Source: an uncultured archaeon (lineage in GTDB: Archaea; Thermoplasmatota; Penumbrarchaeia; JASLWR01). Taken from it: a stretch of 64,000 bases of DNA. The stretch spans positions 14,955-78,954 of the forward strand of contig CAYSHM010000013.1 in the NCBI GenBank assembly GCA_964430885.1, read 5' to 3'. Below are positions 1 through 64,000 of this stretch, piece after piece (the stretch's first letter is position 1; every line of letters starts with the position of its first letter). The position numbers were made by a program, and so were the translations under genes. A model generated the notes under the pieces. The model saw only the letters and a list, made by a program, of their open reading frames with translations, was not told where the DNA came from and ran no database searches.

Positions 1-3000
1 TTCTTCTTCTTCCCCGTCCTCCTGTTCCTCATCGACTTCGAATTCTTCTTCTTCCTCGGTTTCTTCATCTTCGTCTTCGGTTACCTCTCTTTCCTCGTCA
101 TCCCCTTCTTCTTCCGCCTTTTCGTCCTCGGATTCCTCATCCAACTCTTCGAACTCATTCTCCCACCCCTCTTCGAACTCATCATCCCATCCCTCGTCCT
201 CATCTTCGGATTTATTTTCTTCCTCTTCTTCCTCCTCCCCTACAGCGGTTCCGCATTCCGGACATTGGTCATCATCGTCATCGAGGAATTCTCCGCATTC
301 CTGGCATTCATGACCTGATATTTCCTCTTCGCTCTCATCATCCAGGAGGTCCCCTCCCTCCTCGTCCTCGTCCTTCTTTGTCCTGACAAAGCCCATGTAG
401 ATGATCAGAATTATTATGAGGATTATCACAAGGAATATGACCCACATATAGTTGCCGGAATCGTCTCCGCTGGTGGTCTGCGCTTCTTTGGTCATTGGGG
501 CGAAAATGGTTAGATGGGTGACATTTGCAGTCACCTCATTTGTATCGGTGTTGACCACGGAGTTATCCGCTTCCTTCCATTCCATGGCAGTCTCGTCCCA
601 GTAATACAGTTTGATGTTATTCTGCTCCTCATCCGACAGGTCTGCCGGGTCGTACTTGACCTTAATATGGACCCATTGGATTCCATTCATATTGATATTG
701 ATATACTCACCAGTGAGTATAAATCCGTCGGGGATATCACCCACGGTCTCAGGCAGGTTCTCTTCAGTAAGAACAACAAAGCTCAGGGTTCCGGTCCCCT
801 TTGCTCTAACGGTTCCGGCGTCATTGGTGAGCTCCTGTACCAGGGTATCAACAGATCCAACCGTTATCACTATCCAGTCCCGGTCCCAGTTCCCCTCGGC
901 ATCTGTTACATTGAGGGTGATGTTGTAGGTTCCGGTATCTGTAAAGGTGACCGAAGGGGCTTTGCCCGTAAGTGTCTTGGTCCCTCCGCCCTCCACATAG
1001 GTCCAGGTATATGTGTCAACAGCAACGTTATCCGTGCTTGCGGAACCGTTCAGTACTATCTGCTGGCCGGCATCGACGCTTCTGTCCGCTCCAGCGTTGG
1101 CGACGGGAGCGGTCACATCGTTCACAATCACCACAAGGGTATCAAGGTCCCAGTGTCCTTCATCATCGGATACGTTAAGGGTTATGAGATATGTGCCAGC
1201 GGTATCAAAGGTGAAATTAACCTTCATTCCGGTCAGGGTCACCGCACCGCCGTGATCAAATGTCCATGTGTATTCCACTATGCCGATATTATCAGTGCTC
1301 ATATTGCCGTTCAAAACCACCTTGGAACCCTGTTCCGCGGTAATGTTCTTGCCGGCATCGGAAGTAGGTCCATCATTATCCGTTACATTGGCGGAGATCA
1401 CTCCGGAGGTAAACTCGTTCATGGATGTGTCATTTGTCCATACGAAGTAGTGAAGCAAGTCCACCGAGCTGTCCAAGGTAATTTGCCCCAGCCAGAATCC
1501 ATTGGTCAGATCAAGGGAGATGTTCCCGCTTAGGTCTCCGTGCTCCCAATCCAGAAATACTGAATCAAGGGCTATATTGTCCACCATAGTAAAATTGAAT
1601 TGGAAAACGTCTCCGGTGGTGCCTTTATCGTCCCCGTTTATGGCTGATAGTTCGGGCAGGTCGTTGTCAATGACGTTCACCATTGTTTCATTACCCCACA
1701 AGAAATTGTCCATCCAATCCAGTATGAAAACACGATAATGCAGTTTCTCGATGGAGTGCGAAAGGGTTATGTTCCCGAGCCAGTATTCACCCATGGGTTC
1801 GAGGGATATATTACCCTCTTCAGCTCCGTGGGACCAGTTGATGTAAACCATCTCAAGCATCATGTCGTCTGCAGCAGAGACGTTGAAATAGAATTGGTCT
1901 CCGGTTGTTCCTGCGGTCTGGCTGTCATCCGAAAGCAGTTCGGGCAGTGTAAGGTCGTAAACATCGATGTTAATCAGCTCGCTCTTGAAGATGTTGCCGT
2001 TTGTATCATTGGACCAGTAGAAATAGTTCAACTGGGCTACGCTCTCCAACAGCGTTATTTCGCCGATCCAGTATCCATCTGTAAGTTCCAGGGACAGGTT
2101 GCCCTTGGATATGTCGTGGGTCCAGTTCACAAAGACGCTTACCACGCCGATGTCATCGGTCACCGACAGGTTGAAATGATAGAGATCATCGGCAGTTCCC
2201 TTGCTGTCGCTTAGGTCGTTGACGATATAAGGCGGAGTGAGGTCAAACACATTCAGGTTCTCCATCGGGCCCTTGAAGATATTGCCTGAAGAGTCATTGG
2301 CCCAAATGAAATAGTGGAACATGTCAAGTGAATTGTTCAGAAGGAAAATGCCGGTCCAATTGCCATCAACTTTGTTAAGGGAAATATTGGCCTTGTTTGT
2401 GCCGTGAGTGCAGTTGACAAATACAGAAACAAGCTCTGTATTGTCATTTATTTCCAGATGGAAAATGAAATCTTGGCCTGAAATCCCGGTATCGTTGCTG
2501 TTGTCTCCATAAAGCTGGGGGACATCGTTGTCGGTTACAGTAACGATCTCTTCACCTGATCTAACGAAGCTGCCTGCTGTATCGTTCACCTGAAGTGCAT
2601 AGGTCATGTTCCCAAGATCGTGATCCAATACAACAGTAAGACTCCAGGTTCCGTCACCGTCATCATTGAGGGCTAAATTACCTCCTAGAGCTCCGTGTGC
2701 CCATGTGACGTTCACACTGTCAACATCCACATTATCTGAAGCAGTGATGTCGAACACAAACTGGTCCCCGGTGGTGCCTGTATTGGGTGAATTATCCGCA
2801 TCCAAGGAGGGCAGGTCATTGTCAGTGACGGTTACAGTCTGCACAGCCTGTCTGAAATTATTCCCCGATGTATCATTCACCTGGACAGAGTAGGTGAGAT
2901 CATCTAGGCTGTCGTCCAGACCAATGGTCAGGCTCCATGATCCGTCGAGATCATCAAACATTGCGACATTTCCTCCAAGCCCTCCGTGTGTCCAGGTTAC

Positions 3001-4653
3001 ATTGACGCTGTCCACAGCAACAAAATCGCCTGCAGTTACATCGAAAACGAAATTATCTCCGGTAGTGCCGGCATTTGGTGAGTTATCCGCATCCAGTGTG
3101 GGATCGTCATTATCAGTTACAGGTATTGTCTGTTCGCCCTGCCTGTAATAATTGCCGGTTGTGTCGTTTATCTGCAGGGAATAGGTCAGGTCCCCAAGGT
3201 CATGATCAAGTACAATCGTTAGACTCCAGGTGCCGTCTCCATCGTCGTTGAGCGGCTGGTTTCCGTTGAGAAGTCCGTGAGCCCAGGTTACATTGACGCT
3301 GTCCACCGCGACATTGTCAGTGGCTGAAATGTCGAAAATGAAATTATCTCCCGTAGTGCCTGCATTGGGTGAATTATCCCCCGTAAGTGTGGGATCGGCT
3401 GTATCAGTTAGGGTGAAGGTCTTGAAATGATACTGGTCCCAGTAGTCGCTTTGCTGGGATGCCGCAAAATCAGCATGAGTAACACTTACTGTGTAAGCGC
3501 CTTTGTACCAATATCCCATGTTGTTGAATATGAAGTGTGTGCCTTGAAGATTGACATAACCCATGCTGTCGGTTGTGCCGGAGAAGTGGTTTGAACCATT
3601 ATGGACCATATTCACATTTGCTCCCTGGATCCCATTCCCCTGAGAATCCTTCACAAATACCTTGTCTGGATAGTTGACAGAAAGATTCCCGCCAGGCATA
3701 ACGGTCCAGGTACCGTTCAGATTTGCATTGTAGTTGGTAAGGTTCAGAAGAGTGACATTGATATTATCATTTATGGAATCGGGCGATACATGAACACTGT
3801 TCACCAGGGTAGCATTGGTGATGGTGCAGTCCGAGAGTGTGATGTCTCTCTCCGCACCCGTGACATAGACGTTCTGCTCTCCAGTGTTCTCAATAACACA
3901 ATGGTCGATCACAGGAGTATAACTGATCCCAATGCTTATCCCGATCCCGGTTGTATTGTGTATATATGTGTTCTGAATTATAGGTGAGCCGCCGCCTATC
4001 CAAATACCGGTCTTTGATGAATTGAATATCGTACATCCGGTTACGGTGGTCCCGGAGTTGGTCCTTATGGCACCGCTGTCATCCCCGCCGTCCCCGGTAT
4101 TGTTGATGGTACAGTTATTGATTATGAACTCCTCGTCTCCAGTGACATATATGCCCCAGTCGCTGATCTCATTGATGAGACAGTGATTAACCTCCACGTG
4201 ACTGGCGGCCAGATTGATACCGTCGCCCTTCACTCCTAATGTAGCTTCCATGATGGTGGTGTAATTGATAAAGGCTTTACCGCCGTTCTCAACAATAATT
4301 CCCTCGTAACTGCCGTTTGTTACGTTCTCGGTTATGGTGACATAGCTGTTCCAGGTTCCGTCTATCACCAGTTTACCGCCGTTCTTGACAACTATGCTCC
4401 CGGCGCCGTGACTGCTGTCAATCTTCACATTTGTCCCTGCGGATATGTTCAGGGTCCAACCGGCTGTTATATTGAAAACATCATCGACAACTACATTGCC
4501 TGACCAGTCCTTGTTAGCCATGTTGATATCCCCGGCATAATTGCCGTCTGCCCGGGCAGGAAGTATGGTCCAATCGTTGAATATTACTATGCATGAGAAC
4601 AGCAGGATCGCTGTTACGCTCAATGATACGTTTCTATTAAAACTACTTTTCAT
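1..4653 (-). CDS. Very large membrane-anchored surface glycoprotein (partial, 3' end beyond window): signal peptide, parallel beta-helix region, seven ~97-aa Ig-like repeats, two PKD domains, TM helix, cytoplasmic zinc ribbon and Asp/Glu-rich tail
   Basis: Not in the ORF track; read manually. ATG at 4653 follows a GGTGA RBS (MKSSFNRNVSLSVTAILLFSCIVIF...) and the frame stays open to base 1. Beta-helix-like 'INNCTINNTG' repeats, PKD motifs 'PTSDAG...YTWTF...GTYLITLNVSD', TM 'MWVIFLVIILIIILIIYMGF', 'CQECG...CPECG', many N-x-S/T sequons. Confidence 0.85.
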   Translation of the reverse strand, partial: MKSSFNRNVSLSVTAILLFSCIVIFNDWTILPARADGNYAGDINMANKDWSGNVVVDDVFNITAGWTLNISAGTNVKIDSSHGAGSIVVKNGGKLVIDGTWNSYVTITENVTNGSYEGIIVENGGKAFINYTTIMEATLGVKGDGINLAASHVEVNHCLINEISDWGIYVTGDEEFIINNCTINNTGDGGDDSGAIRTNSGTTVTGCTIFNSSKTGIWIGGGSPIIQNTYIHNTTGIGISIGISYTPVIDHCVIENTGEQNVYVTGAERDITLSDCTITNATLVNSVHVSPDSINDNINVTLLNLTNYNANLNGTWTVMPGGNLSVNYPDKVFVKDSQGNGIQGANVNMVHNGSNHFSGTTDSMGYVNLQGTHFIFNNMGYWYKGAYTVSVTHADFAASQQSDYWDQYHFKTFTLTDTADPTLTGDNSPNAGTTGDNFIFDISATDNVAVDSVNVTWAHGLLNGNQPLNDDGDGTWSLTIVLDHDLGDLTYSLQINDTTGNYYRQGEQTIPVTDNDDPTLDADNSPNAGTTGDNFVFDVTAGDFVAVDSVNVTWTHGGLGGNVAMFDDLDGSWSLTIGLDDSLDDLTYSVQVNDTSGNNFRQAVQTVTVTDNDLPSLDADNSPNTGTTGDQFVFDITASDNVDVDSVNVTWAHGALGGNLALNDDGDGTWSLTVVLDHDLGNMTYALQVNDTAGSFVRSGEEIVTVTDNDVPQLYGDNSNDTGISGQDFIFHLEINDNTELVSVFVNCTHGTNKANISLNKVDGNWTGIFLLNNSLDMFHYFIWANDSSGNIFKGPMENLNVFDLTPPYIVNDLSDSKGTADDLYHFNLSVTDDIGVVSVFVNWTHDISKGNLSLELTDGYWIGEITLLESVAQLNYFYWSNDTNGNIFKSELINIDVYDLTLPELLSDDSQTAGTTGDQFYFNVSAADDMMLEMVYINWSHGAEEGNISLEPMGEYWLGNITLSHSIEKLHYRVFILDWMDNFLWGNETMVNVIDNDLPELSAINGDDKGTTGDVFQFNFTMVDNIALDSVFLDWEHGDLSGNISLDLTNGFWLGQITLDSSVDLLHYFVWTNDTSMNEFTSGVISANVTDNDGPTSDAGKNITAEQGSKVVLNGNMSTDNIGIVEYTWTFDHGGAVTLTGMKVNFTFDTAGTYLITLNVSDDEGHWDLDTLVVIVNDVTAPVANAGADRSVDAGQQIVLNGSASTDNVAVDTYTWTYVEGGGTKTLTGKAPSVTFTDTGTYNITLNVTDAEGNWDRDWIVITVGSVDTLVQELTNDAGTVRAKGTGTLSFVVLTEENLPETVGDIPDGFILTGEYININMNGIQWVHIKVKYDPADLSDEEQNNIKLYYWDETAMEWKEADNSVVNTDTNEVTANVTHLTIFAPMTKEAQTTSGDDSGNYMWVIFLVIILIIILIIYMGFVRTKKDEDEEGGDLLDDESEEEISGHECQECGEFLDDDDDQCPECGTAVGEEEEEEENKSEDEDEGWDDEFEEGWENEFEELDEESEDEKAEEEGDDEEREVTEDEDEETEEEEEFEVDEEQEDGEEEE
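1380..3405 (-). repeat. Seven tandem ~291-bp intragenic repeats encoding the D-x-D-x-P...GTTGD-x-F-x-F...V-x-W-x-H-G...G-x-W...L-x-Y...NDTxGN module
   Basis: Units start at DTADPTL, DNDDPTL, DNDLPSL, DNDVPQL, DLTPPYI, DLTLPEL and DNDLPEL. The first three are similar at DNA level (e.g. recurring 'actccagg..ccgtc.cc.tc.tc.ttgag'). Confidence 0.8.
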
Positions 4654-4967
4654 ATTGTTCACCCTTCTACGGTTCAGAGTTTTGTTCATATTCTTTTTTA
4701 GTGGAAAAATGTACCTGACTATCAGGTTTCTATCAGGTAAGAATAGCAACCATTAATTCTTTCCTATTTATAACCTTTTCCTATAACTTATTACTGCGTA
4801 TCAATCAGGACATATTTTCAATGAGAACTGGGAGAGCCATTGCCTGTTTGAAGAATTGAGGCTGCTCCTGTGAGTAAGGTGGGGGAAAAACAATTGAAAA
4901 TATAAATTTTCACTATTTCAGACAGGATAAAATAATCCTTGATGACTACTGTAAAAAATATATTAAT

Positions 4968-6839
4968 ATGGGAAGTAATACCCTTTCGGTTGAAGGTGCC
5001 GTGAAAATGAATGAAGATGGTGTGAAGAACGGGTGCAGTTTGTTCATGGACAACCGCCATAAACTGATGAAGAAACTAACATTGTTGTTCGTAGAACTGA
5101 ACATAGGGACAGCTCCGGTCTTGGAAACCCCACCCAAGGGAATGGGGGATCTTGCCCTTCCCTGCTTTTCGCTTGCACGGGAGCTGAAGAAGAGCCCGGC
5201 AGTCATCGTTGCAGATCTAACAGAAGCAATGAATACCAAGATGGGTGATATGAAGAACATATTTCATGTTGAGTCTAAGGGGCCTTATGTCAACTTCACC
5301 TACAGGGACGATTACCTGATGAGAACGGTGCTGCCGAATGTTCTGAAGAGAGGTAAGGAATACGGTTCCTTTCCAGGTCTGGAGGGCCGAATAATCCTTG
5401 AACATACCTCGGCAAATCCCAACGGACCCTTCCATGTAGGCCGGGCCAGAAATCCCATAATAGGCGACACACTCGCCAGGGTGCTGAGGAAGCGGGGGCA
5501 TGATGTGGAGGTCCAGTACTGGGTGAACGATATGGGCCGTCAGGCTGCCACCCTTGCCTGGGGTAAAAAGAACATAACCCTCGAGGCCAATACGGCCGGT
5601 GATTTCGGAATTGACGGGAATGGTTTTTCTGAAAAACCGGACCATATGCTGGTTCCCTATTACCAGAAAGCCCATTCCCGTATAAGGGAAAATCCAGAAT
5701 TGGAATCGGAGATCGACAATATCCTGCTGAGGATAGAGGAAGGCGATAGGGAGATCAAGGATTATGTTCAGCATTATGCCAAAAAGGTACTTGAAGGCAT
5801 GAAGGGGACCCTGGAAGGATTGAATATCATGCACGACAAGTTCGTATGGGAATCCCAGAGTGTAGAGAGCGGTTCAGTAGGGAAGGTGATATCCACCCTC
5901 AGTGAAAGCAGCTATGCGTACGCTACCGAGGGGGCATGGTATCTTGAACTGGAGGATTTCGGTATACAGGGCCGGAGCACCAAGTTCTTTTTCACCAGAG
6001 GGGACGGGACGTCACTATACACAACCAGGGATCTGGCCTATCACCTGGACAAGATGAAAGAGGCCAACAGACTGATAAATGTTCTGGGAGAGGACCACAA
6101 GCTCCAGGCAAAACAGCTCAACATCGCCCTTGAGCTTTTGGATGCTCGGATCCTTCCTGAAAGCGTGTTCTACAGCTTCGTCTCCCTGGAGGACGGCAAG
6201 ATGTCCACCAGGAAGGGCCAGGTCGTTTATCTGGATGATCTTATCAGCGAAGCTGTTCACCGGGCCTATTTGGAGGTTCTAAGAAGAAGGCCGGAACTGG
6301 ATGAGGACCGGAAGAAAGAGATAGCCGAAATAGTTGGTCTGGGGTGCATCAGATACAATATCATACGTGTCCAGCCTGACAAGAAGATCACCTTCAGGTG
6401 GTCCGACGCCCTGAACTTTGACGGGGACAGTTCACCTTTCATGCAGTATGCCCATGCCAGATGCTGCGGGATACTCGACAAGGCGGAGGAGAAGGGGATT
6501 GTCACCCCGGAGCCTTCCGAATTGGATAAAATATTTGACGATCTCCATGACCTTGGCTATCATCCAAGCGAGGTGGAGATTATTAAGAAGATCGCGGAAT
6601 TCCCGGATGTGGTCAGAGAGGTGTCCGAAACCTTCAAGCTACACCGGATTCCCGAATATCTGCAGGAGGCTGCTTCCGCATTCAATACCTTCTATCAGGA
6701 CTGCCCTGTGCTTAAAGATGAGCCCAATGGTCAGGATGAACAAAGGAGAAGGTTCCGACTGTGCATAGTTAAAGCTTCCCGCACAGTGATCGCTGAAGGA
6801 CTGGTCCTCCTTGGTATCAGCGCTCCGAGGAGCATGTGA
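4968..6839 (+). CDS. argS: Arginine--tRNA ligase (true start probably slightly downstream, ~5007-5046)
   Basis: EHTSANPNGPFHVGRARN (HIGH motif), KMSTRKG, C-terminal DALR-type anticodon domain (F..FYQDCPVL...GLVLLGI.AP..M). Confidence 0.95.
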   Translation: MGSNTLSVEGAVKMNEDGVKNGCSLFMDNRHKLMKKLTLLFVELNIGTAPVLETPPKGMGDLALPCFSLARELKKSPAVIVADLTEAMNTKMGDMKNIFHVESKGPYVNFTYRDDYLMRTVLPNVLKRGKEYGSFPGLEGRIILEHTSANPNGPFHVGRARNPIIGDTLARVLRKRGHDVEVQYWVNDMGRQAATLAWGKKNITLEANTAGDFGIDGNGFSEKPDHMLVPYYQKAHSRIRENPELESEIDNILLRIEEGDREIKDYVQHYAKKVLEGMKGTLEGLNIMHDKFVWESQSVESGSVGKVISTLSESSYAYATEGAWYLELEDFGIQGRSTKFFFTRGDGTSLYTTRDLAYHLDKMKEANRLINVLGEDHKLQAKQLNIALELLDARILPESVFYSFVSLEDGKMSTRKGQVVYLDDLISEAVHRAYLEVLRRRPELDEDRKKEIAEIVGLGCIRYNIIRVQPDKKITFRWSDALNFDGDSSPFMQYAHARCCGILDKAEEKGIVTPEPSELDKIFDDLHDLGYHPSEVEIIKKIAEFPDVVREVSETFKLHRIPEYLQEAASAFNTFYQDCPVLKDEPNGQDEQRRRFRLCIVKASRTVIAEGLVLLGISAPRSM

Positions 6840-7034
6840 CGGGATTTACATTTGAGTAAATTTCCTAATATGCAGAAAATATACATATACTACATTTCAA
6901 TATCAATTAAGGATTGTATCCAAAGATATGTTCTCAATGAGAGGATATGGGGGTATTATCCGTCTCTATAGGGCATATAATACAAGTCCGGAGGGTATAG
7001 GATCAAGAAGAATACCGGTAAGTTTCTGGTAGCC

Positions 7035-8186
7035 TTGGCTTTTCTTTTCTTCACAGGATTCAGCATGGCCTACTATTTTCAGACAGGCAGCATATCGGCT
7101 ATTCTTCCGTATCTCATCACTATTATGGGTGCTTCCTTCCTTATTCTTCTCACAGTCCATTACACGACCAGTCAGCAGGATAAGCTGATGAACACAGTTG
7201 CTTCCATCCTCTATGACAAGGCAATTGCCCTGGACAAGGAGAGAGAGAAGAACCAGGATGAATCCGGGGATATGATAGCACAGGGTGATTCCACAGCCAA
7301 GGGCAAGGGAATCATACCCATTGACAAACCCAGCGTAGATTTTGCCAATGTAGGGGGACTGGAACGTGTGAAGGAGGAGATCAGAAAGGCAATAATCTAC
7401 CCTTTCGATCATCCTGAGCTATACACACTTTACGGAAAGCGGATAGGCGAGGGTATACTTCTTTACGGCCCTCCCGGCTGCGGAAAGACCTTTATCAGCA
7501 GAGCAACTGCCGGGGAAGCAAAGGCTTCATTTATCAATATCAAGCTCAGCGATATCCTCAGCAAATGGGTAGGGCAGAGCGAAAGAAAGATCTCCGAGGC
7601 CTTCGAGACCGCCGCCAAGAATAAACCGGCTATTCTATTTTTCGACGAGGTGGACGCTCTGGGGTCCAAGAGAGGGGACATGTCCCAGGACCATACCAAC
7701 CGGCTGGTGAATTCCCTTCTGATGGAGATGGACGGTTTTGCGGGACCCAAAGAGCAGGTTCTGATACTAGCAGCCACCAATGAACCCTGGAATGTGGATT
7801 CCGCCCTCAAACGGCCGGGCAGGTTCAGCAAACTGCTTTTCATCCCCCCGCCTGATTTCGAGGCCCGATACCAGATCCTCAAGATACTTGCCGAGAACAA
7901 ACCGGTATCACCCCTAGTTGACCTGAAGATGATCGCCAAGAAGACCGCTGGATACTCAAGTGCCGATCTGGAGCAGATAGTAGAGGAGGCTGCGGACATA
8001 CCCCTCAAGGAGGCAATATCTGGTAAGAAGTCAAGAGCAATAAACGAGAGCGATTTTTTCAGGGTCCTCAAGAAGCGCTCTTCTTCCATCCTGCCCTGGT
8101 TCAAACACGCAAAGGAGCAGCTGATAATCAGAGACTGCAGGGATGAGTTCCAGGAACTTTGGAGATTTGTTAAAAAAATAAAATAG
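7035..8186 (+). CDS. AAA+ ATPase with two N-terminal transmembrane helices (single AAA module, no protease domain)
   Basis: Walker A GPPGCGKT, pore loop SKWVGQSE, Walker B FFDEVD, SRH ATNEPWNVDSALKRPGRF; hydrophobic N-terminal hairpin. Start uncertain (see findings). Confidence 0.85.
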   Translation: MAFLFFTGFSMAYYFQTGSISAILPYLITIMGASFLILLTVHYTTSQQDKLMNTVASILYDKAIALDKEREKNQDESGDMIAQGDSTAKGKGIIPIDKPSVDFANVGGLERVKEEIRKAIIYPFDHPELYTLYGKRIGEGILLYGPPGCGKTFISRATAGEAKASFINIKLSDILSKWVGQSERKISEAFETAAKNKPAILFFDEVDALGSKRGDMSQDHTNRLVNSLLMEMDGFAGPKEQVLILAATNEPWNVDSALKRPGRFSKLLFIPPPDFEARYQILKILAENKPVSPLVDLKMIAKKTAGYSSADLEQIVEEAADIPLKEAISGKKSRAINESDFFRVLKKRSSSILPWFKHAKEQLIIRDCRDEFQELWRFVKKIK

Positions 8187-8338
8187 CATTAAATCGAGCA
8201 AGGTGGAAAAATATTTAGTTCAGGTGTGATATAGGGAAGGCAAAAGTCCACGGATTCAGATCAATAATATTTCAATAATATCAGTAATATCAATAGGACT
8301 AATGATCCGGAATTAATACATTTCAGGGGAGACACAAG

Positions 8339-9070
8339 ATGCAACCGAGCAATATGGCATATGACAGGGCGATAACCGTTTTCTCGCCGGACGGCAGACT
8401 GTTCCAGGTGGAATACGCTAGGGAAGCCGTAAAGAGAGGAACGACTACTGTTGGATTGAAGTACGACAATGGTGTGCTTCTGATGATAGAGAAGAGGATA
8501 ACAAGCAGGCTTATCGAGGCGGCCTCCATCGAGAAGATATTCAGGATAGATGATCATGTAGGGTGCGCTACCTCGGGTCTGGTTGCCGATGCCAGGGTCC
8601 TTGTTGAGAGGGCCCAGCTCGAGGGACAGATACACAGGATAACCTACGGGGAGAAGACCACTGTGGATTCCCTTGTAAAGAAAATCTGCGATTTCAAACA
8701 GAACTACACCCAGTTCGGAGGCGTCAGACCCTTCGGGACTGCTCTTCTCATTGCAGGCTTCGATGAACAGGGACTGCATCTATACGAGACAGATCCCAGC
8801 GGAGCGGTGATCGCCTACAAGGCTGCTAGCATAGGGGCGGGACGTGATACGGTTGTCAGGGTTTTCGAGGAGAAATACAAGGACAACATGAGCAAGAAGG
8901 ATGCAATAGAGCTGGGTCTTGAGGCCCTCATGGAGTCCTCGGAGAAATCCGTGGAGACCGATAGGATCGAGATAGGTCTTATCACCAAGGACCAGAAGTT
9001 CAGTTTACTGTCCCCTGAAGAGGTTGCCAAGTATGCGAAGCCCTTCATGAAGAAGATTTCCAAGGAATGA
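8339..9070 (+). CDS. psmA: 20S proteasome alpha subunit
   Basis: [24 protein letters not shown] signature; GGVRPFG. Confidence 0.97.
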
Positions 9071-9126
9071 TTGGACAGCCTCAAGGAAATGATTGATCTA
9101 TAAATATAAACTAAAAAGGTGAAAAA

Positions 9127-9822
9127 ATGATATCCCTTGATGATGCGGTGGTTGCCCGATTGGATAGTCACGGAGAACGCTTTGAGGTATTGGTAGACCC
9201 GGATGTGGCCAAGGCTGTAAAGGAGGGTGAGGAGGTGGATCTCATGGAAGGCTTGGCTGCAGAATATATATTCAAGGATTCTTCCAAAGGCGACCGGGCT
9301 GCAGAGGAGAGTCTGGAAAAGGTTTTCGGAACCCAGAATGTTAAGGAAATTGCTCTTCAGATCATATTGAAAGGGGACATACAGCTGACCCAAGCCCAGA
9401 GAAAGGAGATGGTGGAGGTAAAGAAGAGCAAGATACTGGATATTATTGTGACGAACTCCATCAATCCCCAGACAAACACGCCGCATCCCCGACAGAGGAT
9501 CGAACTGGCCATAGAGGAAGCCAAGATACACATCAGTCCCTTCTCCAAAGTGGACGAACAGGTCAAGGAGATAATGGATAAGCTGAGACCCCTCATTCCC
9601 ATAAAGTTCGAGACCCTGATCTTTGCGGTCAGGCTTTCTGCAGAGGAATACGGCAAGTGTTTCGGGACCATCAAGGACATAGGTGAATTGACAAGACAGG
9701 AATGGCAGAAGGACGGCAGCTGGATAGGAATCGTTCAGATACCGGCAGGTCTTAAACTGGAATTGTTCGACAGACTTAACTCCAAAACCCACGGTGCTGT
9801 TGAGATAAAAGAGATCGAGTGA
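9127..9822 (+). CDS. Ribosome maturation factor SBDS/Sdo1 family
   Basis: VVARL...GERFEVLVDP, INPQTNTPHP..RIE.A motifs; canonical position after psmA. Confidence 0.93.
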   Translation: MISLDDAVVARLDSHGERFEVLVDPDVAKAVKEGEEVDLMEGLAAEYIFKDSSKGDRAAEESLEKVFGTQNVKEIALQIILKGDIQLTQAQRKEMVEVKKSKILDIIVTNSINPQTNTPHPRQRIELAIEEAKIHISPFSKVDEQVKEIMDKLRPLIPIKFETLIFAVRLSAEEYGKCFGTIKDIGELTRQEWQKDGSWIGIVQIPAGLKLELFDRLNSKTHGAVEIKEIE

Positions 9823-9969
9823 TCAGTCCCCTGGTTTATTACAAGTCCGCCTGCGGGTTCTGCACCTGCCTGATTATTTCCATAGCCCACGGGTATTTCC
9901 AACAGTTCCTGGGAGTTTCGAAAGTCGATTTTAATGCTGATGATGAATTATTGAAAGGGGTAGTAACAA

Positions 9970-10680
9970 TTGAGCTTTAAAGAGGGTATTGATGAGGAGG
10001 AAAGCGGAAATTCCGTCAGAAACAGGGAGGTGGTGACACCAGGGGAGGAGTTGTACACATCCGAAGAGATGTATCCCGGTGATGGAGTGGATGTTGAGAA
10101 CGGCAGCATCTATTCCACAATTCTTGGGATGAAGTCCATCAATTCAGGCTATGTTAATATTCTTCCGTTGAATACTGTCTATATGCCCATCAAAGGAGAT
10201 CAGGTCATAGGAAGTATAGTCAATGTTAAACCCATGAACTGGCTGGTTGATATCAATGCCCCGGAACTGCTTTCGCTCCACGTGAGTTCCGTGCCCTGGA
10301 ACGTTGATTACGGGGATACCGAAAGATTCCTTAAGGTGGGTGATGCGGTCATCCTTAAGATCGTGGATGTCAATTCCCTTAATAGAATGGAAGCAACAAT
10401 GAAGGGAAGAGGGCTTCGGAAACTCAACAAGGGTTTCATTCTGCGTATCAATCCCGCCAAGGTTCCCAGGCTTATCGGCAAGGGCGGATCTATGATATCC
10501 CTTATCAGAGGGTATACCCAGTGCAAGCTTTTCGTGGCCCAGAACGGATTGATTTGGATCAAGGGGAGAAGCGAAATGGTGCCCCGGATCAAGCATGTTG
10601 TGGATATGGTCGAGGAACGCGCTCATCATTCTGGATTGACCGACAAGGTGAAGAGCTACCTCATGGACCTGGCAAAGTAG
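9970..10680 (+). CDS. rrp4: Exosome RNA-binding cap subunit Rrp4 (S1 + KH)
   Basis: VVTPGE, YMPIKGDQVIG (S1), KVPRLIGKGGSMI and VAQNGLIWI (KH), AHHSGLTD. Confidence 0.92.
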   Translation: MSFKEGIDEEESGNSVRNREVVTPGEELYTSEEMYPGDGVDVENGSIYSTILGMKSINSGYVNILPLNTVYMPIKGDQVIGSIVNVKPMNWLVDINAPELLSLHVSSVPWNVDYGDTERFLKVGDAVILKIVDVNSLNRMEATMKGRGLRKLNKGFILRINPAKVPRLIGKGGSMISLIRGYTQCKLFVAQNGLIWIKGRSEMVPRIKHVVDMVEERAHHSGLTDKVKSYLMDLAK

Positions 10681-10853
10681 ATCCGGATGTTATTACAGCC
10701 ACGATTCTCGAATTCGAACTCTTATTTAGCTTTCATATGAGAAACAAAGCTCAATTTATCCCTTATCAATTATTACCAATACCTATTTAATCAATCTTGA
10801 ATTATAGTCGAAGAAGTTAGACCGCCGTATGGCGCGATAGAGGATTGTAATAG

Positions 10854-13652
10854 GTGATAGAGTTGGAGATCAAGTACAATGCCCAGGAAATTGAGATCAA
10901 ATGGCAGAAGAAATGGAGAGAAGAAGGCATATTCAATGTAGAGGCCAGCGACGACAAGGAAAAATTCTACTGTTTGGAGATGTATCCCTACCCCTCGGCC
11001 ACTCTCCATATGGGCCATTTGCGTAATTATTCAATAGGGGACTGCCTGGCCCGTTTCCAGCGGATGCATGGTAAGAACGTTCTCTATCCTATGGGTTACG
11101 ATGCCTTCGGTATGCCTGCGGAGAATGCCGCCATCCTCCATGGAGCCCAGCCCAAGAAATGGACCTGGGATAATATCAAGAATATAGGCCAGCAGCAGAG
11201 AAGAATGGGTCTGAGCTACGACTGGGACCGCCAGATACAGAGCTGCGACGAGGATTATTACCGATGGAACCAGTGGATCTTCCTGAAACTGCTTGAAAAG
11301 GGACTCGTAAAACGAAAGAAATCCTTTGTGAACTGGTGCAGTGAGTGTACCACCGTACTTGCCAACGAGCAGGTTATCAACAACAGGTGCTGGAGGTGCT
11401 CAACCGAGATACAGCCTCTGGAGAAGGAGCAGTGGTTCTTCGGTATCCGGAAATACGCAGATGAGCTTTTGGAATCCCTGGATGATCTGGACTGGCCTGA
11501 CAGGGTCAAATCAATGCAGAGTAACTGGATAGGCCGAAGTGAAGGGACCATAATCAAGTTCGAGATCAAGGATACCGGAAAGGAGATTCCAATATTCACC
11601 ACCAGACCCGATACACTTTTCGGTGTCACATTCATGGTATTCGCACCTGAGCATCCCTGGGTAAAGGAATGGGTCAAGGGTACCGAGTATCAGGATGAGT
11701 TCGAGGCATTTCTGGCGGAAGTACTCAAGGAGGACAAGTTCAAAAGGATGGATGCCAGCAGGGACAAGAAGGGCATGTTCACAGGCAAGTACGCCGTTAA
11801 TCCCATAAACGGACGTGAGGTTCCGGTATATGTAGGTAATTTTGTGATCTACGGGTATGGTGCAGGTGCCGTCATGGCAGTACCTTCACATGACCAGAGG
11901 GATTTCGAGTTCGCAAAGGAGCATGATATCCCTATTATTGTTGTGATCAATCCGCCAGGATATTCCATCAATGCCGAGAAGATGGCAAGGGCGTACGAGG
12001 GTAACGGTGAGCTGGTGAACTCTGGAGAGTTCACGGGTTTCAGGAGCGAGGAGGCCCAGGATTACATATCTGATAAACTAGCAGAGATGAATAAGGGCGG
12101 TAAGACCGTTGACTATCGTCTTCGGGACTGGCTCATATCCCGCCAGAGGTACTGGGGGACACCCATACCCATGGTCTACTGCGATAAATGCGGCGTTGTG
12201 CCGGTGCCCTACGAGGAGCTCCCTGTAAAGCTTCCGGATGATGTGATATTCACAGGTGACTGCAATCCCCTGGAGACCTCGGAGAGCTTTGTCAATACCG
12301 GCTGTCCCCAGTGCGGGGAGCCCGCCAGGAGGGAGACTGATACCATGGACACCTTCGTTGACAGCTCCTGGTATTTCCTGAAATACTGCTCACCCCGGAC
12401 CGAGGATTTTCCCTTCAACCGTGATGATGTCAACTACTGGATGGCGGTTGACCAGTACATTGGGGGCATAGAGCACGCTACTGGACATTTGATCTATGCA
12501 CGGTTCTTCACCAAGGCCATGAGGGATATGGGTCTTCTGGATTTCAATGAGCCCTTCGGCAGGCTCATGACCCAGGGAATGGTTAATAAGGAAGCGGCAT
12601 ACTGTCAGGAGTGCGATGTGTTCTTCCATCCTGACAAGGTGAAGGACAGTGATGACTGTCCCGAATGCGGAAACCACCTGGGACAGAGAATTACAAAGAT
12701 GTCCAAGAGTCTGGGGAATACTGTTAGTCCCGATAATGTCATCAAGGAGTTCGGGGCAGACTCTGCCCGCTTCTTCATATTGTCAGGGTCCAATCCCCGA
12801 AGGGACCTGGCCTGGTCTGATGAGGGTATAGAGACAACCTACCGGTTCATGGATAAGACCTACAGGCTTCTCATGGAACCCCCCAAGGATGTAAAGAATG
12901 GAGGTCTGGACGCCTGGGATGAATTGATGGAATACCGACTGAATTCCACAATCCGCAATGTCACCCATGAACTTGCAGAGCTCATGATACGTGACGCCAT
13001 AAATTCAATAATTAGGTTCATCAATCAGCTTTCTGCTTATAAGAAGGGAATTGTAGAGAAGGAACTCTACGATAGGTCAGTGGACTCTCTGATGCTTATG
13101 CTGGCCCCCATCGTGCCTCATATGGCCGAGGAGATTAATCAGCACAGGGGAAGCGCCGAATTTGCCTCCCTCCGCATGTGGCCAGGGTATGATGAAGAGA
13201 TGCTGGGCGAGGTTACAGAGTTCAAATGGGATATGCTTGACGCTGTTATCGAAGACATAAAGGATATTCTCGTTATCATCGGTAAGGAGGAGGTGGAAGG
13301 GATAAAGCTCTTTACGGCTGATAGCTGGAAATACAGGTTCGTTGATATATTCAGGGAGGAGTTCCGGAAAACAAAGAATTTCGGGGAGATAATGTCCAGG
13401 ATGATGAGGGAGGAGAAACTTAGAAAGCATGGGAAGACCATTAACAGGATGATAGCCCAGTTCCTGAAAAAACCCAGCCTGGCCCCGGATATTCTCCTGG
13501 ATTCAGAGTCAGAATTTGAGTTCTTTGATTTGGTAAAGATTATTCTTGAGAAGAGGTTCAACTGCCCAGTTGCAGTCGAGTTTGAGGGAACCACCCAGGA
13601 GAAGAAGGCCGGTAAGGCTCTCCCGGGCAAACCTGCCATAATTATCCAGTAG
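10854..13652 (+). CDS. leuS: Leucine--tRNA ligase, bacterial-type core with archaeal-type C-terminal domain
   Basis: [20 protein letters not shown] (CP1 editing), [30 protein letters not shown]; ends [15 protein letters not shown]. Confidence 0.95.
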
Positions 13653-13664
13653 AGCTGATAGGTT

Positions 13665-14648
13665 ATGAACAATGAGGTAATCGCAGGCGTTGATGTAGGC
13701 GGTACCAAGATATCTGTGTGTCTAGCGGATAGAAGAGGTATTCTTTTAAATTGCTTGGAGCCTACGGTTCTGGAGGGTCCGGCTGATTCTATACCTTGTC
13801 AGATAATAGGAATGATAGAGAGGCTTTGTATGGCTGCGGGTATGGAGAAGGGAGGTCTGAAGGGTGTGGGCGTGAGCTCCGCAGGCCCGTTCATGCTCAT
13901 TAACGGACTTATTAACTTGGTCTCACCTAACATATGCGGAGCTTTGGCTCCGGAGAGAGGCATTATTCCCAATGATTGGTCGGCTGTGGCTATTGAGAAA
14001 GTGCTGGCGAATGCCCTGCCAGAAGTTGTTATTCGGAATGACGCTGTTGCTGGAGCTGTTGCCGAGAGGACCTTGGGTTCGGCCAAGGATGCGGATAATC
14101 TTGTCTATGTGACCTGGAGCACAGGAATTGGTACTGGGGCATTTGTTGACGGCAGGCTTATTGAGGGGAAGAACGGCAACGCACCTCACGGAGGCCACAT
14201 ATTTCTTCTTGAAGAAGGTCCCTTGTGCGGATGCGGTAACAGGGGAGATCTGGAATCTCTCGCCTCGGGTACAGCCATCGCCAGGGATTACGGTCAGGAT
14301 GTTGATACTGCGGAGGTTTTCCGGCGGTATCATCTTGGAAACGATGATAAGGCAAAGGAAGTTATTGATAGGGCCGCCGGGCTTTTCGCTCGGGGTTTAG
14401 CATCCATCAATGCAGTGCTTGATACAAAGGTCATTGTAATAGGTGGAAGTGTGTTCCTGAACAACGTGGAACTTCTTTTACCCAAGATCAGGGATATTTT
14501 TTATTCCACATTTTCAGTGCTCTCAGATAACGTCGAAATTGTTCCCTCCACATTGGCATCCTACCTGCCGGACCTTGCGAGTCTGTCCCTTGCGATGGAT
14601 GATGATTGGTGCAAAAACTGGCATTCAAATAGACCTTGGCTTGATTGA
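13665..14648 (+). CDS. ROK family sugar kinase
   Basis: GVDVGGTKI, NDAVAGAVAE, STGIGTG, GH...CGCGNRGDLE (ROK zinc motif). Confidence 0.88.
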   Translation: MNNEVIAGVDVGGTKISVCLADRRGILLNCLEPTVLEGPADSIPCQIIGMIERLCMAAGMEKGGLKGVGVSSAGPFMLINGLINLVSPNICGALAPERGIIPNDWSAVAIEKVLANALPEVVIRNDAVAGAVAERTLGSAKDADNLVYVTWSTGIGTGAFVDGRLIEGKNGNAPHGGHIFLLEEGPLCGCGNRGDLESLASGTAIARDYGQDVDTAEVFRRYHLGNDDKAKEVIDRAAGLFARGLASINAVLDTKVIVIGGSVFLNNVELLLPKIRDIFYSTFSVLSDNVEIVPSTLASYLPDLASLSLAMDDDWCKNWHSNRPWLD

Positions 14649-14737
14649 TTTATTGAACCTTTCCAAAATCGGAGTACCTTTCAAATACGAAAATCATCTA
14701 TTATCACTGTGTAATATCTGAGTGATGATTTGATTTA

Positions 14738-16906
14738 TTGGTGATAATTATTAATTCAAACGGAAAATCAAAAGGAGGGTCATCCCGGATCCTGCCTATA
14801 GTTGTCTTGATCAGTCTGCTTCTAAGTCTGAGTCTGGCTCTGGCTTCGGAGGTTTTAACAGATAGGTCCGGTAATATGTGCCAGGGCTGCCATGGCAACA
14901 GATACAAGGAGTACTGCAACCTCCTGCCCCATGACGCCGAGAGCGATCTGCCTGCCAGCGCTGATGTGGACCTGACCATAACCATGAAGATGGCTGTAGA
15001 GGTGATAAGCACAGGCCAGTCAGGTCCGAGCAATTATTTCTTGGTGGATGTCCTACGTGTAACCCTGGGCAGTGTTAACGGGAAGGTGAACATTCCAGTT
15101 CCCCAGCAGGAGGCTAATAATTTATACCCTGGTGACCGGTCAGTATTCTCTTGGGATATCACGCCTACTGAAGCTGGGGATGAACAGCTGACTTTTTCCC
15201 TGTATGCTCACAATCCCCATAAATCATCAACCGCATCGGAGCTTTATTACCACGACCTCACCATTATCGGTCAGATGAGTGAACCGAGCTCTCCGCGTTC
15301 TTTGGAGCTCAGTGTGGGAAGGATATTTGCTCATCTGACCTGGGAAACTCCCCTGGATGACGGAGGTGATGATCTAATTAGATTCAATATCTACAGGGGG
15401 AACACACCTGGAAACGCAGTTCAATATGACACGGTTTCTCCCTTTACACTAGACTATAATGACACCGCTGTTTCACTGGGTGAGAGCTACTATTACCAGG
15501 TCAGCGCGGAGAACTCCCAGGGTGAGTCACCGTTATCTTCCGAAGTGTCCGGCGAACTTGTTTTCGCACCTTTAAGTCCACGGAACCTTCAGGGTGTGGG
15601 CGGGGACAACTATGTTCTGCTGTCATGGGACGAACCACTGGACGACGGAGGTGCGCATATTACAAGTTATAACCTTTACAGGGGAACTACCGAGAACGGT
15701 CTCTCACTGCTGGATTCCTTTGGTCCCTCAGAGCATTCTATCAACGACACATCTGTGACCAATAGCAATACCTATTATTATCACATTACCTGCGAGAACT
15801 CTCAGGGAGAATCCGATCCTGGTAGCATCATATCCATTACCCCCGAGAAGGATGTTTCGGTGCCCACCCCGCCCAGGGACCTTACCATAGAATGCGGAGA
15901 GGATTTTTGCCTTCTGAAATGGGATGAACCCGCTTATGACGGAGGAGCCCCGCTTATATTTTACAAGCTTTACAGGGGGCCGGCGGATGGTGAACGGGAA
16001 TTACTGATAAATATCGATGAAGTATATCTGGAATTTAATGATACCTCTGCTTACAGCGGAGTAGAGTATTCCTATCATGTGACCGTCGTGAATTCCGCAG
16101 GGGAATCACCACCGAGCACAATGGTAACCGGCAAACCCGATGTTGAAGTGAGTCTGCCTTCCCCTCCTGAGAACCTTACCTATACTGAGAGTGATGGGTA
16201 TGTTCATATATATTGGGAACCTCCGGCCAATTTCGGCGGGGGCCGTTTGATCAGTTTCAATCTCTACAGAGGGGAGGAACTGGCGTCTATCAGATTGTAT
16301 CGGAATATTCATCCTGACCTTAATGATTTCAATGATACCAACGTGACCAACGGCAAGGTGTTCAGGTACTATGTCACAGCACTGAACGAGAAATTCGAGA
16401 GCGGATCTACCAATATAATCTATACCCTGCCGGAAGAGGAGGATATTTCTGATGATCCCAAGGACGATCCTAAACCGCAGTTTCCTCCCTCTTTCCTCCT
16501 GACCATACCTGATGAAGAAACAATCGAGACAGGTCTGAACAACATTGTGCATTTTATGGTGAGGGGCAATGTAACGGCCAATATCACATGGTTTGTCGAG
16601 GGTGACGTGTATTCCAAGGGTTCGGAGATACTGGAATATCCTACCCTTTTACCAGGCACCTATGATATAGAGGTGGAGCTGGAGAGATACGGACTTACCG
16701 CTTCACACTCGTGGAAAATCAAGGTCCTGTACCGGACACCCGGGAATGATGACAGTAGCAATATTGGCAATGGCGGTTCCCAAGGAGATCCCGAGAGCGG
16801 TGGAAGTACTGATTACGGTCTCTTTGCCGACATGCTCTACATTTTGGGCGGTATAGGATTAATCGTCTTAACAGTGATACTTGTGATCTATTACAGGAGG
16901 CAGTAA
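14738..16906 (+). CDS. Exported CxxCH (putative c-type monoheme) protein with Ig-like domain, four fibronectin type III repeats and C-terminal membrane anchor
   Basis: Signal peptide ILPIVVLISLLLSLSLALA, CQGCH at ~14879-14893, four P..P..L...W..P..(D/F)GG....YRG...ND..V......Y.Y.V...N..GES repeats, C-terminal TM followed by YYRRQ. Confidence 0.8.
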   Translation: MVIIINSNGKSKGGSSRILPIVVLISLLLSLSLALASEVLTDRSGNMCQGCHGNRYKEYCNLLPHDAESDLPASADVDLTITMKMAVEVISTGQSGPSNYFLVDVLRVTLGSVNGKVNIPVPQQEANNLYPGDRSVFSWDITPTEAGDEQLTFSLYAHNPHKSSTASELYYHDLTIIGQMSEPSSPRSLELSVGRIFAHLTWETPLDDGGDDLIRFNIYRGNTPGNAVQYDTVSPFTLDYNDTAVSLGESYYYQVSAENSQGESPLSSEVSGELVFAPLSPRNLQGVGGDNYVLLSWDEPLDDGGAHITSYNLYRGTTENGLSLLDSFGPSEHSINDTSVTNSNTYYYHITCENSQGESDPGSIISITPEKDVSVPTPPRDLTIECGEDFCLLKWDEPAYDGGAPLIFYKLYRGPADGERELLINIDEVYLEFNDTSAYSGVEYSYHVTVVNSAGESPPSTMVTGKPDVEVSLPSPPENLTYTESDGYVHIYWEPPANFGGGRLISFNLYRGEELASIRLYRNIHPDLNDFNDTNVTNGKVFRYYVTALNEKFESGSTNIIYTLPEEEDISDDPKDDPKPQFPPSFLLTIPDEETIETGLNNIVHFMVRGNVTANITWFVEGDVYSKGSEILEYPTLLPGTYDIEVELERYGLTASHSWKIKVLYRTPGNDDSSNIGNGGSQGDPESGGSTDYGLFADMLYILGGIGLIVLTVILVIYYRRQ

Positions 16907-18235
16907 ATGAAGCGCATACTGGTCCTGGCCTCCCTCCTGCTTCTCCTTGCTTCCACACTAGCTGCCGGCTATTCCGAGACCCGAAGCAACTGTTATTCAT
17001 GCCACAGCTCATCTTCGGCTTCAGGCGGCTACAAATATGTTCTCCCTGAACTTCAGCTCGATGTGCCGGGATTTGTAGAGCCGGATACGGATTTCGTATT
17101 GAATATGAAACTACTTTTCTCCGATTACGAAATAGAAGAAGCTGAGTTCACCCTGAGTGCCGACGAGGACATGCTGGTCTTTACCGAAGATGTTGTGAAA
17201 CGTTCAGGTCTATCCAATGGTGATGAGGTTTCTATAGGGGGTAAGACCAAGGGTCAAGGCGTTGTGGAGATAAAGGTGATCGCAAGGGTAGATGTCTATT
17301 ATGACCATAATGTCGGCAGTTATGATGACAGGGGCACGGAGATACTTGAGAAGACCGCTGTTCTGACAGTCGGAAGTACATCGCTCATTCCCTCTCATTG
17401 GTCTATACTCCTTAAAAAGGATCCAGTCCCGGTTCAATTGAAGGCCAAGGAAGATATTACCGATATTGAAATAACGGCACCTTACGGAGTTCATGTACTA
17501 CCCCAGACAATTGCCAAGCTGGATTCTGGAAAGACCGCAGTCATTACCCTGGAAGCCGACAGCAGTTCTAGCATTAATGAAAATATTATTATCACCTGGA
17601 ATGAAGGAGGCAACCAAAGGGCTTTATCCATCAATGTGGTTCACAGGGCTTCATCTGGTTCAGGAAGCGACGGCCTTCACTTGATGGGCAGAATAACTGG
17701 AATAGCCTCAATATTCCTTCTTTTGGCGTCACTGATATTCGGGGGGCTCTGGAATTCACGAAATGCACTGAAAAAAATGATGTCAGCCAAAACAAGGATA
17801 AAGATTCACTGCGGAATCTCATGGTTCCTCTTTGCCCTTGCATTATATCACGGGATAATCCTTCTTGTCGGCCCCTATAATTCGCAGATCTGGGAGAGGC
17901 CGGTGATAATTGGTGATATTGCAGCCTTTGGTATGCTGATCGCAGCCCTGTCAGGAGGTTTGATGAAATGGATGATCAGGAAGTTTGGTAGAAAGGCGTG
18001 GCGGATCATACATCTGTATTCAACCCTAGGAGCTCTTGTTCTGGGAACCCTTCACGGCATTCAGATGGGGACTGATACGGATTTCATAAGGGAAACACCC
18101 CCCCTTCGGATATTTATCATGGCTGTGGTTATAATTGGAAGTATTATCTCACTTATAATGCTGCACAGAAGTAATAAGACCAAAAAAGCAGTAACCCCAA
18201 GGGGTGATCATAGGGTGAAGTTCAGGTCAAATTGA
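16907..18235 (+). CDS. Exported CxxCH domain plus Ig-like domains fused to a ferric-reductase-like (cytochrome b) transmembrane domain
   Basis: Signal peptide, CYSCH at 16991-17005, about five C-terminal TM helices with paired His (KIHCGIS/LYHGII and WRIIHLYS/TLHGIQMG). ATG abuts the upstream TAA. Confidence 0.78.
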   Translation: MKRILVLASLLLLLASTLAAGYSETRSNCYSCHSSSSASGGYKYVLPELQLDVPGFVEPDTDFVLNMKLLFSDYEIEEAEFTLSADEDMLVFTEDVVKRSGLSNGDEVSIGGKTKGQGVVEIKVIARVDVYYDHNVGSYDDRGTEILEKTAVLTVGSTSLIPSHWSILLKKDPVPVQLKAKEDITDIEITAPYGVHVLPQTIAKLDSGKTAVITLEADSSSSINENIIITWNEGGNQRALSINVVHRASSGSGSDGLHLMGRITGIASIFLLLASLIFGGLWNSRNALKKMMSAKTRIKIHCGISWFLFALALYHGIILLVGPYNSQIWERPVIIGDIAAFGMLIAALSGGLMKWMIRKFGRKAWRIIHLYSTLGALVLGTLHGIQMGTDTDFIRETPPLRIFIMAVVIIGSIISLIMLHRSNKTKKAVTPRGDHRVKFRSN

Positions 18236-18313
18236 TCATCAAATATTCTGAATATAATAGATTGATCAGGTCTATTAATAGAATGGATAACACATAAAGG
18301 TTGGATTGGTAAA

Positions 18314-18760
18314 ATGGCACATTCACTGGATTCGGCAATGATTTACATACACCCGCCCTTGGCCATTATCGGCTATGTTCTTATCCTTCTGAGCACAGTT
18401 TTCATTGGCCGGGAACTTTTCCTAAAAAAGCAATTCAAAGCTACAAAGAAGATCCTCTATACATCCTGGATCATTAACCTTCTGGGTGTAGTTACCGGTG
18501 CAATATGGGCACAGTGGGCCTGGGGTTCATACTGGTCCTGGGATCCCAAGGAGACGGTGTCTCTCATTATGTTCGTGTTTGTGGTAATAGGACTCCTTTT
18601 TTACGAAAACCCCATCTTCAATATCAAATGCGACGGAAGCTGCCCGGTACAGAACCATCGGAAACATATCTCGTTTGGACTCCATATAGCTGCAATCATA
18701 ACGATATTTATCAACATATGGATAACCCTTGGGAATTTCGGTCTGCATTCATACGGCTGA
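18314..18760 (+). CDS. ccsA: Minimal cytochrome c biogenesis (heme-handling WWD) protein, CcsA/CcmF-like
   Basis: [24 protein letters not shown] (WWD motif), C-terminal GLHSYG; four TM helices in 148 aa. Confidence 0.85.
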
Positions 18761-18798
18761 TCTGCCCTAATCTATCAGGACCTTTTCGAGGATGAAAT

Positions 18799-19824
18799 AT
18801 GTTTAGACGATTTCGAGATATCTGGCACCCGGAGAACTATCACGGAACGAAAAATAAAAAAAAATTCTTTGAAGGCTGGTACTTCAAGCTTGTTTCCGCA
18901 GATCTAAAGAAAAAATTCGCATTCATACCGGGTATATCCCTGTCCCCTGAAGACCCACACTGCTTCATCCAGGTTCTGGAAGGTGGCAGCAGCCAGACCA
19001 ATTATGTGCGCTATTCCATTGATGAATTTCAGATAGGCAAAAAATTCGATTTGACCCTGGGTAAGAGCCGTTTCAACATCGACGGCCTGGAGCTGGATAT
19101 CCTGGATGAGTTCATAACGATCAAGGGTGTAATTAACTTCAAGGATCAATATAAATGGCCCGGGACCTTCTTTTCACCCGGGGCCATGGGACCCTACCAG
19201 TTTGCGCCTTTCATGCAGTGTAACCATGGCATACTGAGCATGGACCATGTAATAACGGGTAAATTGGCGGTGAATGGGGAGAGCGTGGATTTAACCGGAG
19301 GCCGGGGTTACCTCGAAAAGGACTGGGGCCGGTCATTTCCACGGGCGTGGATATGGTCCCAATGCAATGATTGGGAGTCGCCGGCCCCCACCCCCGATCC
19401 CACACCTACGTCGGTGAGTATATCTGTTGCTACAGTGCCTTGGATGTGGAGCTATTTCACAGGTTTCATTATCGTTGTGATGGCCGGTGGGAAATTCTAC
19501 AATTTCTCCACCTATGCAGGAGGGAGGATAAAACGACTGAGGGTCAGAGATTCCTTGGTCGAGCTTAAGATCGTAAGTAAAGATATCGTTCTGGAAGCAA
19601 TTCTAATAAAGAGTCGCGGAGGAGAACTAGCTAGTCCGGTAAAGGGCATGATGGAGGGACGAATAACCGAGAGCCTTGATTCCAGGTGCAGGATCGCCCT
19701 TTACAGGCTGAGCAGGAATGGATCGGGGGAACGGCAGATTATGTTCAGGGGCAAGGGTGACCCGGCAGCCCTGGAAGTTGTGGGAGATATGGATGAGCTG
19801 AGGTCTGGATTAGGGTTGAAATAA
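18799..19824 (+). CDS. Tocopherol cyclase family protein
   Basis: FFEGWYFKL, MGP...APFMQC.HGILSM.H, GYLEKDWGRSFP.AWIW.QCN motifs. Confidence 0.85.
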   Translation: MFRRFRDIWHPENYHGTKNKKKFFEGWYFKLVSADLKKKFAFIPGISLSPEDPHCFIQVLEGGSSQTNYVRYSIDEFQIGKKFDLTLGKSRFNIDGLELDILDEFITIKGVINFKDQYKWPGTFFSPGAMGPYQFAPFMQCNHGILSMDHVITGKLAVNGESVDLTGGRGYLEKDWGRSFPRAWIWSQCNDWESPAPTPDPTPTSVSISVATVPWMWSYFTGFIIVVMAGGKFYNFSTYAGGRIKRLRVRDSLVELKIVSKDIVLEAILIKSRGGELASPVKGMMEGRITESLDSRCRIALYRLSRNGSGERQIMFRGKGDPAALEVVGDMDELRSGLGLK

Positions 19825-19939
19825 CATGAAATTTAGAATATTGAATATTTCCAGGTTCGAGATAACTTTGATAATGTTAATAATCTAACAAAAAGTATTA
19901 CCTCTGTATAATACATTTCCAATATTGAAGGTGAAATAT

Positions 19940-21733
19940 ATGAAGTACATCTGCGAGGTTTGCGCCTACGAACATGAAACGGAAGACGATAATTGGGCCG
20001 AATTGGAGGATGGTTTCTCCTGTCCCGTTTGCGGCTCGCCGAAAAGCTATTTCAAGGTAGTTGTAGAGAGAAAGACCGAAGAAGATGGTACTGAAACCGT
20101 ATCACAGGAGACCACCTATTTCGAGTGCACTGTATGTGCCCACAAGCACGAGGCCCAGCATGGTTTTCTGGACGATGAAGGTGAATTTACCTGTCCGGTA
20201 TGCCAGTCACCGAAGAACTACTTCACCCATTGCGAACCTGTGCTGACCAGTGTGAAGATCGATAAAGGGGATGAGGATTCTAGCTCTGGAAGCTCACAAG
20301 GAGTGATTGTGTATGAATGCGAGATCTGCGGTTATATCGTGAAAGCTGGACCTGACTGGAAGGGTCTGAAGGACGGTTTTTTATGTCCAATTTGCCAGTC
20401 CCCTAAATCCTTTTTCAAAGTGAAAAATTCTGAGTTGCCCACAATCGCCTTATCGGCATCATCAACATCACCAACACAGACCACTGCCCAAGAAGATACC
20501 GGGAAGGAAGCTACTCAGCCCATACCTGCACCTCCTACATCAACCACAGAGAAATATTTTCTCGATATTAAGATGATGGCGGATTCCGGCAGATCCATAA
20601 TCGAGCCCATGAGAACCCGTGAGAATGTGATAGGCTGGGAGGACATACTTATAAAAGGCAGCCAGCTCTACAAACTGCCCCTCCTGGAAGAGGTTTCTGT
20701 CAATACTTCCACTGTAATCGGACCAAAGGCAAAGAAACCCCTTATAATCGAAGCTCCAATATTCATTACACATATGTCATTTGGAGCGCTATCAAGGGAA
20801 GCCAAGATAGCCCTGGCCAAGGGTAGCGCAGCAGTAAAGACCGCAATGTGCTCAGGGGAAGGGGGGATTCTGGAGAAGTCCTTCGATAGTTCCTACAGAT
20901 ATATATTCGAATACGTTCCCAATCTATACGGCGTTACCGAGGAGAACCTGAAAAGGGTGGACGCTGTCGAAATAAAATTCGGTCAATCCACCAAACCCGG
21001 TATGGGAGGCCATCTGCCGGGGGAGAAGGTCACAGAGGAGATATCCGAGGTCAGGGGTTTCGCAAAGGGAAAGGATATCATCAGTTCGGCCCATTTCTCG
21101 GATATAACAAATAAAGAGGAACTCAAGGCTAAGGTTGACTGGCTCAGGGAGACCTCAGGAGGAAGGCCCATCGGCATCAAGATCGCAGCAGGCCACATCG
21201 AGAAGGACATGGGAATAGCGGTATATGCAGGTCCCGATTTCATTACCGTGGACGGAAGGCCAGGCGGGACTGGGGCATCAGCCAAATACGTAAAGGCGGC
21301 AGCATCAATGCCCACATTATTTGCCCTTCACAGAGCAAGAAAGTTCCTGGATGAGAGCGGTCATGATGATATTTCACTAATCATGACAGGGGGTTTCAGG
21401 GTGTCCCCGGATTACGCCAAGGCCCTGGCAATGGGAGCGGATGCAGTTGCCATAGGTCAGGCAGCGGTCATGGCCCTAGGATGTTTTCAGCACAGAATAT
21501 GCCATACAGGAAAATGCCGGGCGGGCATCATGACCCAGGATCTGGAATTGCGCAAAAACCTCGTTGTAGATGTGTCGGCAAAAAGGGTGGAGAATTACCT
21601 TAAGGTCTGCATCAAGGAACTAAAGGATTTCGCACGATTAACAGGCAATGATGATGTGCACTGTATGTCGATAGAGGACCTTATGACAGTCAATTCGGAG
21701 ATATCGGACCATACGGATATCGAGCACGTATAG
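19940..21733 (+). CDS. FMN-binding glutamate synthase family protein (archaeal GltB2-like) with three N-terminal rubredoxin-like domains
   Basis: Three CxxC...CPxCxSPK units; MSFGALS, SGEGG, EIKFGQSTKPGMGGHLPGEKVT, [3Fe-4S] motif CFQHRICHTGKC. Confidence 0.88.
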   Translation: MKYICEVCAYEHETEDDNWAELEDGFSCPVCGSPKSYFKVVVERKTEEDGTETVSQETTYFECTVCAHKHEAQHGFLDDEGEFTCPVCQSPKNYFTHCEPVLTSVKIDKGDEDSSSGSSQGVIVYECEICGYIVKAGPDWKGLKDGFLCPICQSPKSFFKVKNSELPTIALSASSTSPTQTTAQEDTGKEATQPIPAPPTSTTEKYFLDIKMMADSGRSIIEPMRTRENVIGWEDILIKGSQLYKLPLLEEVSVNTSTVIGPKAKKPLIIEAPIFITHMSFGALSREAKIALAKGSAAVKTAMCSGEGGILEKSFDSSYRYIFEYVPNLYGVTEENLKRVDAVEIKFGQSTKPGMGGHLPGEKVTEEISEVRGFAKGKDIISSAHFSDITNKEELKAKVDWLRETSGGRPIGIKIAAGHIEKDMGIAVYAGPDFITVDGRPGGTGASAKYVKAAASMPTLFALHRARKFLDESGHDDISLIMTGGFRVSPDYAKALAMGADAVAIGQAAVMALGCFQHRICHTGKCRAGIMTQDLELRKNLVVDVSAKRVENYLKVCIKELKDFARLTGNDDVHCMSIEDLMTVNSEISDHTDIEHV

Positions 21734-21798
21734 AAATAAAAATGGATAAACGAATCGATGTTAGAGTACGAAATATAACACAAAAAGGAGAAGATAGA

Positions 21799-22320
21799 AT
21801 GAGCAAGACCAAAGAAAACCTGAAAGCGGCCTTTGCGGGAGAATCCCAGGCCCGGAACAAGTATACCTACTATGCAGAGGTTGCGGAGAGAGAAGGATAT
21901 CATTACATTGCAAAGGTATTTTTAGAGACCGCCGAGAACGAGAAACAGCACGCCATGGACCATTTCAAGATGCTGGGAGAGCTTGGGACCACCGAGGATA
22001 ACCTCAAGGCGGCCATTAGCGGAGAGCATTACGAGACCGTGGAGATGTATCCCCAGTTCGCAAAGGATGCCCAGGAGGAAGGAGATATGCTCTCGGCAGC
22101 CCTTTTCAGAATGATCGGCAGGGTGGAGGAGCAGCACAGGGAAAGATACAAAAAATTGTTGGATATGGTTCAGAACGGCACGGTCTTCAAGAGGGACAAA
22201 CCTATCAGGTGGAAATGCGCAAAATGCGGCTACATCCACGAGGGAACAGAGCCTCCCATGAAGTGTCCCGCCTGCAAGAATCCCCGGGAGTACTACGAGC
22301 CCGATGCACTTGACCTGTAG
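21799..22320 (+). CDS. rbr: Rubrerythrin
   Basis: AFAGESQARNKY, ExxH di-iron motifs (EKQH, EEQH), C-terminal CxxCGYIH...CPAC. Start placed at ATG 21799 after an AGGAG RBS. Confidence 0.93.
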   Translation: MSKTKENLKAAFAGESQARNKYTYYAEVAEREGYHYIAKVFLETAENEKQHAMDHFKMLGELGTTEDNLKAAISGEHYETVEMYPQFAKDAQEEGDMLSAALFRMIGRVEEQHRERYKKLLDMVQNGTVFKRDKPIRWKCAKCGYIHEGTEPPMKCPACKNPREYYEPDALDL

Positions 22321-22443
22321 GAAACGAATTTTCATATTAATTAACATAATGCCCTGCGGCGCCTGTTCAAAGCTCTCTTGGTACTTTGGATAGATTAATA
22401 GAGCCAAGTTAAAAATAAAATATCCGCCTTAGCCCTCAGCAGT

Positions 22444-24663
22444 ATGAGGAAACTGACATCGAGAGCGCTGGCTGTTGCCGCAGGACATATCACTCAGAAC
22501 CGAAAAAAGTACATCATATTCGTTATTTTCTTAACTGTCGCACTGATATATCCCCTTAGGTCCATCGAGTTCAATTCAGATATGGATTCCTTTGCACCAG
22601 GGAAACCCGAGTTAAAGGCCAGGGATTATATTGAAAGCAATTTTCGGACCCAGAGAAATATCATATGTATTGCTTTGCCTGCCGAAGGTGCGATAAATGA
22701 CACGGACTTCTTACAGGATATTTGGGATGCTGAGCAATCTTTAAGAGCAGAGCTGGACGGCGTGTTCGTCTTTTCATTGGCTGATTACCTGATGGGATCA
22801 TTGGGGGCTATGAATATTTCACTGGAGAATGCCCCAGGATACACAGTGGACCTTTTGATCAACGCGGCTTCCCGGGATCAGAACGTATCCGGCACATTCA
22901 ACCAGGACTGTTTAATGATATTGGTCAGTATTATTAATTCCTCCGCCGATGAAGAGGATATGGGGATGGAGATCAGGGATCTGATGCGCGATACTGATGA
23001 TACCCGATTTTTCGTTCTGGCAGGTTTCAATCACGATCTCAATGAAGGCGCAGTAAGGAGTTTATATCTATTTCCCATCACCCTTGTTCTTATTGCGGGA
23101 ATACTATTTCTAAGCATAAGACGTTTGTTCGGAGTGGTCCTCACACTCTTGGCCATTCCCATTGTACTTGTCTGGACCTCCGGTATCTCGGCGCTCCTGG
23201 GATTGGAGTTCACAATATTCGCGTCTGCAGTTCCATTTATTGTTCTGGCACTGGGTATCGATTACGCCATACATTCAATGAACCGTTTCTCCAATGAGAG
23301 GGATGAGGGAAAGACAGGAATGCAGTCTGCCAGGAGAACTATAAAACATCTTGGAGTGGCTCTTCTTCTATCCTCCATCACAACTGTAGCCGCCTATCTG
23401 TCCAATGCCGCCTCGTCCATACCTGCAGTGGTTGACTTCGGCATAATGGTGGCCATAGGTATCACATGTTCATTCTTCGTCATGGGCCTTTTTCTTCCCA
23501 TGGTGAGCTCCTTTTTTGTCAAGAAGGGCCGGAAAAAGAAAAAACGAGACCCATTCAGAGCGGTATGGAGGAGGTTCAGTATTATAATGGCCCGCTTCTT
23601 CTCCATGAAAAGAAATGCAGTGCTGGTGATAGCCGGCGCATTGATCCTTACAGCGGTCTGGAGTTTCGGGGCCTTGAACCTTGAACGCACCTTTGAACCG
23701 GGTGAGGTCCTTCCAGAGGATTCCCCCTGGCTTGAGGCGGAGGAAATGCTGACCAAATACTTTCCCCAGAAAGCAGATCCGTACCAGGTGCTGATCCGCG
23801 GAGATATCACGTCCCGTGAGGTCCTTTCAGCCATTCAGAACGTCACCTTGGTCAACAGTGCGGAGGATTCCCCAATCTATCGTATTGGTAATTGGTCAGA
23901 CCTGGATGAAGAGGGGATCAAAAATATGTTCGATGGATTGTTCGAAAATGATCCGACCATTGGTCAGGTTCTCCACCGATCCGGTAATGAATACGATGCG
24001 GCGGTGATACGGATTCGGGCCGAGGACAGGGGAAGCATTGACCTCTCTGCCCTTGAGGGGATGGATGATGCGGACCATATTCTGACGGGACAAAAAATTA
24101 CCTATGACATAATAATCTCTGAGATATCAAACTCAATGCTCACATCATTGGTAATTTCAATTATCGTATGCGCAATAGTTGTTTCCCTTGTATTTCAGTC
24201 GCCCAGAATAGGGATCATTACCCTCTTGCCGGTGAGTATTATGACCGTTTGGCTCCTCGGCACAATGAATTTCATTGATTTCTCACTTAACATTGTTTCC
24301 ATCATTATTGTTGTTACCGCAATAGGCGTGGGTATAGACTATTCCATCCACATAACCAACAGCTTTATCACCCAAAGGGACCTGGGAAAAGAAAGAGAAA
24401 AGGCTTTATCCTATTCACTTCAAACAAGCGGTTTGTCTTTGGTAGGTGCAGCTCTTACCACATCACTGGGATTCTTTATTCTGGTGTTCTCACCCATGAG
24501 AGGGTTCAACGCTTTCGGTGTCCTGACACCTATAATGATCCTCTTCAGTTTATTGGGGGCAATCATAATCTTACCGGCCATGCTGATGCTGTCGGACCGC
24601 CTGCCCTATCTGAAGGATGTTCACAATAGTAAAATAAATAAGAATGGTAAAAATAAGAAATAG
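22444..24663 (+). CDS. RND/MMPL family transporter (HAE3-like)
   Basis: Two repeats with ALGIDYAIH and GVGIDYSIH motifs, about 12 TM helices, two extracytoplasmic loops. Confidence 0.88.
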   Translation: MRKLTSRALAVAAGHITQNRKKYIIFVIFLTVALIYPLRSIEFNSDMDSFAPGKPELKARDYIESNFRTQRNIICIALPAEGAINDTDFLQDIWDAEQSLRAELDGVFVFSLADYLMGSLGAMNISLENAPGYTVDLLINAASRDQNVSGTFNQDCLMILVSIINSSADEEDMGMEIRDLMRDTDDTRFFVLAGFNHDLNEGAVRSLYLFPITLVLIAGILFLSIRRLFGVVLTLLAIPIVLVWTSGISALLGLEFTIFASAVPFIVLALGIDYAIHSMNRFSNERDEGKTGMQSARRTIKHLGVALLLSSITTVAAYLSNAASSIPAVVDFGIMVAIGITCSFFVMGLFLPMVSSFFVKKGRKKKKRDPFRAVWRRFSIIMARFFSMKRNAVLVIAGALILTAVWSFGALNLERTFEPGEVLPEDSPWLEAEEMLTKYFPQKADPYQVLIRGDITSREVLSAIQNVTLVNSAEDSPIYRIGNWSDLDEEGIKNMFDGLFENDPTIGQVLHRSGNEYDAAVIRIRAEDRGSIDLSALEGMDDADHILTGQKITYDIIISEISNSMLTSLVISIIVCAIVVSLVFQSPRIGIITLLPVSIMTVWLLGTMNFIDFSLNIVSIIIVVTAIGVGIDYSIHITNSFITQRDLGKEREKALSYSLQTSGLSLVGAALTTSLGFFILVFSPMRGFNAFGVLTPIMILFSLLGAIIILPAMLMLSDRLPYLKDVHNSKINKNGKNKK

Positions 24664-24669
24664 ATTCCA

Positions 24670-25716
24670 TCATTTTTTCAATGCGGCCCCGCAGCCTTTA
24701 CAGTGATATTCGGTGCTCTCAACTGAAGCTTTGCAAACCGGGCATTCAATTCTATCCCCTTCAGCTCTGCTGCCACTTTTCCCTTCTCCTCCGGGTACTG
24801 CGATTATTTTCGGAATTCCATCCTCATTTTCCTCAACATGCACCTTCCACAGTTCACCCCGACTGTATATTAGCGGCAGCAGTTCAGGCGGTAGGTTCAG
24901 GGTGCCGTCCATGTTGATGAACACCTCACGGTCCTCATGAAGCTCGGTAAGGTCCATATCAACACCGTGCTGGCCGATGAACCTTCCGTCTGAGAGTTCC
25001 AGCGACCTGTCGGTGAATGAAGCGATATGTTTGGAATGGGTGACCAAAAGGCATGCGGTGTTCAGCTTCTCCCTCAGGCCAGATACTATCTCCATGACCT
25101 TTTCAGCATTCTTGTAGTCAAGACTGCCGGTGGGCTCGTCCATGAGAAGCACTGCGGGATTATTGGCTAGTGCCCTGGCGATGGCCACTCTCTGTCTTTC
25201 ACCTCCGCTTAGATGACTTGGAAGCGCTTTCATACGGTCGCTCATACCCAGAAGCTCCATAAGCTCTATTGCCCTCTTCTTTGCTTCCTTTCGTTTCATA
25301 TTTGAAAAGAGAAGCGTCTGAACTACATTTGCCAGGGCGGTTATTGTAGGGATCAGATTTCCCTCCTGGAACACATATCCTACCATCCTCCTTCGGAAAT
25401 CCGCCCTATCCTTCTCAGGTACTTTTAGAATATCGTTCCCGTTGTAGTAAACCTCCCCTGCAGAGGGTTCCTGCAGTCCTCCCAGAATACGAAGCAATGT
25501 GGACTTCCCAGCTCCTGAGGGTCCGACCACCGAAACCAGTTCACCCCGTTTGAGATCAAGACTGAGCCCTCTGAGGGCCACCACATTTGCCGCACCTTCC
25601 TTTCCCTTATAAAGGCTGTATATGTTCTTGGCTTCAAGGACCAGATCTTTTTCTTCAACTTCTTTATTATTTCCGCCCTTTTTGCATTTCCTTTTTGATT
25701 TACGCTCGCCTGCCAT
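24670..25716 (-). CDS. LolD/MacB-type ABC ATPase with C-terminal AbrB-like segment and zinc ribbon
   Basis: GPSGAGKS, LSGGERQR, DEPTG, VTH; extension EVFINMDGTLNLPPEL...CPVC...CKGCG. Confidence 0.9.
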   Translation of the reverse strand: MAGERKSKRKCKKGGNNKEVEEKDLVLEAKNIYSLYKGKEGAANVVALRGLSLDLKRGELVSVVGPSGAGKSTLLRILGGLQEPSAGEVYYNGNDILKVPEKDRADFRRRMVGYVFQEGNLIPTITALANVVQTLLFSNMKRKEAKKRAIELMELLGMSDRMKALPSHLSGGERQRVAIARALANNPAVLLMDEPTGSLDYKNAEKVMEIVSGLREKLNTACLLVTHSKHIASFTDRSLELSDGRFIGQHGVDMDLTELHEDREVFINMDGTLNLPPELLPLIYSRGELWKVHVEENEDGIPKIIAVPGGEGKSGSRAEGDRIECPVCKASVESTEYHCKGCGAALKK

Positions 25717-28700
25717 TTAGATCACCCTCGTTGAAACTGATAGGTCCTGACGCGCTGCGCTTATCGCGCTGAGAGCCACTGCCAGAAGCATGCCTATGAA
25801 AGTAGCTGCACCGATCAATATAAGCTGCAGCCACGGTATGAACACAAGTCTGTCCAGAACTCCTCTTCCCAGAAGTTCACCGATAATATTGAAGAAACCG
25901 TTCATGAGGTAGCTGAGACCTATTCCAATGGTTATGCCCAGTATCACTGATATCATCATTAGAACTGAGTTTTCGCTAATAGCTATCTTATAGACCTGCC
26001 CTCTTGAAGCTCCTATTGTCTGGAGGACCGCAAACTCCCGCTGCCGCTTCTTCATTATTATGGAGGAGAACGTGAAGGATATGGTCAGTGCGGCTATCAG
26101 AGAAGCGATGAACATCATTGTCAACAGACCGGGTATGCCCCAGTTGTTCTTGTTCCCGATATCGTTGATCTCCTTTTGAAGATCGGCCACATTTGTTACG
26201 CCCTCCACAACCTCAAGTCTGTCCCCTGTCTTTGATATGGAGCGCCCTTTGGAAGCTCCCACCAGGTATTTGGTAGATCCAATATCAGCCTCCGGATTAT
26301 CAATGGTTATGTTGTAGCGAAGGGGCAGGGTCGAGTCATCAAGAGTAATACTTCCGGTATAGAAACCGGATCCTCCTCCTCCTTCCGAACCTGAAACGCC
26401 TGATCCGCCAACGGAACCGTCGTTCAGTATAACTTCGCCGTTCTTATTGCCATGGGACCAGACGGCTTTCACAATCCCGTATCTCAAACTCTCACCCAGA
26501 CTGACATTGAAGTTATAAGCACTTCCTGCCTCAGCTGCCGGAGGGCTCAGATCGAGTATATGGTTGGGGGCCCAAATATTCCCTACATCCACCCTCTGAA
26601 GACCGCTGGAATTGGTGTTGTTATAATAATCGGTCAGATAGATCCTGTAAGTGAGGTCTGATGTGCTCATTCCGGGTTCCGTCCATCCCATCCAACCTTC
26701 CTGGGCCGGAAACAGGGAAATATTGCCTCCTTCTTCCCCATGGCTCCAGTTGACACGCACTGATGTGATTCCAGAGCTGGGATCAGCAGTTATGTTGAAT
26801 ACAAAAGGCATCCCCGCCATGGCGCTATTTAGGCTGTGGTCCGTGAATACCCTGCCGGGATCAATATTGGCCTGCATCACCTGGACCTCTCCAGGGACAC
26901 TTAGGTCATGGTCCCTCATGAGCTGCCGTATAGAGAGAACCAAGGAATGGTCAGCTATCACCGCTTCTTTGCCGATGGCTCCCGGAACATGGTCGAACCT
27001 GCCAAGAACTGCCGCCTCCAATCTCTCCGTGGTGATATTTCCTGTCACAGGGTCCAATCTGGCAGCTTTTATGGTAAGTTTATCTCCACTCCTGGCACCT
27101 ATGTCCGACGCAAAGGACCTGCCCAGATAGATACCGGGAAGTGAATCATCCCGAGCCAGCCTGTCAAGGGCGCTTTCTGCGCTTTCACCCTTGAATGAGT
27201 TCTCATGCCACTTTGCAAAACCAGCATTCTCGGCATCGATTCCGTAAAGGGTAACAGAGGCGCTGTAAATCTCAACTGTGACAGAAGGCAGGGGCATTGC
27301 CCTGTCCACACCATCTACTTCTAATAATTGTCCTGTATGATCAGTGCTGTTGGAGAATGTCAGCTGAAAATCAGCTCCTATCTGGTACTCCAGTTCCCTG
27401 ACGCTGAACCGCTCATCGGAATACCCCTGTATCACCGAAAGGGAAGCAATGGATAGTGTAAGTGCGATTATGAAAACAAGTTTTGCAACCTCTCCCCTTC
27501 TTTTCAGACCGCTCTTGATAATTGGTCCTATATCTCTGAACGTCTTTACTTTCAGCATTACCTTCTCAAGTTTCAGGGCCGCCCATTTTGCGATCACCGG
27601 GGCCGAGAAAGCTCCGCCCACCCATAGTGCGATGGTTCCCAGGAATACGAATAAAAAGGTGTCCCAACCGCTTCCAAGACTGAGTTTGTAACCCGCTATT
27701 TCATCTATATCGAAGGCCCTGTCAAGTATTACCTTCGCTGCGGATATCACTCCGAAAATCAACAGAATGATGTCGATGTTATGACGTCTGAGGAATCCTT
27801 TCTTATTCCATTTCAGCGTCTGCACTGCTTCACTCACCTGCAGATCTATGAAGGATCTTCCCCTTTTCCTAATGGATATAATGGTTATAAGACCGATTGC
27901 CAGTAAGGATATGATAAACGCAGTCATGTCGAACAAGAGAAAATCACCCAGATATTCAAAGGAGAAATTGAAGTTCATAAAACCAACCGCAGAGCTAATC
28001 ACCCAGGCGCCGATTACTGCCAAAAGATAACCCAGTACCAGCCCCAGGAACAGAAGGAGAAAGGATTCCGTCAGGACCTGTCCGAAAATCTGTTTTCCGT
28101 CAGCCCCCTGAACCTTCAGGATACCTATCTCCTTCCTTCTCTCCTCAAGGGAAAGCTCCAGACCGTATATCAGAAGGTAGATGGTGAGGACCACAACAGG
28201 AACGATGAGAACAACGTCTATGATTATGATGGCATAGCGTATGAAACTGGATATTCCCAGTATGAAACCCACATTGTTGCTTCCTCTGAGGTCTTCCCCG
28301 CTATCCCTGGTAATGTCGTTAACAAGTCTATCGATCTGCCCGCTCATGGTCTCGAGATTTCCTGTGCTGAACTCGTCCTTGTCGATCTTTACAGCCAGGG
28401 TGAACAATCCGTATTCCTGAAATTTGCTCATTAGCGTGGAGTTCGTCCCCAGCATTCCGGTTCCGAACATTATGGTCTCGGCACTCATTTCATCGTCCCA
28501 GGAAGCCTCCTCCATCTCGTATATACCGGCAATGGTAACATTCTGGAATCTGTATTCGGTTGTCTCGAAGTCTATGTAGGACAGAAGGGTGATGTTGATC
28601 CCTGGAACCACATTTCCCACATCCAGGTTCATTCGAAGGGCCATTGACCGGGGGATGACGGTCCTATTCTCTCTACCGGTAAGATCGAAACTTCCCTCTA

Positions 28701-29436
28701 AACGGTCACCCACAAGCTTATCGTAAATCGTGGTGCTCGCAAACTTATCATCTACAAATGAGGGATTGACCACCCCGTCTTCCTCTTCCCATTTTTCAAG
28801 TGTCTGTTCAAGTGTATCTCCGTCGACTCTGGTGATAAGCCGGAAATCAGGGTCTTCCCATAATGTGCTTCCTCCTCCTTTAGTGTAATATCCGTTCCCG
28901 CCTGGAACGCCTCCTGTGAAAACCACCGCAGACTCGACTCTCGGATCATTATTCACCCGAATTGCATATTCTTCAAGCAGGGTTACATTTCCCTCTTCCT
29001 CCAGACTGAAGGTCACTTCATAGGGTATTCCCCTGACCATGGAATCGTACATCTCATTCTGAAGTACATTGGTATAGATGAATATAGACGAGATGATAAG
29101 GGTTCCCAATATAATACCGCTGAGCATGGCCAAGGTCCTTCTGGGGTTCCTGAAGATGCGGATAATTGCATCCAGAAGGGAGTGAAAGGGTTCCAGAAGG
29201 GAACTTCCGGTTACAGGCATCATATTTTTTCTTCTTCTAGCCTCCACGGAGAGTGCTTTTGCCCTTACATGATTCACGATACCTATTATCAGGAAAACCG
29301 CGGCCAATATTGCAGCGATTGAGACAAAGCATGTGGCCAAACAGAAAGCCGAGGAGAGATAGATGAACAGAACAATGGCCAGGATGAACAGCAGGATGCT
29401 GCCGAAGATAGCAGACGACGCTTTCATGATATTCAC
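25717..29436 (-). CDS. Large FtsX/MacB-type ABC permease (duplicated), with inserted W-x-H-G Ig-like modules
   Basis: ERRKEIGILKVQGA and KRQREFAVLQTIGAS FtsX motifs; flanked by two ABC ATPases. Confidence 0.88.
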   Translation of the reverse strand: MNIMKASSAIFGSILLFILAIVLFIYLSSAFCLATCFVSIAAILAAVFLIIGIVNHVRAKALSVEARRRKNMMPVTGSSLLEPFHSLLDAIIRIFRNPRRTLAMLSGIILGTLIISSIFIYTNVLQNEMYDSMVRGIPYEVTFSLEEEGNVTLLEEYAIRVNNDPRVESAVVFTGGVPGGNGYYTKGGGSTLWEDPDFRLITRVDGDTLEQTLEKWEEEDGVVNPSFVDDKFASTTIYDKLVGDRLEGSFDLTGRENRTVIPRSMALRMNLDVGNVVPGINITLLSYIDFETTEYRFQNVTIAGIYEMEEASWDDEMSAETIMFGTGMLGTNSTLMSKFQEYGLFTLAVKIDKDEFSTGNLETMSGQIDRLVNDITRDSGEDLRGSNNVGFILGISSFIRYAIIIIDVVLIVPVVVLTIYLLIYGLELSLEERRKEIGILKVQGADGKQIFGQVLTESFLLLFLGLVLGYLLAVIGAWVISSAVGFMNFNFSFEYLGDFLLFDMTAFIISLLAIGLITIISIRKRGRSFIDLQVSEAVQTLKWNKKGFLRRHNIDIILLIFGVISAAKVILDRAFDIDEIAGYKLSLGSGWDTFLFVFLGTIALWVGGAFSAPVIAKWAALKLEKVMLKVKTFRDIGPIIKSGLKRRGEVAKLVFIIALTLSIASLSVIQGYSDERFSVRELEYQIGADFQLTFSNSTDHTGQLLEVDGVDRAMPLPSVTVEIYSASVTLYGIDAENAGFAKWHENSFKGESAESALDRLARDDSLPGIYLGRSFASDIGARSGDKLTIKAARLDPVTGNITTERLEAAVLGRFDHVPGAIGKEAVIADHSLVLSIRQLMRDHDLSVPGEVQVMQANIDPGRVFTDHSLNSAMAGMPFVFNITADPSSGITSVRVNWSHGEEGGNISLFPAQEGWMGWTEPGMSTSDLTYRIYLTDYYNNTNSSGLQRVDVGNIWAPNHILDLSPPAAEAGSAYNFNVSLGESLRYGIVKAVWSHGNKNGEVILNDGSVGGSGVSGSEGGGGSGFYTGSITLDDSTLPLRYNITIDNPEADIGSTKYLVGASKGRSISKTGDRLEVVEGVTNVADLQKEINDIGNKNNWGIPGLLTMMFIASLIAALTISFTFSSIIMKKRQREFAVLQTIGASRGQVYKIAISENSVLMMISVILGITIGIGLSYLMNGFFNIIGELLGRGVLDRLVFIPWLQLILIGAATFIGMLLAVALSAISAARQDLSVSTRVI

Positions 29437-30149
29437 ACCTCCCCGTCCACGGATTCTCTGAGCTTTCCATTCCTTAGAATATATATCCTTTGGGATGCCT
29501 TGGCAAGGTTCACATCATGGGTGACCATCAATACCGCTTTACCCTGGGAAGCCAGGTTCTTGAACAGCTCGATTATCTCCAATCCAGACTGGGTGTCAAG
29601 GTTTCCTGTTGGTTCATCAGCGACTATCAGGGGCGGGTCGTTCATGATGGCCCTTGCAACACAGAATCTTTGCTGCTGGCCCCCGGAGAGGCCGTCGGGA
29701 AAATGGTCTATCCTGTCTGAAAGTCCCAGCCGGTTGATTATTTTCATGGCCTTAACACGTACCTCATTGCCGGTTTCCCCCAGAAGATTGGATGGTATCA
29801 TTACATTTTCCAGTGCGGTCAGGTTGGATATCAAGTTGAAATCCTGAAAGATCCAGCCCACATCGTGCCGTCTTACCTCGGTGAGCTGTTTATGCTGCAT
29901 TCGGCTGATATCCTTGCCGTTCACCTCCACGATGCCGCTCGAGGGAGGAATCAACCCGCCGATTATGTTCAGCATTGTAGATTTCCCGCATCCCGAAGGG
30001 CCCATGAGAGTTATGAACTCTCCCATTTTGACCGCAAGGTCGATGCCTTTCAGGACACGGTTCTTTCCGCCTCCGGGTATGGAGAAATACTTTTTCAGGT
30101 TCCTGCATCTGACAAGGACCTTCTTTTTCTTTGCAGTCGACATTTCCAT
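29433..30149 (-). CDS. LolD/MacB-type ABC ATPase
   Basis: [28 protein letters not shown]. Confidence 0.93.
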   Translation of the reverse strand: MEMSTAKKKKVLVRCRNLKKYFSIPGGGKNRVLKGIDLAVKMGEFITLMGPSGCGKSTMLNIIGGLIPPSSGIVEVNGKDISRMQHKQLTEVRRHDVGWIFQDFNLISNLTALENVMIPSNLLGETGNEVRVKAMKIINRLGLSDRIDHFPDGLSGGQQQRFCVARAIMNDPPLIVADEPTGNLDTQSGLEIIELFKNLASQGKAVLMVTHDVNLAKASQRIYILRNGKLRESVDGEV

Positions 30150-30226
30150 CCACCAAAATAATTTTGTTGATAGCTCTAATATTCATAAGAACCAAGGTAA
30201 TGATCAATAGTAACGGAGTTGCGCCC

Positions 30227-30745
30227 TCATTTTTTCTTTTCCCGTCTGTAAAGTACAATACCCACAATTAGGAGTACAGCACCCACAAGGAATAATCCGC
30301 ATGACATACAGCACCCACCGCACAGCTCCATGAAGCTGTCCTCTATTCCCAGGGGCTCGGTGATGTATATAACAGTACTGTCCGAGGAGGTGATATTGTA
30401 TAGGCCAGTGTCCGGGATTGTGATCTCACCATATTTGACGTATTGTTCCTTCCCCAGTGTCACATCCGTTTCGGTAAACTTTATCGGGATGGTCTTGTTG
30501 TACTCTTGATCCTTCACGGTGATATCGAGATAATCGGGATCCATATATGTCTCATCAGAATCCACCCAAATCTCATATTTTCCCTCTCTTAGGATCTCAA
30601 CAGACGGTGGTTCAACAGTATATTCCGCTTCTTCGCTAGGATCCTGAAGTAGGGGAGGTCCTTTGATCACAGCCCAGATTCCACCGCCAACAAGTGCTAT
30701 GACAAGTATGATTATACTGAATACGATTAGCAGCTTCTTGCTCAT
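30227..30745 (-). CDS. Hypothetical two-TM protein with small extracellular beta domain and Cys-rich membrane entry
   Basis: TM - beta-rich domain - LCGGCCMSC - TM; paralogous to the N-terminal half of 31004-31939. Confidence 0.7.
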   Translation of the reverse strand: MSKKLLIVFSIIILVIALVGGGIWAVIKGPPLLQDPSEEAEYTVEPPSVEILREGKYEIWVDSDETYMDPDYLDITVKDQEYNKTIPIKFTETDVTLGKEQYVKYGEITIPDTGLYNITSSDSTVIYITEPLGIEDSFMELCGGCCMSCGLFLVGAVLLIVGIVLYRREKKK

Positions 30746-30774
30746 TTACGTTCACCTTTTTTCAATATCATGAA

Positions 30775-30996
30775 TTAAGCAGATTTACCATTTTTGCCCT
30801 TGAAAATGAACACTTCTTCAATGGTGGTGCCAAATATCTCGGCGATATCATGCGCCAGCTGAAGAGATGGATTGTATTTACCCTTTTCCAGATAGAGAAT
30901 AGTCTCCCTCCTGACACCCGCCTTGATGGCCAGCTCCTCCTGTGTGAGGTTGAATCTGGCCCTGAACTCCTTGATGCGCGTATCCATGGTATCCAT
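30775..30996 (-). CDS. Xre/HTH_3 family transcriptional regulator
   Basis: RIKEFR...LTQEELA...[22 protein letters not shown]...IEEVF. Confidence 0.9.
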
Positions 30997-31003
30997 CCCC
31001 CTG

Positions 31004-31939
31004 TTAGCTCCGATCACCCCATCGGTTGTAATAAAGCCAACATAGACCCAATATCACCAGGATCACAAAAATTCTCCAACCCGACCAGTAGAAAAGCCTA
31101 AAGAAAGGTACAAAGACAACTAGGGAAACCAGGATCTCTACGAATATGTAGATAATAAGGGCCGCCGTAGCACTCTTTCTGAAAACATCCCTGGACCGTT
31201 CGTCCCGATAGGGAATTCCCTTGGAGATGTCCCTGAAGGAGTTTCTGGCCTTCAATATCCTGAATAGCATGATGCCAAAACCAATGGAGATTAAACCTAT
31301 TCCCCAGTAAATATCTCCGTCATTTTCACCCATTAGGGCTATTGCTAGTCCCAATAATAGAATTGGCAGTCCAATGAACGATACAATTATCATTTCCGCC
31401 CATAGCTGAAAACGATCTCTCCCTCTCTTTTTCTTTCCTTCTTTGAGCTTTTTAGACACGCCGGCGTAGATGAGGACGAGACCAATTATTCCCAAGAATA
31501 GAGAAATACCGCATCCGTTGCAGAGGGTTACGAAGTTATGCTCAACCTCCAGAGGCTGCGTGATGTATATGGTGATGTTCTCTGAGGCCAGGATATGATA
31601 TGCACCACCATCTTTAATGGTCGTCTCCCCGTACTTGACATATTCATCATCGGCGAGTTTAACCTTGTCATTTTCATTCTTATAGATATTCGCTGAGGCG
31701 TTTTTACTGTCAAGAAGTGTTATTTCCACCTCTTCAAAATCACCGTAATCGTTCTCCAACCATATTTCCCACTCACCTGTCTTCAGGGTGGCGTTATCGC
31801 CATGGGAAAGGGTGTGCTCAGCTTCCTTGGAAGGGTCCACAAGAAGCGGGGTGCCAAAAAAATACAGAAGGGAACCGCACCCTATTATGGAAAATAGTAT
31901 TGTGGAAATCCCAGTTATTATCAAGGCCCGGCCTTTCAT
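31004..31939 (-). CDS. Membrane protein: extracellular beta domain fused to DUF2178-like TM region
   Basis: C-terminal [13 protein letters not shown]...(TM)(TM)YYN pattern typical of DUF2178 proteins adjacent to Xre HTH genes. Confidence 0.65.
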
Positions 31940-31975
31940 CTGTATACACCTGGAGTTAAATATTCATATTCGTAA

Positions 31976-34135
31976 CTATTTTTCATCGAACAATCCCATC
32001 AGGGCAGTACCTGAGATCTTGGTGACGTATACCATGCGCCCGGTCTCCACGTCTATTGCTACTGAGAACATGTCGCCCTGCTCCCAGGCGCTTCCTTTCC
32101 AGAATATCCATCCGAATCTTGCCGAGGGCACCACGATACCGGTTATCTGCTGAAGTACCTGGGCCGCCGGAAGCTGGGATGATTCAACTCCTCTGGCTAT
32201 AGTGATGCTTGAGTCTGATAGGTCTAAATCGCCGTTACGGTCAAAGAGCTCATCTCCTGCCATCTCATCTCCTGAGACTATGTCAACAGCCCCTGAAAGG
32301 GTAATGCCTTCGTCATCCATCTCCGATCTTTTCATCCTGGCCCATCCTTCAAGCTTTCCGTAGTCCTTGTCTATCTCGTACACCGAGGAGTAGGGATTCA
32401 GGGGATTTATTGACTTGGTAATGTTCTTTGCCATCCTGGCGGAGTATATGTGTTCAGGCCATTGGAAATCCTCCACTTCGTCCTTATCCTTTCCTTCGTT
32501 CTCCTTCTGCCATTCCCCGTAATCCTCATAATATGGCTCAAGTTCCTTCTCACTCATGTAATCCGAAAGAGTGATGTTCCAGTAATGGCTGCCTGCGGTT
32601 TTCTGCGGGTCCAAGGCGGATAAAGTTGCATTGTAGGTTGCTTTTGTCACAAAAGAGGTCGGGAATTGCCTTGCAAAATCACCCATGGCTGAACTGTTTT
32701 CTACCATGTATTCTAGGGCAGTATCCGGTGCTATCTGAATGGACTGATCCGGATTTGTAGCTTCATCTAGATCGGCATTTTCGAACATGTAACCGCCTTT
32801 TGGTATCATATCCCAATCCTCGTATTCACCCTGAGGATGCCGCTCAAGGAATTCTCCAACAGAATTCTCCCAGGATATGGGGCTTGAACCTCTGCTGTAG
32901 CCGCTTGTAAGTACCCTGTCCTGTTCAATTATGATCCAACCGGTATGGTTCTCGCTGTCCCAGCTTGTATTGGTACGGAGGAATGTCCTGGTGGGATACG
33001 GTGTCTTGCTTGAAAGCCATATTGTCTGGGTATAATCAAGAAAACCCCAGTATTTTCTTGTAATGTTCACTCTGAGAGAAGGTATGCCCTCGACATTTTC
33101 CATATCTTCAGCGGACCAGTTGTAGAAACCCTGGTCGAGAGCTCCATCATAATTTCCCTGGTAATATACACTGCCGTTGTCTCCCACGGACAGGGCCCGG
33201 TCCTTGTAGATCTGGTCTTCTAGAGTAGGCAGGGTCTCTTCCTCGGGATCTGAATAGGTTCGGACATAACCTTCGTATTCAATTGGAACGGGCACAGTAG
33301 CTCTCGGAAGCTGGTCAACAGACATTGTCCCGCTGTTAACTGCCTTGATCTGTATTCCTCCGGCCAGTTCGGTGTATTCCGAGCGGTCGGCACTGAATGA
33401 TCCGTCAACCGTGACCTTGCCGGAATCGGTGGTATCAACAATCACAGTTAGAGCTCCGTCCGCCACCATCCTCTCCTGTACACAGCTGTGGATCTTTCCA
33501 TATCCCGACTCTGCATTCACCGGTCCGTAGACCTTGAAATCCCACTGACCGTCGCCGGTTATGGTGTACCTCTCATATTCTCCGCTGCTCTTGTTCTCGG
33601 AATAGAGCTCTGCAAAAACCGTGAAATCATACCGGTAGTCATCACCTATGTGAAGAGGGGGTTGACGCACGGATAATTCTTCATCTCCGGTATTGTTAAT
33701 GGGTAGAAGAATGGATGTAAGGGTCAGCTTGACGGTTGTCCCGGATATTTCAGTGATAAGTACCTGTATGTCGTATATGTCGTCCTTATCAGTATCCACA
33801 TATTCGGGGATGTCCAGAGTAGCAGTAACCTCTACGGGATCGGACTCAATAATTAGAGTTACCTCATCGCCTTCTATATCGGTTATGGTAACCGAATGAG
33901 TAACCGCGCCTACGACCATTTCCTCGGTCTCGCCCAGTTTAATTCCCTCGGAGGTGGAATCCCCCTGCTGGATGGGATCATTATCTCCCGGCCCAGGACC
34001 TGGTTTATCGTCATCGTCGTCATCTTGAAGTTCCCCGTCCTTTTCCCAGACGTTTTCAAATAGGCCGAAATAGACGACGTTGACCAATAGGCTAGCTATA
34101 CAGATGATGATGATTAGTGTCTTTATCTTGCTCAT
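31976..34135 (-). CDS. Hypothetical N-anchored acidic surface protein, tandem paralog B
   Basis: 719-aa ORF with N-terminal TM; colinear with 34200-36365. Confidence 0.8.
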   Translation of the reverse strand: MSKIKTLIIIICIASLLVNVVYFGLFENVWEKDGELQDDDDDDKPGPGPGDNDPIQQGDSTSEGIKLGETEEMVVGAVTHSVTITDIEGDEVTLIIESDPVEVTATLDIPEYVDTDKDDIYDIQVLITEISGTTVKLTLTSILLPINNTGDEELSVRQPPLHIGDDYRYDFTVFAELYSENKSSGEYERYTITGDGQWDFKVYGPVNAESGYGKIHSCVQERMVADGALTVIVDTTDSGKVTVDGSFSADRSEYTELAGGIQIKAVNSGTMSVDQLPRATVPVPIEYEGYVRTYSDPEEETLPTLEDQIYKDRALSVGDNGSVYYQGNYDGALDQGFYNWSAEDMENVEGIPSLRVNITRKYWGFLDYTQTIWLSSKTPYPTRTFLRTNTSWDSENHTGWIIIEQDRVLTSGYSRGSSPISWENSVGEFLERHPQGEYEDWDMIPKGGYMFENADLDEATNPDQSIQIAPDTALEYMVENSSAMGDFARQFPTSFVTKATYNATLSALDPQKTAGSHYWNITLSDYMSEKELEPYYEDYGEWQKENEGKDKDEVEDFQWPEHIYSARMAKNITKSINPLNPYSSVYEIDKDYGKLEGWARMKRSEMDDEGITLSGAVDIVSGDEMAGDELFDRNGDLDLSDSSITIARGVESSQLPAAQVLQQITGIVVPSARFGWIFWKGSAWEQGDMFSVAIDVETGRMVYVTKISGTALMGLFDEK

Positions 34136-34199
34136 GAGAAAACCCTATTCCTTTCCGATTTTATACTGAATACAATTTTTTAATGTATCTATCTGGTAA

Positions 34200-36365
34200 T
34201 TATTCGTCGAACATACCCATAAGAGCAGTTCCGGATATTTTTGTTATATACACCATGCGCCCTGTCTCAACATCTACCGCCGCCGAGAACATATCGCCCT
34301 GTTCCCAGGCGCTGCCTTTCCAGAATATCCATCCGTAATTGGCAGACGGCATAACAATACCCGTAATCTGCTGAAGGACCTGAGCAGCGGGAAGCTGAGA
34401 TGATGTTGCTCCTTTTGCGACCACAATACCCAGATCGTTCATGTCCAGATCACCGCTTCTGTCAAAGAGTTCGGTACTAGCCATATCATCACCCGCAACA
34501 ATATCCACCGCACCTGAGAGTGTGCATCCTTCATCATCCAACTCGGAGCGTTTGATCCAGGACCAGCCTTCTTCACGGGTATAATCCTTGTCTATCTCTA
34601 TCTCAGCAGAGTAAGGATCAAGAGGATTGATGGATTTGGTGATGTTCTTGGCCACCCTTGCAGCATAGAGATGCTCGGGCCAATGAAACCGTTCTTCTTC
34701 CGGAATGTCCTCCCACTCCTCTCCCTCATGCTCTTCTTCCCATTCTTCATAATCTTCGAATATGGGCTCCAATTCGTCCCAGCTCATATAATCTGCAAGT
34801 GTTATATTCCAGTAATGGCTTCCTGCATTGTTCTGAGGGTCCAGATTTGAAAGGTTGGCCCAATAAGTTGCTTCCGTTACCAGGGTATTGGAGAACTCAT
34901 CGGTGAATTCACCCATGCCGGTACTGTTCCTAATCATAAAATCCAAGGCATCTTCCGGCGACATATGCACTGCAAACTCAGTGTTTATTGGATCTTCCAA
35001 TTCAGTATTATCGAATTTATAGCCTCCCTTTGGTATCTTATCCCACTTGAGGAATTCACCATCGGGATGTGTATCTTGGAAGGTAGCTTCAGTATCTTCC
35101 CAGGGTATTGGGTCAGATCCCCTGCTGTAACCGCTTGTCAGGGTTCGGTCCTGTTCTATTATTATCCAGCCCTTTTCATTTTCCTCATCCCAGGTAGTGT
35201 TGGTTCGCAGAAAAGTTCTGGTAGGGTAGGGTGTCTTGCTAGATATCCATACCGTCTGGATAAAATCCAGAAATCCCCAGTACTGACGGGTGATGTTGAT
35301 CTTCAGGGACGGGATTCCCGCAATATTTTCCATTTGCTCAGCTGTCCAGTTATAATATCCCTGGGAGACCGCTTCCTCGTAAGGACCCTCGTAGTATACA
35401 CTTCCCTCATCTCCCACCGTAATATCCTTGTCCTCATATATCTGATCCTCAAGGGTTGGCTGGACCTCTTCAGTGGGATCGGGATATGTTCGGACATAAC
35501 CTTCATACTGTATAGGTACAGGAACTGTAGCTCTGGGAAGCTGGTCGATGGCCATCTCACCCTGGTTCACGGCCTTTATTAAAGTCCGGCTTTTCAGTTC
35601 AGAATATTCCGATCTGTCCGCACTGAAGGAACCGTCAACAGAGACCTTGCCGGTATCGGGTGTGTCCACTACAACAGTGAGGGCCCCGTCAGCGACCATC
35701 CTTTCCTGTACACAGCTGTGGATCTCTCCATAACCCGACTCTGCATCCACCGGGCCGTATACCTTGAAATCCCACTGTCCGTTGCCGGTGATGGTGTAGC
35801 GTTCGTATTCACCGCTTGTCTTATTCTCTGCATAAAGCTCGGCGAAAACAGAGAAATCGTATCTGAAATCATCTCCCATATGAAGTGACGGTTGACGTAC
35901 CGATATAACTTCGTTCCCCGTATTGTTGATGGGAACTAGGATGGATGTCAGCGTCAATTTCACCGTTGTTCCGGAAATATCTGTTACAAGTACCTGTATA
36001 TCATAAATTTCATCTTTATCGGTGTCCACGTACTCCGGGATATCCAAAGTGGCAGTAACCTCCACTGGGTCGGATTCAATTATAAGGGTGACCGTATCAC
36101 CATCTATACCGGTTACGGTAACCGAATGGGTCACGGCACCAACCACCATTTCCTCCGTCTCACCCACTTTGATGCCTTCTGAGGTGGACTCTCCCTGCTG
36201 GATCGGATCGTTATTGCTAGGCCCTGAACCCGGTTTCTCATCATCATCATCATTATTCAGCTCTTCTTCCTTTTCCCACACGTTATCAAAGATACCGAAA
36301 TAGACGACGTTGATTAGAAGACTAGCGATACAGATTATTATTAGCAAAGTTTTGATCTTGCTCAT
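34200..36365 (-). CDS. Hypothetical N-anchored acidic surface protein, tandem paralog A
   Basis: 721-aa ORF sharing e.g. SSKTPYPTRTFLRTNT and GWIFWKGSAWEQGDMFS with paralog B. Confidence 0.8.
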   Translation of the reverse strand: MSKIKTLLIIICIASLLINVVYFGIFDNVWEKEEELNNDDDDEKPGSGPSNNDPIQQGESTSEGIKVGETEEMVVGAVTHSVTVTGIDGDTVTLIIESDPVEVTATLDIPEYVDTDKDEIYDIQVLVTDISGTTVKLTLTSILVPINNTGNEVISVRQPSLHMGDDFRYDFSVFAELYAENKTSGEYERYTITGNGQWDFKVYGPVDAESGYGEIHSCVQERMVADGALTVVVDTPDTGKVSVDGSFSADRSEYSELKSRTLIKAVNQGEMAIDQLPRATVPVPIQYEGYVRTYPDPTEEVQPTLEDQIYEDKDITVGDEGSVYYEGPYEEAVSQGYYNWTAEQMENIAGIPSLKINITRQYWGFLDFIQTVWISSKTPYPTRTFLRTNTTWDEENEKGWIIIEQDRTLTSGYSRGSDPIPWEDTEATFQDTHPDGEFLKWDKIPKGGYKFDNTELEDPINTEFAVHMSPEDALDFMIRNSTGMGEFTDEFSNTLVTEATYWANLSNLDPQNNAGSHYWNITLADYMSWDELEPIFEDYEEWEEEHEGEEWEDIPEEERFHWPEHLYAARVAKNITKSINPLDPYSAEIEIDKDYTREEGWSWIKRSELDDEGCTLSGAVDIVAGDDMASTELFDRSGDLDMNDLGIVVAKGATSSQLPAAQVLQQITGIVMPSANYGWIFWKGSAWEQGDMFSAAVDVETGRMVYITKISGTALMGMFDE

Positions 36366-36508
36366 TGAATTTTCCCCTTCGGATTGATGGCTGTAAATTT
36401 AGGTTTTTCCAATTGTGAGGTATCTCTAATATAATATTAGAAATATATAACATTGGGAATATATAAAGGAGTTGTACCTGATTATCCAATGCGATAAATA
36501 TATCTCAG

Positions 36509-36724
36509 CTACCAAATGATCCCTATAGCCGCCAAGATCCCGAGAACAATAATGACTGCCCCCAAGACCGTATAAAATCGATGCACATTTTTTCCCCAAA
36601 GCTTTTTAGACCTGTAGATCAACAATTTATAGACAATAAAATCGGTTTCTAAAAGGCTGCATACTAGCATGAACAGCCCGATAGCAGATATCAAAATTCC
36701 CCAAAGCGGATCCATATTTATCAC
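36509..36724 (-). CDS. Small two-TM hypothetical protein
   Basis: Two hydrophobic helices around SK.LWG..VHRF; same orientation as neighbours. Confidence 0.6.
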   Translation of the reverse strand: MINMDPLWGILISAIGLFMLVCSLLETDFIVYKLLIYRSKKLWGKNVHRFYTVLGAVIIVLGILAAIGIIW

Positions 36725-36734
36725 ATCTTCAAAA

Positions 36735-37058
36735 TCATTTCTTCCTCTTCATTCTGACAGCGGTCCCGAAGGCTATAAGCTCAGCCGCACCAGGCTTGGT
36801 TTGGGCTGTTGTGTACCGCATCCCGATAACTGCATTGGCTTTCAATTTTTTCGCCTGTCTGAGCATTCGCTCCATTGAGGTCCGGCGTGCCTCCTCCATC
36901 ATTTCAGTGTAACCCTTAGCTTCGCCGCCTACCAAGGATCGCAATCCTGCTCCTATGTCCTTACCTAAATGCTTTGTCTGGACGCAGCTTCCGAAGACCA
37001 CGCCCAGCACATCCGTGACCTTGTGGCCAGGTACACTTTCAGTTGTTGTCACTAACAT
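36735..37058 (-). CDS. YbjQ/UPF0145 family protein
   Basis: TTTESVPG...LGVVFG...KDIGAGLRSLVGGE.KGYT..M..AR...ANAVIGMR...GTAV. Confidence 0.93.
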   Translation of the reverse strand: MLVTTTESVPGHKVTDVLGVVFGSCVQTKHLGKDIGAGLRSLVGGEAKGYTEMMEEARRTSMERMLRQAKKLKANAVIGMRYTTAQTKPGAAELIAFGTAVRMKRKK

Positions 37059-37113
37059 ATTTTGTTCCTCCTTTGGTGTAATGTTTATATATCAGGTAAA
37101 ATCAATTATTGGT

Positions 37114-37629
37114 TCAATATGTCTTCCCGCATCTGGTACATCTGTAATCAACGCCGTCTAGGAACTTTATCTCATCATAACCGCATTTTGGGCAGTTTCC
37201 GTAATTTTCCGGTTTTTCCCTATCCCTATTCTCGATTTCCATCTTGAACTTCTCTTTTTCAACATTGAACAGCTGTATGCAAATACCAAGGGTAAGAAGG
37301 GAAATTACTATAGTGGGTATGTCAAGGTAGAGCGGGTTAACAGAGATTTTTGTGGAGATTAGATAATCTTTTTCCAGAAAATACATCAGAGATATCTCTA
37401 CAAGAGCCAGAATAATATTGGCTATGGCAAGCCAGATGCCGATCCTTGGTCCCTTGTAATCCGATTTCCATATGCTGTAGGCTGCACCGAATCCGAGTAT
37501 TCCGATGATGTATCCAATAGAAAAAGTTATGCCCTGGAATAAAATGAGTCTAATAACTACTGACAGAATGCCAATAACAACAAATAGACCTGTGCCGATT
37601 ATTCTTAATCCCATGTTATCATTTCTCAT
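37114..37629 (-). CDS. Four-TM membrane protein with C-terminal zinc ribbon
   Basis: Four hydrophobic helices followed by GNCPKCG...YRCTRCG. Confidence 0.7.
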   Translation of the reverse strand: MRNDNMGLRIIGTGLFVVIGILSVVIRLILFQGITFSIGYIIGILGFGAAYSIWKSDYKGPRIGIWLAIANIILALVEISLMYFLEKDYLISTKISVNPLYLDIPTIVISLLTLGICIQLFNVEKEKFKMEIENRDREKPENYGNCPKCGYDEIKFLDGVDYRCTRCGKTY

Positions 37630-37678
37630 ATTCCATCACCCCCATGTTCTGCCTTTTTAACATCCTGACTTCCCTGAT

Positions 37679-37894
37679 CTAATATTCATGGCCGCATTTG
37701 GTACATTTGTAAACAACACCATCAACGAATTTCAGCTTGTCGTTCCCGCATTTTGGGCAGTTACCCAGTTCCCTCTCGTATATCCTACGTAAACGCCGCA
37801 GTTCTTTCTCCGCAAGCTGGGAAAGGTTGATCCACTGATTTTCCTTCCACCATTTCCAGATATCCTTACCCAGAGTGATATTTACTTTTGGCAT
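37679..37894 (-). CDS. Small CcdA/ribbon-helix-helix-like protein with C-terminal zinc ribbon
   Basis: MPKVNITL...INLSQLAEKEL (RHH/CcdA-like pattern) followed by GNCPKCG...YKCTKCG. Confidence 0.6.
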   Translation of the reverse strand: MPKVNITLGKDIWKWWKENQWINLSQLAEKELRRLRRIYERELGNCPKCGNDKLKFVDGVVYKCTKCGHEY

Positions 37895-37918
37895 AGATTC
37901 ACATATCTCAATTGTATT

Positions 37919-38383
37919 TTACGGATGAAACCAGTAAATATATCCGCACATAGAACAAACGTAATTTTGTGCATTTTTGTTCGTCCAATCCCAATCCAAA
38001 AATGTTAAACCCCTGGTATTCAAAAGGGTCTTACGGCTCCAGAATTGATCGTATCTGCAAACGGGACAGGTCAATTTGTTCCCTTGAATGACAACTTCGC
38101 TTGCTTCCCGTTTCTCTTTTTTCACTTTTTTTGTTTTGAGAATGACAGGGTCGCCATCGCGGATCTTCAGCAGCTCCATGTCCTCCTCCCGGATGCAGGC
38201 ATACCCTTTACGAATATAACTGTCGTATACCAGCTGGACAAATATTCCCTTTCTTTCATCTCCGGCATTACATAATTCAATGGCATTATCTTTTTCAAGA
38301 CCAGCGTCCTCCCAATCATCTATATGTATCCTCACAACGCCCGGTTGTCCTTTTATTTTGCTGGTCTTGGCTCTCAGTTCCAT
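37919..38383 (-). CDS. Hypothetical protein: double-psi-barrel-like N-domain plus zinc ribbon
   Basis: GVVRIH..D...GL.....IEL and G...I..EDM..L.I.DGD.V pseudo-repeats; CPVC...CSMCG. Start placed after a GAGGTGA RBS. Confidence 0.55.
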   Translation of the reverse strand: MELRAKTSKIKGQPGVVRIHIDDWEDAGLEKDNAIELCNAGDERKGIFVQLVYDSYIRKGYACIREEDMELLKIRDGDPVILKTKKVKKEKREASEVVIQGNKLTCPVCRYDQFWSRKTLLNTRGLTFLDWDWTNKNAQNYVCSMCGYIYWFHP

Positions 38384-38451
38384 TTTGTTCACCTCAATTT
38401 CTTCCTTCGCTATGATCATTTCTCTAATGGTTTTATTTTACCGCCCTCATT

Positions 38452-38835
38452 TCAATTCGAATCTGCGATTTTATTGAGTTCCGACTGAACAAAGGCTAGC
38501 ATTACAATATCGAGAAGGAAAAATAAGATGAACCAAAACCATTTTTTATTATCTTTCTTAACATGATCAGCAAAGCCTTCAGAATATTTATATTTCCAAA
38601 AAATGTTAACAAAAGGAATTATTATCAGCCAGCCTGTTGGTATTTTTGCTCCCAGACGGTTCATCTCATTTTTAGTTTAAACTGACCAATAGATTCCATA
38701 GATACCAAAGGTGGTTAATGCAAATAGATACACCAATATAATATTTCTTTTTTTAACCATTTTTTTATGTTCCATATTAAGTTCCTCTGTAGATATTTCT
38801 TAGTGGTGCAATTATCGAAAGTTTCTTTCACCCAT
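38452..38835 (-). pseudogene. DUF4234-like small membrane protein gene interrupted by in-frame stop codons
   Basis: Frame reads KKRNIILVYLFALTTFGIYGIYWSV*TKNEMNRLGAKIP...QSELNK, with TAA at 38677-38679. Two more TAAs lie between an RBS-preceded ATG (38835) and ATG 38775. Confidence 0.65.
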
Positions 38836-39015
38836 TTTTCACCTGACCTGGCCGTTTTGGTCCCGACAGGTGCGGACAAAAATTCTAAAAATCTTTACGC
38901 CTTAAGGAGTATATAGGAGTATGATTTTAATAAATATATCGGTCAAAAGGAAAGATAAAATTCAAAATTTGTCCTGAAAAAAGCCTTGATGTGATGAATA
39001 CACATCGAGAAGGTC

Positions 39016-40098
39016 CTAGAGCCGCGATCGGATCCATTCCCTGTGCTCCCAGAGAGCGCATCCCCCGGAGGTCTCGTCCAGCCGCTCCCGGTTCTCCCTT
39101 ATCACCCTGAGAAGGTCGGATCTCAATGCTTCTTTCAGGGAGTATTCCCGCAGGTTCCGGTCTGAATACGGCGCAAAAGGGCAGGCCTCCACGTCGCCTC
39201 CCGGACCTATATGGACAAATCCCCGTCCAGATGAGAGGCAGCCTCCGAACTTCTCTTCGTCTCCTGGGAAGGATATGAACAGCGCAGGTATCTCCCTTTC
39301 AAGAACCTTCAATCTTTCCGCAAGCATCTGCCTTTCACCGTCATCGATCTCCAGCTCCTCGGTCCCCTCTTCCACCGGTATATACTCCACAAAGAAGAAC
39401 AGCCTGCACCCGGTCTTGTGAAGACCAGTAATGAAATCCTTTCTGGTGAGGAGGTCAAGGTTCTCACTGGTCACTGTGAAAGATACACCGAACATACTGC
39501 CCCTTTTCTCCATCTTCTGAAATAGCTCGGTCATTCTATTGTAGACACCCTCTCCCCGCCGGTCATCGGTAATTGAACGGGGGCCTTCGATACTGACAGT
39601 TGGCAGGACATTATGGCTCCTCGATATTCTGTCAAGTTTTCTATCCGACAGCAGAAGGCCGTTGGTGAATACAGGGAAAAGTATCGAGGGGTGTTTTTCA
39701 ATAAGCGGAATAAGGTCGTCCCGCATGAAGGGCTCGCCTCCGGCCATAAGTATTACGGAAATGCCAAGTTCTTCGGCCTCTATGAGAAGTCCATCCAGCA
39801 TTTCAGAATCCATCTCCTTTCCGTCCTTTCTGCCCTGGGCCTTGGAATAGCATCCCTTGCAGTTGAGATTGCATCTCTGAGTAACGGAGGCGATCATGAA
39901 GGCAGGAACATGAAGACCCTTTTGCCTCCATTCCTTCCTTCTTCTGCCTGCATTACGCTGGTCATTGAATATTTTCAGCAGCCGGTAGGCATGGCGGGTA
40001 TCCCCGAGAGCAATCCTCATGGCGTCCTTGAAGAACAGGAGCATTGAGCTGTTAAAGAGGTTCATGTATTCTTCTTCTGTCAGGTTTTCCTGGTTCAT
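39016..40098 (-). CDS. Radical SAM protein with C-terminal twitch/SPASM-like segment
   Basis: CNLNCKGC, GGEPF, FTNG, GGCLSSGRGFVHI...GDVEACPF. Start placed after a GGTGA RBS. Confidence 0.9.
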   Translation of the reverse strand: MNQENLTEEEYMNLFNSSMLLFFKDAMRIALGDTRHAYRLLKIFNDQRNAGRRRKEWRQKGLHVPAFMIASVTQRCNLNCKGCYSKAQGRKDGKEMDSEMLDGLLIEAEELGISVILMAGGEPFMRDDLIPLIEKHPSILFPVFTNGLLLSDRKLDRISRSHNVLPTVSIEGPRSITDDRRGEGVYNRMTELFQKMEKRGSMFGVSFTVTSENLDLLTRKDFITGLHKTGCRLFFFVEYIPVEEGTEELEIDDGERQMLAERLKVLEREIPALFISFPGDEEKFGGCLSSGRGFVHIGPGGDVEACPFAPYSDRNLREYSLKEALRSDLLRVIRENRERLDETSGGCALWEHREWIRSRL

Positions 40099-40172
40099 TG
40101 CGTCACCTTGAATATTTTTCATCATTGTTATATTATTTGTTCAACATGGAGTCGTTTCTTTACAATTCATTC

Positions 40173-42551
40173 TCATTGGTATCTTAAAGCGTCTCCGGGC
40201 TTCAGCTTGGTGGCTCTTCTCAGCGGAAACTGGATTATCACAATAGCGATAACAAGTGTAATACCAAGGGACATCAGGATATAGATGCCGGGGAATTGAT
40301 GCGTAAAGTTGATCCCGAATATCTCGTTCATCATCCATATAAGGAATCGTCCCACCGCGTAGCCTCCGGGAATTCCTAGTATCCACCCGATAGAAGCCAG
40401 GACCACACCTTCGGTCCCGAACACCCGCCTGATATGCTTGGACAGGGAGCCCAGGCACCTCATCATTCCTATCTCCTTTGTTCTCTCCAGAACGTTCATT
40501 GTCATGGTGCTCACTAGTCCTATCATGGTGATAAGGACGATAAGGGTCCCTACGGCAGCCATGAGCTGGAACATAAGATTGTTCATACGGAGGTTTTCCT
40601 CCTCCATGACATACCAGATCTGATTGTTCACCACATAACCCATGGAGAGCATCTTGTCCTCGATATCGGTGGATACACGGTCGATAAGGCCATGGTCGTC
40701 GGAATCGGTCCTGATGGCGAATCCGTTGATCATATTCTCCCATCCCACAGCATGCTGGAGGGAGTCCAGGGGTACATATCCGGTAAAACCGTTCATCATC
40801 TGCGAGGATGTCAGACCGATCACAGTGAAGTTCCAGGGCCCCCTGGGCGTGCTTACCTCTACAGTATCACCCACGCCGATACCTGTTCGACTGGCCATGT
40901 TCTGTGCAAGAACCATCACGCTGGCATTTTTATTTTCCTCCGATCCGCTGAACCATCTTCCCCTGTAGACTGTCCGATCATGACGGAAGGTCTCGGTATC
41001 ATGTGAGAATCCGAATAGATACATGGCTTCCCCCTCCATCTCTCCTTCTATAAGCATGAAGGGTTCTGCCGTCTCTACGCCGTCCATACTCTCCAGGTCG
41101 AACCTGTTGCTCTCGAAAAGGGGTCTGGCCCCTTCGGTTTGGGTCTGGGACAGGATGTCGATATTGAAGTTATCATACTCCTCAACCACGGCGCTTGAAA
41201 GGGAATAACCCACTGTGACAATGCCCAGGAACATGGAAACCGCCAATGTGACCTGGAGTATGGTTGCCAGGCTTCTCCCTTTCCTCCGGGCTATGTTCCT
41301 GATGCCCATCTGAATTGTTCTTGGCATTCTTTTGAGTCCCATTAGTATCCGATCAGTCATTCCGATACCGTATCCCGATGAGATATTCCCGCCTTCAAGC
41401 CCTTCCCTTACTGTGATCTTGAGGCCCTTTCTAAGAGCGGGTATTATTGCCAGAAGAGTAATGATAATTCCTGATAAGAATGTTATGATGACTGTAAACC
41501 AGTGAATATTGAAGGGAGGTATAAGACCGTAGAATGTTGATGCTATGAACCTGAGGAAATAGTGGGATATGAATATACCGAGGATTACTCCGAGGAGCGA
41601 CCCGCCGGCGCTCATGAGCACTGATGTAGTCATGTAGGAACGTATTATCTGAAATCTGGTGGCGCCGATGGCCTTCATCTGGGCAATCTCTTTTCTCTGC
41701 TCCGTTATCATGGTGTTCATGGTGTTTGCTATAAGGAACACTGCACAGAAAAGAGTAAGGAAGGTCATTACGTAGAAGAACAGGGAGTTGTTCTGGAATT
41801 CTTCTTTTCCAGGATATTCACTTTGCTTGTTGATCTCAGGCATATTGGAGAAAGAAGTGAATTCGGTATTGGCCAAAAGGAATGCTCTAACAGTTTCCAC
41901 AGTTTCCTCTGCCTCAGATTGGGTAGATTTTTGGAGGTCGAGTGCAAGAGAATTATAGCCGGATGAATTCGAGATGGCCCTGACCGTATCCAGATTACCG
42001 TAGAATACTGCCAGTCCGAAGGAAGTGTGCGGATAGGTTATGCTGTGTGCCTTTCCGGTGATGTTCAGTTCGGTCTCCACCCCCTCTGAGGTGAATATTC
42101 TTACCCTGTCACCGCTGAATAGACCGTTCCTGGTGTTTCCTTCATCAGCTAATAGCTCCATATGACCCGGTTGACCCCCTGAATCCAAAGCTACTCGGTT
42201 AACCTTCTGGTCATCGAAATCCTCTATGCCGACGATATAGGCCTGGGCTCTCCTTTCGCCTTTGTAGTACCGGGTAACGAAAAAAACTCTTGCCTCTAGA
42301 TCTTCTACATTATCAAGTCCTCTCAGGCCATTCAGCTCATCCTTTGTCAGTTCCAGGTCATAGGTTGACAACTGAACGTCATAGAGATTAGCCTTTCTCA
42401 ATTCGTCTTCCATAGCCTCGTCCATCAATGGGGTCACAGCGAAAAGACTAAGGCTGGCCACTGCCAATGTTATGGTGAGCATGGTGAAGATGGTCCGGGA
42501 TTTTCTGAGTTTCAGGTCCCCGAAGCTCTTCTTTATTATGCTGGGTATCAT
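40173..42551 (-). CDS. FtsX/MacB-type ABC permease (duplicated)
   Basis: EQRKEIAQMKAIGAT and ERTKEIGMMRCLGS motifs; ends P.DALRYQ. Confidence 0.9.
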   Translation of the reverse strand: MIPSIIKKSFGDLKLRKSRTIFTMLTITLAVASLSLFAVTPLMDEAMEDELRKANLYDVQLSTYDLELTKDELNGLRGLDNVEDLEARVFFVTRYYKGERRAQAYIVGIEDFDDQKVNRVALDSGGQPGHMELLADEGNTRNGLFSGDRVRIFTSEGVETELNITGKAHSITYPHTSFGLAVFYGNLDTVRAISNSSGYNSLALDLQKSTQSEAEETVETVRAFLLANTEFTSFSNMPEINKQSEYPGKEEFQNNSLFFYVMTFLTLFCAVFLIANTMNTMITEQRKEIAQMKAIGATRFQIIRSYMTTSVLMSAGGSLLGVILGIFISHYFLRFIASTFYGLIPPFNIHWFTVIITFLSGIIITLLAIIPALRKGLKITVREGLEGGNISSGYGIGMTDRILMGLKRMPRTIQMGIRNIARRKGRSLATILQVTLAVSMFLGIVTVGYSLSSAVVEEYDNFNIDILSQTQTEGARPLFESNRFDLESMDGVETAEPFMLIEGEMEGEAMYLFGFSHDTETFRHDRTVYRGRWFSGSEENKNASVMVLAQNMASRTGIGVGDTVEVSTPRGPWNFTVIGLTSSQMMNGFTGYVPLDSLQHAVGWENMINGFAIRTDSDDHGLIDRVSTDIEDKMLSMGYVVNNQIWYVMEEENLRMNNLMFQLMAAVGTLIVLITMIGLVSTMTMNVLERTKEIGMMRCLGSLSKHIRRVFGTEGVVLASIGWILGIPGGYAVGRFLIWMMNEIFGINFTHQFPGIYILMSLGITLVIAIVIIQFPLRRATKLKPGDALRYQ

Positions 42552-42602
42552 TTTATTCCACTCCTCTTTCTCCTTGCATTGATATGTTTTCAGGATTTTT
42601 CA

Positions 42603-43283
42603 CTACTGTGCCGACGCCCTGCCGTCAAGAATGGTTATTTTTCTATCCGCCTTGGCTGCCAGTTCTCTGCTGTGGGTGACGTAGATAATGGTCTTACCTC
42701 TCTTGTTCAGTCTCTTGAACAGCTTGAACATCTCGCTCTCGGTCTTTGAATCAAGATTGCCGGTAGGTTCGTCGCCGATTATGATCCACGGATCGTTGGC
42801 AAGAGATCGGGCGATGGCAACTCTCTGCTGTTCTCCTCCGGATAGTTCAGAGGGCAGATTGTCTAGTTTGTCCCCTAGGCCCACAAGCTCCAGGTTCTTT
42901 TTGGCCGTATCCCTTCTCTCCTTCAGGCTCCCTCGGCCTGCAAAATCCATGGGGAGTATGGCGTTCTCCAGGGCAGTTAGGGTGGGGAAAAGCTGGAAGA
43001 ACTGAAATACTATCCCCACGTTCTTTCCTCTCCACTTGGCCAGCTCGTCCTCCTTCATCCTGTCGATCCTCTGCCCTCCAACGGTGATGGTCCCTTCGGT
43101 GGGCCGATCGATGCCGGTGATCATGTTCAGAAGGGTGGATTTTCCGCTGCCAGATGGCCCGACTATTGCCGTTAGTTCTCCCTTTTTTATGGTAAGGTCT
43201 ATCTCCTTCAAGGCCTGAAATTCCATCTTTCCTGTGGTGTAGGTCTTTGACAGGCTGTTCAGTTGTATCTCTCTCATTTTCAT
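42603..43283 (-). CDS. LolD/MacB-type ABC ATPase
   Basis: [32 protein letters not shown]. Confidence 0.93.
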
Positions 43284-43415
43284 TCCTCCTTATTTTCTTC
43301 GTTTTGACTATTTCCATTTCCGGATTTCAACGGTAGTTTCTGCAGCATCAAGGCTGCTTTTAAACGAATTAAATACTAAAATCACAATATATTTTCAGTT
43401 CATTTTCCCGATACC

Positions 43416-44303
43416 TCAGCTGCCGATAAGCAGCCGTTTGGACATCCTTCCGTGAAGCCTTCCCAGAATGCTTACAAGGTGCATTGTCCATGTGAGGATG
43501 GCAAATCCCAGAAGCATGGTCACTGCCTGGAACCAGGCGGGTCCCGGAAGCACACCTACCATCAGACCGTTTATGTTTAGCAGATATATGATGGGTGCAC
43601 CGATAAGTGCAATTGCCACGGCGAAGAAGGTCACGATGAGGGTGAAATAGATTATCCCCAGGGGGAAGATCAATAGCATGTAGAGCATGGAAGTGTATAG
43701 TTTGGGGTTCTTCAGGATGGTCCAGACCCTTTTCCACAGCTTACCCTTGACCTTGTACTTTCTTCTTTTACGGGGCATTCTTATTCCAAGTAGTTTTTCG
43801 GTGAGACGTCCGTGGAAGAAAGATATGGGAGATATGCTCAGCAGAAACAGTGCCAGGAGAGGCAGGCCTATAATTGTAACGATAAGTCCCAGACTGAGTG
43901 AAAGGCCAGTGACTATATAGGTGAAGTAGATTATTCCCAAGGGGAACATCAGGAACAGATAAAGGAGGCTTCGGTAGGTCACACTGTCGGCATAAACCCC
44001 GAATATTGTTCCCAGTAACCCTTTTCTTCTCTCCTCCCGTTTTTTCTGGATCCTTTTCTTGTAGCTTTTATCCTGCTTGATGTACTCCTTTGCTATTGTC
44101 TTGGGATTTCCGTACTGTCTGATCGCCAGCTTGACAAGGCGGCCCATGTCGTCTATCTTACTTCTTTCAGCAATATCAGTTATTAGCTCGGTCAAATGCT
44201 CTTCTGCATCATCCAGTGCGTCAGCTGTTATTGCTGGATCCGCATCCTCAAGGCATTTCTCCAATTTCTTGATATAATCCTTTATCGTCAATATCTCACC
44301 CAT
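43416..44303 (-). CDS. HAAS-domain / putative-sensor membrane protein
   Basis: N-terminal YI..L...L......DAEEHL...YGNP..IA.EY (HAAS) followed by duplicated LLY..L.FPLGIIYFT TM segments. Start after a GGAGGTGG RBS. Confidence 0.8.
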   Translation of the reverse strand: MGEILTIKDYIKKLEKCLEDADPAITADALDDAEEHLTELITDIAERSKIDDMGRLVKLAIRQYGNPKTIAKEYIKQDKSYKKRIQKKREERRKGLLGTIFGVYADSVTYRSLLYLFLMFPLGIIYFTYIVTGLSLSLGLIVTIIGLPLLALFLLSISPISFFHGRLTEKLLGIRMPRKRRKYKVKGKLWKRVWTILKNPKLYTSMLYMLLIFPLGIIYFTLIVTFFAVAIALIGAPIIYLLNINGLMVGVLPGPAWFQAVTMLLGFAILTWTMHLVSILGRLHGRMSKRLLIGS

Positions 44304-44739
44304 AAATACCACCTCCCAGAACTGTATCAACGAACCGTTTGGTCCGATTCCAGGTCTCAGTCCAAATGTCCAGCTTCTTCTTTCCCTTGGTTGTAATATC
44401 GTAGTATTTTCTCGGAGGTCCGGATTCGGATGCCTTGAGGAAACTTTTCAGGAACCCTTTCTTCTCCATTGACCTGAGAACTGGATAAATGGTTCCCTGT
44501 TTCAGCTCCATTCGGTTGTGGCCCCTATCGCTCATCTCCTTTGCGATCTGGTAGCCGTACATCGCTTTTTTGGACTTGTCTAGCACCGACAGCAGGATCA
44601 ATGATATCAGACCAGTGATGATATCTTTTTCGAACTTGGCGTCCCTTTGCCCTTTTCCCCGGCCGTTTGTACTACGTCCTCTCTTCTTTCCGGCTTTTTT
44701 CTTGCTGTCCTTGGTGGACCTTGCCATTCCTATGAACAT
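44296..44739 (-). CDS. PadR family transcriptional regulator
   Basis: LILLSVL...YGYQI...GTIYPVL..ME..G.L......SGPPRKYY.IT..G. Start at 44739 or 44727; the longer ORF-track start is unlikely. Confidence 0.9.
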   Translation of the reverse strand: MFIGMARSTKDSKKKAGKKRGRSTNGRGKGQRDAKFEKDIITGLISLILLSVLDKSKKAMYGYQIAKEMSDRGHNRMELKQGTIYPVLRSMEKKGFLKSFLKASESGPPRKYYDITTKGKKKLDIWTETWNRTKRFVDTVLGGGIYG

Positions 44740-44845
44740 GGATGATGCTAGAATTACAGGGGCCAGTGCCTGGGATCTTTTTTCTGATCTGTTTATATTA
44801 TCACCTTCATATGAATGAGAAAACCATTTATTCGCTGCTAGCATT

Positions 44846-45808
44846 CTACATCCCTCCTTTGGTTTTTATTGAATGAACCTGGTATCCGTAAAGGTCAACA
44901 TCTCCATTGGAGGTCTTAATCTCCAGTAGAGTTCCGCCGTTCCCAATTGTGCCTTTGATCTTATTATCTCCGAAGTTGGACCGGGATATCATTAGGTTAT
45001 GGAAATCCAGATCACCGTTGCTGGTGCTCATCTCCACGTTCAGATCGGAATCCAAAGGTATATGCATCTCGATGTCGCCATTGCTGGTCTTGAGGAATGT
45101 ATCTGTGACCGAAGCATTGATTACTCGAATATTGATGTCCCCGTTGCTTGTTCTGACCTCGCGGATATCAAGGACGTCGAATATATCCACTTTGCCGTTA
45201 TCGGTAACCGCCTTGACTATGCCGTCAACACCACTTATCTGTATGGAACCTGAGTCGCATATGCTTGTAACGTTTCCTGTCACATCAGAGATCCTGACCT
45301 TTCCGTGTCCGGTCTTCAGGTCAAGGTCTCCTTCATGATCGCTAACATATATTGCACCAACCTGAGTTTCGATATGGATGTCCCCTGAAGTGCCTTCTAT
45401 GTCGATCCTGCCCCAATCGGTCTCCACCTTCTTCACATGAACCTCGCGGGGTATCTGAATGTCCATCTCAACTGAGACCCATGTTATTGTCTCATCATAA
45501 TCGGTCCTAATGGAAAAATCAACTCCAGGACTGATATCTATATCCACCTTATCGAGCTCTTCACGGCCGAAATAGGTTATCTTGAGAACGTCTATTAGTA
45601 TCTCTGAACCGTCATAGCTTTCTATATTGAGCTTCCCAAGCTTGTTGTCGATTGTTAATACAGTACCGTTCTGAACTGCGTAGTTCCATGATTGCGATGA
45701 GGTTTCCTTCTTGAAATATCCCAATGAGATCGCCGATGCAAACCACAATCCGCACATGACGAGCATTGCCAGGGATACTATGATAAAGGCTTTGTTCTTG
45801 GTGTTCAT
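44846..45808 (-). CDS. DUF4097 (toast-rack beta-repeat) membrane-anchored protein
   Basis: N-terminal TM and repeated TSNGD(I/L/V) strands. Confidence 0.85.
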   Translation of the reverse strand: MNTKNKAFIIVSLAMLVMCGLWFASAISLGYFKKETSSQSWNYAVQNGTVLTIDNKLGKLNIESYDGSEILIDVLKITYFGREELDKVDIDISPGVDFSIRTDYDETITWVSVEMDIQIPREVHVKKVETDWGRIDIEGTSGDIHIETQVGAIYVSDHEGDLDLKTGHGKVRISDVTGNVTSICDSGSIQISGVDGIVKAVTDNGKVDIFDVLDIREVRTSNGDINIRVINASVTDTFLKTSNGDIEMHIPLDSDLNVEMSTSNGDLDFHNLMISRSNFGDNKIKGTIGNGGTLLEIKTSNGDVDLYGYQVHSIKTKGGM

Positions 45809-45866
45809 TTCTTTACCTCCAGGGTACTTTTTTCAAGGGTATTATGGTGCCTACAATATTAAACAC

Positions 45867-45882
45867 TTTACAGTATTGTAAA
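45867..45882. promoter_or_regulatory. Near-palindromic operator candidate TTTACA-GTAT-TGTAAA upstream of the DUF4097-PadR operon
   Basis: Perfect 6-bp inverted arms; a near-identical copy lies at 48553-48568. Confidence 0.5.
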
Positions 45883-46017
45883 CTCCACAATAGTATATAT
45901 ACGTTCTTATTTTATTCTAAAAATAGCATATCGACGGATATGTCATGTTATAAACTCCGGATAATTTCCGGTAATTTAGCTGTAGAAAAAATGGATTCTC
46001 CTTTCGGAAAATGAAAA

Positions 46018-48540
46018 TTAATCTCTTGTGCCCTTAAGATACTGATAGCCCATCCAAACTATGATTGCCAACACCAAAATTCCCAGTATAATATAGACTA
46101 TGATGTTTCCCGCAAAGCTTTTCTCCATTACTTCGTCCTTTTCTCCGGGGCCTATATCATCATTGTCTTCCGGATCTGAGGGGTTGTCGCTTCGGGCTCC
46201 TACCAATACCTCAAAGGTGTCCCAGCCGGCGTTTCCCGCCTCATCCTTCACTGTGATCTTGACGCTGTACTCCCCTGTTGTATGGAAAATGAAAAAGGGT
46301 TCCCTTCCGTAAAGCATCTCGGTGCTGTTCTGATATTCGAAGGCCCATGTCCAATTAACAATGCCCAGATTGTCCCCGCTGGCGTTCACACTGAAATAGG
46401 TGACGTCCCCCTGGGTTGTGATCATCCGCTCCCTGGCTGCAACGAATGGGGATTCAGTATCTCCCACGGTTATCATGATGTTGTCCGAGTCCATGTTCCC
46501 TATTGCATCATAGACCCTCAGGACCACCCTGTACTGTCCCGGATCATGGAATGTTATCACGGGCTCTTTACCATAGAGTGTCTTTGGTTTTCCCAGTAGG
46601 TTCAGTATCCAGGTATAGTTCACAATACCAATATTGTCAATCGACCCTCCACCGCTCAGCACTATTTCATCTCCCATTCCTGCACTTTGGTTATTCCCGG
46701 CATCGGCAGTTGGCGGGTGCATGTCCATTACCAGAGTGCTGAATACCCCGGAGACATCAGCAGTTTTCATTCTGTTGCCCTCAATATCAATACATGAGAA
46801 GTAATATTCCAATAGAGCGGCTTCAACCGGGATCTCCAGCTGGTAGATGTAAACATTTGCTGCCCCGATCATGCGGCTGTAGATCATTCGGTCAACTAGA
46901 AAATCCTCACCCTGGGTCCTGAAATGGATAAAGGCCTTTGAGATATTGTGATTGTCGTGGAAATTGACGGTCAATGAGATGGTCTCACCGGTTCCTGTAT
47001 TCCCATCTAGTTCATGAATAAGGAAAACCGGGGGATCATTATCCTTCACTTCGATACTTCCGAGGTAGCTGCTGTTGATATTGCCGGCCTTATCCGATAT
47101 TATTGCATTGTAGAAAAGCATCCCCGGGCTGGTATCCAGTGTAATGTTGCCCCTCCAGGTTCCATAGGGTGTATGGTTAAGTGTGATATTGCCGGAAAGC
47201 GGATCATGGGACCAGTTAACATTTACTGACCCGATGCCTGATTCATCCTCAATATCGATAATAAATTCGTAATTATCTCCAGTGGTTGCTGATTCCTGAG
47301 AAAGATCCCCAACAAGGACGGGAGGTCGTGTATCTGGCGGCGGACCGCTGACATTGATACCGATGGTATGGTTGTACCGTCCGAAATCCACCCTGAAAGG
47401 GTATACTCCGGGGGGCAGGAGTGTCCCATTGGGAAAGGACAGGTTCCATTCCAGAAGATAGAAACCTCCTCCAGGGGGCAGAGCGAAATATGGATATGTC
47501 CCATTGCCTTTTTGTCTTGAATATATGGTGCTGTGATTTCCGTGGTACAGAGCATACCCTGCGGGCTGGTATCCTTCGATCACACCCGGTGCGGTATTTA
47601 ATATAGTAAGATTTGCAGTCTCCCCGTAATGATAATGTTCCTTTTCGGATACCGCTTTATGAGGCTGCAGGTCGGGACCGATTGTAAACCATACTAGGTC
47701 CTCTTGATTGTTAAATCGTGGCTCTGAAATGAAATATCTTCCCGGGGGGACGGGGTTACCATCCAGATCAAGCTGGTTCCATGTGTGGTCATAATGGATC
47801 CCGCCGGATTCCATGTCCCAGATCGCAGGGGCGTATTCCATGTGTTCCTCGTGATATACCAGAGAACCGTTTTCGCTCTTGATATCAAAAATTCCTATCA
47901 TGGGTATTCCTCCAACCATCAAAGTTTCGTTGGAGGTGTTCTTGGTACCTATCACCACTCCCTCTCCTGGCCCGTAATACTTTCGGTCAACAACAAGTTT
48001 CAGCACCCATGGATATATCACGATATTACAGGCAGCGTCCAGCCCGCCGTAGTTCTTTTCAATAGTATAGTTGCCTGCCGGAACAAGACTGCCGTTGCCG
48101 GCCCTTTGATTCCATTTCTCAACAAAGGTGGTTTCGTGGGGTCTCAGTCTGGAATCGGCAACCACCGCATCCAGGTCATGCTCGGCATATATCAGCTCGC
48201 CGGTATCGTTGTTCCTGACGGAAAATGTGCCTCCTATGGCATGGTTATCATGAAGAGTGCCAGGTCCCTCATTGCTTAGGTAGATCGAGATGTTCTCCTG
48301 GCTCCCGTAATAATATTTATCGGTTGACAGGAGCAGGTTTGTCTCCTTGGCTCTTGCCTGCATGACGACAGTTTTTTCTAGGCTGAATGTTAATTGTGGC
48401 AGGGTGGATTCAGTTGTCAGGTGATTCCCATGAAGAAATATTTGATTGATAGAAGGGATGAACAGAATTAATAGTATCAATATAATCATGGGAACTGCTG
48501 TATTTCCAGTTCTGCCGAGTATGCCCTTTTTCCGATTCAT
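46018..48540 (-). CDS. Surface protein: three BsuPI-like Ig domains, W-x-H module, two PKD domains, C-terminal TM
   Basis: Three W(N)Q/L....G..(V/L)P.G.Y repeats; PPTADAG...DNIGIVNYTW PKD motifs; signal peptide and C-terminal anchor. Confidence 0.75.
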   Translation of the reverse strand: MNRKKGILGRTGNTAVPMIILILLILFIPSINQIFLHGNHLTTESTLPQLTFSLEKTVVMQARAKETNLLLSTDKYYYGSQENISIYLSNEGPGTLHDNHAIGGTFSVRNNDTGELIYAEHDLDAVVADSRLRPHETTFVEKWNQRAGNGSLVPAGNYTIEKNYGGLDAACNIVIYPWVLKLVVDRKYYGPGEGVVIGTKNTSNETLMVGGIPMIGIFDIKSENGSLVYHEEHMEYAPAIWDMESGGIHYDHTWNQLDLDGNPVPPGRYFISEPRFNNQEDLVWFTIGPDLQPHKAVSEKEHYHYGETANLTILNTAPGVIEGYQPAGYALYHGNHSTIYSRQKGNGTYPYFALPPGGGFYLLEWNLSFPNGTLLPPGVYPFRVDFGRYNHTIGINVSGPPPDTRPPVLVGDLSQESATTGDNYEFIIDIEDESGIGSVNVNWSHDPLSGNITLNHTPYGTWRGNITLDTSPGMLFYNAIISDKAGNINSSYLGSIEVKDNDPPVFLIHELDGNTGTGETISLTVNFHDNHNISKAFIHFRTQGEDFLVDRMIYSRMIGAANVYIYQLEIPVEAALLEYYFSCIDIEGNRMKTADVSGVFSTLVMDMHPPTADAGNNQSAGMGDEIVLSGGGSIDNIGIVNYTWILNLLGKPKTLYGKEPVITFHDPGQYRVVLRVYDAIGNMDSDNIMITVGDTESPFVAARERMITTQGDVTYFSVNASGDNLGIVNWTWAFEYQNSTEMLYGREPFFIFHTTGEYSVKITVKDEAGNAGWDTFEVLVGARSDNPSDPEDNDDIGPGEKDEVMEKSFAGNIIVYIILGILVLAIIVWMGYQYLKGTRD

Positions 48541-48552
48541 TTCAATCCCGTT

Positions 48553-48568
48553 TTTACAATACTATAAA
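48553..48568. promoter_or_regulatory. Second copy of the operator candidate (TTTACAATACTATAAA)
   Basis: 15/16 match to the reverse complement of the 45867-45882 site; 12 bp upstream of the ATG at 48540. Confidence 0.45.
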
Positions 48569-48742
48569 TTGCATTTACTGCAATTGCATATGCTGCTATA
48601 CTATCACTAATTGATCTGGATTTATTTTTAACTGATGCCTGCAATTTAAAATTATTTGGGAAATATTTTTATGTGCTCATTTTGAATGGCCTTAAGTGTA
48701 AGGTAAACCTTAAATTTATTCAATTTCCGATCATATGCACGG

Positions 48743-49408
48743 GTGTCAGATATGGTAACAGTAAAATTGTCAGGTAAAGATTATGAGCTTAGACCTACAA
48801 AAATTATGTGCCTCCTTCGGAACTATGCAGCTCATGCAGAGGAATTAGGGCATAAGACCACAGCAGAACCCAAGTTCTTTCTAAAGCCCCCTTCATCTCT
48901 TCAGCGGAACAACAAGTTTATCAGGTTCCCCCCTGAGGTCTATGAACTACATCATGAGGTGGAGTTGGCGGTTATCATATCAAAATCAGGTTCCCATATA
49001 CCCGAGAATAGGGTCCAAGAGCATATCAAGGCCTATACCGTAATACTTGATATTACCGCGAGGGATGTGCAGAGAAGGGCCAAGGAAGCGGGTCTTCCCT
49101 GGTCCCAGGCAAAAGGTTATGATACCTTTGCACCTGTGGGACCTGCAGCCTATACCCCTGATGAATTCGACTGGAGGGGTAAGAAAATTTGGCTTAAGGT
49201 CAACGGAGAGATGCGCCAGGAAGGCAATACCGACTTGATGCTTTTCAGTGTAGAAAGGATAGTAAGTCATATTTCTAGCATCATGTCCCTTCGGGAGCAC
49301 GATATAATTTTGACTGGGACCCCTGCCGGAGTTGGTCCACTCTATGGAGATGACCGGATCGAAGCTGGAATAGAGGGAATGGAACCCCTTACAGTCGATG
49401 TGATATAG
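48743..49408 (+). CDS. Fumarylacetoacetate hydrolase family protein
   Basis: RNYAAHAEE, FLKPPSS, HHEVEL, DITARD, KGYDTF, TGTPAGVG. Confidence 0.93.
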   Translation: MSDMVTVKLSGKDYELRPTKIMCLLRNYAAHAEELGHKTTAEPKFFLKPPSSLQRNNKFIRFPPEVYELHHEVELAVIISKSGSHIPENRVQEHIKAYTVILDITARDVQRRAKEAGLPWSQAKGYDTFAPVGPAAYTPDEFDWRGKKIWLKVNGEMRQEGNTDLMLFSVERIVSHISSIMSLREHDIILTGTPAGVGPLYGDDRIEAGIEGMEPLTVDVI

Positions 49409-49417
49409 ACAAAAGTT

Positions 49418-52400
49418 CTACTTTTTCAGCGAGGTCAACAGGGAAATGTGGACCTCGTCGCTTATGCTCAGTTCCCGCCTTTTGGCTGCCAGGAATTCCT
49501 CTTCTTCATTGCTTATTACACCATCGGCCAGGGCGAATATGAGAAGGTTTCTGTAGATGCCGAGGTTCGGGTCGCCAGCCCCCACATTTGACCGGGTCAT
49601 GACGGAATCCTGGATATTTATTCCTCCACCCGTTCCGGTTCCTGCTGCACCGCCGAAGTCCAGATTGGAGCGCTGGATTATGGAATCTTTTATCTCCACA
49701 TTGACCTGGGTCACGGGCTGAAGCTGTTTCCATCTGTTATTCAATATTTCAAGGACCTTGCCCGATATGTCAGCCAGAACAGTGATGAGATGCTCCCTTT
49801 TACTGCATGCTACGAAGACCTCAAGGGTCCTGTTGCTCTTCATAACCGAAACCCTAACGATGATCTTGTCTTGGGCCCCGGACCCGCCCCCATAGAACCA
49901 GACCGAATCCATATCCCTGGTCCTTGTCTCCCGTATCTTTGAAAGGTTGGTTTGGTCAACACCGTCTTTTGCCAGGGTTAGTACCTCTTTTATGGACAGC
50001 TTCGGTGCGATGTTGTATATCTTGGAATCCTGGTAAACGGCTTGGGTAGCGATAATGTCCTGCAGGGTCGCTATGTTCACTGTTTCCTGTGATATGAGCT
50101 TAGGAGGCTGGATCTCAATGGTCATCCGGTCAAGGGAGCTGGTGTTGTAGTTATATGACTGATCCATGTAGATCAGAGAAGCTCCCACGTGGGTTCTTGT
50201 ACAAACCATTGGATCAAAATACAGGTCCATCTGTTTCTTGCTGTTTTTCTCAATAAAACCCACCGACACCGATGATTCGGTGGTCGGCAGTTGTGGATTG
50301 GTATGGGACAGGTGCATCGCATGGGTGTCTATATGGAGTTTCAGTTCTGCGGAGTCAAGATCAAAGAATGTGTTGTTCCTAATAGTCATCTCAACCACCA
50401 GATAACCTCCCTGGTAGCTCTTCTCGGCCCTAAGCTCGATATCCTTGGCCATTGCGCCTCCTGTGCCGGTGCTGGGGCCGCCGGTGGCCGATACTCGATC
50501 AATACCCTGCGTTAGGGCCATGTCCGCCTTGTTGATCTTTTCCCTGACCCTGACCTGGAATGCGGTAAGGTTCTTGATAGCCTGTATGAAATTCCGGGAT
50601 TTGGCAACGGAAATCAGGTGTTCAAGATTCCTTGATATTTCCATGAGCTGGCTCCTGGCCTCGAAGATCCTTTCCTCCTGAAGCTGCTGTACTGCTTCTC
50701 CGAAGGCCTTTTCAGCATCGGAATAACCATCTTGAACATTCTGTTTGTCAACTTCCATTTCCGCAGATATCATGTTATCCCTGATGCTGGCAAGCAGCCC
50801 TTCTATAGTATTCTGCAGACCTGCATCGCCTTCATATTTGGCCTTTTGGCCAGCCTGTTCAAGGTTCTGCTGTGCGGTCTGGTACGTCCTTAGAGCCTGC
50901 TCGAACTCCCGTCTGTTGAAGAGATCGTTCCCTTTCATTGCCGAGTTCCTGCCGTTATCGAAAAGAAGCTGGGTGCTGTTGTATGATGCATTGGCGGCTG
51001 GTTGTTTGTTGTAGCGTGTTGCGGTTTGCTTCTTCTTCTTTGACCTTACAATGGCACCTATGACATTGGCGAATATGATGAAGAACACAACGCCCCCTAT
51101 GATGCAGAAGGTAAGATATTCCTCTGTAAAACTCCAGAAACCGCCTTCATAATCGAACTTTGGAATTTTGGAATCTCCCTGGTTCCATTTAACTGTATCT
51201 CCGCCGTGTACCGCCTTGATGCTGGTACCGTAGGGCAGCTCCGTCAGCCGTTCCCCGTCCTGTATCACTGTAAAATAAGCATACCCTTCGTAATCCGTCT
51301 TGTTCTCGTAATAGACACCGTCAATTGTGAAGCTTACCTTGGCGCCTTCAACGTTGACGCCCCACCAATCATCCTCGTAATCCTCTTCCTTTATAGGTCC
51401 GATCTTTACTTGGTCATCGGAGAAATCTGGAAGGTAATAGGTATCACCGTTCCATTCTATTCTCTCGGCACCTATTGAAGCAGTGACGGTCACATCGCTT
51501 GGCAATTCACCCACAGGCAGTACGAAATGGGTAATACCGTCATTATCGGTTGTATTCTCATAATATGTTCCTTTATAGGTGAAAAATACCTTGGCCCCGC
51601 TCATGGGTATGTCATCATAGGAAGCAACGTCCCTTTCTATTGGACCGAATTCCACCATATAGGATGCCTCCTGGAGTTCAGCGGTCCAAATGGACAGGTC
51701 AGGTGATGTCATCCCTTCCTTGGCAGAATAGATCAATTTTATGTCATTATTGGGAATACTGTCCCTGCCAGGGTAGAATCTGATGTAGTATCCTTCAATA
51801 TTATCCGATATCTCATACCCGTTCTCATCAATGGTATCTGCAGTCAGCTCCCAGGTTTCTCCGGTATCTATGTTGGCTACCGCAGCTTCCGCTGAATAAT
51901 CTCCCTTCCTGTAGAGAATGTAATTTCCGTCAGAGGTGAATATGGGTTCGGTTTCATCCTCGTTCTGGTCCATAAGAAGACGTTCCCAACCCTGGCCGTT
52001 GGATCCAATGAGATGAATGTCCTTGTCATACTGAGTTTCTTCCGCCACAAAGGCTATCTTTGTATTATCGTGTGAGAAGCTGGGCCAGTACTCATTCCAG
52101 TTGCGGTCTGTAATCTGATCGAAATCAATTCCGTCAATATCACACATCCATATGTCCAGGTCTTCGGTTGTGTTGTCCATGTCCGAAGCGAAAACGATCC
52201 ATTTTCCATCATTTGAGATGCTTGGATTGGTCTGTTTAAAATCGTCATCGGTTATGTTCTTTAGGTTGGAACCTCCGAAAGACATGGTGAATATTTCAAA
52301 AACCGGGTCATAATAATCATCATCATAGGCCTGGAACACTATCTTCTCGCCCTTGCTGTCCGAGGTGGGGAACACTTCATGGATATCATTATCCGTCAGC

Positions 52401-52681
52401 TGGACATGGTTCTTGCCGCCCATGTCCATTTTCCAGATGTCATAGTATGATCCGCCATCTTCTGTTGAGGAGTAAAGTATGGTCTGTTTGGCTGATACAA
52501 TAAATGGGCATTCCATGTTGTACTTGAGGGCCGATATCTCCTTTTTATCCCAAACATATCCGCCATTCACTGGTATTGATATTATAGATAAGATAAAAAT
52601 GCCCAGAAATACCGCGAAAACAGCTGCTCCTCTGCCCCGATATCTGTTCATTGTGTGTCTCTTTAAAGAAATGCCTGACAT
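49418..52681 (-). CDS. Single-pass receptor-like protein: TolB/PD40 beta-propeller, Ig-like repeats, TM, helical region, appendage-like sandwich+platform domain, TerB-like tail
   Basis: P.(F/I)S.DG..IVF repeats; TM FCIIGGVVFFIIFANVIGAIV; C-terminal ALADGVISNEEEEFL...R..L.IS...H. Confidence 0.75.
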   Translation of the reverse strand: MSGISLKRHTMNRYRGRGAAVFAVFLGIFILSIISIPVNGGYVWDKKEISALKYNMECPFIVSAKQTILYSSTEDGGSYYDIWKMDMGGKNHVQLTDNDIHEVFPTSDSKGEKIVFQAYDDDYYDPVFEIFTMSFGGSNLKNITDDDFKQTNPSISNDGKWIVFASDMDNTTEDLDIWMCDIDGIDFDQITDRNWNEYWPSFSHDNTKIAFVAEETQYDKDIHLIGSNGQGWERLLMDQNEDETEPIFTSDGNYILYRKGDYSAEAAVANIDTGETWELTADTIDENGYEISDNIEGYYIRFYPGRDSIPNNDIKLIYSAKEGMTSPDLSIWTAELQEASYMVEFGPIERDVASYDDIPMSGAKVFFTYKGTYYENTTDNDGITHFVLPVGELPSDVTVTASIGAERIEWNGDTYYLPDFSDDQVKIGPIKEEDYEDDWWGVNVEGAKVSFTIDGVYYENKTDYEGYAYFTVIQDGERLTELPYGTSIKAVHGGDTVKWNQGDSKIPKFDYEGGFWSFTEEYLTFCIIGGVVFFIIFANVIGAIVRSKKKKQTATRYNKQPAANASYNSTQLLFDNGRNSAMKGNDLFNRREFEQALRTYQTAQQNLEQAGQKAKYEGDAGLQNTIEGLLASIRDNMISAEMEVDKQNVQDGYSDAEKAFGEAVQQLQEERIFEARSQLMEISRNLEHLISVAKSRNFIQAIKNLTAFQVRVREKINKADMALTQGIDRVSATGGPSTGTGGAMAKDIELRAEKSYQGGYLVVEMTIRNNTFFDLDSAELKLHIDTHAMHLSHTNPQLPTTESSVSVGFIEKNSKKQMDLYFDPMVCTRTHVGASLIYMDQSYNYNTSSLDRMTIEIQPPKLISQETVNIATLQDIIATQAVYQDSKIYNIAPKLSIKEVLTLAKDGVDQTNLSKIRETRTRDMDSVWFYGGGSGAQDKIIVRVSVMKSNRTLEVFVACSKREHLITVLADISGKVLEILNNRWKQLQPVTQVNVEIKDSIIQRSNLDFGGAAGTGTGGGINIQDSVMTRSNVGAGDPNLGIYRNLLIFALADGVISNEEEEFLAAKRRELSISDEVHISLLTSLKK

Positions 52682-52810
52682 GTGAATACCTCTGCGGTAA
52701 GGATGGTATTATAGGAATGGTAATTAAAATATTCCTCGAAGTTCAATCTAATTTATCCTAATAAATACTTCTGTTTTATTAATCTAACCACCTTTACTTT
52801 CATTCACCCT

Positions 52811-53956
52811 ATGATATATAATATGGTTATCAGTGAATTATTGATGCTTATGGACCCTCACGAAGGACCAGCCGAGAAAAAAGAAAGCTCAGGAAGGAGC
52901 ATCATACATATCGATATGGATGCGTTCTTTGCACAGGTAGAGCAAAACGACAATCCCGAGCTCAGCGGAAAACCCGTGATCGTAGGCGGAGATCCCAGGG
53001 GTAGAGGAGTGGTTTCTACTTGTTCTTACGAAGCCAGGAAATATGGTATACACTCCGCCATGTCTGCCAGTAAAGCCCTTATGCTGTGTCCGGAAGCCGT
53101 TTTTATCAGGCCCCGATTTGATCGATACCGGGAACTCTCAGCAATGATCATGTCAGTTATGATGGAGTACACAGACTTAATAGAGGTCGCTTCCCTGGAT
53201 GAGGCTTATATGGATATCACCGAAAACAAGGATAAATATCCCGTTCAAATAGCTCTTGAAGTGAAGAAGAAAATCCTAGGACGGACCGGTTTGACCTCAT
53301 CGGCAGGGGTTTCTTATAATAAGCTCCTGGCCAAGATAGCATCGGATATGGATAAACCCAACGGGATATTTATTGTTGACAGAGTTTCAGTGGAGGAGTT
53401 CATGGCCGATCTGCCGGTGACAAAAATTCCAGGAATCGGGAAAAAGACCGCCCTGCGGCTGGGTGATATGGGGATAGTCAAATGCTCGGACATCACTGCA
53501 CTCGGTCTCCATGAGATGAGACGGAAATTCGGCAAGATGGGGATATATTTTTTCAACTGCTCACATGGTCATGATACCCGCCCCGTTAGAACTACCAGAA
53601 AAAGGAAATCCATTGGAAAAGAGAGAACTTTACCTGAAGATATCAATGACCTGGAGAAGATAATGGAGCTTCTGGATGAAATATCAAATAGGGTGGAGCA
53701 GTCCATGATTAAGAAGAACATTTACGGCCGAACCATAACCCTCAAGGTTAAGTATTCTGATTTCACCCAGATCACCCGAAGCCTATCCACTGATACACCG
53801 ATAAAAGAGGGGAAAATGATGCTTAAGCTCGTCAAAAAGCTATTGAAAAGGACAGAAGCTGGCCGGAGGGATATCAGGCTACTCGGTATATCGGTATCGG
53901 ACCTTGGGAATACAGGTAAGGAGAAACAGAGCTCACTGGCTTTTTTCCGCACTTAA
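52811..53956 (+). CDS. dinB: DNA polymerase IV (Y family)
   Basis: IIHIDMDAFFAQVE, CSYEARKYGI.SAM, SLDEAY.D, KLLAKIASD.DKPNG, RKSIG.E.T. True start probably ~52844-52850. Confidence 0.95.
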   Translation: MIYNMVISELLMLMDPHEGPAEKKESSGRSIIHIDMDAFFAQVEQNDNPELSGKPVIVGGDPRGRGVVSTCSYEARKYGIHSAMSASKALMLCPEAVFIRPRFDRYRELSAMIMSVMMEYTDLIEVASLDEAYMDITENKDKYPVQIALEVKKKILGRTGLTSSAGVSYNKLLAKIASDMDKPNGIFIVDRVSVEEFMADLPVTKIPGIGKKTALRLGDMGIVKCSDITALGLHEMRRKFGKMGIYFFNCSHGHDTRPVRTTRKRKSIGKERTLPEDINDLEKIMELLDEISNRVEQSMIKKNIYGRTITLKVKYSDFTQITRSLSTDTPIKEGKMMLKLVKKLLKRTEAGRRDIRLLGISVSDLGNTGKEKQSSLAFFRT

Positions 53957-54065
53957 TTGGGAAATTTAATTTTTCGTATGTGATAAGAAAAATGTAATAA
54001 ATTTGTTATTTGATAATCCAATATGTTAAATAAATCATTTTATATGTTAACATGGAGGTGTATGA

Positions 54066-54251
54066 ATGCCGATAGTGGAATTGAAGACATTAGGAAAACT
54101 CACACATGACCAGAAAGCCGAGATAACCGAGCGGTTCACAAGGACCCTTAAGGAAGTAGCGGGTAAACCCCCTGAATATGTATATGTAGTGATACATGAG
54201 ATAGAGAGGGTGAACTGGGGGCACAGAGGCATATTGTTCTCTGATGTCTGA
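54066..54251 (+). CDS. 4-oxalocrotonate tautomerase family protein
   Basis: Pro after the initiator Met (MPIVE), PEYVYVVI.E....NWG..G; GGAGG RBS. Confidence 0.88.
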   Translation: MPIVELKTLGKLTHDQKAEITERFTRTLKEVAGKPPEYVYVVIHEIERVNWGHRGILFSDV

Positions 54252-54270
54252 TTGACGGGTTAAGGGACCG

Positions 54271-55116
54271 CTATTTTTCTCCTGCACACCAGGCCCAATA
54301 CTGATAATATTTTTCAACCCCCGCCTGCCTGTAATAGTTGAAAAGGGATTCCAGCATAGGTAATCTCTTTTGGTATGATAATTTTGGCCAAAGTGCAGCA
54401 GATTGCGCTGGAATAGAATAAAATGCCATTGCTGCCTCAAGAGGCAATTCAATTGCCGCCACTCCAGTTCGGATATTCCTAAAGTCCAGGGACCCAAGTA
54501 TAATTGGAAGTTCATCAGTATTGAATATTGACCTGCCGTATGGAGCGAAGGATTTTTTTTCAAGTTTTGCCCGCTGGAAGAGATTGATTGGTGGAATTTC
54601 ATAATTCGAGTTATTATCATCAATTTTATTGTCATATATTCCTATTAAATAATTCATTGCCACAACGCCGCTAGATTTTAAAACTGAATATGCACTCCTG
54701 AGAGCTTTATACGGGTCTGGGATCAGAAATATGCTCGCATTATACATAACGCAGTCAAGCTTGGAAGATATATTTTCGTCCAGCTGGGCTGCATCACACA
54801 ATACGAAATCAATGGTTGGTTTTTCATTTTTCTTCATTTTTTTTTCGGCAGCCCGGAGCATTTTCAATGAAAAATCTACTCCGATCACCTTTCCCTTTGA
54901 ACCCACTAATTGTCGGATCGAATAACTTGAACTGCCGGTACCGCAGCCGATATCGCATACAGCCATACCCGATTTGAGGTTGCAGTTCTCGGCCAATTTC
55001 AGGGTGAGATTTTCAAATAATTTATATTCTGCTTCAAACTGATCATATAATTCAGCTGATTTGTCGAAATTGCGACGGACTATATTTTTTATAATCTCAG
55101 GATCGGCTATGGCCAT
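54271..55116 (-). CDS. Class I SAM-dependent methyltransferase
   Basis: VCDIGCGTG, GVDFS..ML, CDA motifs. Confidence 0.85.
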   Translation of the reverse strand: MAIADPEIIKNIVRRNFDKSAELYDQFEAEYKLFENLTLKLAENCNLKSGMAVCDIGCGTGSSSYSIRQLVGSKGKVIGVDFSLKMLRAAEKKMKKNEKPTIDFVLCDAAQLDENISSKLDCVMYNASIFLIPDPYKALRSAYSVLKSSGVVAMNYLIGIYDNKIDDNNSNYEIPPINLFQRAKLEKKSFAPYGRSIFNTDELPIILGSLDFRNIRTGVAAIELPLEAAMAFYSIPAQSAALWPKLSYQKRLPMLESLFNYYRQAGVEKYYQYWAWCAGEK

Positions 55117-55155
55117 AAAACAACAGACTCCCCGCTATCTGGTGCTTCTGAGCAC

Positions 55156-56598
55156 CTAATATGTCCTTGCATAGGTGACGTATTTTGTGGCCGGAGCGCC
55201 ACACTGTCCGCACTTGCCCTGGAAATCCTTACTGAGATCTATTCCAAGCATGCTCATGTCAAGTGTAAGCTCCATCTCGGTTGAGCATTCCTCGCTGCCG
55301 CACCATCCCACGTTTATTAGACCTTTGTTCACATCATGGGCCTCATCGGCAAAAGTCACATTATAGGTCAGGTCTTCAACTATGGCAGTGGCCTTCTTGA
55401 GCATCTGCTCTTTGATAACCGTAATTTCACGGGGAATTGTTTGAGAAAGTTCATCCATCTTGACAAAGCTTTTCTTCCCGTCAGTCCGTCGGGCCAGAAC
55501 CACCTGCTGCTTATCAATGTCCCTGGGGCCGATCTCTATACGCAGGGGTACGCCTTTAAGTTCCCAGTTGTAGAATTTACTACCGGGTCTGGCATCAGTA
55601 TCATCCAGCACAACTCTGTAACCCATATCTTTCAGATCAATCTTGAGCTTGTTAGCATTTTCCAGAACATCATCCTTCCTCTTCTTGGTGAGTATGGGAA
55701 CAATGACTATCTGATGGGGCGCTACATCCGGCGGCAGTACCAGTCCCTTATTGTCTCCGTGGATCCCCACAACCGCACCTACAAGCCTCTCGCTCATACC
55801 GTAGGTTGTCTGGTGAACATGTTTATGCTCGCCGTCAGCGTTCTCGTACTGTATCTCATATGGAACCGAGAAATTCGTCTTGTACTGATGGACCGAACCC
55901 AGCTGCAGTGTTCTTCCGGTGGGCATTATGCAGTCGATGCCGATGGTATAGAATGCCCCTGCGAACTTGTCCCAGTCCGGTCTCTGCCTGCAGAGGTATG
56001 GTATGCAGAGCTTGTCTGCCAGTTTCTTCATTATCTCCATGTCCTCGGCTATTTGTCTCTCTGCATCCTCGAAATCGGCATGGCAGGTATGCGCCTCGAA
56101 GAAATGTATCTCTCTGACCCTGATGAAGCTTCTGGTCTGTTTCGTCTCGTACCTGAAGGTATTGACCAGCTGATAGGTCTTAAGGGGCAGGTCCGTGTGA
56201 GAACGCACCCAGAGGGCGAACATGGGATACATGGCGGTCTCGGATGTGGGTCGAAGAAGCAGAGGAATATCGAGTTCGTTCAATCCGGCCTTTGTTACCC
56301 AGAAAACCTGTGCGTCAAAACCCTCTATATGATCAGCTTCCTTCTGGAACTCTGTCTTGGGTATAAGGAGCGGGAAGCAGACCTCGCCGTGCTCTGTATC
56401 GTCCAGTTCCTTTCTTATCTGCTTGTCGATTAGAAGCATGATCTTCCATCCATAGGGGGTCCAGACATTCATACCCTTAACAGGATACCTCTTATCCGAA
56501 AGTCCCGCGAACTTGATCACATCGTTGTACCAATTGCTGAAATCTTCCTTGTCGAGATTGATTTCCATCTTATCAGCAAGATTCTCCTCCTTCACCAT
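55156..56598 (-). CDS. proS: Proline--tRNA ligase (archaeal/eukaryotic type)
   Basis: LRPTSET.MY, FRYETKQTR.FIR.RE, YGMSER, GVPLRIEIGPRD, C-terminal Zn motif and terminal ARTY. Confidence 0.96.
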   Translation of the reverse strand: MVKEENLADKMEINLDKEDFSNWYNDVIKFAGLSDKRYPVKGMNVWTPYGWKIMLLIDKQIRKELDDTEHGEVCFPLLIPKTEFQKEADHIEGFDAQVFWVTKAGLNELDIPLLLRPTSETAMYPMFALWVRSHTDLPLKTYQLVNTFRYETKQTRSFIRVREIHFFEAHTCHADFEDAERQIAEDMEIMKKLADKLCIPYLCRQRPDWDKFAGAFYTIGIDCIMPTGRTLQLGSVHQYKTNFSVPYEIQYENADGEHKHVHQTTYGMSERLVGAVVGIHGDNKGLVLPPDVAPHQIVIVPILTKKRKDDVLENANKLKIDLKDMGYRVVLDDTDARPGSKFYNWELKGVPLRIEIGPRDIDKQQVVLARRTDGKKSFVKMDELSQTIPREITVIKEQMLKKATAIVEDLTYNVTFADEAHDVNKGLINVGWCGSEECSTEMELTLDMSMLGIDLSKDFQGKCGQCGAPATKYVTYARTY

Positions 56599-56835
56599 GT
56601 TTTCACCCTTATACAATATTTGATATTCATATTCAATTATCATCACTGGTCCCAAGTTGGGGCCTAACCGGCTTTGAAAGGTAAATCTAATATTATAATA
56701 TTTGCGCCTGTTTTCATAGCATCAAGGGTTACAATAATTTCTTCAGGTCATTCGAATGACAATAATACCTGAATACATTAAGAGAAAATCCATAGAAGAA
56801 AGACTTATGGAATAGAAAATTATTTAGAAGAAATA

Positions 56836-56911
56836 TGGTGCCGTCGGCGTGACTTGAACACGCGGCCTTCGGATCTTCAGTCCGACGCTCTCCCAACTGA
56901 GCTACGACGGC
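56836..56911 (-). tRNA. tRNA-Phe (GAA), CCA encoded, no intron
   Basis: GCCGTCGTAGCTCAGTTGGGAGAGCGTCGGACTGAAGATCCGAAGGCCGCGTGTTCAAGTCACGCCGACGGCACCA folds as a cloverleaf; anticodon loop CTGAAGA. Confidence 0.97.
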
Positions 56912-57093
56912 ATAGTTCTTATCCTTATACAACCCTTTAGAATAAGGTATCGTCATTAGGATAATTCCAACCTCCAGTAATAATTCTTATTATTAATAGA
57001 TTTACCAAAAATTATCCCCTAAATCACATATTTTATTATTAGTCGAGGCAAGAGCAAGTAAACATTAATAGAAATAATTTGTTACCACGGAAC

Positions 57094-57477
57094 ATGCCTG
57101 TGGTCAGTGTTTCCCTTACAGATAAGAACGTAGAGGTTCTGGAAGAGCTCATGGAGGAGTTCGGACTGGGCGGCCGGAGCGAGGCAATCAGGGTATGTCT
57201 GCGTTCTGCTGGTTCCGAACTCAAGGAAAGGGAAGCATTGACGGGTACTGTGGAAGGAGTGCTGATAGTCGTTCACGACTCCCATTCATCACCAAAGTTA
57301 GATGAGGCCAGGCACGATTACCAGTCCCTTATTACCACCCAGATACATTCACATTTGAAGAACAACAAGTGTCTTGAGGTATTCATAATTCACGGTGATG
57401 CCGATAAGGTCAAGGATATGCTCAGGATATTTCAGGGAAATGACCGTCTGGATTATGTGAAATTCGTCCAATCCTGA
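57094..57477 (+). CDS. NikR/CopG family metal-responsive regulator
   Basis: N-terminal RHH (VVSVSL...RSEAIR) and ACT-like domain with HSHL....CLEVF. Confidence 0.85.
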   Translation: MPVVSVSLTDKNVEVLEELMEEFGLGGRSEAIRVCLRSAGSELKEREALTGTVEGVLIVVHDSHSSPKLDEARHDYQSLITTQIHSHLKNNKCLEVFIIHGDADKVKDMLRIFQGNDRLDYVKFVQS

Positions 57478-57481
57478 TTTT

Positions 57482-58126
57482 TTACATACCCTCGATTATT
57501 TTCCCTATTTCTCCAAGGTCATTCACTATATAGTCCGCTTCGACACCGATACCAATTACTTTTATGCCTGCTGAATGCCCAGCACCCACATCGCTCCTTG
57601 TGTCCCCTATTAAAATTGTCTCATTGGGGCGCCTCCCCAGTTTTTTCATGGCAAGGAATATCATTTCAGGATGGGGTTTCGGCTTATGGACATGATCCCG
57701 GGTGAGAACCGCAGAAAAATGACTTAGAAGTTGGAAATGCTCCAGAACGGCTTTGGTGCAGATTTCTGGGGTGTTTGTGACAAGACCTAGCTTATAGTTC
57801 TCAAGGGATGATAGGATAATTTCGGCCTTGGGATGTACAATTACCTCATCCATATGAAATGTGAACCTTCTGCAGCAGTAGTTTCCGGCTTCCCGGGGCA
57901 TTCCCAGGAGCTTTATATTAAGGAATAATTCCAAACCCCACTGCTCTTCCAGAAATCGTTTTTCATCCTGAGGATCGTTCCCGTATTCTATAAGAGTATC
58001 GTTCATGGCCAGATGCCAGGCATGAAATGAATTTATCAGCACACCGTCCATATCGAAAAGAACAGTTGATAGATCAACTTTTTCAATCTCATTATCTGGA
58101 CTGTTTCTTTCATTGCTGAAATCCAT
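57482..58126 (-). CDS. HAD family hydrolase (phosphoglycolate phosphatase-like)
   Basis: FDMDGVL, VTN, KPKPHP, IGDTRSD..AG. Confidence 0.9.
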   Translation of the reverse strand: MDFSNERNSPDNEIEKVDLSTVLFDMDGVLINSFHAWHLAMNDTLIEYGNDPQDEKRFLEEQWGLELFLNIKLLGMPREAGNYCCRRFTFHMDEVIVHPKAEIILSSLENYKLGLVTNTPEICTKAVLEHFQLLSHFSAVLTRDHVHKPKPHPEMIFLAMKKLGRRPNETILIGDTRSDVGAGHSAGIKVIGIGVEADYIVNDLGEIGKIIEGM

Positions 58127-58219
58127 GGTTGGCTCACACCTTAAATATTGTTATCTGTTATGTTATCTTTATGATGTGGATAATGAAAGAACAATACTTC
58201 TTCAGATATTTCACTTGAT

Positions 58220-58996
58220 TTATGATTTAAGCAGCTCTATTGCAAGATGTCCTGCTTTTTTACCTGACATAAGCATTCCGCCAAAGGTCGGACCCATTCT
58301 TGGAAGTCCGAAAGCCGTTGACACGGCCATTCCGGTTACCATTAGACCAGGATGTATCTCACCTGTATTGTTCACCACTTCTTCCTCGGCCTTATCCACC
58401 CACATGCAGCCCATTCCGGGAACTTCCAGATATCCTCTACTTTCAAGGGCCCTAACAACCTTGGCATCGTGGCCAGTTGCATCGATCACTATATCGGCTT
58501 CCAGAGCAATTGGATCTACACATGTGATCTGCCTGGGTAATGCTGAAACCGGGGTCCAGTTCACAACAACACCGCTTACCTTTCCATTCTCCCTAATAAC
58601 AACATCTCGAAATTCAGTCATGTTCATGATCCAAACCCCTGCGTCGCAGGCCGAAGCAATAAGCTTGGAACATGCATGAGGTCCGTGGGCTAGAAATAAT
58701 CCGTCGATGTGTTCCTTCAGCGGAACACCTATTTCTCTCAGTATCTCATCTCCCGGAGCTCTGACCGTCAATGGATTCATCAGGTATCCCCCCAGCCAAA
58801 ATCCACCGCCGAGATAATTATTGCTCTCGATTATAACCGTTCTCGCACCTTTTTTTGATGCCTCTCTTGCCGCAACTAGTCCGCTGGGCCCACCGCCGAT
58901 CACAATAATATCCGGATTGATGTTTTCCATCATTCTTTCACAGTACTCCTCCACAATAGCCTGGGTCACATTTTTTTCTGATGCTTTGCTGAACAT
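58220..58996 (-). CDS. thi4: Thiazole synthase (Thi4), Cys-type
   Basis: GGGPSGL, LGGGFWLGG, TCVDP, DATGHDA, PRMGPTFGGMLMSG. Confidence 0.93.
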   Translation of the reverse strand: MFSKASEKNVTQAIVEEYCERMMENINPDIIVIGGGPSGLVAAREASKKGARTVIIESNNYLGGGFWLGGYLMNPLTVRAPGDEILREIGVPLKEHIDGLFLAHGPHACSKLIASACDAGVWIMNMTEFRDVVIRENGKVSGVVVNWTPVSALPRQITCVDPIALEADIVIDATGHDAKVVRALESRGYLEVPGMGCMWVDKAEEEVVNNTGEIHPGLMVTGMAVSTAFGLPRMGPTFGGMLMSGKKAGHLAIELLKS

Positions 58997-59093
58997 ATCA
59001 CTTCACCTACTTAACAATCGTTAAGTTTAAATATTCTTCAATATATAACCTTTTCGACATTTATGTTGGAAAAATAAGTCCTTGGAGAATAAT

Positions 59094-60092
59094 ATGGATG
59101 AAGAAAAACACAAGGCCATAGGTCTGCTTTCCGGCGGATTGGACAGCACCCTGGCTGTTGGAATGATTCTGAATGAGGGAGTTGAGGTAATCGCTCTTAA
59201 CTTTGTAAGTCCTTTCTGCACCTGTACTAAAAAAGGCTGCAGACACCAGGCCAGCAAGGTAGCTGATGATTACGGTATTGAGATCAAGGTTGTACCAGTT
59301 GGTGTGGATTATATAGAAATGATCAGAAATCCGAAACATGGTTACGGTAAGAATTTGAATCCCTGTAAAGACTGCCGGATCTTTATACTGAAAAAAGCCA
59401 AAGCCTTAATGGAGGAACTGGGAGCTTCTTTCATATTTACCGGTGATGTCCTTGGTCAGAGGCCCATGTCCCAGAGAAGGCCAGCCTTAGATCTTATTGA
59501 GAAAGAAGCGGGATTGGAAGGCCTGATCCTACGGCCGCTTTCGGCCAGGCATTTCAAACCAACAATACCGGAAAAGGAAGGCTGGGTGAATCGAGACAAC
59601 CTACTTGGTTTTATGGGGAGGAATAGAAAACCCCAGATGAAGCTTGCGGAAGAAATGGATATACGTGATTACGACTGTCCGGCAGGGGGCTGTAGGCTTA
59701 CCAACAGGGAATTCTCAAACAAGCTTCGGGATCTATTTGTTCATAATGAAGAGATTACCAATAACGATTTATTGTTTTTACGAATAGGCCGCCATTTCAG
59801 GTTTGGCGATTCAAAAATAATAGTTGGTAGGGATGAAAAAGATAACGATATGATCAATAAAATGAGCTTGCCCGAAGACCATCTTTTTGAAGTACCAGGG
59901 GTGGGAAGTCCGATATCACTTTTACGGGGTGAAGTGGGGCCTGAAGAGCTTGAGATGGCTGCAAGATTAACTGCTAGATATTCAGATTCCGTAGAAAAAG
60001 AAGTGAACGTGATCCATAGATACTGTGGGAAAGAAGAAACATTGAATGTTGTTCCATTGAAAGAAGAAAAAACAGCTCAGTTACATATTTGA
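59094..60092 (+). CDS. ThiI/MnmA-like PP-loop tRNA thiolation protein with C-terminal DUF814-like domain
   Basis: LLSGGLDS, NPCKDCRI, TGDVLGQRPMSQ, PAGGCRLT, GRHFR...IVGR. Confidence 0.8.
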   Translation: MDEEKHKAIGLLSGGLDSTLAVGMILNEGVEVIALNFVSPFCTCTKKGCRHQASKVADDYGIEIKVVPVGVDYIEMIRNPKHGYGKNLNPCKDCRIFILKKAKALMEELGASFIFTGDVLGQRPMSQRRPALDLIEKEAGLEGLILRPLSARHFKPTIPEKEGWVNRDNLLGFMGRNRKPQMKLAEEMDIRDYDCPAGGCRLTNREFSNKLRDLFVHNEEITNNDLLFLRIGRHFRFGDSKIIVGRDEKDNDMINKMSLPEDHLFEVPGVGSPISLLRGEVGPEELEMAARLTARYSDSVEKEVNVIHRYCGKEETLNVVPLKEEKTAQLHI

Positions 60093-60180
60093 TAACAAAA
60101 TCCCCATAAGGAACAATGATAATTATACATGAGGTCTTTCAGGAATATTCGTCCTGTAGTATAATAAATGAGGTTTGGTA

Positions 60181-61362
60181 ATGAAGATAGCAGTTGGTCT
60201 TTCAGGCGGTGTTGATTCTTCAGTAGCAGCTGCGCTGTTAAAGAAGGAAGACCATGAGGTCATTGGAATATGCATGAAGATCTGGGATGATGAGGAATCC
60301 CCTAAAGGATGCGGCGACGCTACCGGGTTCTCTGATGGGGACGGATGCAGTGATGGGACCGGCTGCGGAGATGATCGGATGGATGGAGGAGGGCATGCCT
60401 GTTACGGACCGGGAGAGGAGGCGGATATTAAAAGAGCCTCGGATATTTGTCAGAAACTCGATATTCCGTTCCATGTATTCGACCTAGGGGATGAATATCA
60501 GAGAATTGTCATTGATTATTTCAGGGACGAATACTTGGCAGGCCGGACTCCCAATCCATGCCTTAGATGCAATCCCGAAATGAAGTTCAGGTCCCTGGTA
60601 GATGAGGCTTTAAGCCAGGGCTTGAAATTTGAAAAATTCGCCACGGGACATTACGCCCGGATAGAGTATGTTCCGAATTTTTCAAAGAATGAGGGCCGTT
60701 ATATATTAAAAAAGGCCTTGGACCCGACGAAAGACCAGTCGTACGGCTTGATATTCCTCGACCAGAAACTGCTCGGGAGATCAATATTTCCTTTGGGCAG
60801 TATTACAAAGAAGGAGGTTAGGAGGATCGCCCGCGAACTGGATCTTGAAACACATGATGTCCCTGACAGCCAGGATTTCTATACTGGAGATTATAGCGAT
60901 CTTATCGGCAAGGACGATATGCCCGGACCGATACTTAACGGTTCAGGGGAGCAGATAGGGGTCCATAAGGGTATTTGGCATTATACCATCGGACAGCGTA
61001 AAGGTTTGAGATTATCAACTAGGCACCCCATGTATGTCAAGCGGATCGATGAGAAGAATAATGCGATCATCGTGGGAACCCGAGATGAGATATTTGCAAC
61101 TGAGTTTATTGCAGGGAATTTGAATCCGATTGGCGTAGAGGATCTCACCCTATTAACTGATGTTTTCGTGAAGATAAGGCATGCTCCTTGGGAAGGGAAA
61201 GCTGCTATCTCCACAATTAAAGATAATAAATTAAAGGTAATCTTTGAAGAACCCCAGTGGGCTATTGCCCCGGGACAGGCGGTTGGTTTTTACAAAGGGG
61301 ATATTGTTCTTGGCGGAGGGATCATAGAGGAAACTCTCCAAAGGAGTAAAAATAGATATTAA
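60181..61362 (+). CDS. mnmA: tRNA 2-thiouridine(34) synthase MnmA (bacterial type)
   Basis: SGGVDSSV, GRTPNPCLRCN, ATGHYA, KDQSY, YTIGQRKGL, PGQAV.FY.G..VLGGG.I. Confidence 0.92.
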   Translation: MKIAVGLSGGVDSSVAAALLKKEDHEVIGICMKIWDDEESPKGCGDATGFSDGDGCSDGTGCGDDRMDGGGHACYGPGEEADIKRASDICQKLDIPFHVFDLGDEYQRIVIDYFRDEYLAGRTPNPCLRCNPEMKFRSLVDEALSQGLKFEKFATGHYARIEYVPNFSKNEGRYILKKALDPTKDQSYGLIFLDQKLLGRSIFPLGSITKKEVRRIARELDLETHDVPDSQDFYTGDYSDLIGKDDMPGPILNGSGEQIGVHKGIWHYTIGQRKGLRLSTRHPMYVKRIDEKNNAIIVGTRDEIFATEFIAGNLNPIGVEDLTLLTDVFVKIRHAPWEGKAAISTIKDNKLKVIFEEPQWAIAPGQAVGFYKGDIVLGGGIIEETLQRSKNRY

Positions 61363-61393
61363 GACTATTGAAGATGACTTTTTTCAGATGCAA

Positions 61394-61792
61394 TCATAAA
61401 ATGTCTTTGCTTCTATCAGATTCCCCGCTGAAAACGCTGCAGATGTAGCTTTCCGGAAGAGGCTTGCCAACCTGCTCAAGATAAATGCGAGCTAAAATAT
61501 CTGAATTTTTTATACTTTCGCATATATGGCACATCTCGATGATCACTGATGAATCATCACCCTTATCGATCCTATCGGCAGATTGCTTGATCATCTCTAA
61601 GATATCTTCATCCTTGATGTTCATTTCCCCGCGTTTTCCGGACAAATACTGTGAGATGGCCGCTTCGGTCATACCCAATTTTTTTGCTGCCTTAGCCTGT
61701 GTATAATTATGATCATTGATAAGGTTTCTTACTATCTCCTTCCTAACTGCTGGAAGAACATACCATATTATTATTTCACAGGGAAGTTTCAT
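61394..61792 (-). CDS. Archaeal HTH transcriptional regulator with Cys motifs (COG2522-like)
   Basis: PCE....VLPAVR...TQ..AA..LG.T.AAISQYLSGKRG...CHIC. Confidence 0.85.
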   Translation of the reverse strand: MKLPCEIIIWYVLPAVRKEIVRNLINDHNYTQAKAAKKLGMTEAAISQYLSGKRGEMNIKDEDILEMIKQSADRIDKGDDSSVIIEMCHICESIKNSDILARIYLEQVGKPLPESYICSVFSGESDRSKDIL

Positions 61793-61810
61793 TTGACCAC
61801 ACCTTAAATA

Positions 61811-63031
61811 TTATCTGCATGCACTCATACTCTTCAGCTCTCTCTCCACCCTTATCTTTTCAATACCGAAAGCGAGATCCGAAGCCACCTCCTCAAGAAG
61901 GTTGAGCTCCTCAGGGTCCATCCTGTATCCCGTTTCAAGGCAGACATTCATAGCACCAATGGTACCTTCCCTGTGTTTCATAGGTACAATAATGCTCTGA
62001 TGGTCCCTATCATGTCTGCAGCATCCGCAGTCGCTGCAGTGCTCAGAAGTGTTTTCAATGAGCTTTATACTGCCCTTTTCTATAACTTCAATAATACATG
62101 GAGGGGAACTAATACTGACATCTTCCTCTGAACCATGGTCCTCTTCACACTCATGACCTGAACCATGGTGGCATATGAGCCGGGGTTTGCCGCTATCCAA
62201 CATAAGGAACATACGGACATCCATATACTTTCTGTTCTCGTACAGTATCTCACAGCATTTTTGAAAAAGTTCACCTGGGTTGTCAGTATGGATGATTGCC
62301 TGACTGATCTGGAGGATGGAAGTCAATAACTGATTGAAATATGACGCCCTAGCCTCAGCTGTCTTCCTGTCCCTTATATCTCTCATGAAGAGGGAAAAAC
62401 CGATTACTCCTCCCTTATCATCCTTGATGGCGTCCATGGTAATACTGATATCCAGGTCCTGGCGCTCCTTTCCCTTTATAACTATCTCCTCACCGCTGAC
62501 CAAAGTGCCTTCCTTTACCCTGGCGATCATTTTTTCCCTGATCTTCTTTTTGGGGAAAATAGAAAGTTCGTCTCCCAGCACCTCTTCTTTTGTGAATCCG
62601 GTGAGTTCCTCGGCACTCCGGTTCCAGAAAAAGGCTTCCCCCTCCTCGTTTATTATTACAACTGCATCTTTTGTCTGCTCGATAACATTTTTGAAGAACT
62701 GGGGTGAAGTGGTGAAATCAGACAGTTTCCTGCTTGTCTTGAACTTTGTCTTTATGGAATGGAAAATATCAATGTTCTCCTCGACATGGGGTCTAAGGAA
62801 ATATACTTTCCCATACTCTCCGGATCTGGAGGGACTGATAATCTCATGGTCCTGAAGGACCGAAACATGGTGTTTGATGGTTCTGTAGTTCACACCCATT
62901 ATTTCAGCCAATTGATTGGTATTGTAGGGTCTCTCCTCAAGAAGCTGAATGATCCTCACCCTGTTCTGACCGCCTTTTTGCCCCAGTATCAGGAATGACA
63001 GGGTCCGTTTCAATGAGAGTGGGTCGTACAT
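61811..63031 (-). CDS. One-component regulator: ArsR-like winged HTH + PAS + GAF
   Basis: GGQNRVRII.LL..RP.N.NQLA......YRTI.HH (archaeal ArsR-like); WN.SAE.LTG....EV.G...RDI.DRK (PAS/PAC); PM......G...V......EE..LL.EVA.DLAF (GAF). Confidence 0.85.
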   Translation of the reverse strand: MYDPLSLKRTLSFLILGQKGGQNRVRIIQLLEERPYNTNQLAEIMGVNYRTIKHHVSVLQDHEIISPSRSGEYGKVYFLRPHVEENIDIFHSIKTKFKTSRKLSDFTTSPQFFKNVIEQTKDAVVIINEEGEAFFWNRSAEELTGFTKEEVLGDELSIFPKKKIREKMIARVKEGTLVSGEEIVIKGKERQDLDISITMDAIKDDKGGVIGFSLFMRDIRDRKTAEARASYFNQLLTSILQISQAIIHTDNPGELFQKCCEILYENRKYMDVRMFLMLDSGKPRLICHHGSGHECEEDHGSEEDVSISSPPCIIEVIEKGSIKLIENTSEHCSDCGCCRHDRDHQSIIVPMKHREGTIGAMNVCLETGYRMDPEELNLLEEVASDLAFGIEKIRVERELKSMSACR

Positions 63032-63258
63032 GGTAACCGAACTCCACATGGTATTTGTTTTTTTTAAATCTTTTCTTGGTGCTGTTGAAATAAACTATTT
63101 TACAAAAAATGAAATTTTTCATTCCTCTATTTGTAAGAAAATTGCATATCAATTACACCCCTTCTTGAAGTTATCTTATATACCGCACAACCGTTTAATA
63201 TTGATGAATATGTTAACAAATTGAAGCGATGGTGTTATATTTAACCGAGGTTTTGGCC

Positions 63259-63381
63259 ATGAACAAGAAGGGAGGGATCTATCTCTGCAAGATATGCGGA
63301 AACAAAGTGGAGTTGGTTGACTGCGGAGAGGGTAATCTCGTATGCTGCGGTGAGTGTATGATACTCATCGAGGACGAATGA
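63259..63381 (+). CDS. Stand-alone desulforedoxin (40 aa)
   Basis: Below the ORF-track cutoff; MNKKGGIYLCKICGNKVELVDCGEGNLVCCGECMILIEDE* has the CxxC...CC desulforedoxin motif and a GAGG RBS. Confidence 0.85.
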   Translation: MNKKGGIYLCKICGNKVELVDCGEGNLVCCGECMILIEDE

Positions 63382-63445
63382 ATTAATTATTACGGAGTTA
63401 CTTTCATATGTGTTAAAACTGTAAAAAAATTGATAAGGTGATTCA

Positions 63446-63841
63446 ATGAGCGATATAGGAGAATTGTACAAGAGTGCCGACTGGAAAAATGAAAAGCATG
63501 TGCCTGCTATAGAGGTTGCCGGGCCCGTGAAGAAGACCGAGATAGTGACCATAAGCGCTGCTGTGGGCAAGGAGATCGCCCATCCCAATACAACCGGGCA
63601 TCATATATCCTGGCTGGAGCTGTATTTCCTCCCGGAGGGAAGCAAGAACCCATACATGCTGAGCCGTTTCGATTTCGTATCCCACGGAGCTTCACCCAGA
63701 GGTCCGGATACAAGCGAGGTATATACTGAGCCTTCTGTTACAGCCAAGGTGAAGCTGGGCGGAAGCGGAAAAGTGATAGCCACGTCCTATTGCAATATCC
63801 ATGGGCTGTGGACCGGGTCAATGGATCTGGTTGTGGAATAG
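63446..63841 (+). CDS. Superoxide reductase-like protein (neelaredoxin / class II SORL)
   Basis: EKHVP, HPNTTGHHI.W, CNIHGLW iron ligands. Confidence 0.9.
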   Translation: MSDIGELYKSADWKNEKHVPAIEVAGPVKKTEIVTISAAVGKEIAHPNTTGHHISWLELYFLPEGSKNPYMLSRFDFVSHGASPRGPDTSEVYTEPSVTAKVKLGGSGKVIATSYCNIHGLWTGSMDLVVE

Positions 63842-63955
63842 AAAAAAGGAAAGAGGATGTAACTGGGTAATGATCAATTCAAGCAATGCTCCCGTTTTAA
63901 TCCTCTTTATTATTTTATGGTTATATTCTATGGTAATATCTTATGGTGATGAATT

Positions 63956-64000
63956 ATGCTTTTCAAAAGAATCGAATCAGAGGGTCTGGCGCATTATTCC
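63956..64000 (+). CDS. Start of a probable MBL-fold hydrolase/rhodanese protein (partial)
   Basis: MLFKRIESEGLAHYS after a GGTGA RBS resembles the N-terminus of persulfide-dioxygenase-like MBL-rhodanese proteins; only 15 codons are visible. Confidence 0.55.
   Translation, partial: MLFKRIESEGLAHYS

Follow-up and report, generated by a model that had tools for sequence, protein, structure and literature searches.

Gene organisation of the locus

The locus belongs to an uncultured marine archaeon (Thermoplasmatota; Penumbrarchaeia; JASLWR01; GCA_964430885.1). The stretch of DNA that was analysed, hereafter called the window, covers 64,000 nt of contig CAYSHM010000013.1 (positions 14,955 to 78,954 of the forward strand). 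Its list of open reading frames (ORFs) contains a co-oriented trio on the + strand, P1, P2 and P3 (Table 1). The stop codon of P1 directly meets the ATG of P2, leaving a gap of 0 bp, and 78 bp separate P2 from P3. The latter two genes share a reading frame, with TGA codons at 18233 and 18263 between them. In relatives, the homologues of P2 and P3 are separate genes that often overlap, for instance at 7206-8462 and 8452-8868 in L041, which implies that two genes in different frames exist there.

Table 1. Features of the P1-P2-P3 locus (positions refer to the window)
Feature	Position	Strand	Description
P1	14738..16906	+	722 aa, TTG start; exported mono-CxxCH protein
CQGCH, predicted covalent haem site	14879..14893	+	P1 residues 48-52
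P1 His161 (AHNPH), candidate distal haem ligand	15218..15220	+	alignment and hhalign
Four-Fn3 stalk	15284..16447	+	repeat starts at residues 183, 278, 376 and 474; Pfam fn3
P1 C-terminal TM anchor	16832..16888	+	residues 699-717, hydropathy
P2	16907..18235	+	442 aa, ATG start; mono-CxxCH haem domain and four-His membrane domain
CYSCH, predicted covalent haem site	16991..17005	+	P2 residues 29-33
Di-haem-b-type membrane domain (predicted)	17687..18091	+	residues 261-395; His301/His315 and His369/His383
P2-P3 spacer	18236..18313	.	A+T-rich
P3	18314..18760	+	148 aa; four-helix minimal WWD protein, proposed cytochrome c synthase
His13 (IHPP), P-His1 equivalent	18350..18352	+	His in 120/121
WWD motif	18506..18553	+	P3 residues 65-80
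His145 (GLHSYG), P-His2 equivalent	18746..18748	+	His in 120/121

According to hydropathy, P1 has an N-terminal (residues 18-36) and a C-terminal (699-717) hydrophobic segment. An N-terminal haem domain is followed by four Fn3 repeats (Pfam fn3, 73.3 bits; cut-off 25), one more Ig-like domain and the C-terminal anchor, and the protein contains eight N-x-S/T sequons. P2 starts with a signal-like segment (residues 4-22) and carries a second Ig-like domain between its haem domain and the membrane domain, in which His301/315 are located on one helix and His369/383 on another, each pair with i, i+14 spacing. The initial annotation of this DNA is borne out in these respects: it had described three co-oriented genes, the first two abutting, that encode a CQGCH protein with signal peptide, four Fn3 repeats and a C-terminal TM helix, a CYSCH protein with signal peptide, Ig-like spacer and four-His ferric-reductase-like domain, and a small protein with a WWD motif and GLHSYG. 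The Fn3 stalk that it emphasised is present in P1 of the window but is no general feature, being confined to the family of this archaeon; other lineages carry PKD, Big_5 or unassigned Ig-like repeats.

In the whole genome of 3.13 Mb, no more than 21 ORFs with a length of 100 aa or above contain a CxxCH motif, and only P1 and P2 among them carry it directly after a signal peptide. Thus, the pairing of the two genes is more than chance. Moreover, the family profiles of P1, P2 and P3 each match just the gene of the window in a whole-genome search. A literature search revealed no published description of the three-gene module, in agreement with the earlier remark that its architecture was not recognised from described systems.

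Paralogous haem domains and a four-histidine membrane domain

Judged by sequence comparison, the haem domains of P1 and P2 are paralogues of a previously undescribed, Ig-like type. They align with an hhalign probability of 98.2% (E 5.6e-14), and both the CxxCH motif and the candidate distal histidine (His161 of P1, the YYDH motif of P2) are matched. All 11 aligned N-domains of P1 have C48, C51, H52 and H161. The genes at the P1 position of other genomes encode an N-terminal CxxCH in 9/9 cases, all 9 of 9 P1 homologues end in a hydrophobic segment, and homologues of P1 are present in 25 of 41 relatives.

The P2 family comprises 716 library representatives at E<=1e-3. By family membership, its membrane domain is of the ferric-reductase / cytochrome b561 kind: among 19 members, Pfam assigned Ferric_reduct to 13, Ni_hydr_CYTB to five and DUF4405 to three, and P2 of the window matched Ferric_reduct with 22.6 bits, under the cut-off of 28, over profile positions 1-120 of 121. 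An alignment of 19 sequences has C29, C32, H33, H301 and H315 invariant and H369 and H383 nearly so, and CxxCH occurs in all 18 of the 18 P2 loci that were fetched. All four membrane histidines are retained in 117 of 119 full-length family members. CxxCH lies within the first 120 aa in 101 of these 119 proteins and was not seen there in the other 18, and the candidate distal position of P2 is a histidine in 54 of 85 aligned members. As the initial annotation had proposed to check, both large proteins thus retain CxxCH together with a candidate distal ligand. Since the two histidine pairs resemble those of ferric-reductase, MsrQ or cytochrome b561 proteins, two b haems are expected in P2, which is probably a di-haem-b electron conduit.

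A minimal WWD protein

P3 is the sole protein of the genome that matches Cytochrom_C_asm (PF01578; 62.8 bits, cut-off 29.9), and the match is restricted to profile positions 65-175 of 212. Indeed, a profile of P3 aligns with solved CcsA, CcmF, CcmC and CcsBA chains across exactly the WWD core. His13 coincides with the YIHVP histidine of the CcmC chain 7f02_C and also aligns with CcmF and CcsA, whereas His145 aligns with the GLHSYG / GMHSYA C-termini of solved CcsA and CcsBA chains. W65, W74, W76, D77 and E80 are retained in 121 of 121 mini-WWD proteins, and the position of the CcsA TM-His is occupied by Val, Leu or Ile (His in 0/121). In a quick tree, the mini-WWD proteins form their own clade apart from CcsA (SH-aLRT 95). 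A four-TM core is described as common to all WWD proteins (PMC10663686), and the haem channel beneath the WWD site of CcmC is described as being made by TMD2-5 (PMC12077264 section 8).

Linkage of the trio and alternation with System I

The order P1-P2-P3 on one contig was found in 16 Thermoplasmatota genomes. According to the coordinates from 301 Thermoplasmatota genomes, 29 of 31 mini-WWD loci directly adjoin a P2-family gene; the two others are in G005, whose contigs do not exceed 3.1 kb, and on G028:C150. In G046, P1 and P2 are fused to a single protein of 1383 aa, whose protein cluster has five members. The co-occurrence that had been suggested for inspection therefore identifies the trio as a conserved unit.

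Neither ResB nor CcmE was matched in the window genome, and with CcmF and CcmC of a sister genus as queries P3 was again the sole match. Furthermore, neither CcmE nor ResB was found in the 22 mini-WWD genomes among the 41 relatives. Three relatives (G001, G003 and G014) possess CcmE; their WWD genes are long and CcmF-like, and a mini-WWD gene is lacking. In both CcmE genomes examined (n=2), the System I cluster contains a P1-like gene, and in G003 this Fn3/CxxCH gene is located within a CcmF...CcmA-CcmB-CcmC-CcmE cluster. The check for other maturation genes, also raised by the initial annotation, thus leaves P3 as the only recognisable cytochrome c maturation gene of the genome, which alternates with System I in relatives. 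From this alternation we infer that the mini-WWD protein replaces System I, and it is quite likely, at a level that we would call fairly confident, that P3 matures P1 and P2.

Haem supply and a proposed transmembrane conduit

HemB and HemC were found neither in the window genome nor in 40 of 41 relatives. The organism therefore appears unable to make haem, which must come from elsewhere and is probably salvaged. Moreover, a thiol-reducing thioredoxin-CcdA fusion is encoded on another contig, outside the cassette. For both reasons the term "self-contained", which had been applied to the cassette, is too strong.

The explanation that we favour, with moderate confidence, is that P3 is a four-helix cytochrome c synthase that works on salvaged haem and serves a transmembrane conduit of b and c haems, probably a ferric reductase. 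Observed are the order of the genes, the conserved motifs, the paralogy, the family assignments, the way in which P3 alternates with System I and the missing matches to HemB and HemC; from these we infer haem attachment, b-haem binding, the direction of electron flow, the donor and the acceptor. In P1 and P2, CxxCH lies a few residues past the site at which the signal peptide is cleaved, and some 100-110 residues separate it from a conserved histidine, which would give a bis-His haem c in each protein. P3, as the four-helix core of WWD proteins (P-His1, WWD, P-His2), would hold haem at the outer face, where its vinyl groups could react with the thiols in the CxxCH motifs of both large proteins; attachment at this face would make P3 a one-protein cytochrome c synthase in place of System I. 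The four-helix membrane domain of P2 is expected to bind one b haem between His301 and His369 near the cytoplasm and another between His315 and His383 near the outside. Electrons supplied by a donor in the cytoplasm or the membrane would traverse the membrane via these two haems and then pass from the haem c of P2 to that of P1 and to an external acceptor. Anchored by its C-terminal helix, P1 would hold up a haem domain like that of P2 on a stalk of Fn3 repeats that would be glycosylated. However, the single haem of P1 lies at the end of a five-domain stalk, and an electrical connection to the membrane requires that this stalk bends or that P1 and P2 come into contact.

The presence of HemB and HemC in only one of 41 relatives would also suit a haem auxotroph in which the N-domains of P1 and P2 capture environmental haem and P3, with or without the membrane domain of P2, passes it on into the membrane or the cell, in the opposite direction to a CcsBA/CcmC-type channel. 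The outer face is where WWD proteins bind haem, the retained core corresponds to the mapped haem channel of CcmC (PMC12077264), a stalked surface receptor is suited for scavenging, and the module adjoins an iron-uptake gene in seven genomes. However, CxxCH marks a thioether attachment that is irreversible, as befits a cofactor rather than a relay, and the P1-like gene of G003 lies within a cluster for haem attachment. The four histidines of the P2 membrane domain are also kept in System I genomes, which shows that this domain does more than accompany P3. Finally, the search found no clear user of haem in the cytoplasm, neither cytochrome bd nor COX1. Haem import is hence improbable.

Electron donor, acceptor and iron context

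No matches to MqnA/D, NuoH, cytochrome bd or COX1 were obtained in the window genome, and thus no electron donor is evident for the P2 conduit. The "membrane electron pool" that had been named as the source of electrons is without support, given that MqnA/D and NuoH were not found. In the absence of cytochrome bd, COX1 and NuoH matches and with the anaerobe stress genes for rubrerythrin and desulfoferrodoxin in the genome, an external electron outlet would be useful. Through an architecture identical to that of the conduit proposed above, fermentation electrons might be dumped on minerals, humics or partner cells, serving redox balance or energy rather than iron nutrition. This corresponds to the "extracellular electron transfer" of the initial annotation. 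The trio also lacks an adjacent feoB in the window and in 12 of 19 genomes examined. However, each protein has a single c haem, whereas the long-range electron conduits known so far are multihaem chains, and neither an energy-conserving partner nor a quinone pathway was found. In addition, the proximity of feoB in seven genomes indicates assimilation, and we regard a dissimilatory sink as rather unlikely.

In those seven of the 19 genomes examined, feoB precedes the trio on the same strand. The link is restricted to four genera of one family, whose members as kin are not independent, and feoB of the window genome is on contig C9, outside the window. The best contextual candidate for the acceptor in the favoured ferric-reductase model would be Fe(III), with the resulting Fe(II) taken up via FeoB. 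Of the roles suggested initially, metal reduction agrees better than redox sensing with feoB in one family, the sole contextual hint. Assimilatory ferric reduction is a tentative assignment of the role and may well be wrong.

The neighbourhood of the trio in the window, with a rubrerythrin gene (21742-22320) and a gene for a rubredoxin-fused flavoprotein (19925-21733), could alternatively point to extracellular redox repair or detoxification as by MsrQ-MsrP, in which P2 feeds electrons to surface proteins or reactive oxygen/metal species and P1 is the working haem protein. The membrane domain of P2 is of the YedZ/MsrQ-type short FRD kind, and genes for a flavin reductase and a nitroreductase lie ahead of a paralogous P2'-P3' pair in G016. 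However, such oxidative-stress and reductase neighbours are not conserved in relatives, the conserved distal histidine favours a six-coordinate electron-transfer haem over a catalytic one, and the cassette encodes no MsrP-like partner, making this role very improbable.

Comparison with known systems

P3 shares with CcsA/CcsBA of System II the WGxYWxWDPKE-type WWD motif, a P-His1 ahead of the first core helix and a GLHSY[GA] P-His2 at the extreme C-terminus, and its profile matches the solved chains 25vk_A (627-777) and 7s9y_A (781-900). However, mini-WWD proteins have 117-148 aa and four helices, while CcsA/CcsBA have about 260-940 aa. Moreover, the TM-His is absent (0/121), a ResB/CcsB partner was found in 0/41 genomes, and P3 scores 48.8 bits with TIGR03144 (cut-off 187.6). 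Like P3, CcmC has a WWD motif and two P-His and lacks a TM-His (PMC10663686), and the helices of P3 correspond to TMD2-5 of its haem channel (PMC12077264). The substrates of P3 fall into a family that is also handled by the streamlined System I of archaea (CcmABCEF; PMC9084895), as illustrated by the P1-like gene in the ccm cluster of G003. In contrast to these, P3 has neither TMD1 nor TMD6, CcmAB, CcmE and CcmF are missing (CcmE in 0/22 mini-WWD genomes), and TIGR01191 gives 44.4 bits (cut-off 186). Furthermore, P3 would itself have to join haem to the apocytochrome, a step that CcmC does not perform.

Wolinella possesses the dedicated CcsA isoenzymes NrfI, CcsA1 and CcsA2, which are encoded beside their substrates. 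As for P3, the gene of the haem lyase adjoins that of the cytochrome served. However, these isoenzymes are full-length CcsBA-type fusions in a host that also has general machinery, whereas P3 is the only WWD gene product of its genome. CcsA1 and CcsA2 are named in PMC6299221.

Two histidine pairs on two helices, as in P2, also characterise YedZ/MsrQ, bFRE (PMC3591440) and prokaryotic cytochrome b561, and short FRD proteins likewise lack a fused NAD(P)H/FAD domain. They differ from P2 in that its conserved core has four helices, a fifth being present only in the family of the window P2, and in that its membrane domain is fused to an extracellular haem-c domain. The available part of PMC3591440 reports just four archaeal FRE members and mentions no cytochrome c fusion; neither "cytochrome c" nor "CXXCH" appears there even once. 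The eukaryotic CYBDOM proteins (DOMON + cytochrome b561, e.g. HYP1; PMC10784544) likewise combine a di-haem-b membrane domain with a beta-rich haem domain outside the cell, and they are described as transferring electrons across the membrane and reducing ferric and cupric substrates (PMC10784544). However, the outer haem of P2 is predicted to be a covalent haem c, and the donor of CYBDOM is ascorbate. CYBDOM is an analogue and not a relative, as the N-domain has no DOMON or b561 Pfam match.

The predicted beta-sandwich monohaem cytochromes c of "cluster 38" from Ignicoccus, Pyrolobus and Hyperthermus (Kletzin et al. 2015, PMC4429474) resemble P1 and P2: their CxxCH is located around residues 28-32, the body is a beta-sandwich, a conserved histidine further downstream is the candidate distal ligand, and some members have a C-terminal TM helix. 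However, these archaea have System I, and the available portion of PMC4429474 reports neither a fusion to a membrane b-haem domain nor a small WWD gene. Compared by description only, the "cluster 38" proteins may be members of the P1/P2 haem-domain family.

Organisation of the cassette

The cassette consists of three genes on the same strand, encoding an exported protein with a single CxxCH motif (P1), a protein combining a CxxCH motif with a four-His membrane domain (P2) and a small WWD protein (P3). All elements that the initial annotation had assigned to a surface cytochrome cassette were recovered in place as ORFs, motifs and Pfam matches. The ATG of P2 directly abuts the stop codon of P1, and an A+T-rich spacer of 78 bp precedes P3. 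The minus-strand ORFs across P1 to P3 are short overlaps of these genes, the composition of the region is not unusual and Rfam gave no family between positions 14000 and 20000. A scan of the region with a sigma-70 promoter and terminator model, which is of the bacterial type and not meaningful for an archaeon, yielded nothing decisive. P2 and P3 lie in the same frame, with TGA codons at 18233 and 18263, and could be regarded as one gene expressed by readthrough. However, the homologues are separate and often overlapping genes, and the shared reading frame is therefore read as a coincidence.

Coordinates of the features discussed (window positions unless a contig or locus is named)
Feature	Position	Strand	Description
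P1	14738-16906	+	ORF, 722 aa, TTG start
P2	16907-18235	+	ORF, 442 aa
P3	18314-18760	+	ORF, 148 aa
P3 insertion	18608-18652		Residues 99-113, with CDGSC
Tocopherol-cyclase-like gene	18799-19824		PF14249, 66.7 bits
Rubredoxin-fused flavoprotein	19925-21733		Glutamate-synthase-type FMN domain
Rubrerythrin	21742-22320
Two adjoining proteins	31979-36365	-	719 and 721 aa, no Pfam match
Desulfoferrodoxin	63446-63838
Thioredoxin-CcdA fusion	G000:C19:30890-33676	-	928 aa, genome of the window, another contig
Winged-helix-like protein	L055 2451-2735		95 aa, genome G026, between feoB and P1
Degenerate WWD genes	L051 5341-5757; L052 5043-5519		Second pairs of genomes G019 and G035

The genome of the window (G000) is represented by an assembly of 3.13 Mb in 44 contigs that is 91.6% complete. 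A ROK kinase and a leucyl-tRNA synthetase are encoded upstream of the cassette, and the neighbours in the window include archaeal housekeeping genes (a Rrp4-like exosome subunit; Leu-, Arg- and Pro-tRNA synthetases). The gene directly 3' of P3 resembles tocopherol cyclases, which is unusual for an archaeon. Its product might act on a quinol-type lipid, and in a related genome (G002) the gene is not located beside the cassette. It is followed by a gene for a flavoprotein with rubredoxin-like matches at the N-terminus, in which three CxxC...CxxC modules can be read, and then by the rubrerythrin gene. Together with the desulfoferrodoxin, these proteins look like the oxygen-defence set of an anaerobe. 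Moreover, two adjoining large proteins are encoded beside FtsX/ABC transporter genes.

Conservation of the cassette

The occurrence of the three genes was surveyed in the 41 nearest genomes including G000 and in a wider set of 301 genomes of the phylum Thermoplasmatota, with a mini-WWD protein defined as a match of at least 97 bits in an open frame of 110-180 aa. Among the 41 genomes, P2 alone gave matches in 30, the profile of the P1 haem domain in 25 and the mini-WWD in 22. The suggested co-occurrence was borne out: P2 is present in all 22 mini-WWD genomes, the mini-WWD is found in none of the 11 genomes devoid of P2, and P1 accompanies it in 18 of the 22 (missing in G005, G025, G032 and G039). 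By coordinates, the order P1-P2-P3 is maintained on a single contig in 16 genomes (G000, G002, G007, G016, G017, G018, G019, G020, G021, G023, G024, G026, G028, G029, G035 and G040). Across the 301 genomes, a P2-family gene directly abuts 29 of the 31 mini-WWD loci, which are distributed over 25 genomes; the two others lie in G005, whose contigs do not exceed 3.1 kb, and on contig C150 of G028. A P2 homologue with an N-terminal CxxCH was present in 18/18 fetched regions (split into two ORFs in locus L054), and a P3 homologue is the next gene in 14 of them.

Some genomes harbour a paralogous second pair, P2'-P3', that is not accompanied by P1 (loci L051-L053). In G019 and G035 the WWD motif of this pair is degenerate (FAFD; WGRPFAFDPKE) and both external histidines flanking it are kept. 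A glycosyltransferase gene follows the second pair in L051. In another relative (G046), a single protein of 1383 aa contains the P1 haem domain at residues 42-171 and P2 at 963-1374, and its protein cluster comprises five proteins, 311-1383 aa in length and drawn from several sources. Such a gene fusion additionally supports a joint function of P1 and P2. In the papers covered by a full-text search, neither a small WWD protein that stands alone nor the P1-P2-P3 cassette was described.

Haem domains of P1 and P2

P1 starts with a hydrophobic segment (residues 18-36) that is followed by CQGCH at residues 48-52, four Fn3-like repeats from residues 183, 278, 376 and 474 (Pfam fn3, 73.3 bits) and one more beta-rich domain. 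A Gly/Ser-rich linker and a hydrophobic segment (699-717) form the C-terminus, and the protein contains eight N-x-S/T sequons. P2 has a signal-like segment at residues 4-22 and CYSCH at 29-33; Cys302 is its sole further cysteine, and about 220 residues between the CYSCH region and the membrane domain have no Pfam match. Among the ORFs of G000 that reach 100 aa, only 21 contain CxxCH, and the motif directly follows a signal peptide only in P1 and P2.

The motif is well conserved in both proteins. Cys48, Cys51, His52, Trp139 and His161 (P1 numbering) are invariant in 11/11 P1 N-domains. Cys29, Cys32 and His33 of P2 are invariant in 19/19 proteins, and 101 of the 119 full-length members of the wider P2 family have CxxCH in the first 120 residues. 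The expected distal ligand stood up for P1, in which His161 is invariant, but only in part for P2: His134 (YYDH) is common, and of the 85 proteins with an alignable N-domain, 54 have His at the candidate position. A profile-profile comparison aligned the two domains with a probability of 98.2% (E 5.6e-14), placing CxxCH on CxxCH and His161 of P1 on His134 of P2. Judging from these alignments, the haem domains of P1 and P2 form one new family, a predicted Ig-like haem-c domain. No match to a solved structure was obtained with the P1 alignment at E<=10; the best match of the P2 profile was an alpha-2-macroglobulin MG domain (E 0.054), and no solved relative was found. As regards the features of c-type cytochromes, both proteins have signal-like N-terminal segments and a conserved CxxCH and are genetically associated with maturation genes, and covalent haem is predicted for both.

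An N-terminal CxxCH and a C-terminal anchor were present in all nine genes inspected at the P1 position, and the stalk between them varies. The Fn3 stalk that had been proposed as the anchor is a feature of the window's family, but other lineages have PKD and Big_5 domains (G040) or unassigned repeats (family f7).

Membrane domain of P2

The match of P2 to Ferric_reduct (PF01794) scored 22.6 bits against a cut-off of 28 and covers positions 1-120 of the 121 in the profile. Among 19 P2 members, 13 matched Ferric_reduct (E<=0.01, best E 8.1e-8), five Ni_hydr_CYTB and three DUF4405. Two helices each carry a pair of histidines spaced i, i+14 (His301/His315 and His369/His383), and hydropathy and charge place the Lys/Arg-rich loops 282-299 and 354-364 on the cytoplasmic side. 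This would put His301 and His369 towards the inner side of the membrane and His315 and His383 towards the outer side, the two-pair pattern that is classic for di-haem b proteins. All four histidines are present in 117 and Arg297 in 107 of the 119 proteins of an alignment that comprised listed full-length profile matches (at least 380 aa), the protein of the window and previously collected homologues. P2 is predicted to bind two b haems. The core of the initial annotation, dedicated cytochromes with their own small putative haem-attachment protein and a putative b/c-haem route across the membrane, holds.

The P2 family is sizeable and uncharacterised. Its profile matched 716 proteins at E<=1e-3 among 1.84 billion representatives, of which 269 and 95 were retained at E<=1e-10 and E<=1e-30, respectively. 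Less sensitive searches gave few relatives: P0002 alone identified no loci in the genome contigs, a narrower alignment gave 3 loci and the word-indexed protein search returned only 7-8 P2 relatives. Some P2 homologues are longer than the window protein, and a fused WWD domain was considered as the cause; the extra length turned out to consist of acidic tails. In the family f1 homologues P0004-P0008, these cytoplasmic tails comprise about 100-200 residues and are extremely acidic and of low complexity; P2 of the window has none. The idea that the membrane domain is a mere CcsB-like partner of P3 was also rejected, since the domain is retained in genomes using System I, the CcmABCEF-type maturation machinery.

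P3, a predicted minimal WWD protein

P3 matches Cytochrom_C_asm (PF01578) with 62.8 bits (cut-off 29.9) over profile positions 65-175 of 212 only. It contains IHPP (His13), the WWD motif in a predicted external loop and a C-terminal GLHSYG (His145). Crude hydropathy gives three hydrophobic segments (residues 14-32, 84-102 and 119-137), and a fourth helix (approximately 48-68) is inferred from the alignment to solved chains. A word-indexed search restricted to 81-259 aa gave 333 relatives, and the best 120 of the 333 are all 117-148 aa long and match PF01578; among those listed, some are named CcsA in Bathyarchaeia records. Trp65, Trp74, Trp76, Asp77 and Glu80 are present in 121/121 aligned mini-WWD proteins. 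His13 and His145 are each present in 120/121 and align with the matching histidines of solved CcmC and CcsA chains. The mini-WWD profile aligns to the helices around the WWD site of solved CcmC (7f02_C 55-168), CcsA (25vk_A 627-777), CcsBA (7s9y_A 781-900) and CcmF (6zmq_A 183-309). Four core transmembrane helices have been described as alike across WWD proteins (PMC10663686), and this core was equated with TM2-5 of CcmC and TM6-9 of CcsA (PMC6299221). P3 would correspond to a WWD protein reduced to this core. A 15-residue insertion with CDGSC in a predicted cytoplasmic loop of P3 is unique among 28 aligned mini-WWD proteins.

In a quick maximum-likelihood tree of 92 WWD core regions (143 columns), the mini-WWD proteins form one clade (SH-aLRT 95), as do CcmF (99) and CcmC (100). 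A sister relation of the mini-WWD clade to archaeal CcmF is tentative, with an SH-aLRT of 89 and long branches. Metagenomes scanned with the mini-WWD alignment yielded 80 loci, almost all of them ordinary CcsA, and a single mini protein (L059, 131 aa, on a 1-kb contig). TIGR03144, the CcsA equivalog model, was the best match of 45/45 metagenome WWD proteins; its cut-off was reached by 35, and the rest scored 98.7-169.4 bits.

The mini-WWD protein and System I as apparent alternatives

The cassette had been thought to carry its own small haem-attachment gene, and the other maturation genes of the genome bear on this view. P3 is the sole PF01578 match in G000, and ResB and CcmE were not found there. 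CcmF and CcmC of a sister genus gave P3 as the only match in G000, and CcmE and CcmB gave only weak, generic matches. ResB was found in none of the 41 genomes, and CcmE in three (G001, G003 and G014), all of which encode long CcmF-like WWD proteins and lack a mini-WWD. In the cluster of G003, the gene for a small CxxCH protein similar to the N-domain of P2 is followed by that for CcmF (926 aa) and by two unassigned genes. Next come the genes for a P1-family protein (915 aa, with CxxCH and an Fn3 stalk) and for CcmA, then an ORF of 228 aa that was called on the other strand and has no Pfam match, and then the genes for CcmC and CcmE. A 227-aa ORF in the matching place of G001, between CcmC and CcmA, matches Pfam CcmB. 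A gene for a COX2-like cupredoxin lies beside the cluster of G003. Furthermore, G051 and G069 have the P1-P2 pair and no mini-WWD; a CcmF-like gene is located on the same stretch as the pair in G051, and a long WWD gene on another contig in G069.

From this gene content, a canonical maturation system is predicted to process members of the P1 family as c-type cytochromes, and among the genomes of one family the mini-WWD protein and System I appear to stand in for each other on the same substrates. This alternation among the 41 relatives is the strongest argument that P3 is a maturation factor, with haem attachment being predicted. In earlier work, System I was the only maturation system found in Archaea (PMC4429474).

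Haem supply

HemB (PF00490) and HemC (PF01379) were not found in G000. Each was found in one of the 41 genomes, in both cases G038, which has no cassette, and the controls were matched in 11 of 14 reference genomes. The description of the cassette as self-contained therefore does not hold for its haem, nor for thiol reduction as a possible accessory function: another contig encodes a protein in which a large extracellular domain and a membrane helix are joined to a thioredoxin-like domain (WCPGC) and a membrane domain of the CcdA/DsbD type, and this fusion could keep exported cysteines, including the CxxCH thiols, reduced. Cytochrome bd, COX1, NuoH and MqnA/D gave no matches in G000 either. 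P1 and P2 may thus be the only haem proteins of the organism, made with salvaged haem, because no other signal-peptide CxxCH ORF and no match to cytochrome bd or COX1 was found. Haem auxotrophy with haem proteins retained has been inferred for other archaea (PMC8351635), and among bacteria of marine sediments haem has been described to act as a growth factor (PMC11139205).

The System I genomes G001, G003 and G014 likewise lack matches to HemB and HemC, so salvaged haem can evidently reach a machine that loads from the inside. The scarcity of HemB and HemC (1/41), yet the presence of CcmE in these three genomes and of System I clusters in G001 and G003, suggests that haem-dependent functions are sustained on salvaged haem across a whole class. 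P3 retains the helices that were mapped as the hydrophobic haem channel of CcmC (PMC12077264). Delivery from the inside is thus possible, and export-free haem loading was not adopted as a firm conclusion.

Role of the module

Electrons had been proposed to come from the membrane pool, but no such pool is evident in G000, in which MqnA/D and NuoH gave no matches. As regards the acceptor, a co-oriented feoB gene precedes P1 in 7 of the 19 genomes with inspected flanks (G035, G019, G018, G026, G029, G016 and G021; family f7, four genera). A gene for a small membrane protein follows feoB in three genomes of one genus. By reading, the 95-aa protein encoded between feoB and P1 in G026 is winged-helix regulator-like with a Cys-rich C-terminus and presumably resembles FeoC; feoB and this gene would make a feo operon adjoining the cassette. 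These genomes are kin, and the linkage is a lead rather than a statistic; in G000, feoB lies on another contig than the cassette, and the neighbours of the cassette in the window give no hint of its role.

Extracellular Fe(III) reduction feeding Fe(II) uptake is the favoured role, as would follow from the feoB linkage, the ferric-reductase-type membrane domain and the analogy to CYBDOM proteins (DOMON + cytochrome b561). One of these, HYP1, conducts electrons through the plasma membrane and acts as a reductase of ferric and cupric substrates (PMC10784544). A close functional analogy of P2 to such proteins fits, but they are analogues only, as DOMON was matched neither in P2 nor in 19 relatives. 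The main alternative is that the module serves as a fermentative electron outlet. With regard to a possible electron donor, genes for a flavin reductase and a nitroreductase precede the P2'-P3' pair in G016, an arrangement reminiscent of the Fre-MsrQ pairing. If Fe(III) reduction is indeed the role, the module adds a prokaryotic counterpart of the eukaryotic di-haem-b ferric reductases with an extracellular haem domain.

Comparison with known systems

The components of the cassette belong to known superfamilies. The nearest described counterpart of the haem domains of P1 and P2, likened by description only, is cluster 38 of Ignicoccus and relatives, a predicted beta-sandwich monohaem protein with CxxCH at residues 28-32, a conserved His111 and a C-terminal helix (PMC4429474). 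Two "Thermoplasmatales" candidates of the same work, from a single-cell genome, may be homologues of P1 or P2.

The organisms, uncultured archaea that are widespread in the sea, appear to be incapable of haem synthesis, and haem-dependent surface redox chemistry in them would be relevant to haem as a resource that is shared and to the cycling of iron in sediments and low-oxygen seawater. The interest of the module, which is directly testable, lies in its minimal WWD protein, in the new haem domain and in what appears to be haem auxotrophy, and the mini-WWD protein is small enough for direct biochemistry and structural work.

Cytochrome c maturation is a model for the movement and attachment of haem in the cell. 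To our knowledge, the known bacterial and archaeal maturation machines are large or consist of several proteins. P3 differs from each of them. The CcsB/ResB partner (PF05140) of the CcsBA-type System II was found neither in G000 nor in any of the 41 relatives. The membrane haem site of System II is formed by a pair of TM-His, one each in CcsB and CcsA. The ligand of CcsA ('LHxRF', 18 residues past WD) aligns with a column that is His in 0/121 mini-WWD proteins and holds Val, Leu, Ile, Met, Ala, Thr, Phe or Trp instead; any His in this helix was found in 3/121. P3 scored 48.8 bits with TIGR03144, whose cut-off is 187.6. CcmC has six helices, acts with CcmAB(D) and hands haem to CcmE, whereas four helices are predicted for P3, and CcmE was found neither in G000 nor in the 22 mini-WWD genomes; the CcmC equivalog TIGR01191 gave 44.4 bits (cut-off 186). 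The CcmF model of NCBIfam gave 31.3 bits (cut-off 569). In P3, the TM-His site known from CcsBA is missing, as is the acceptance domain that TMD4/5/6 and CcmD provide in CcmC.

These differences would be compatible with a WWD protein of four helices and about 130 aa being, on its own, a complete cytochrome c synthase that operates without CcmE, CcsB and TM-His and loads scavenged haem on two dedicated surface cytochromes in archaea making no tetrapyrroles, a proposal to which we give slightly less than an even chance. A natural WWD core of 117-148 aa replacing System I would define the minimum for haem presentation and thioether formation. If the haem is drawn directly from the exterior or the outer leaflet of the membrane, it would be attached without being exported. 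If the proposal is true, a further, minimal route of cytochrome c maturation exists beside Systems I and II.
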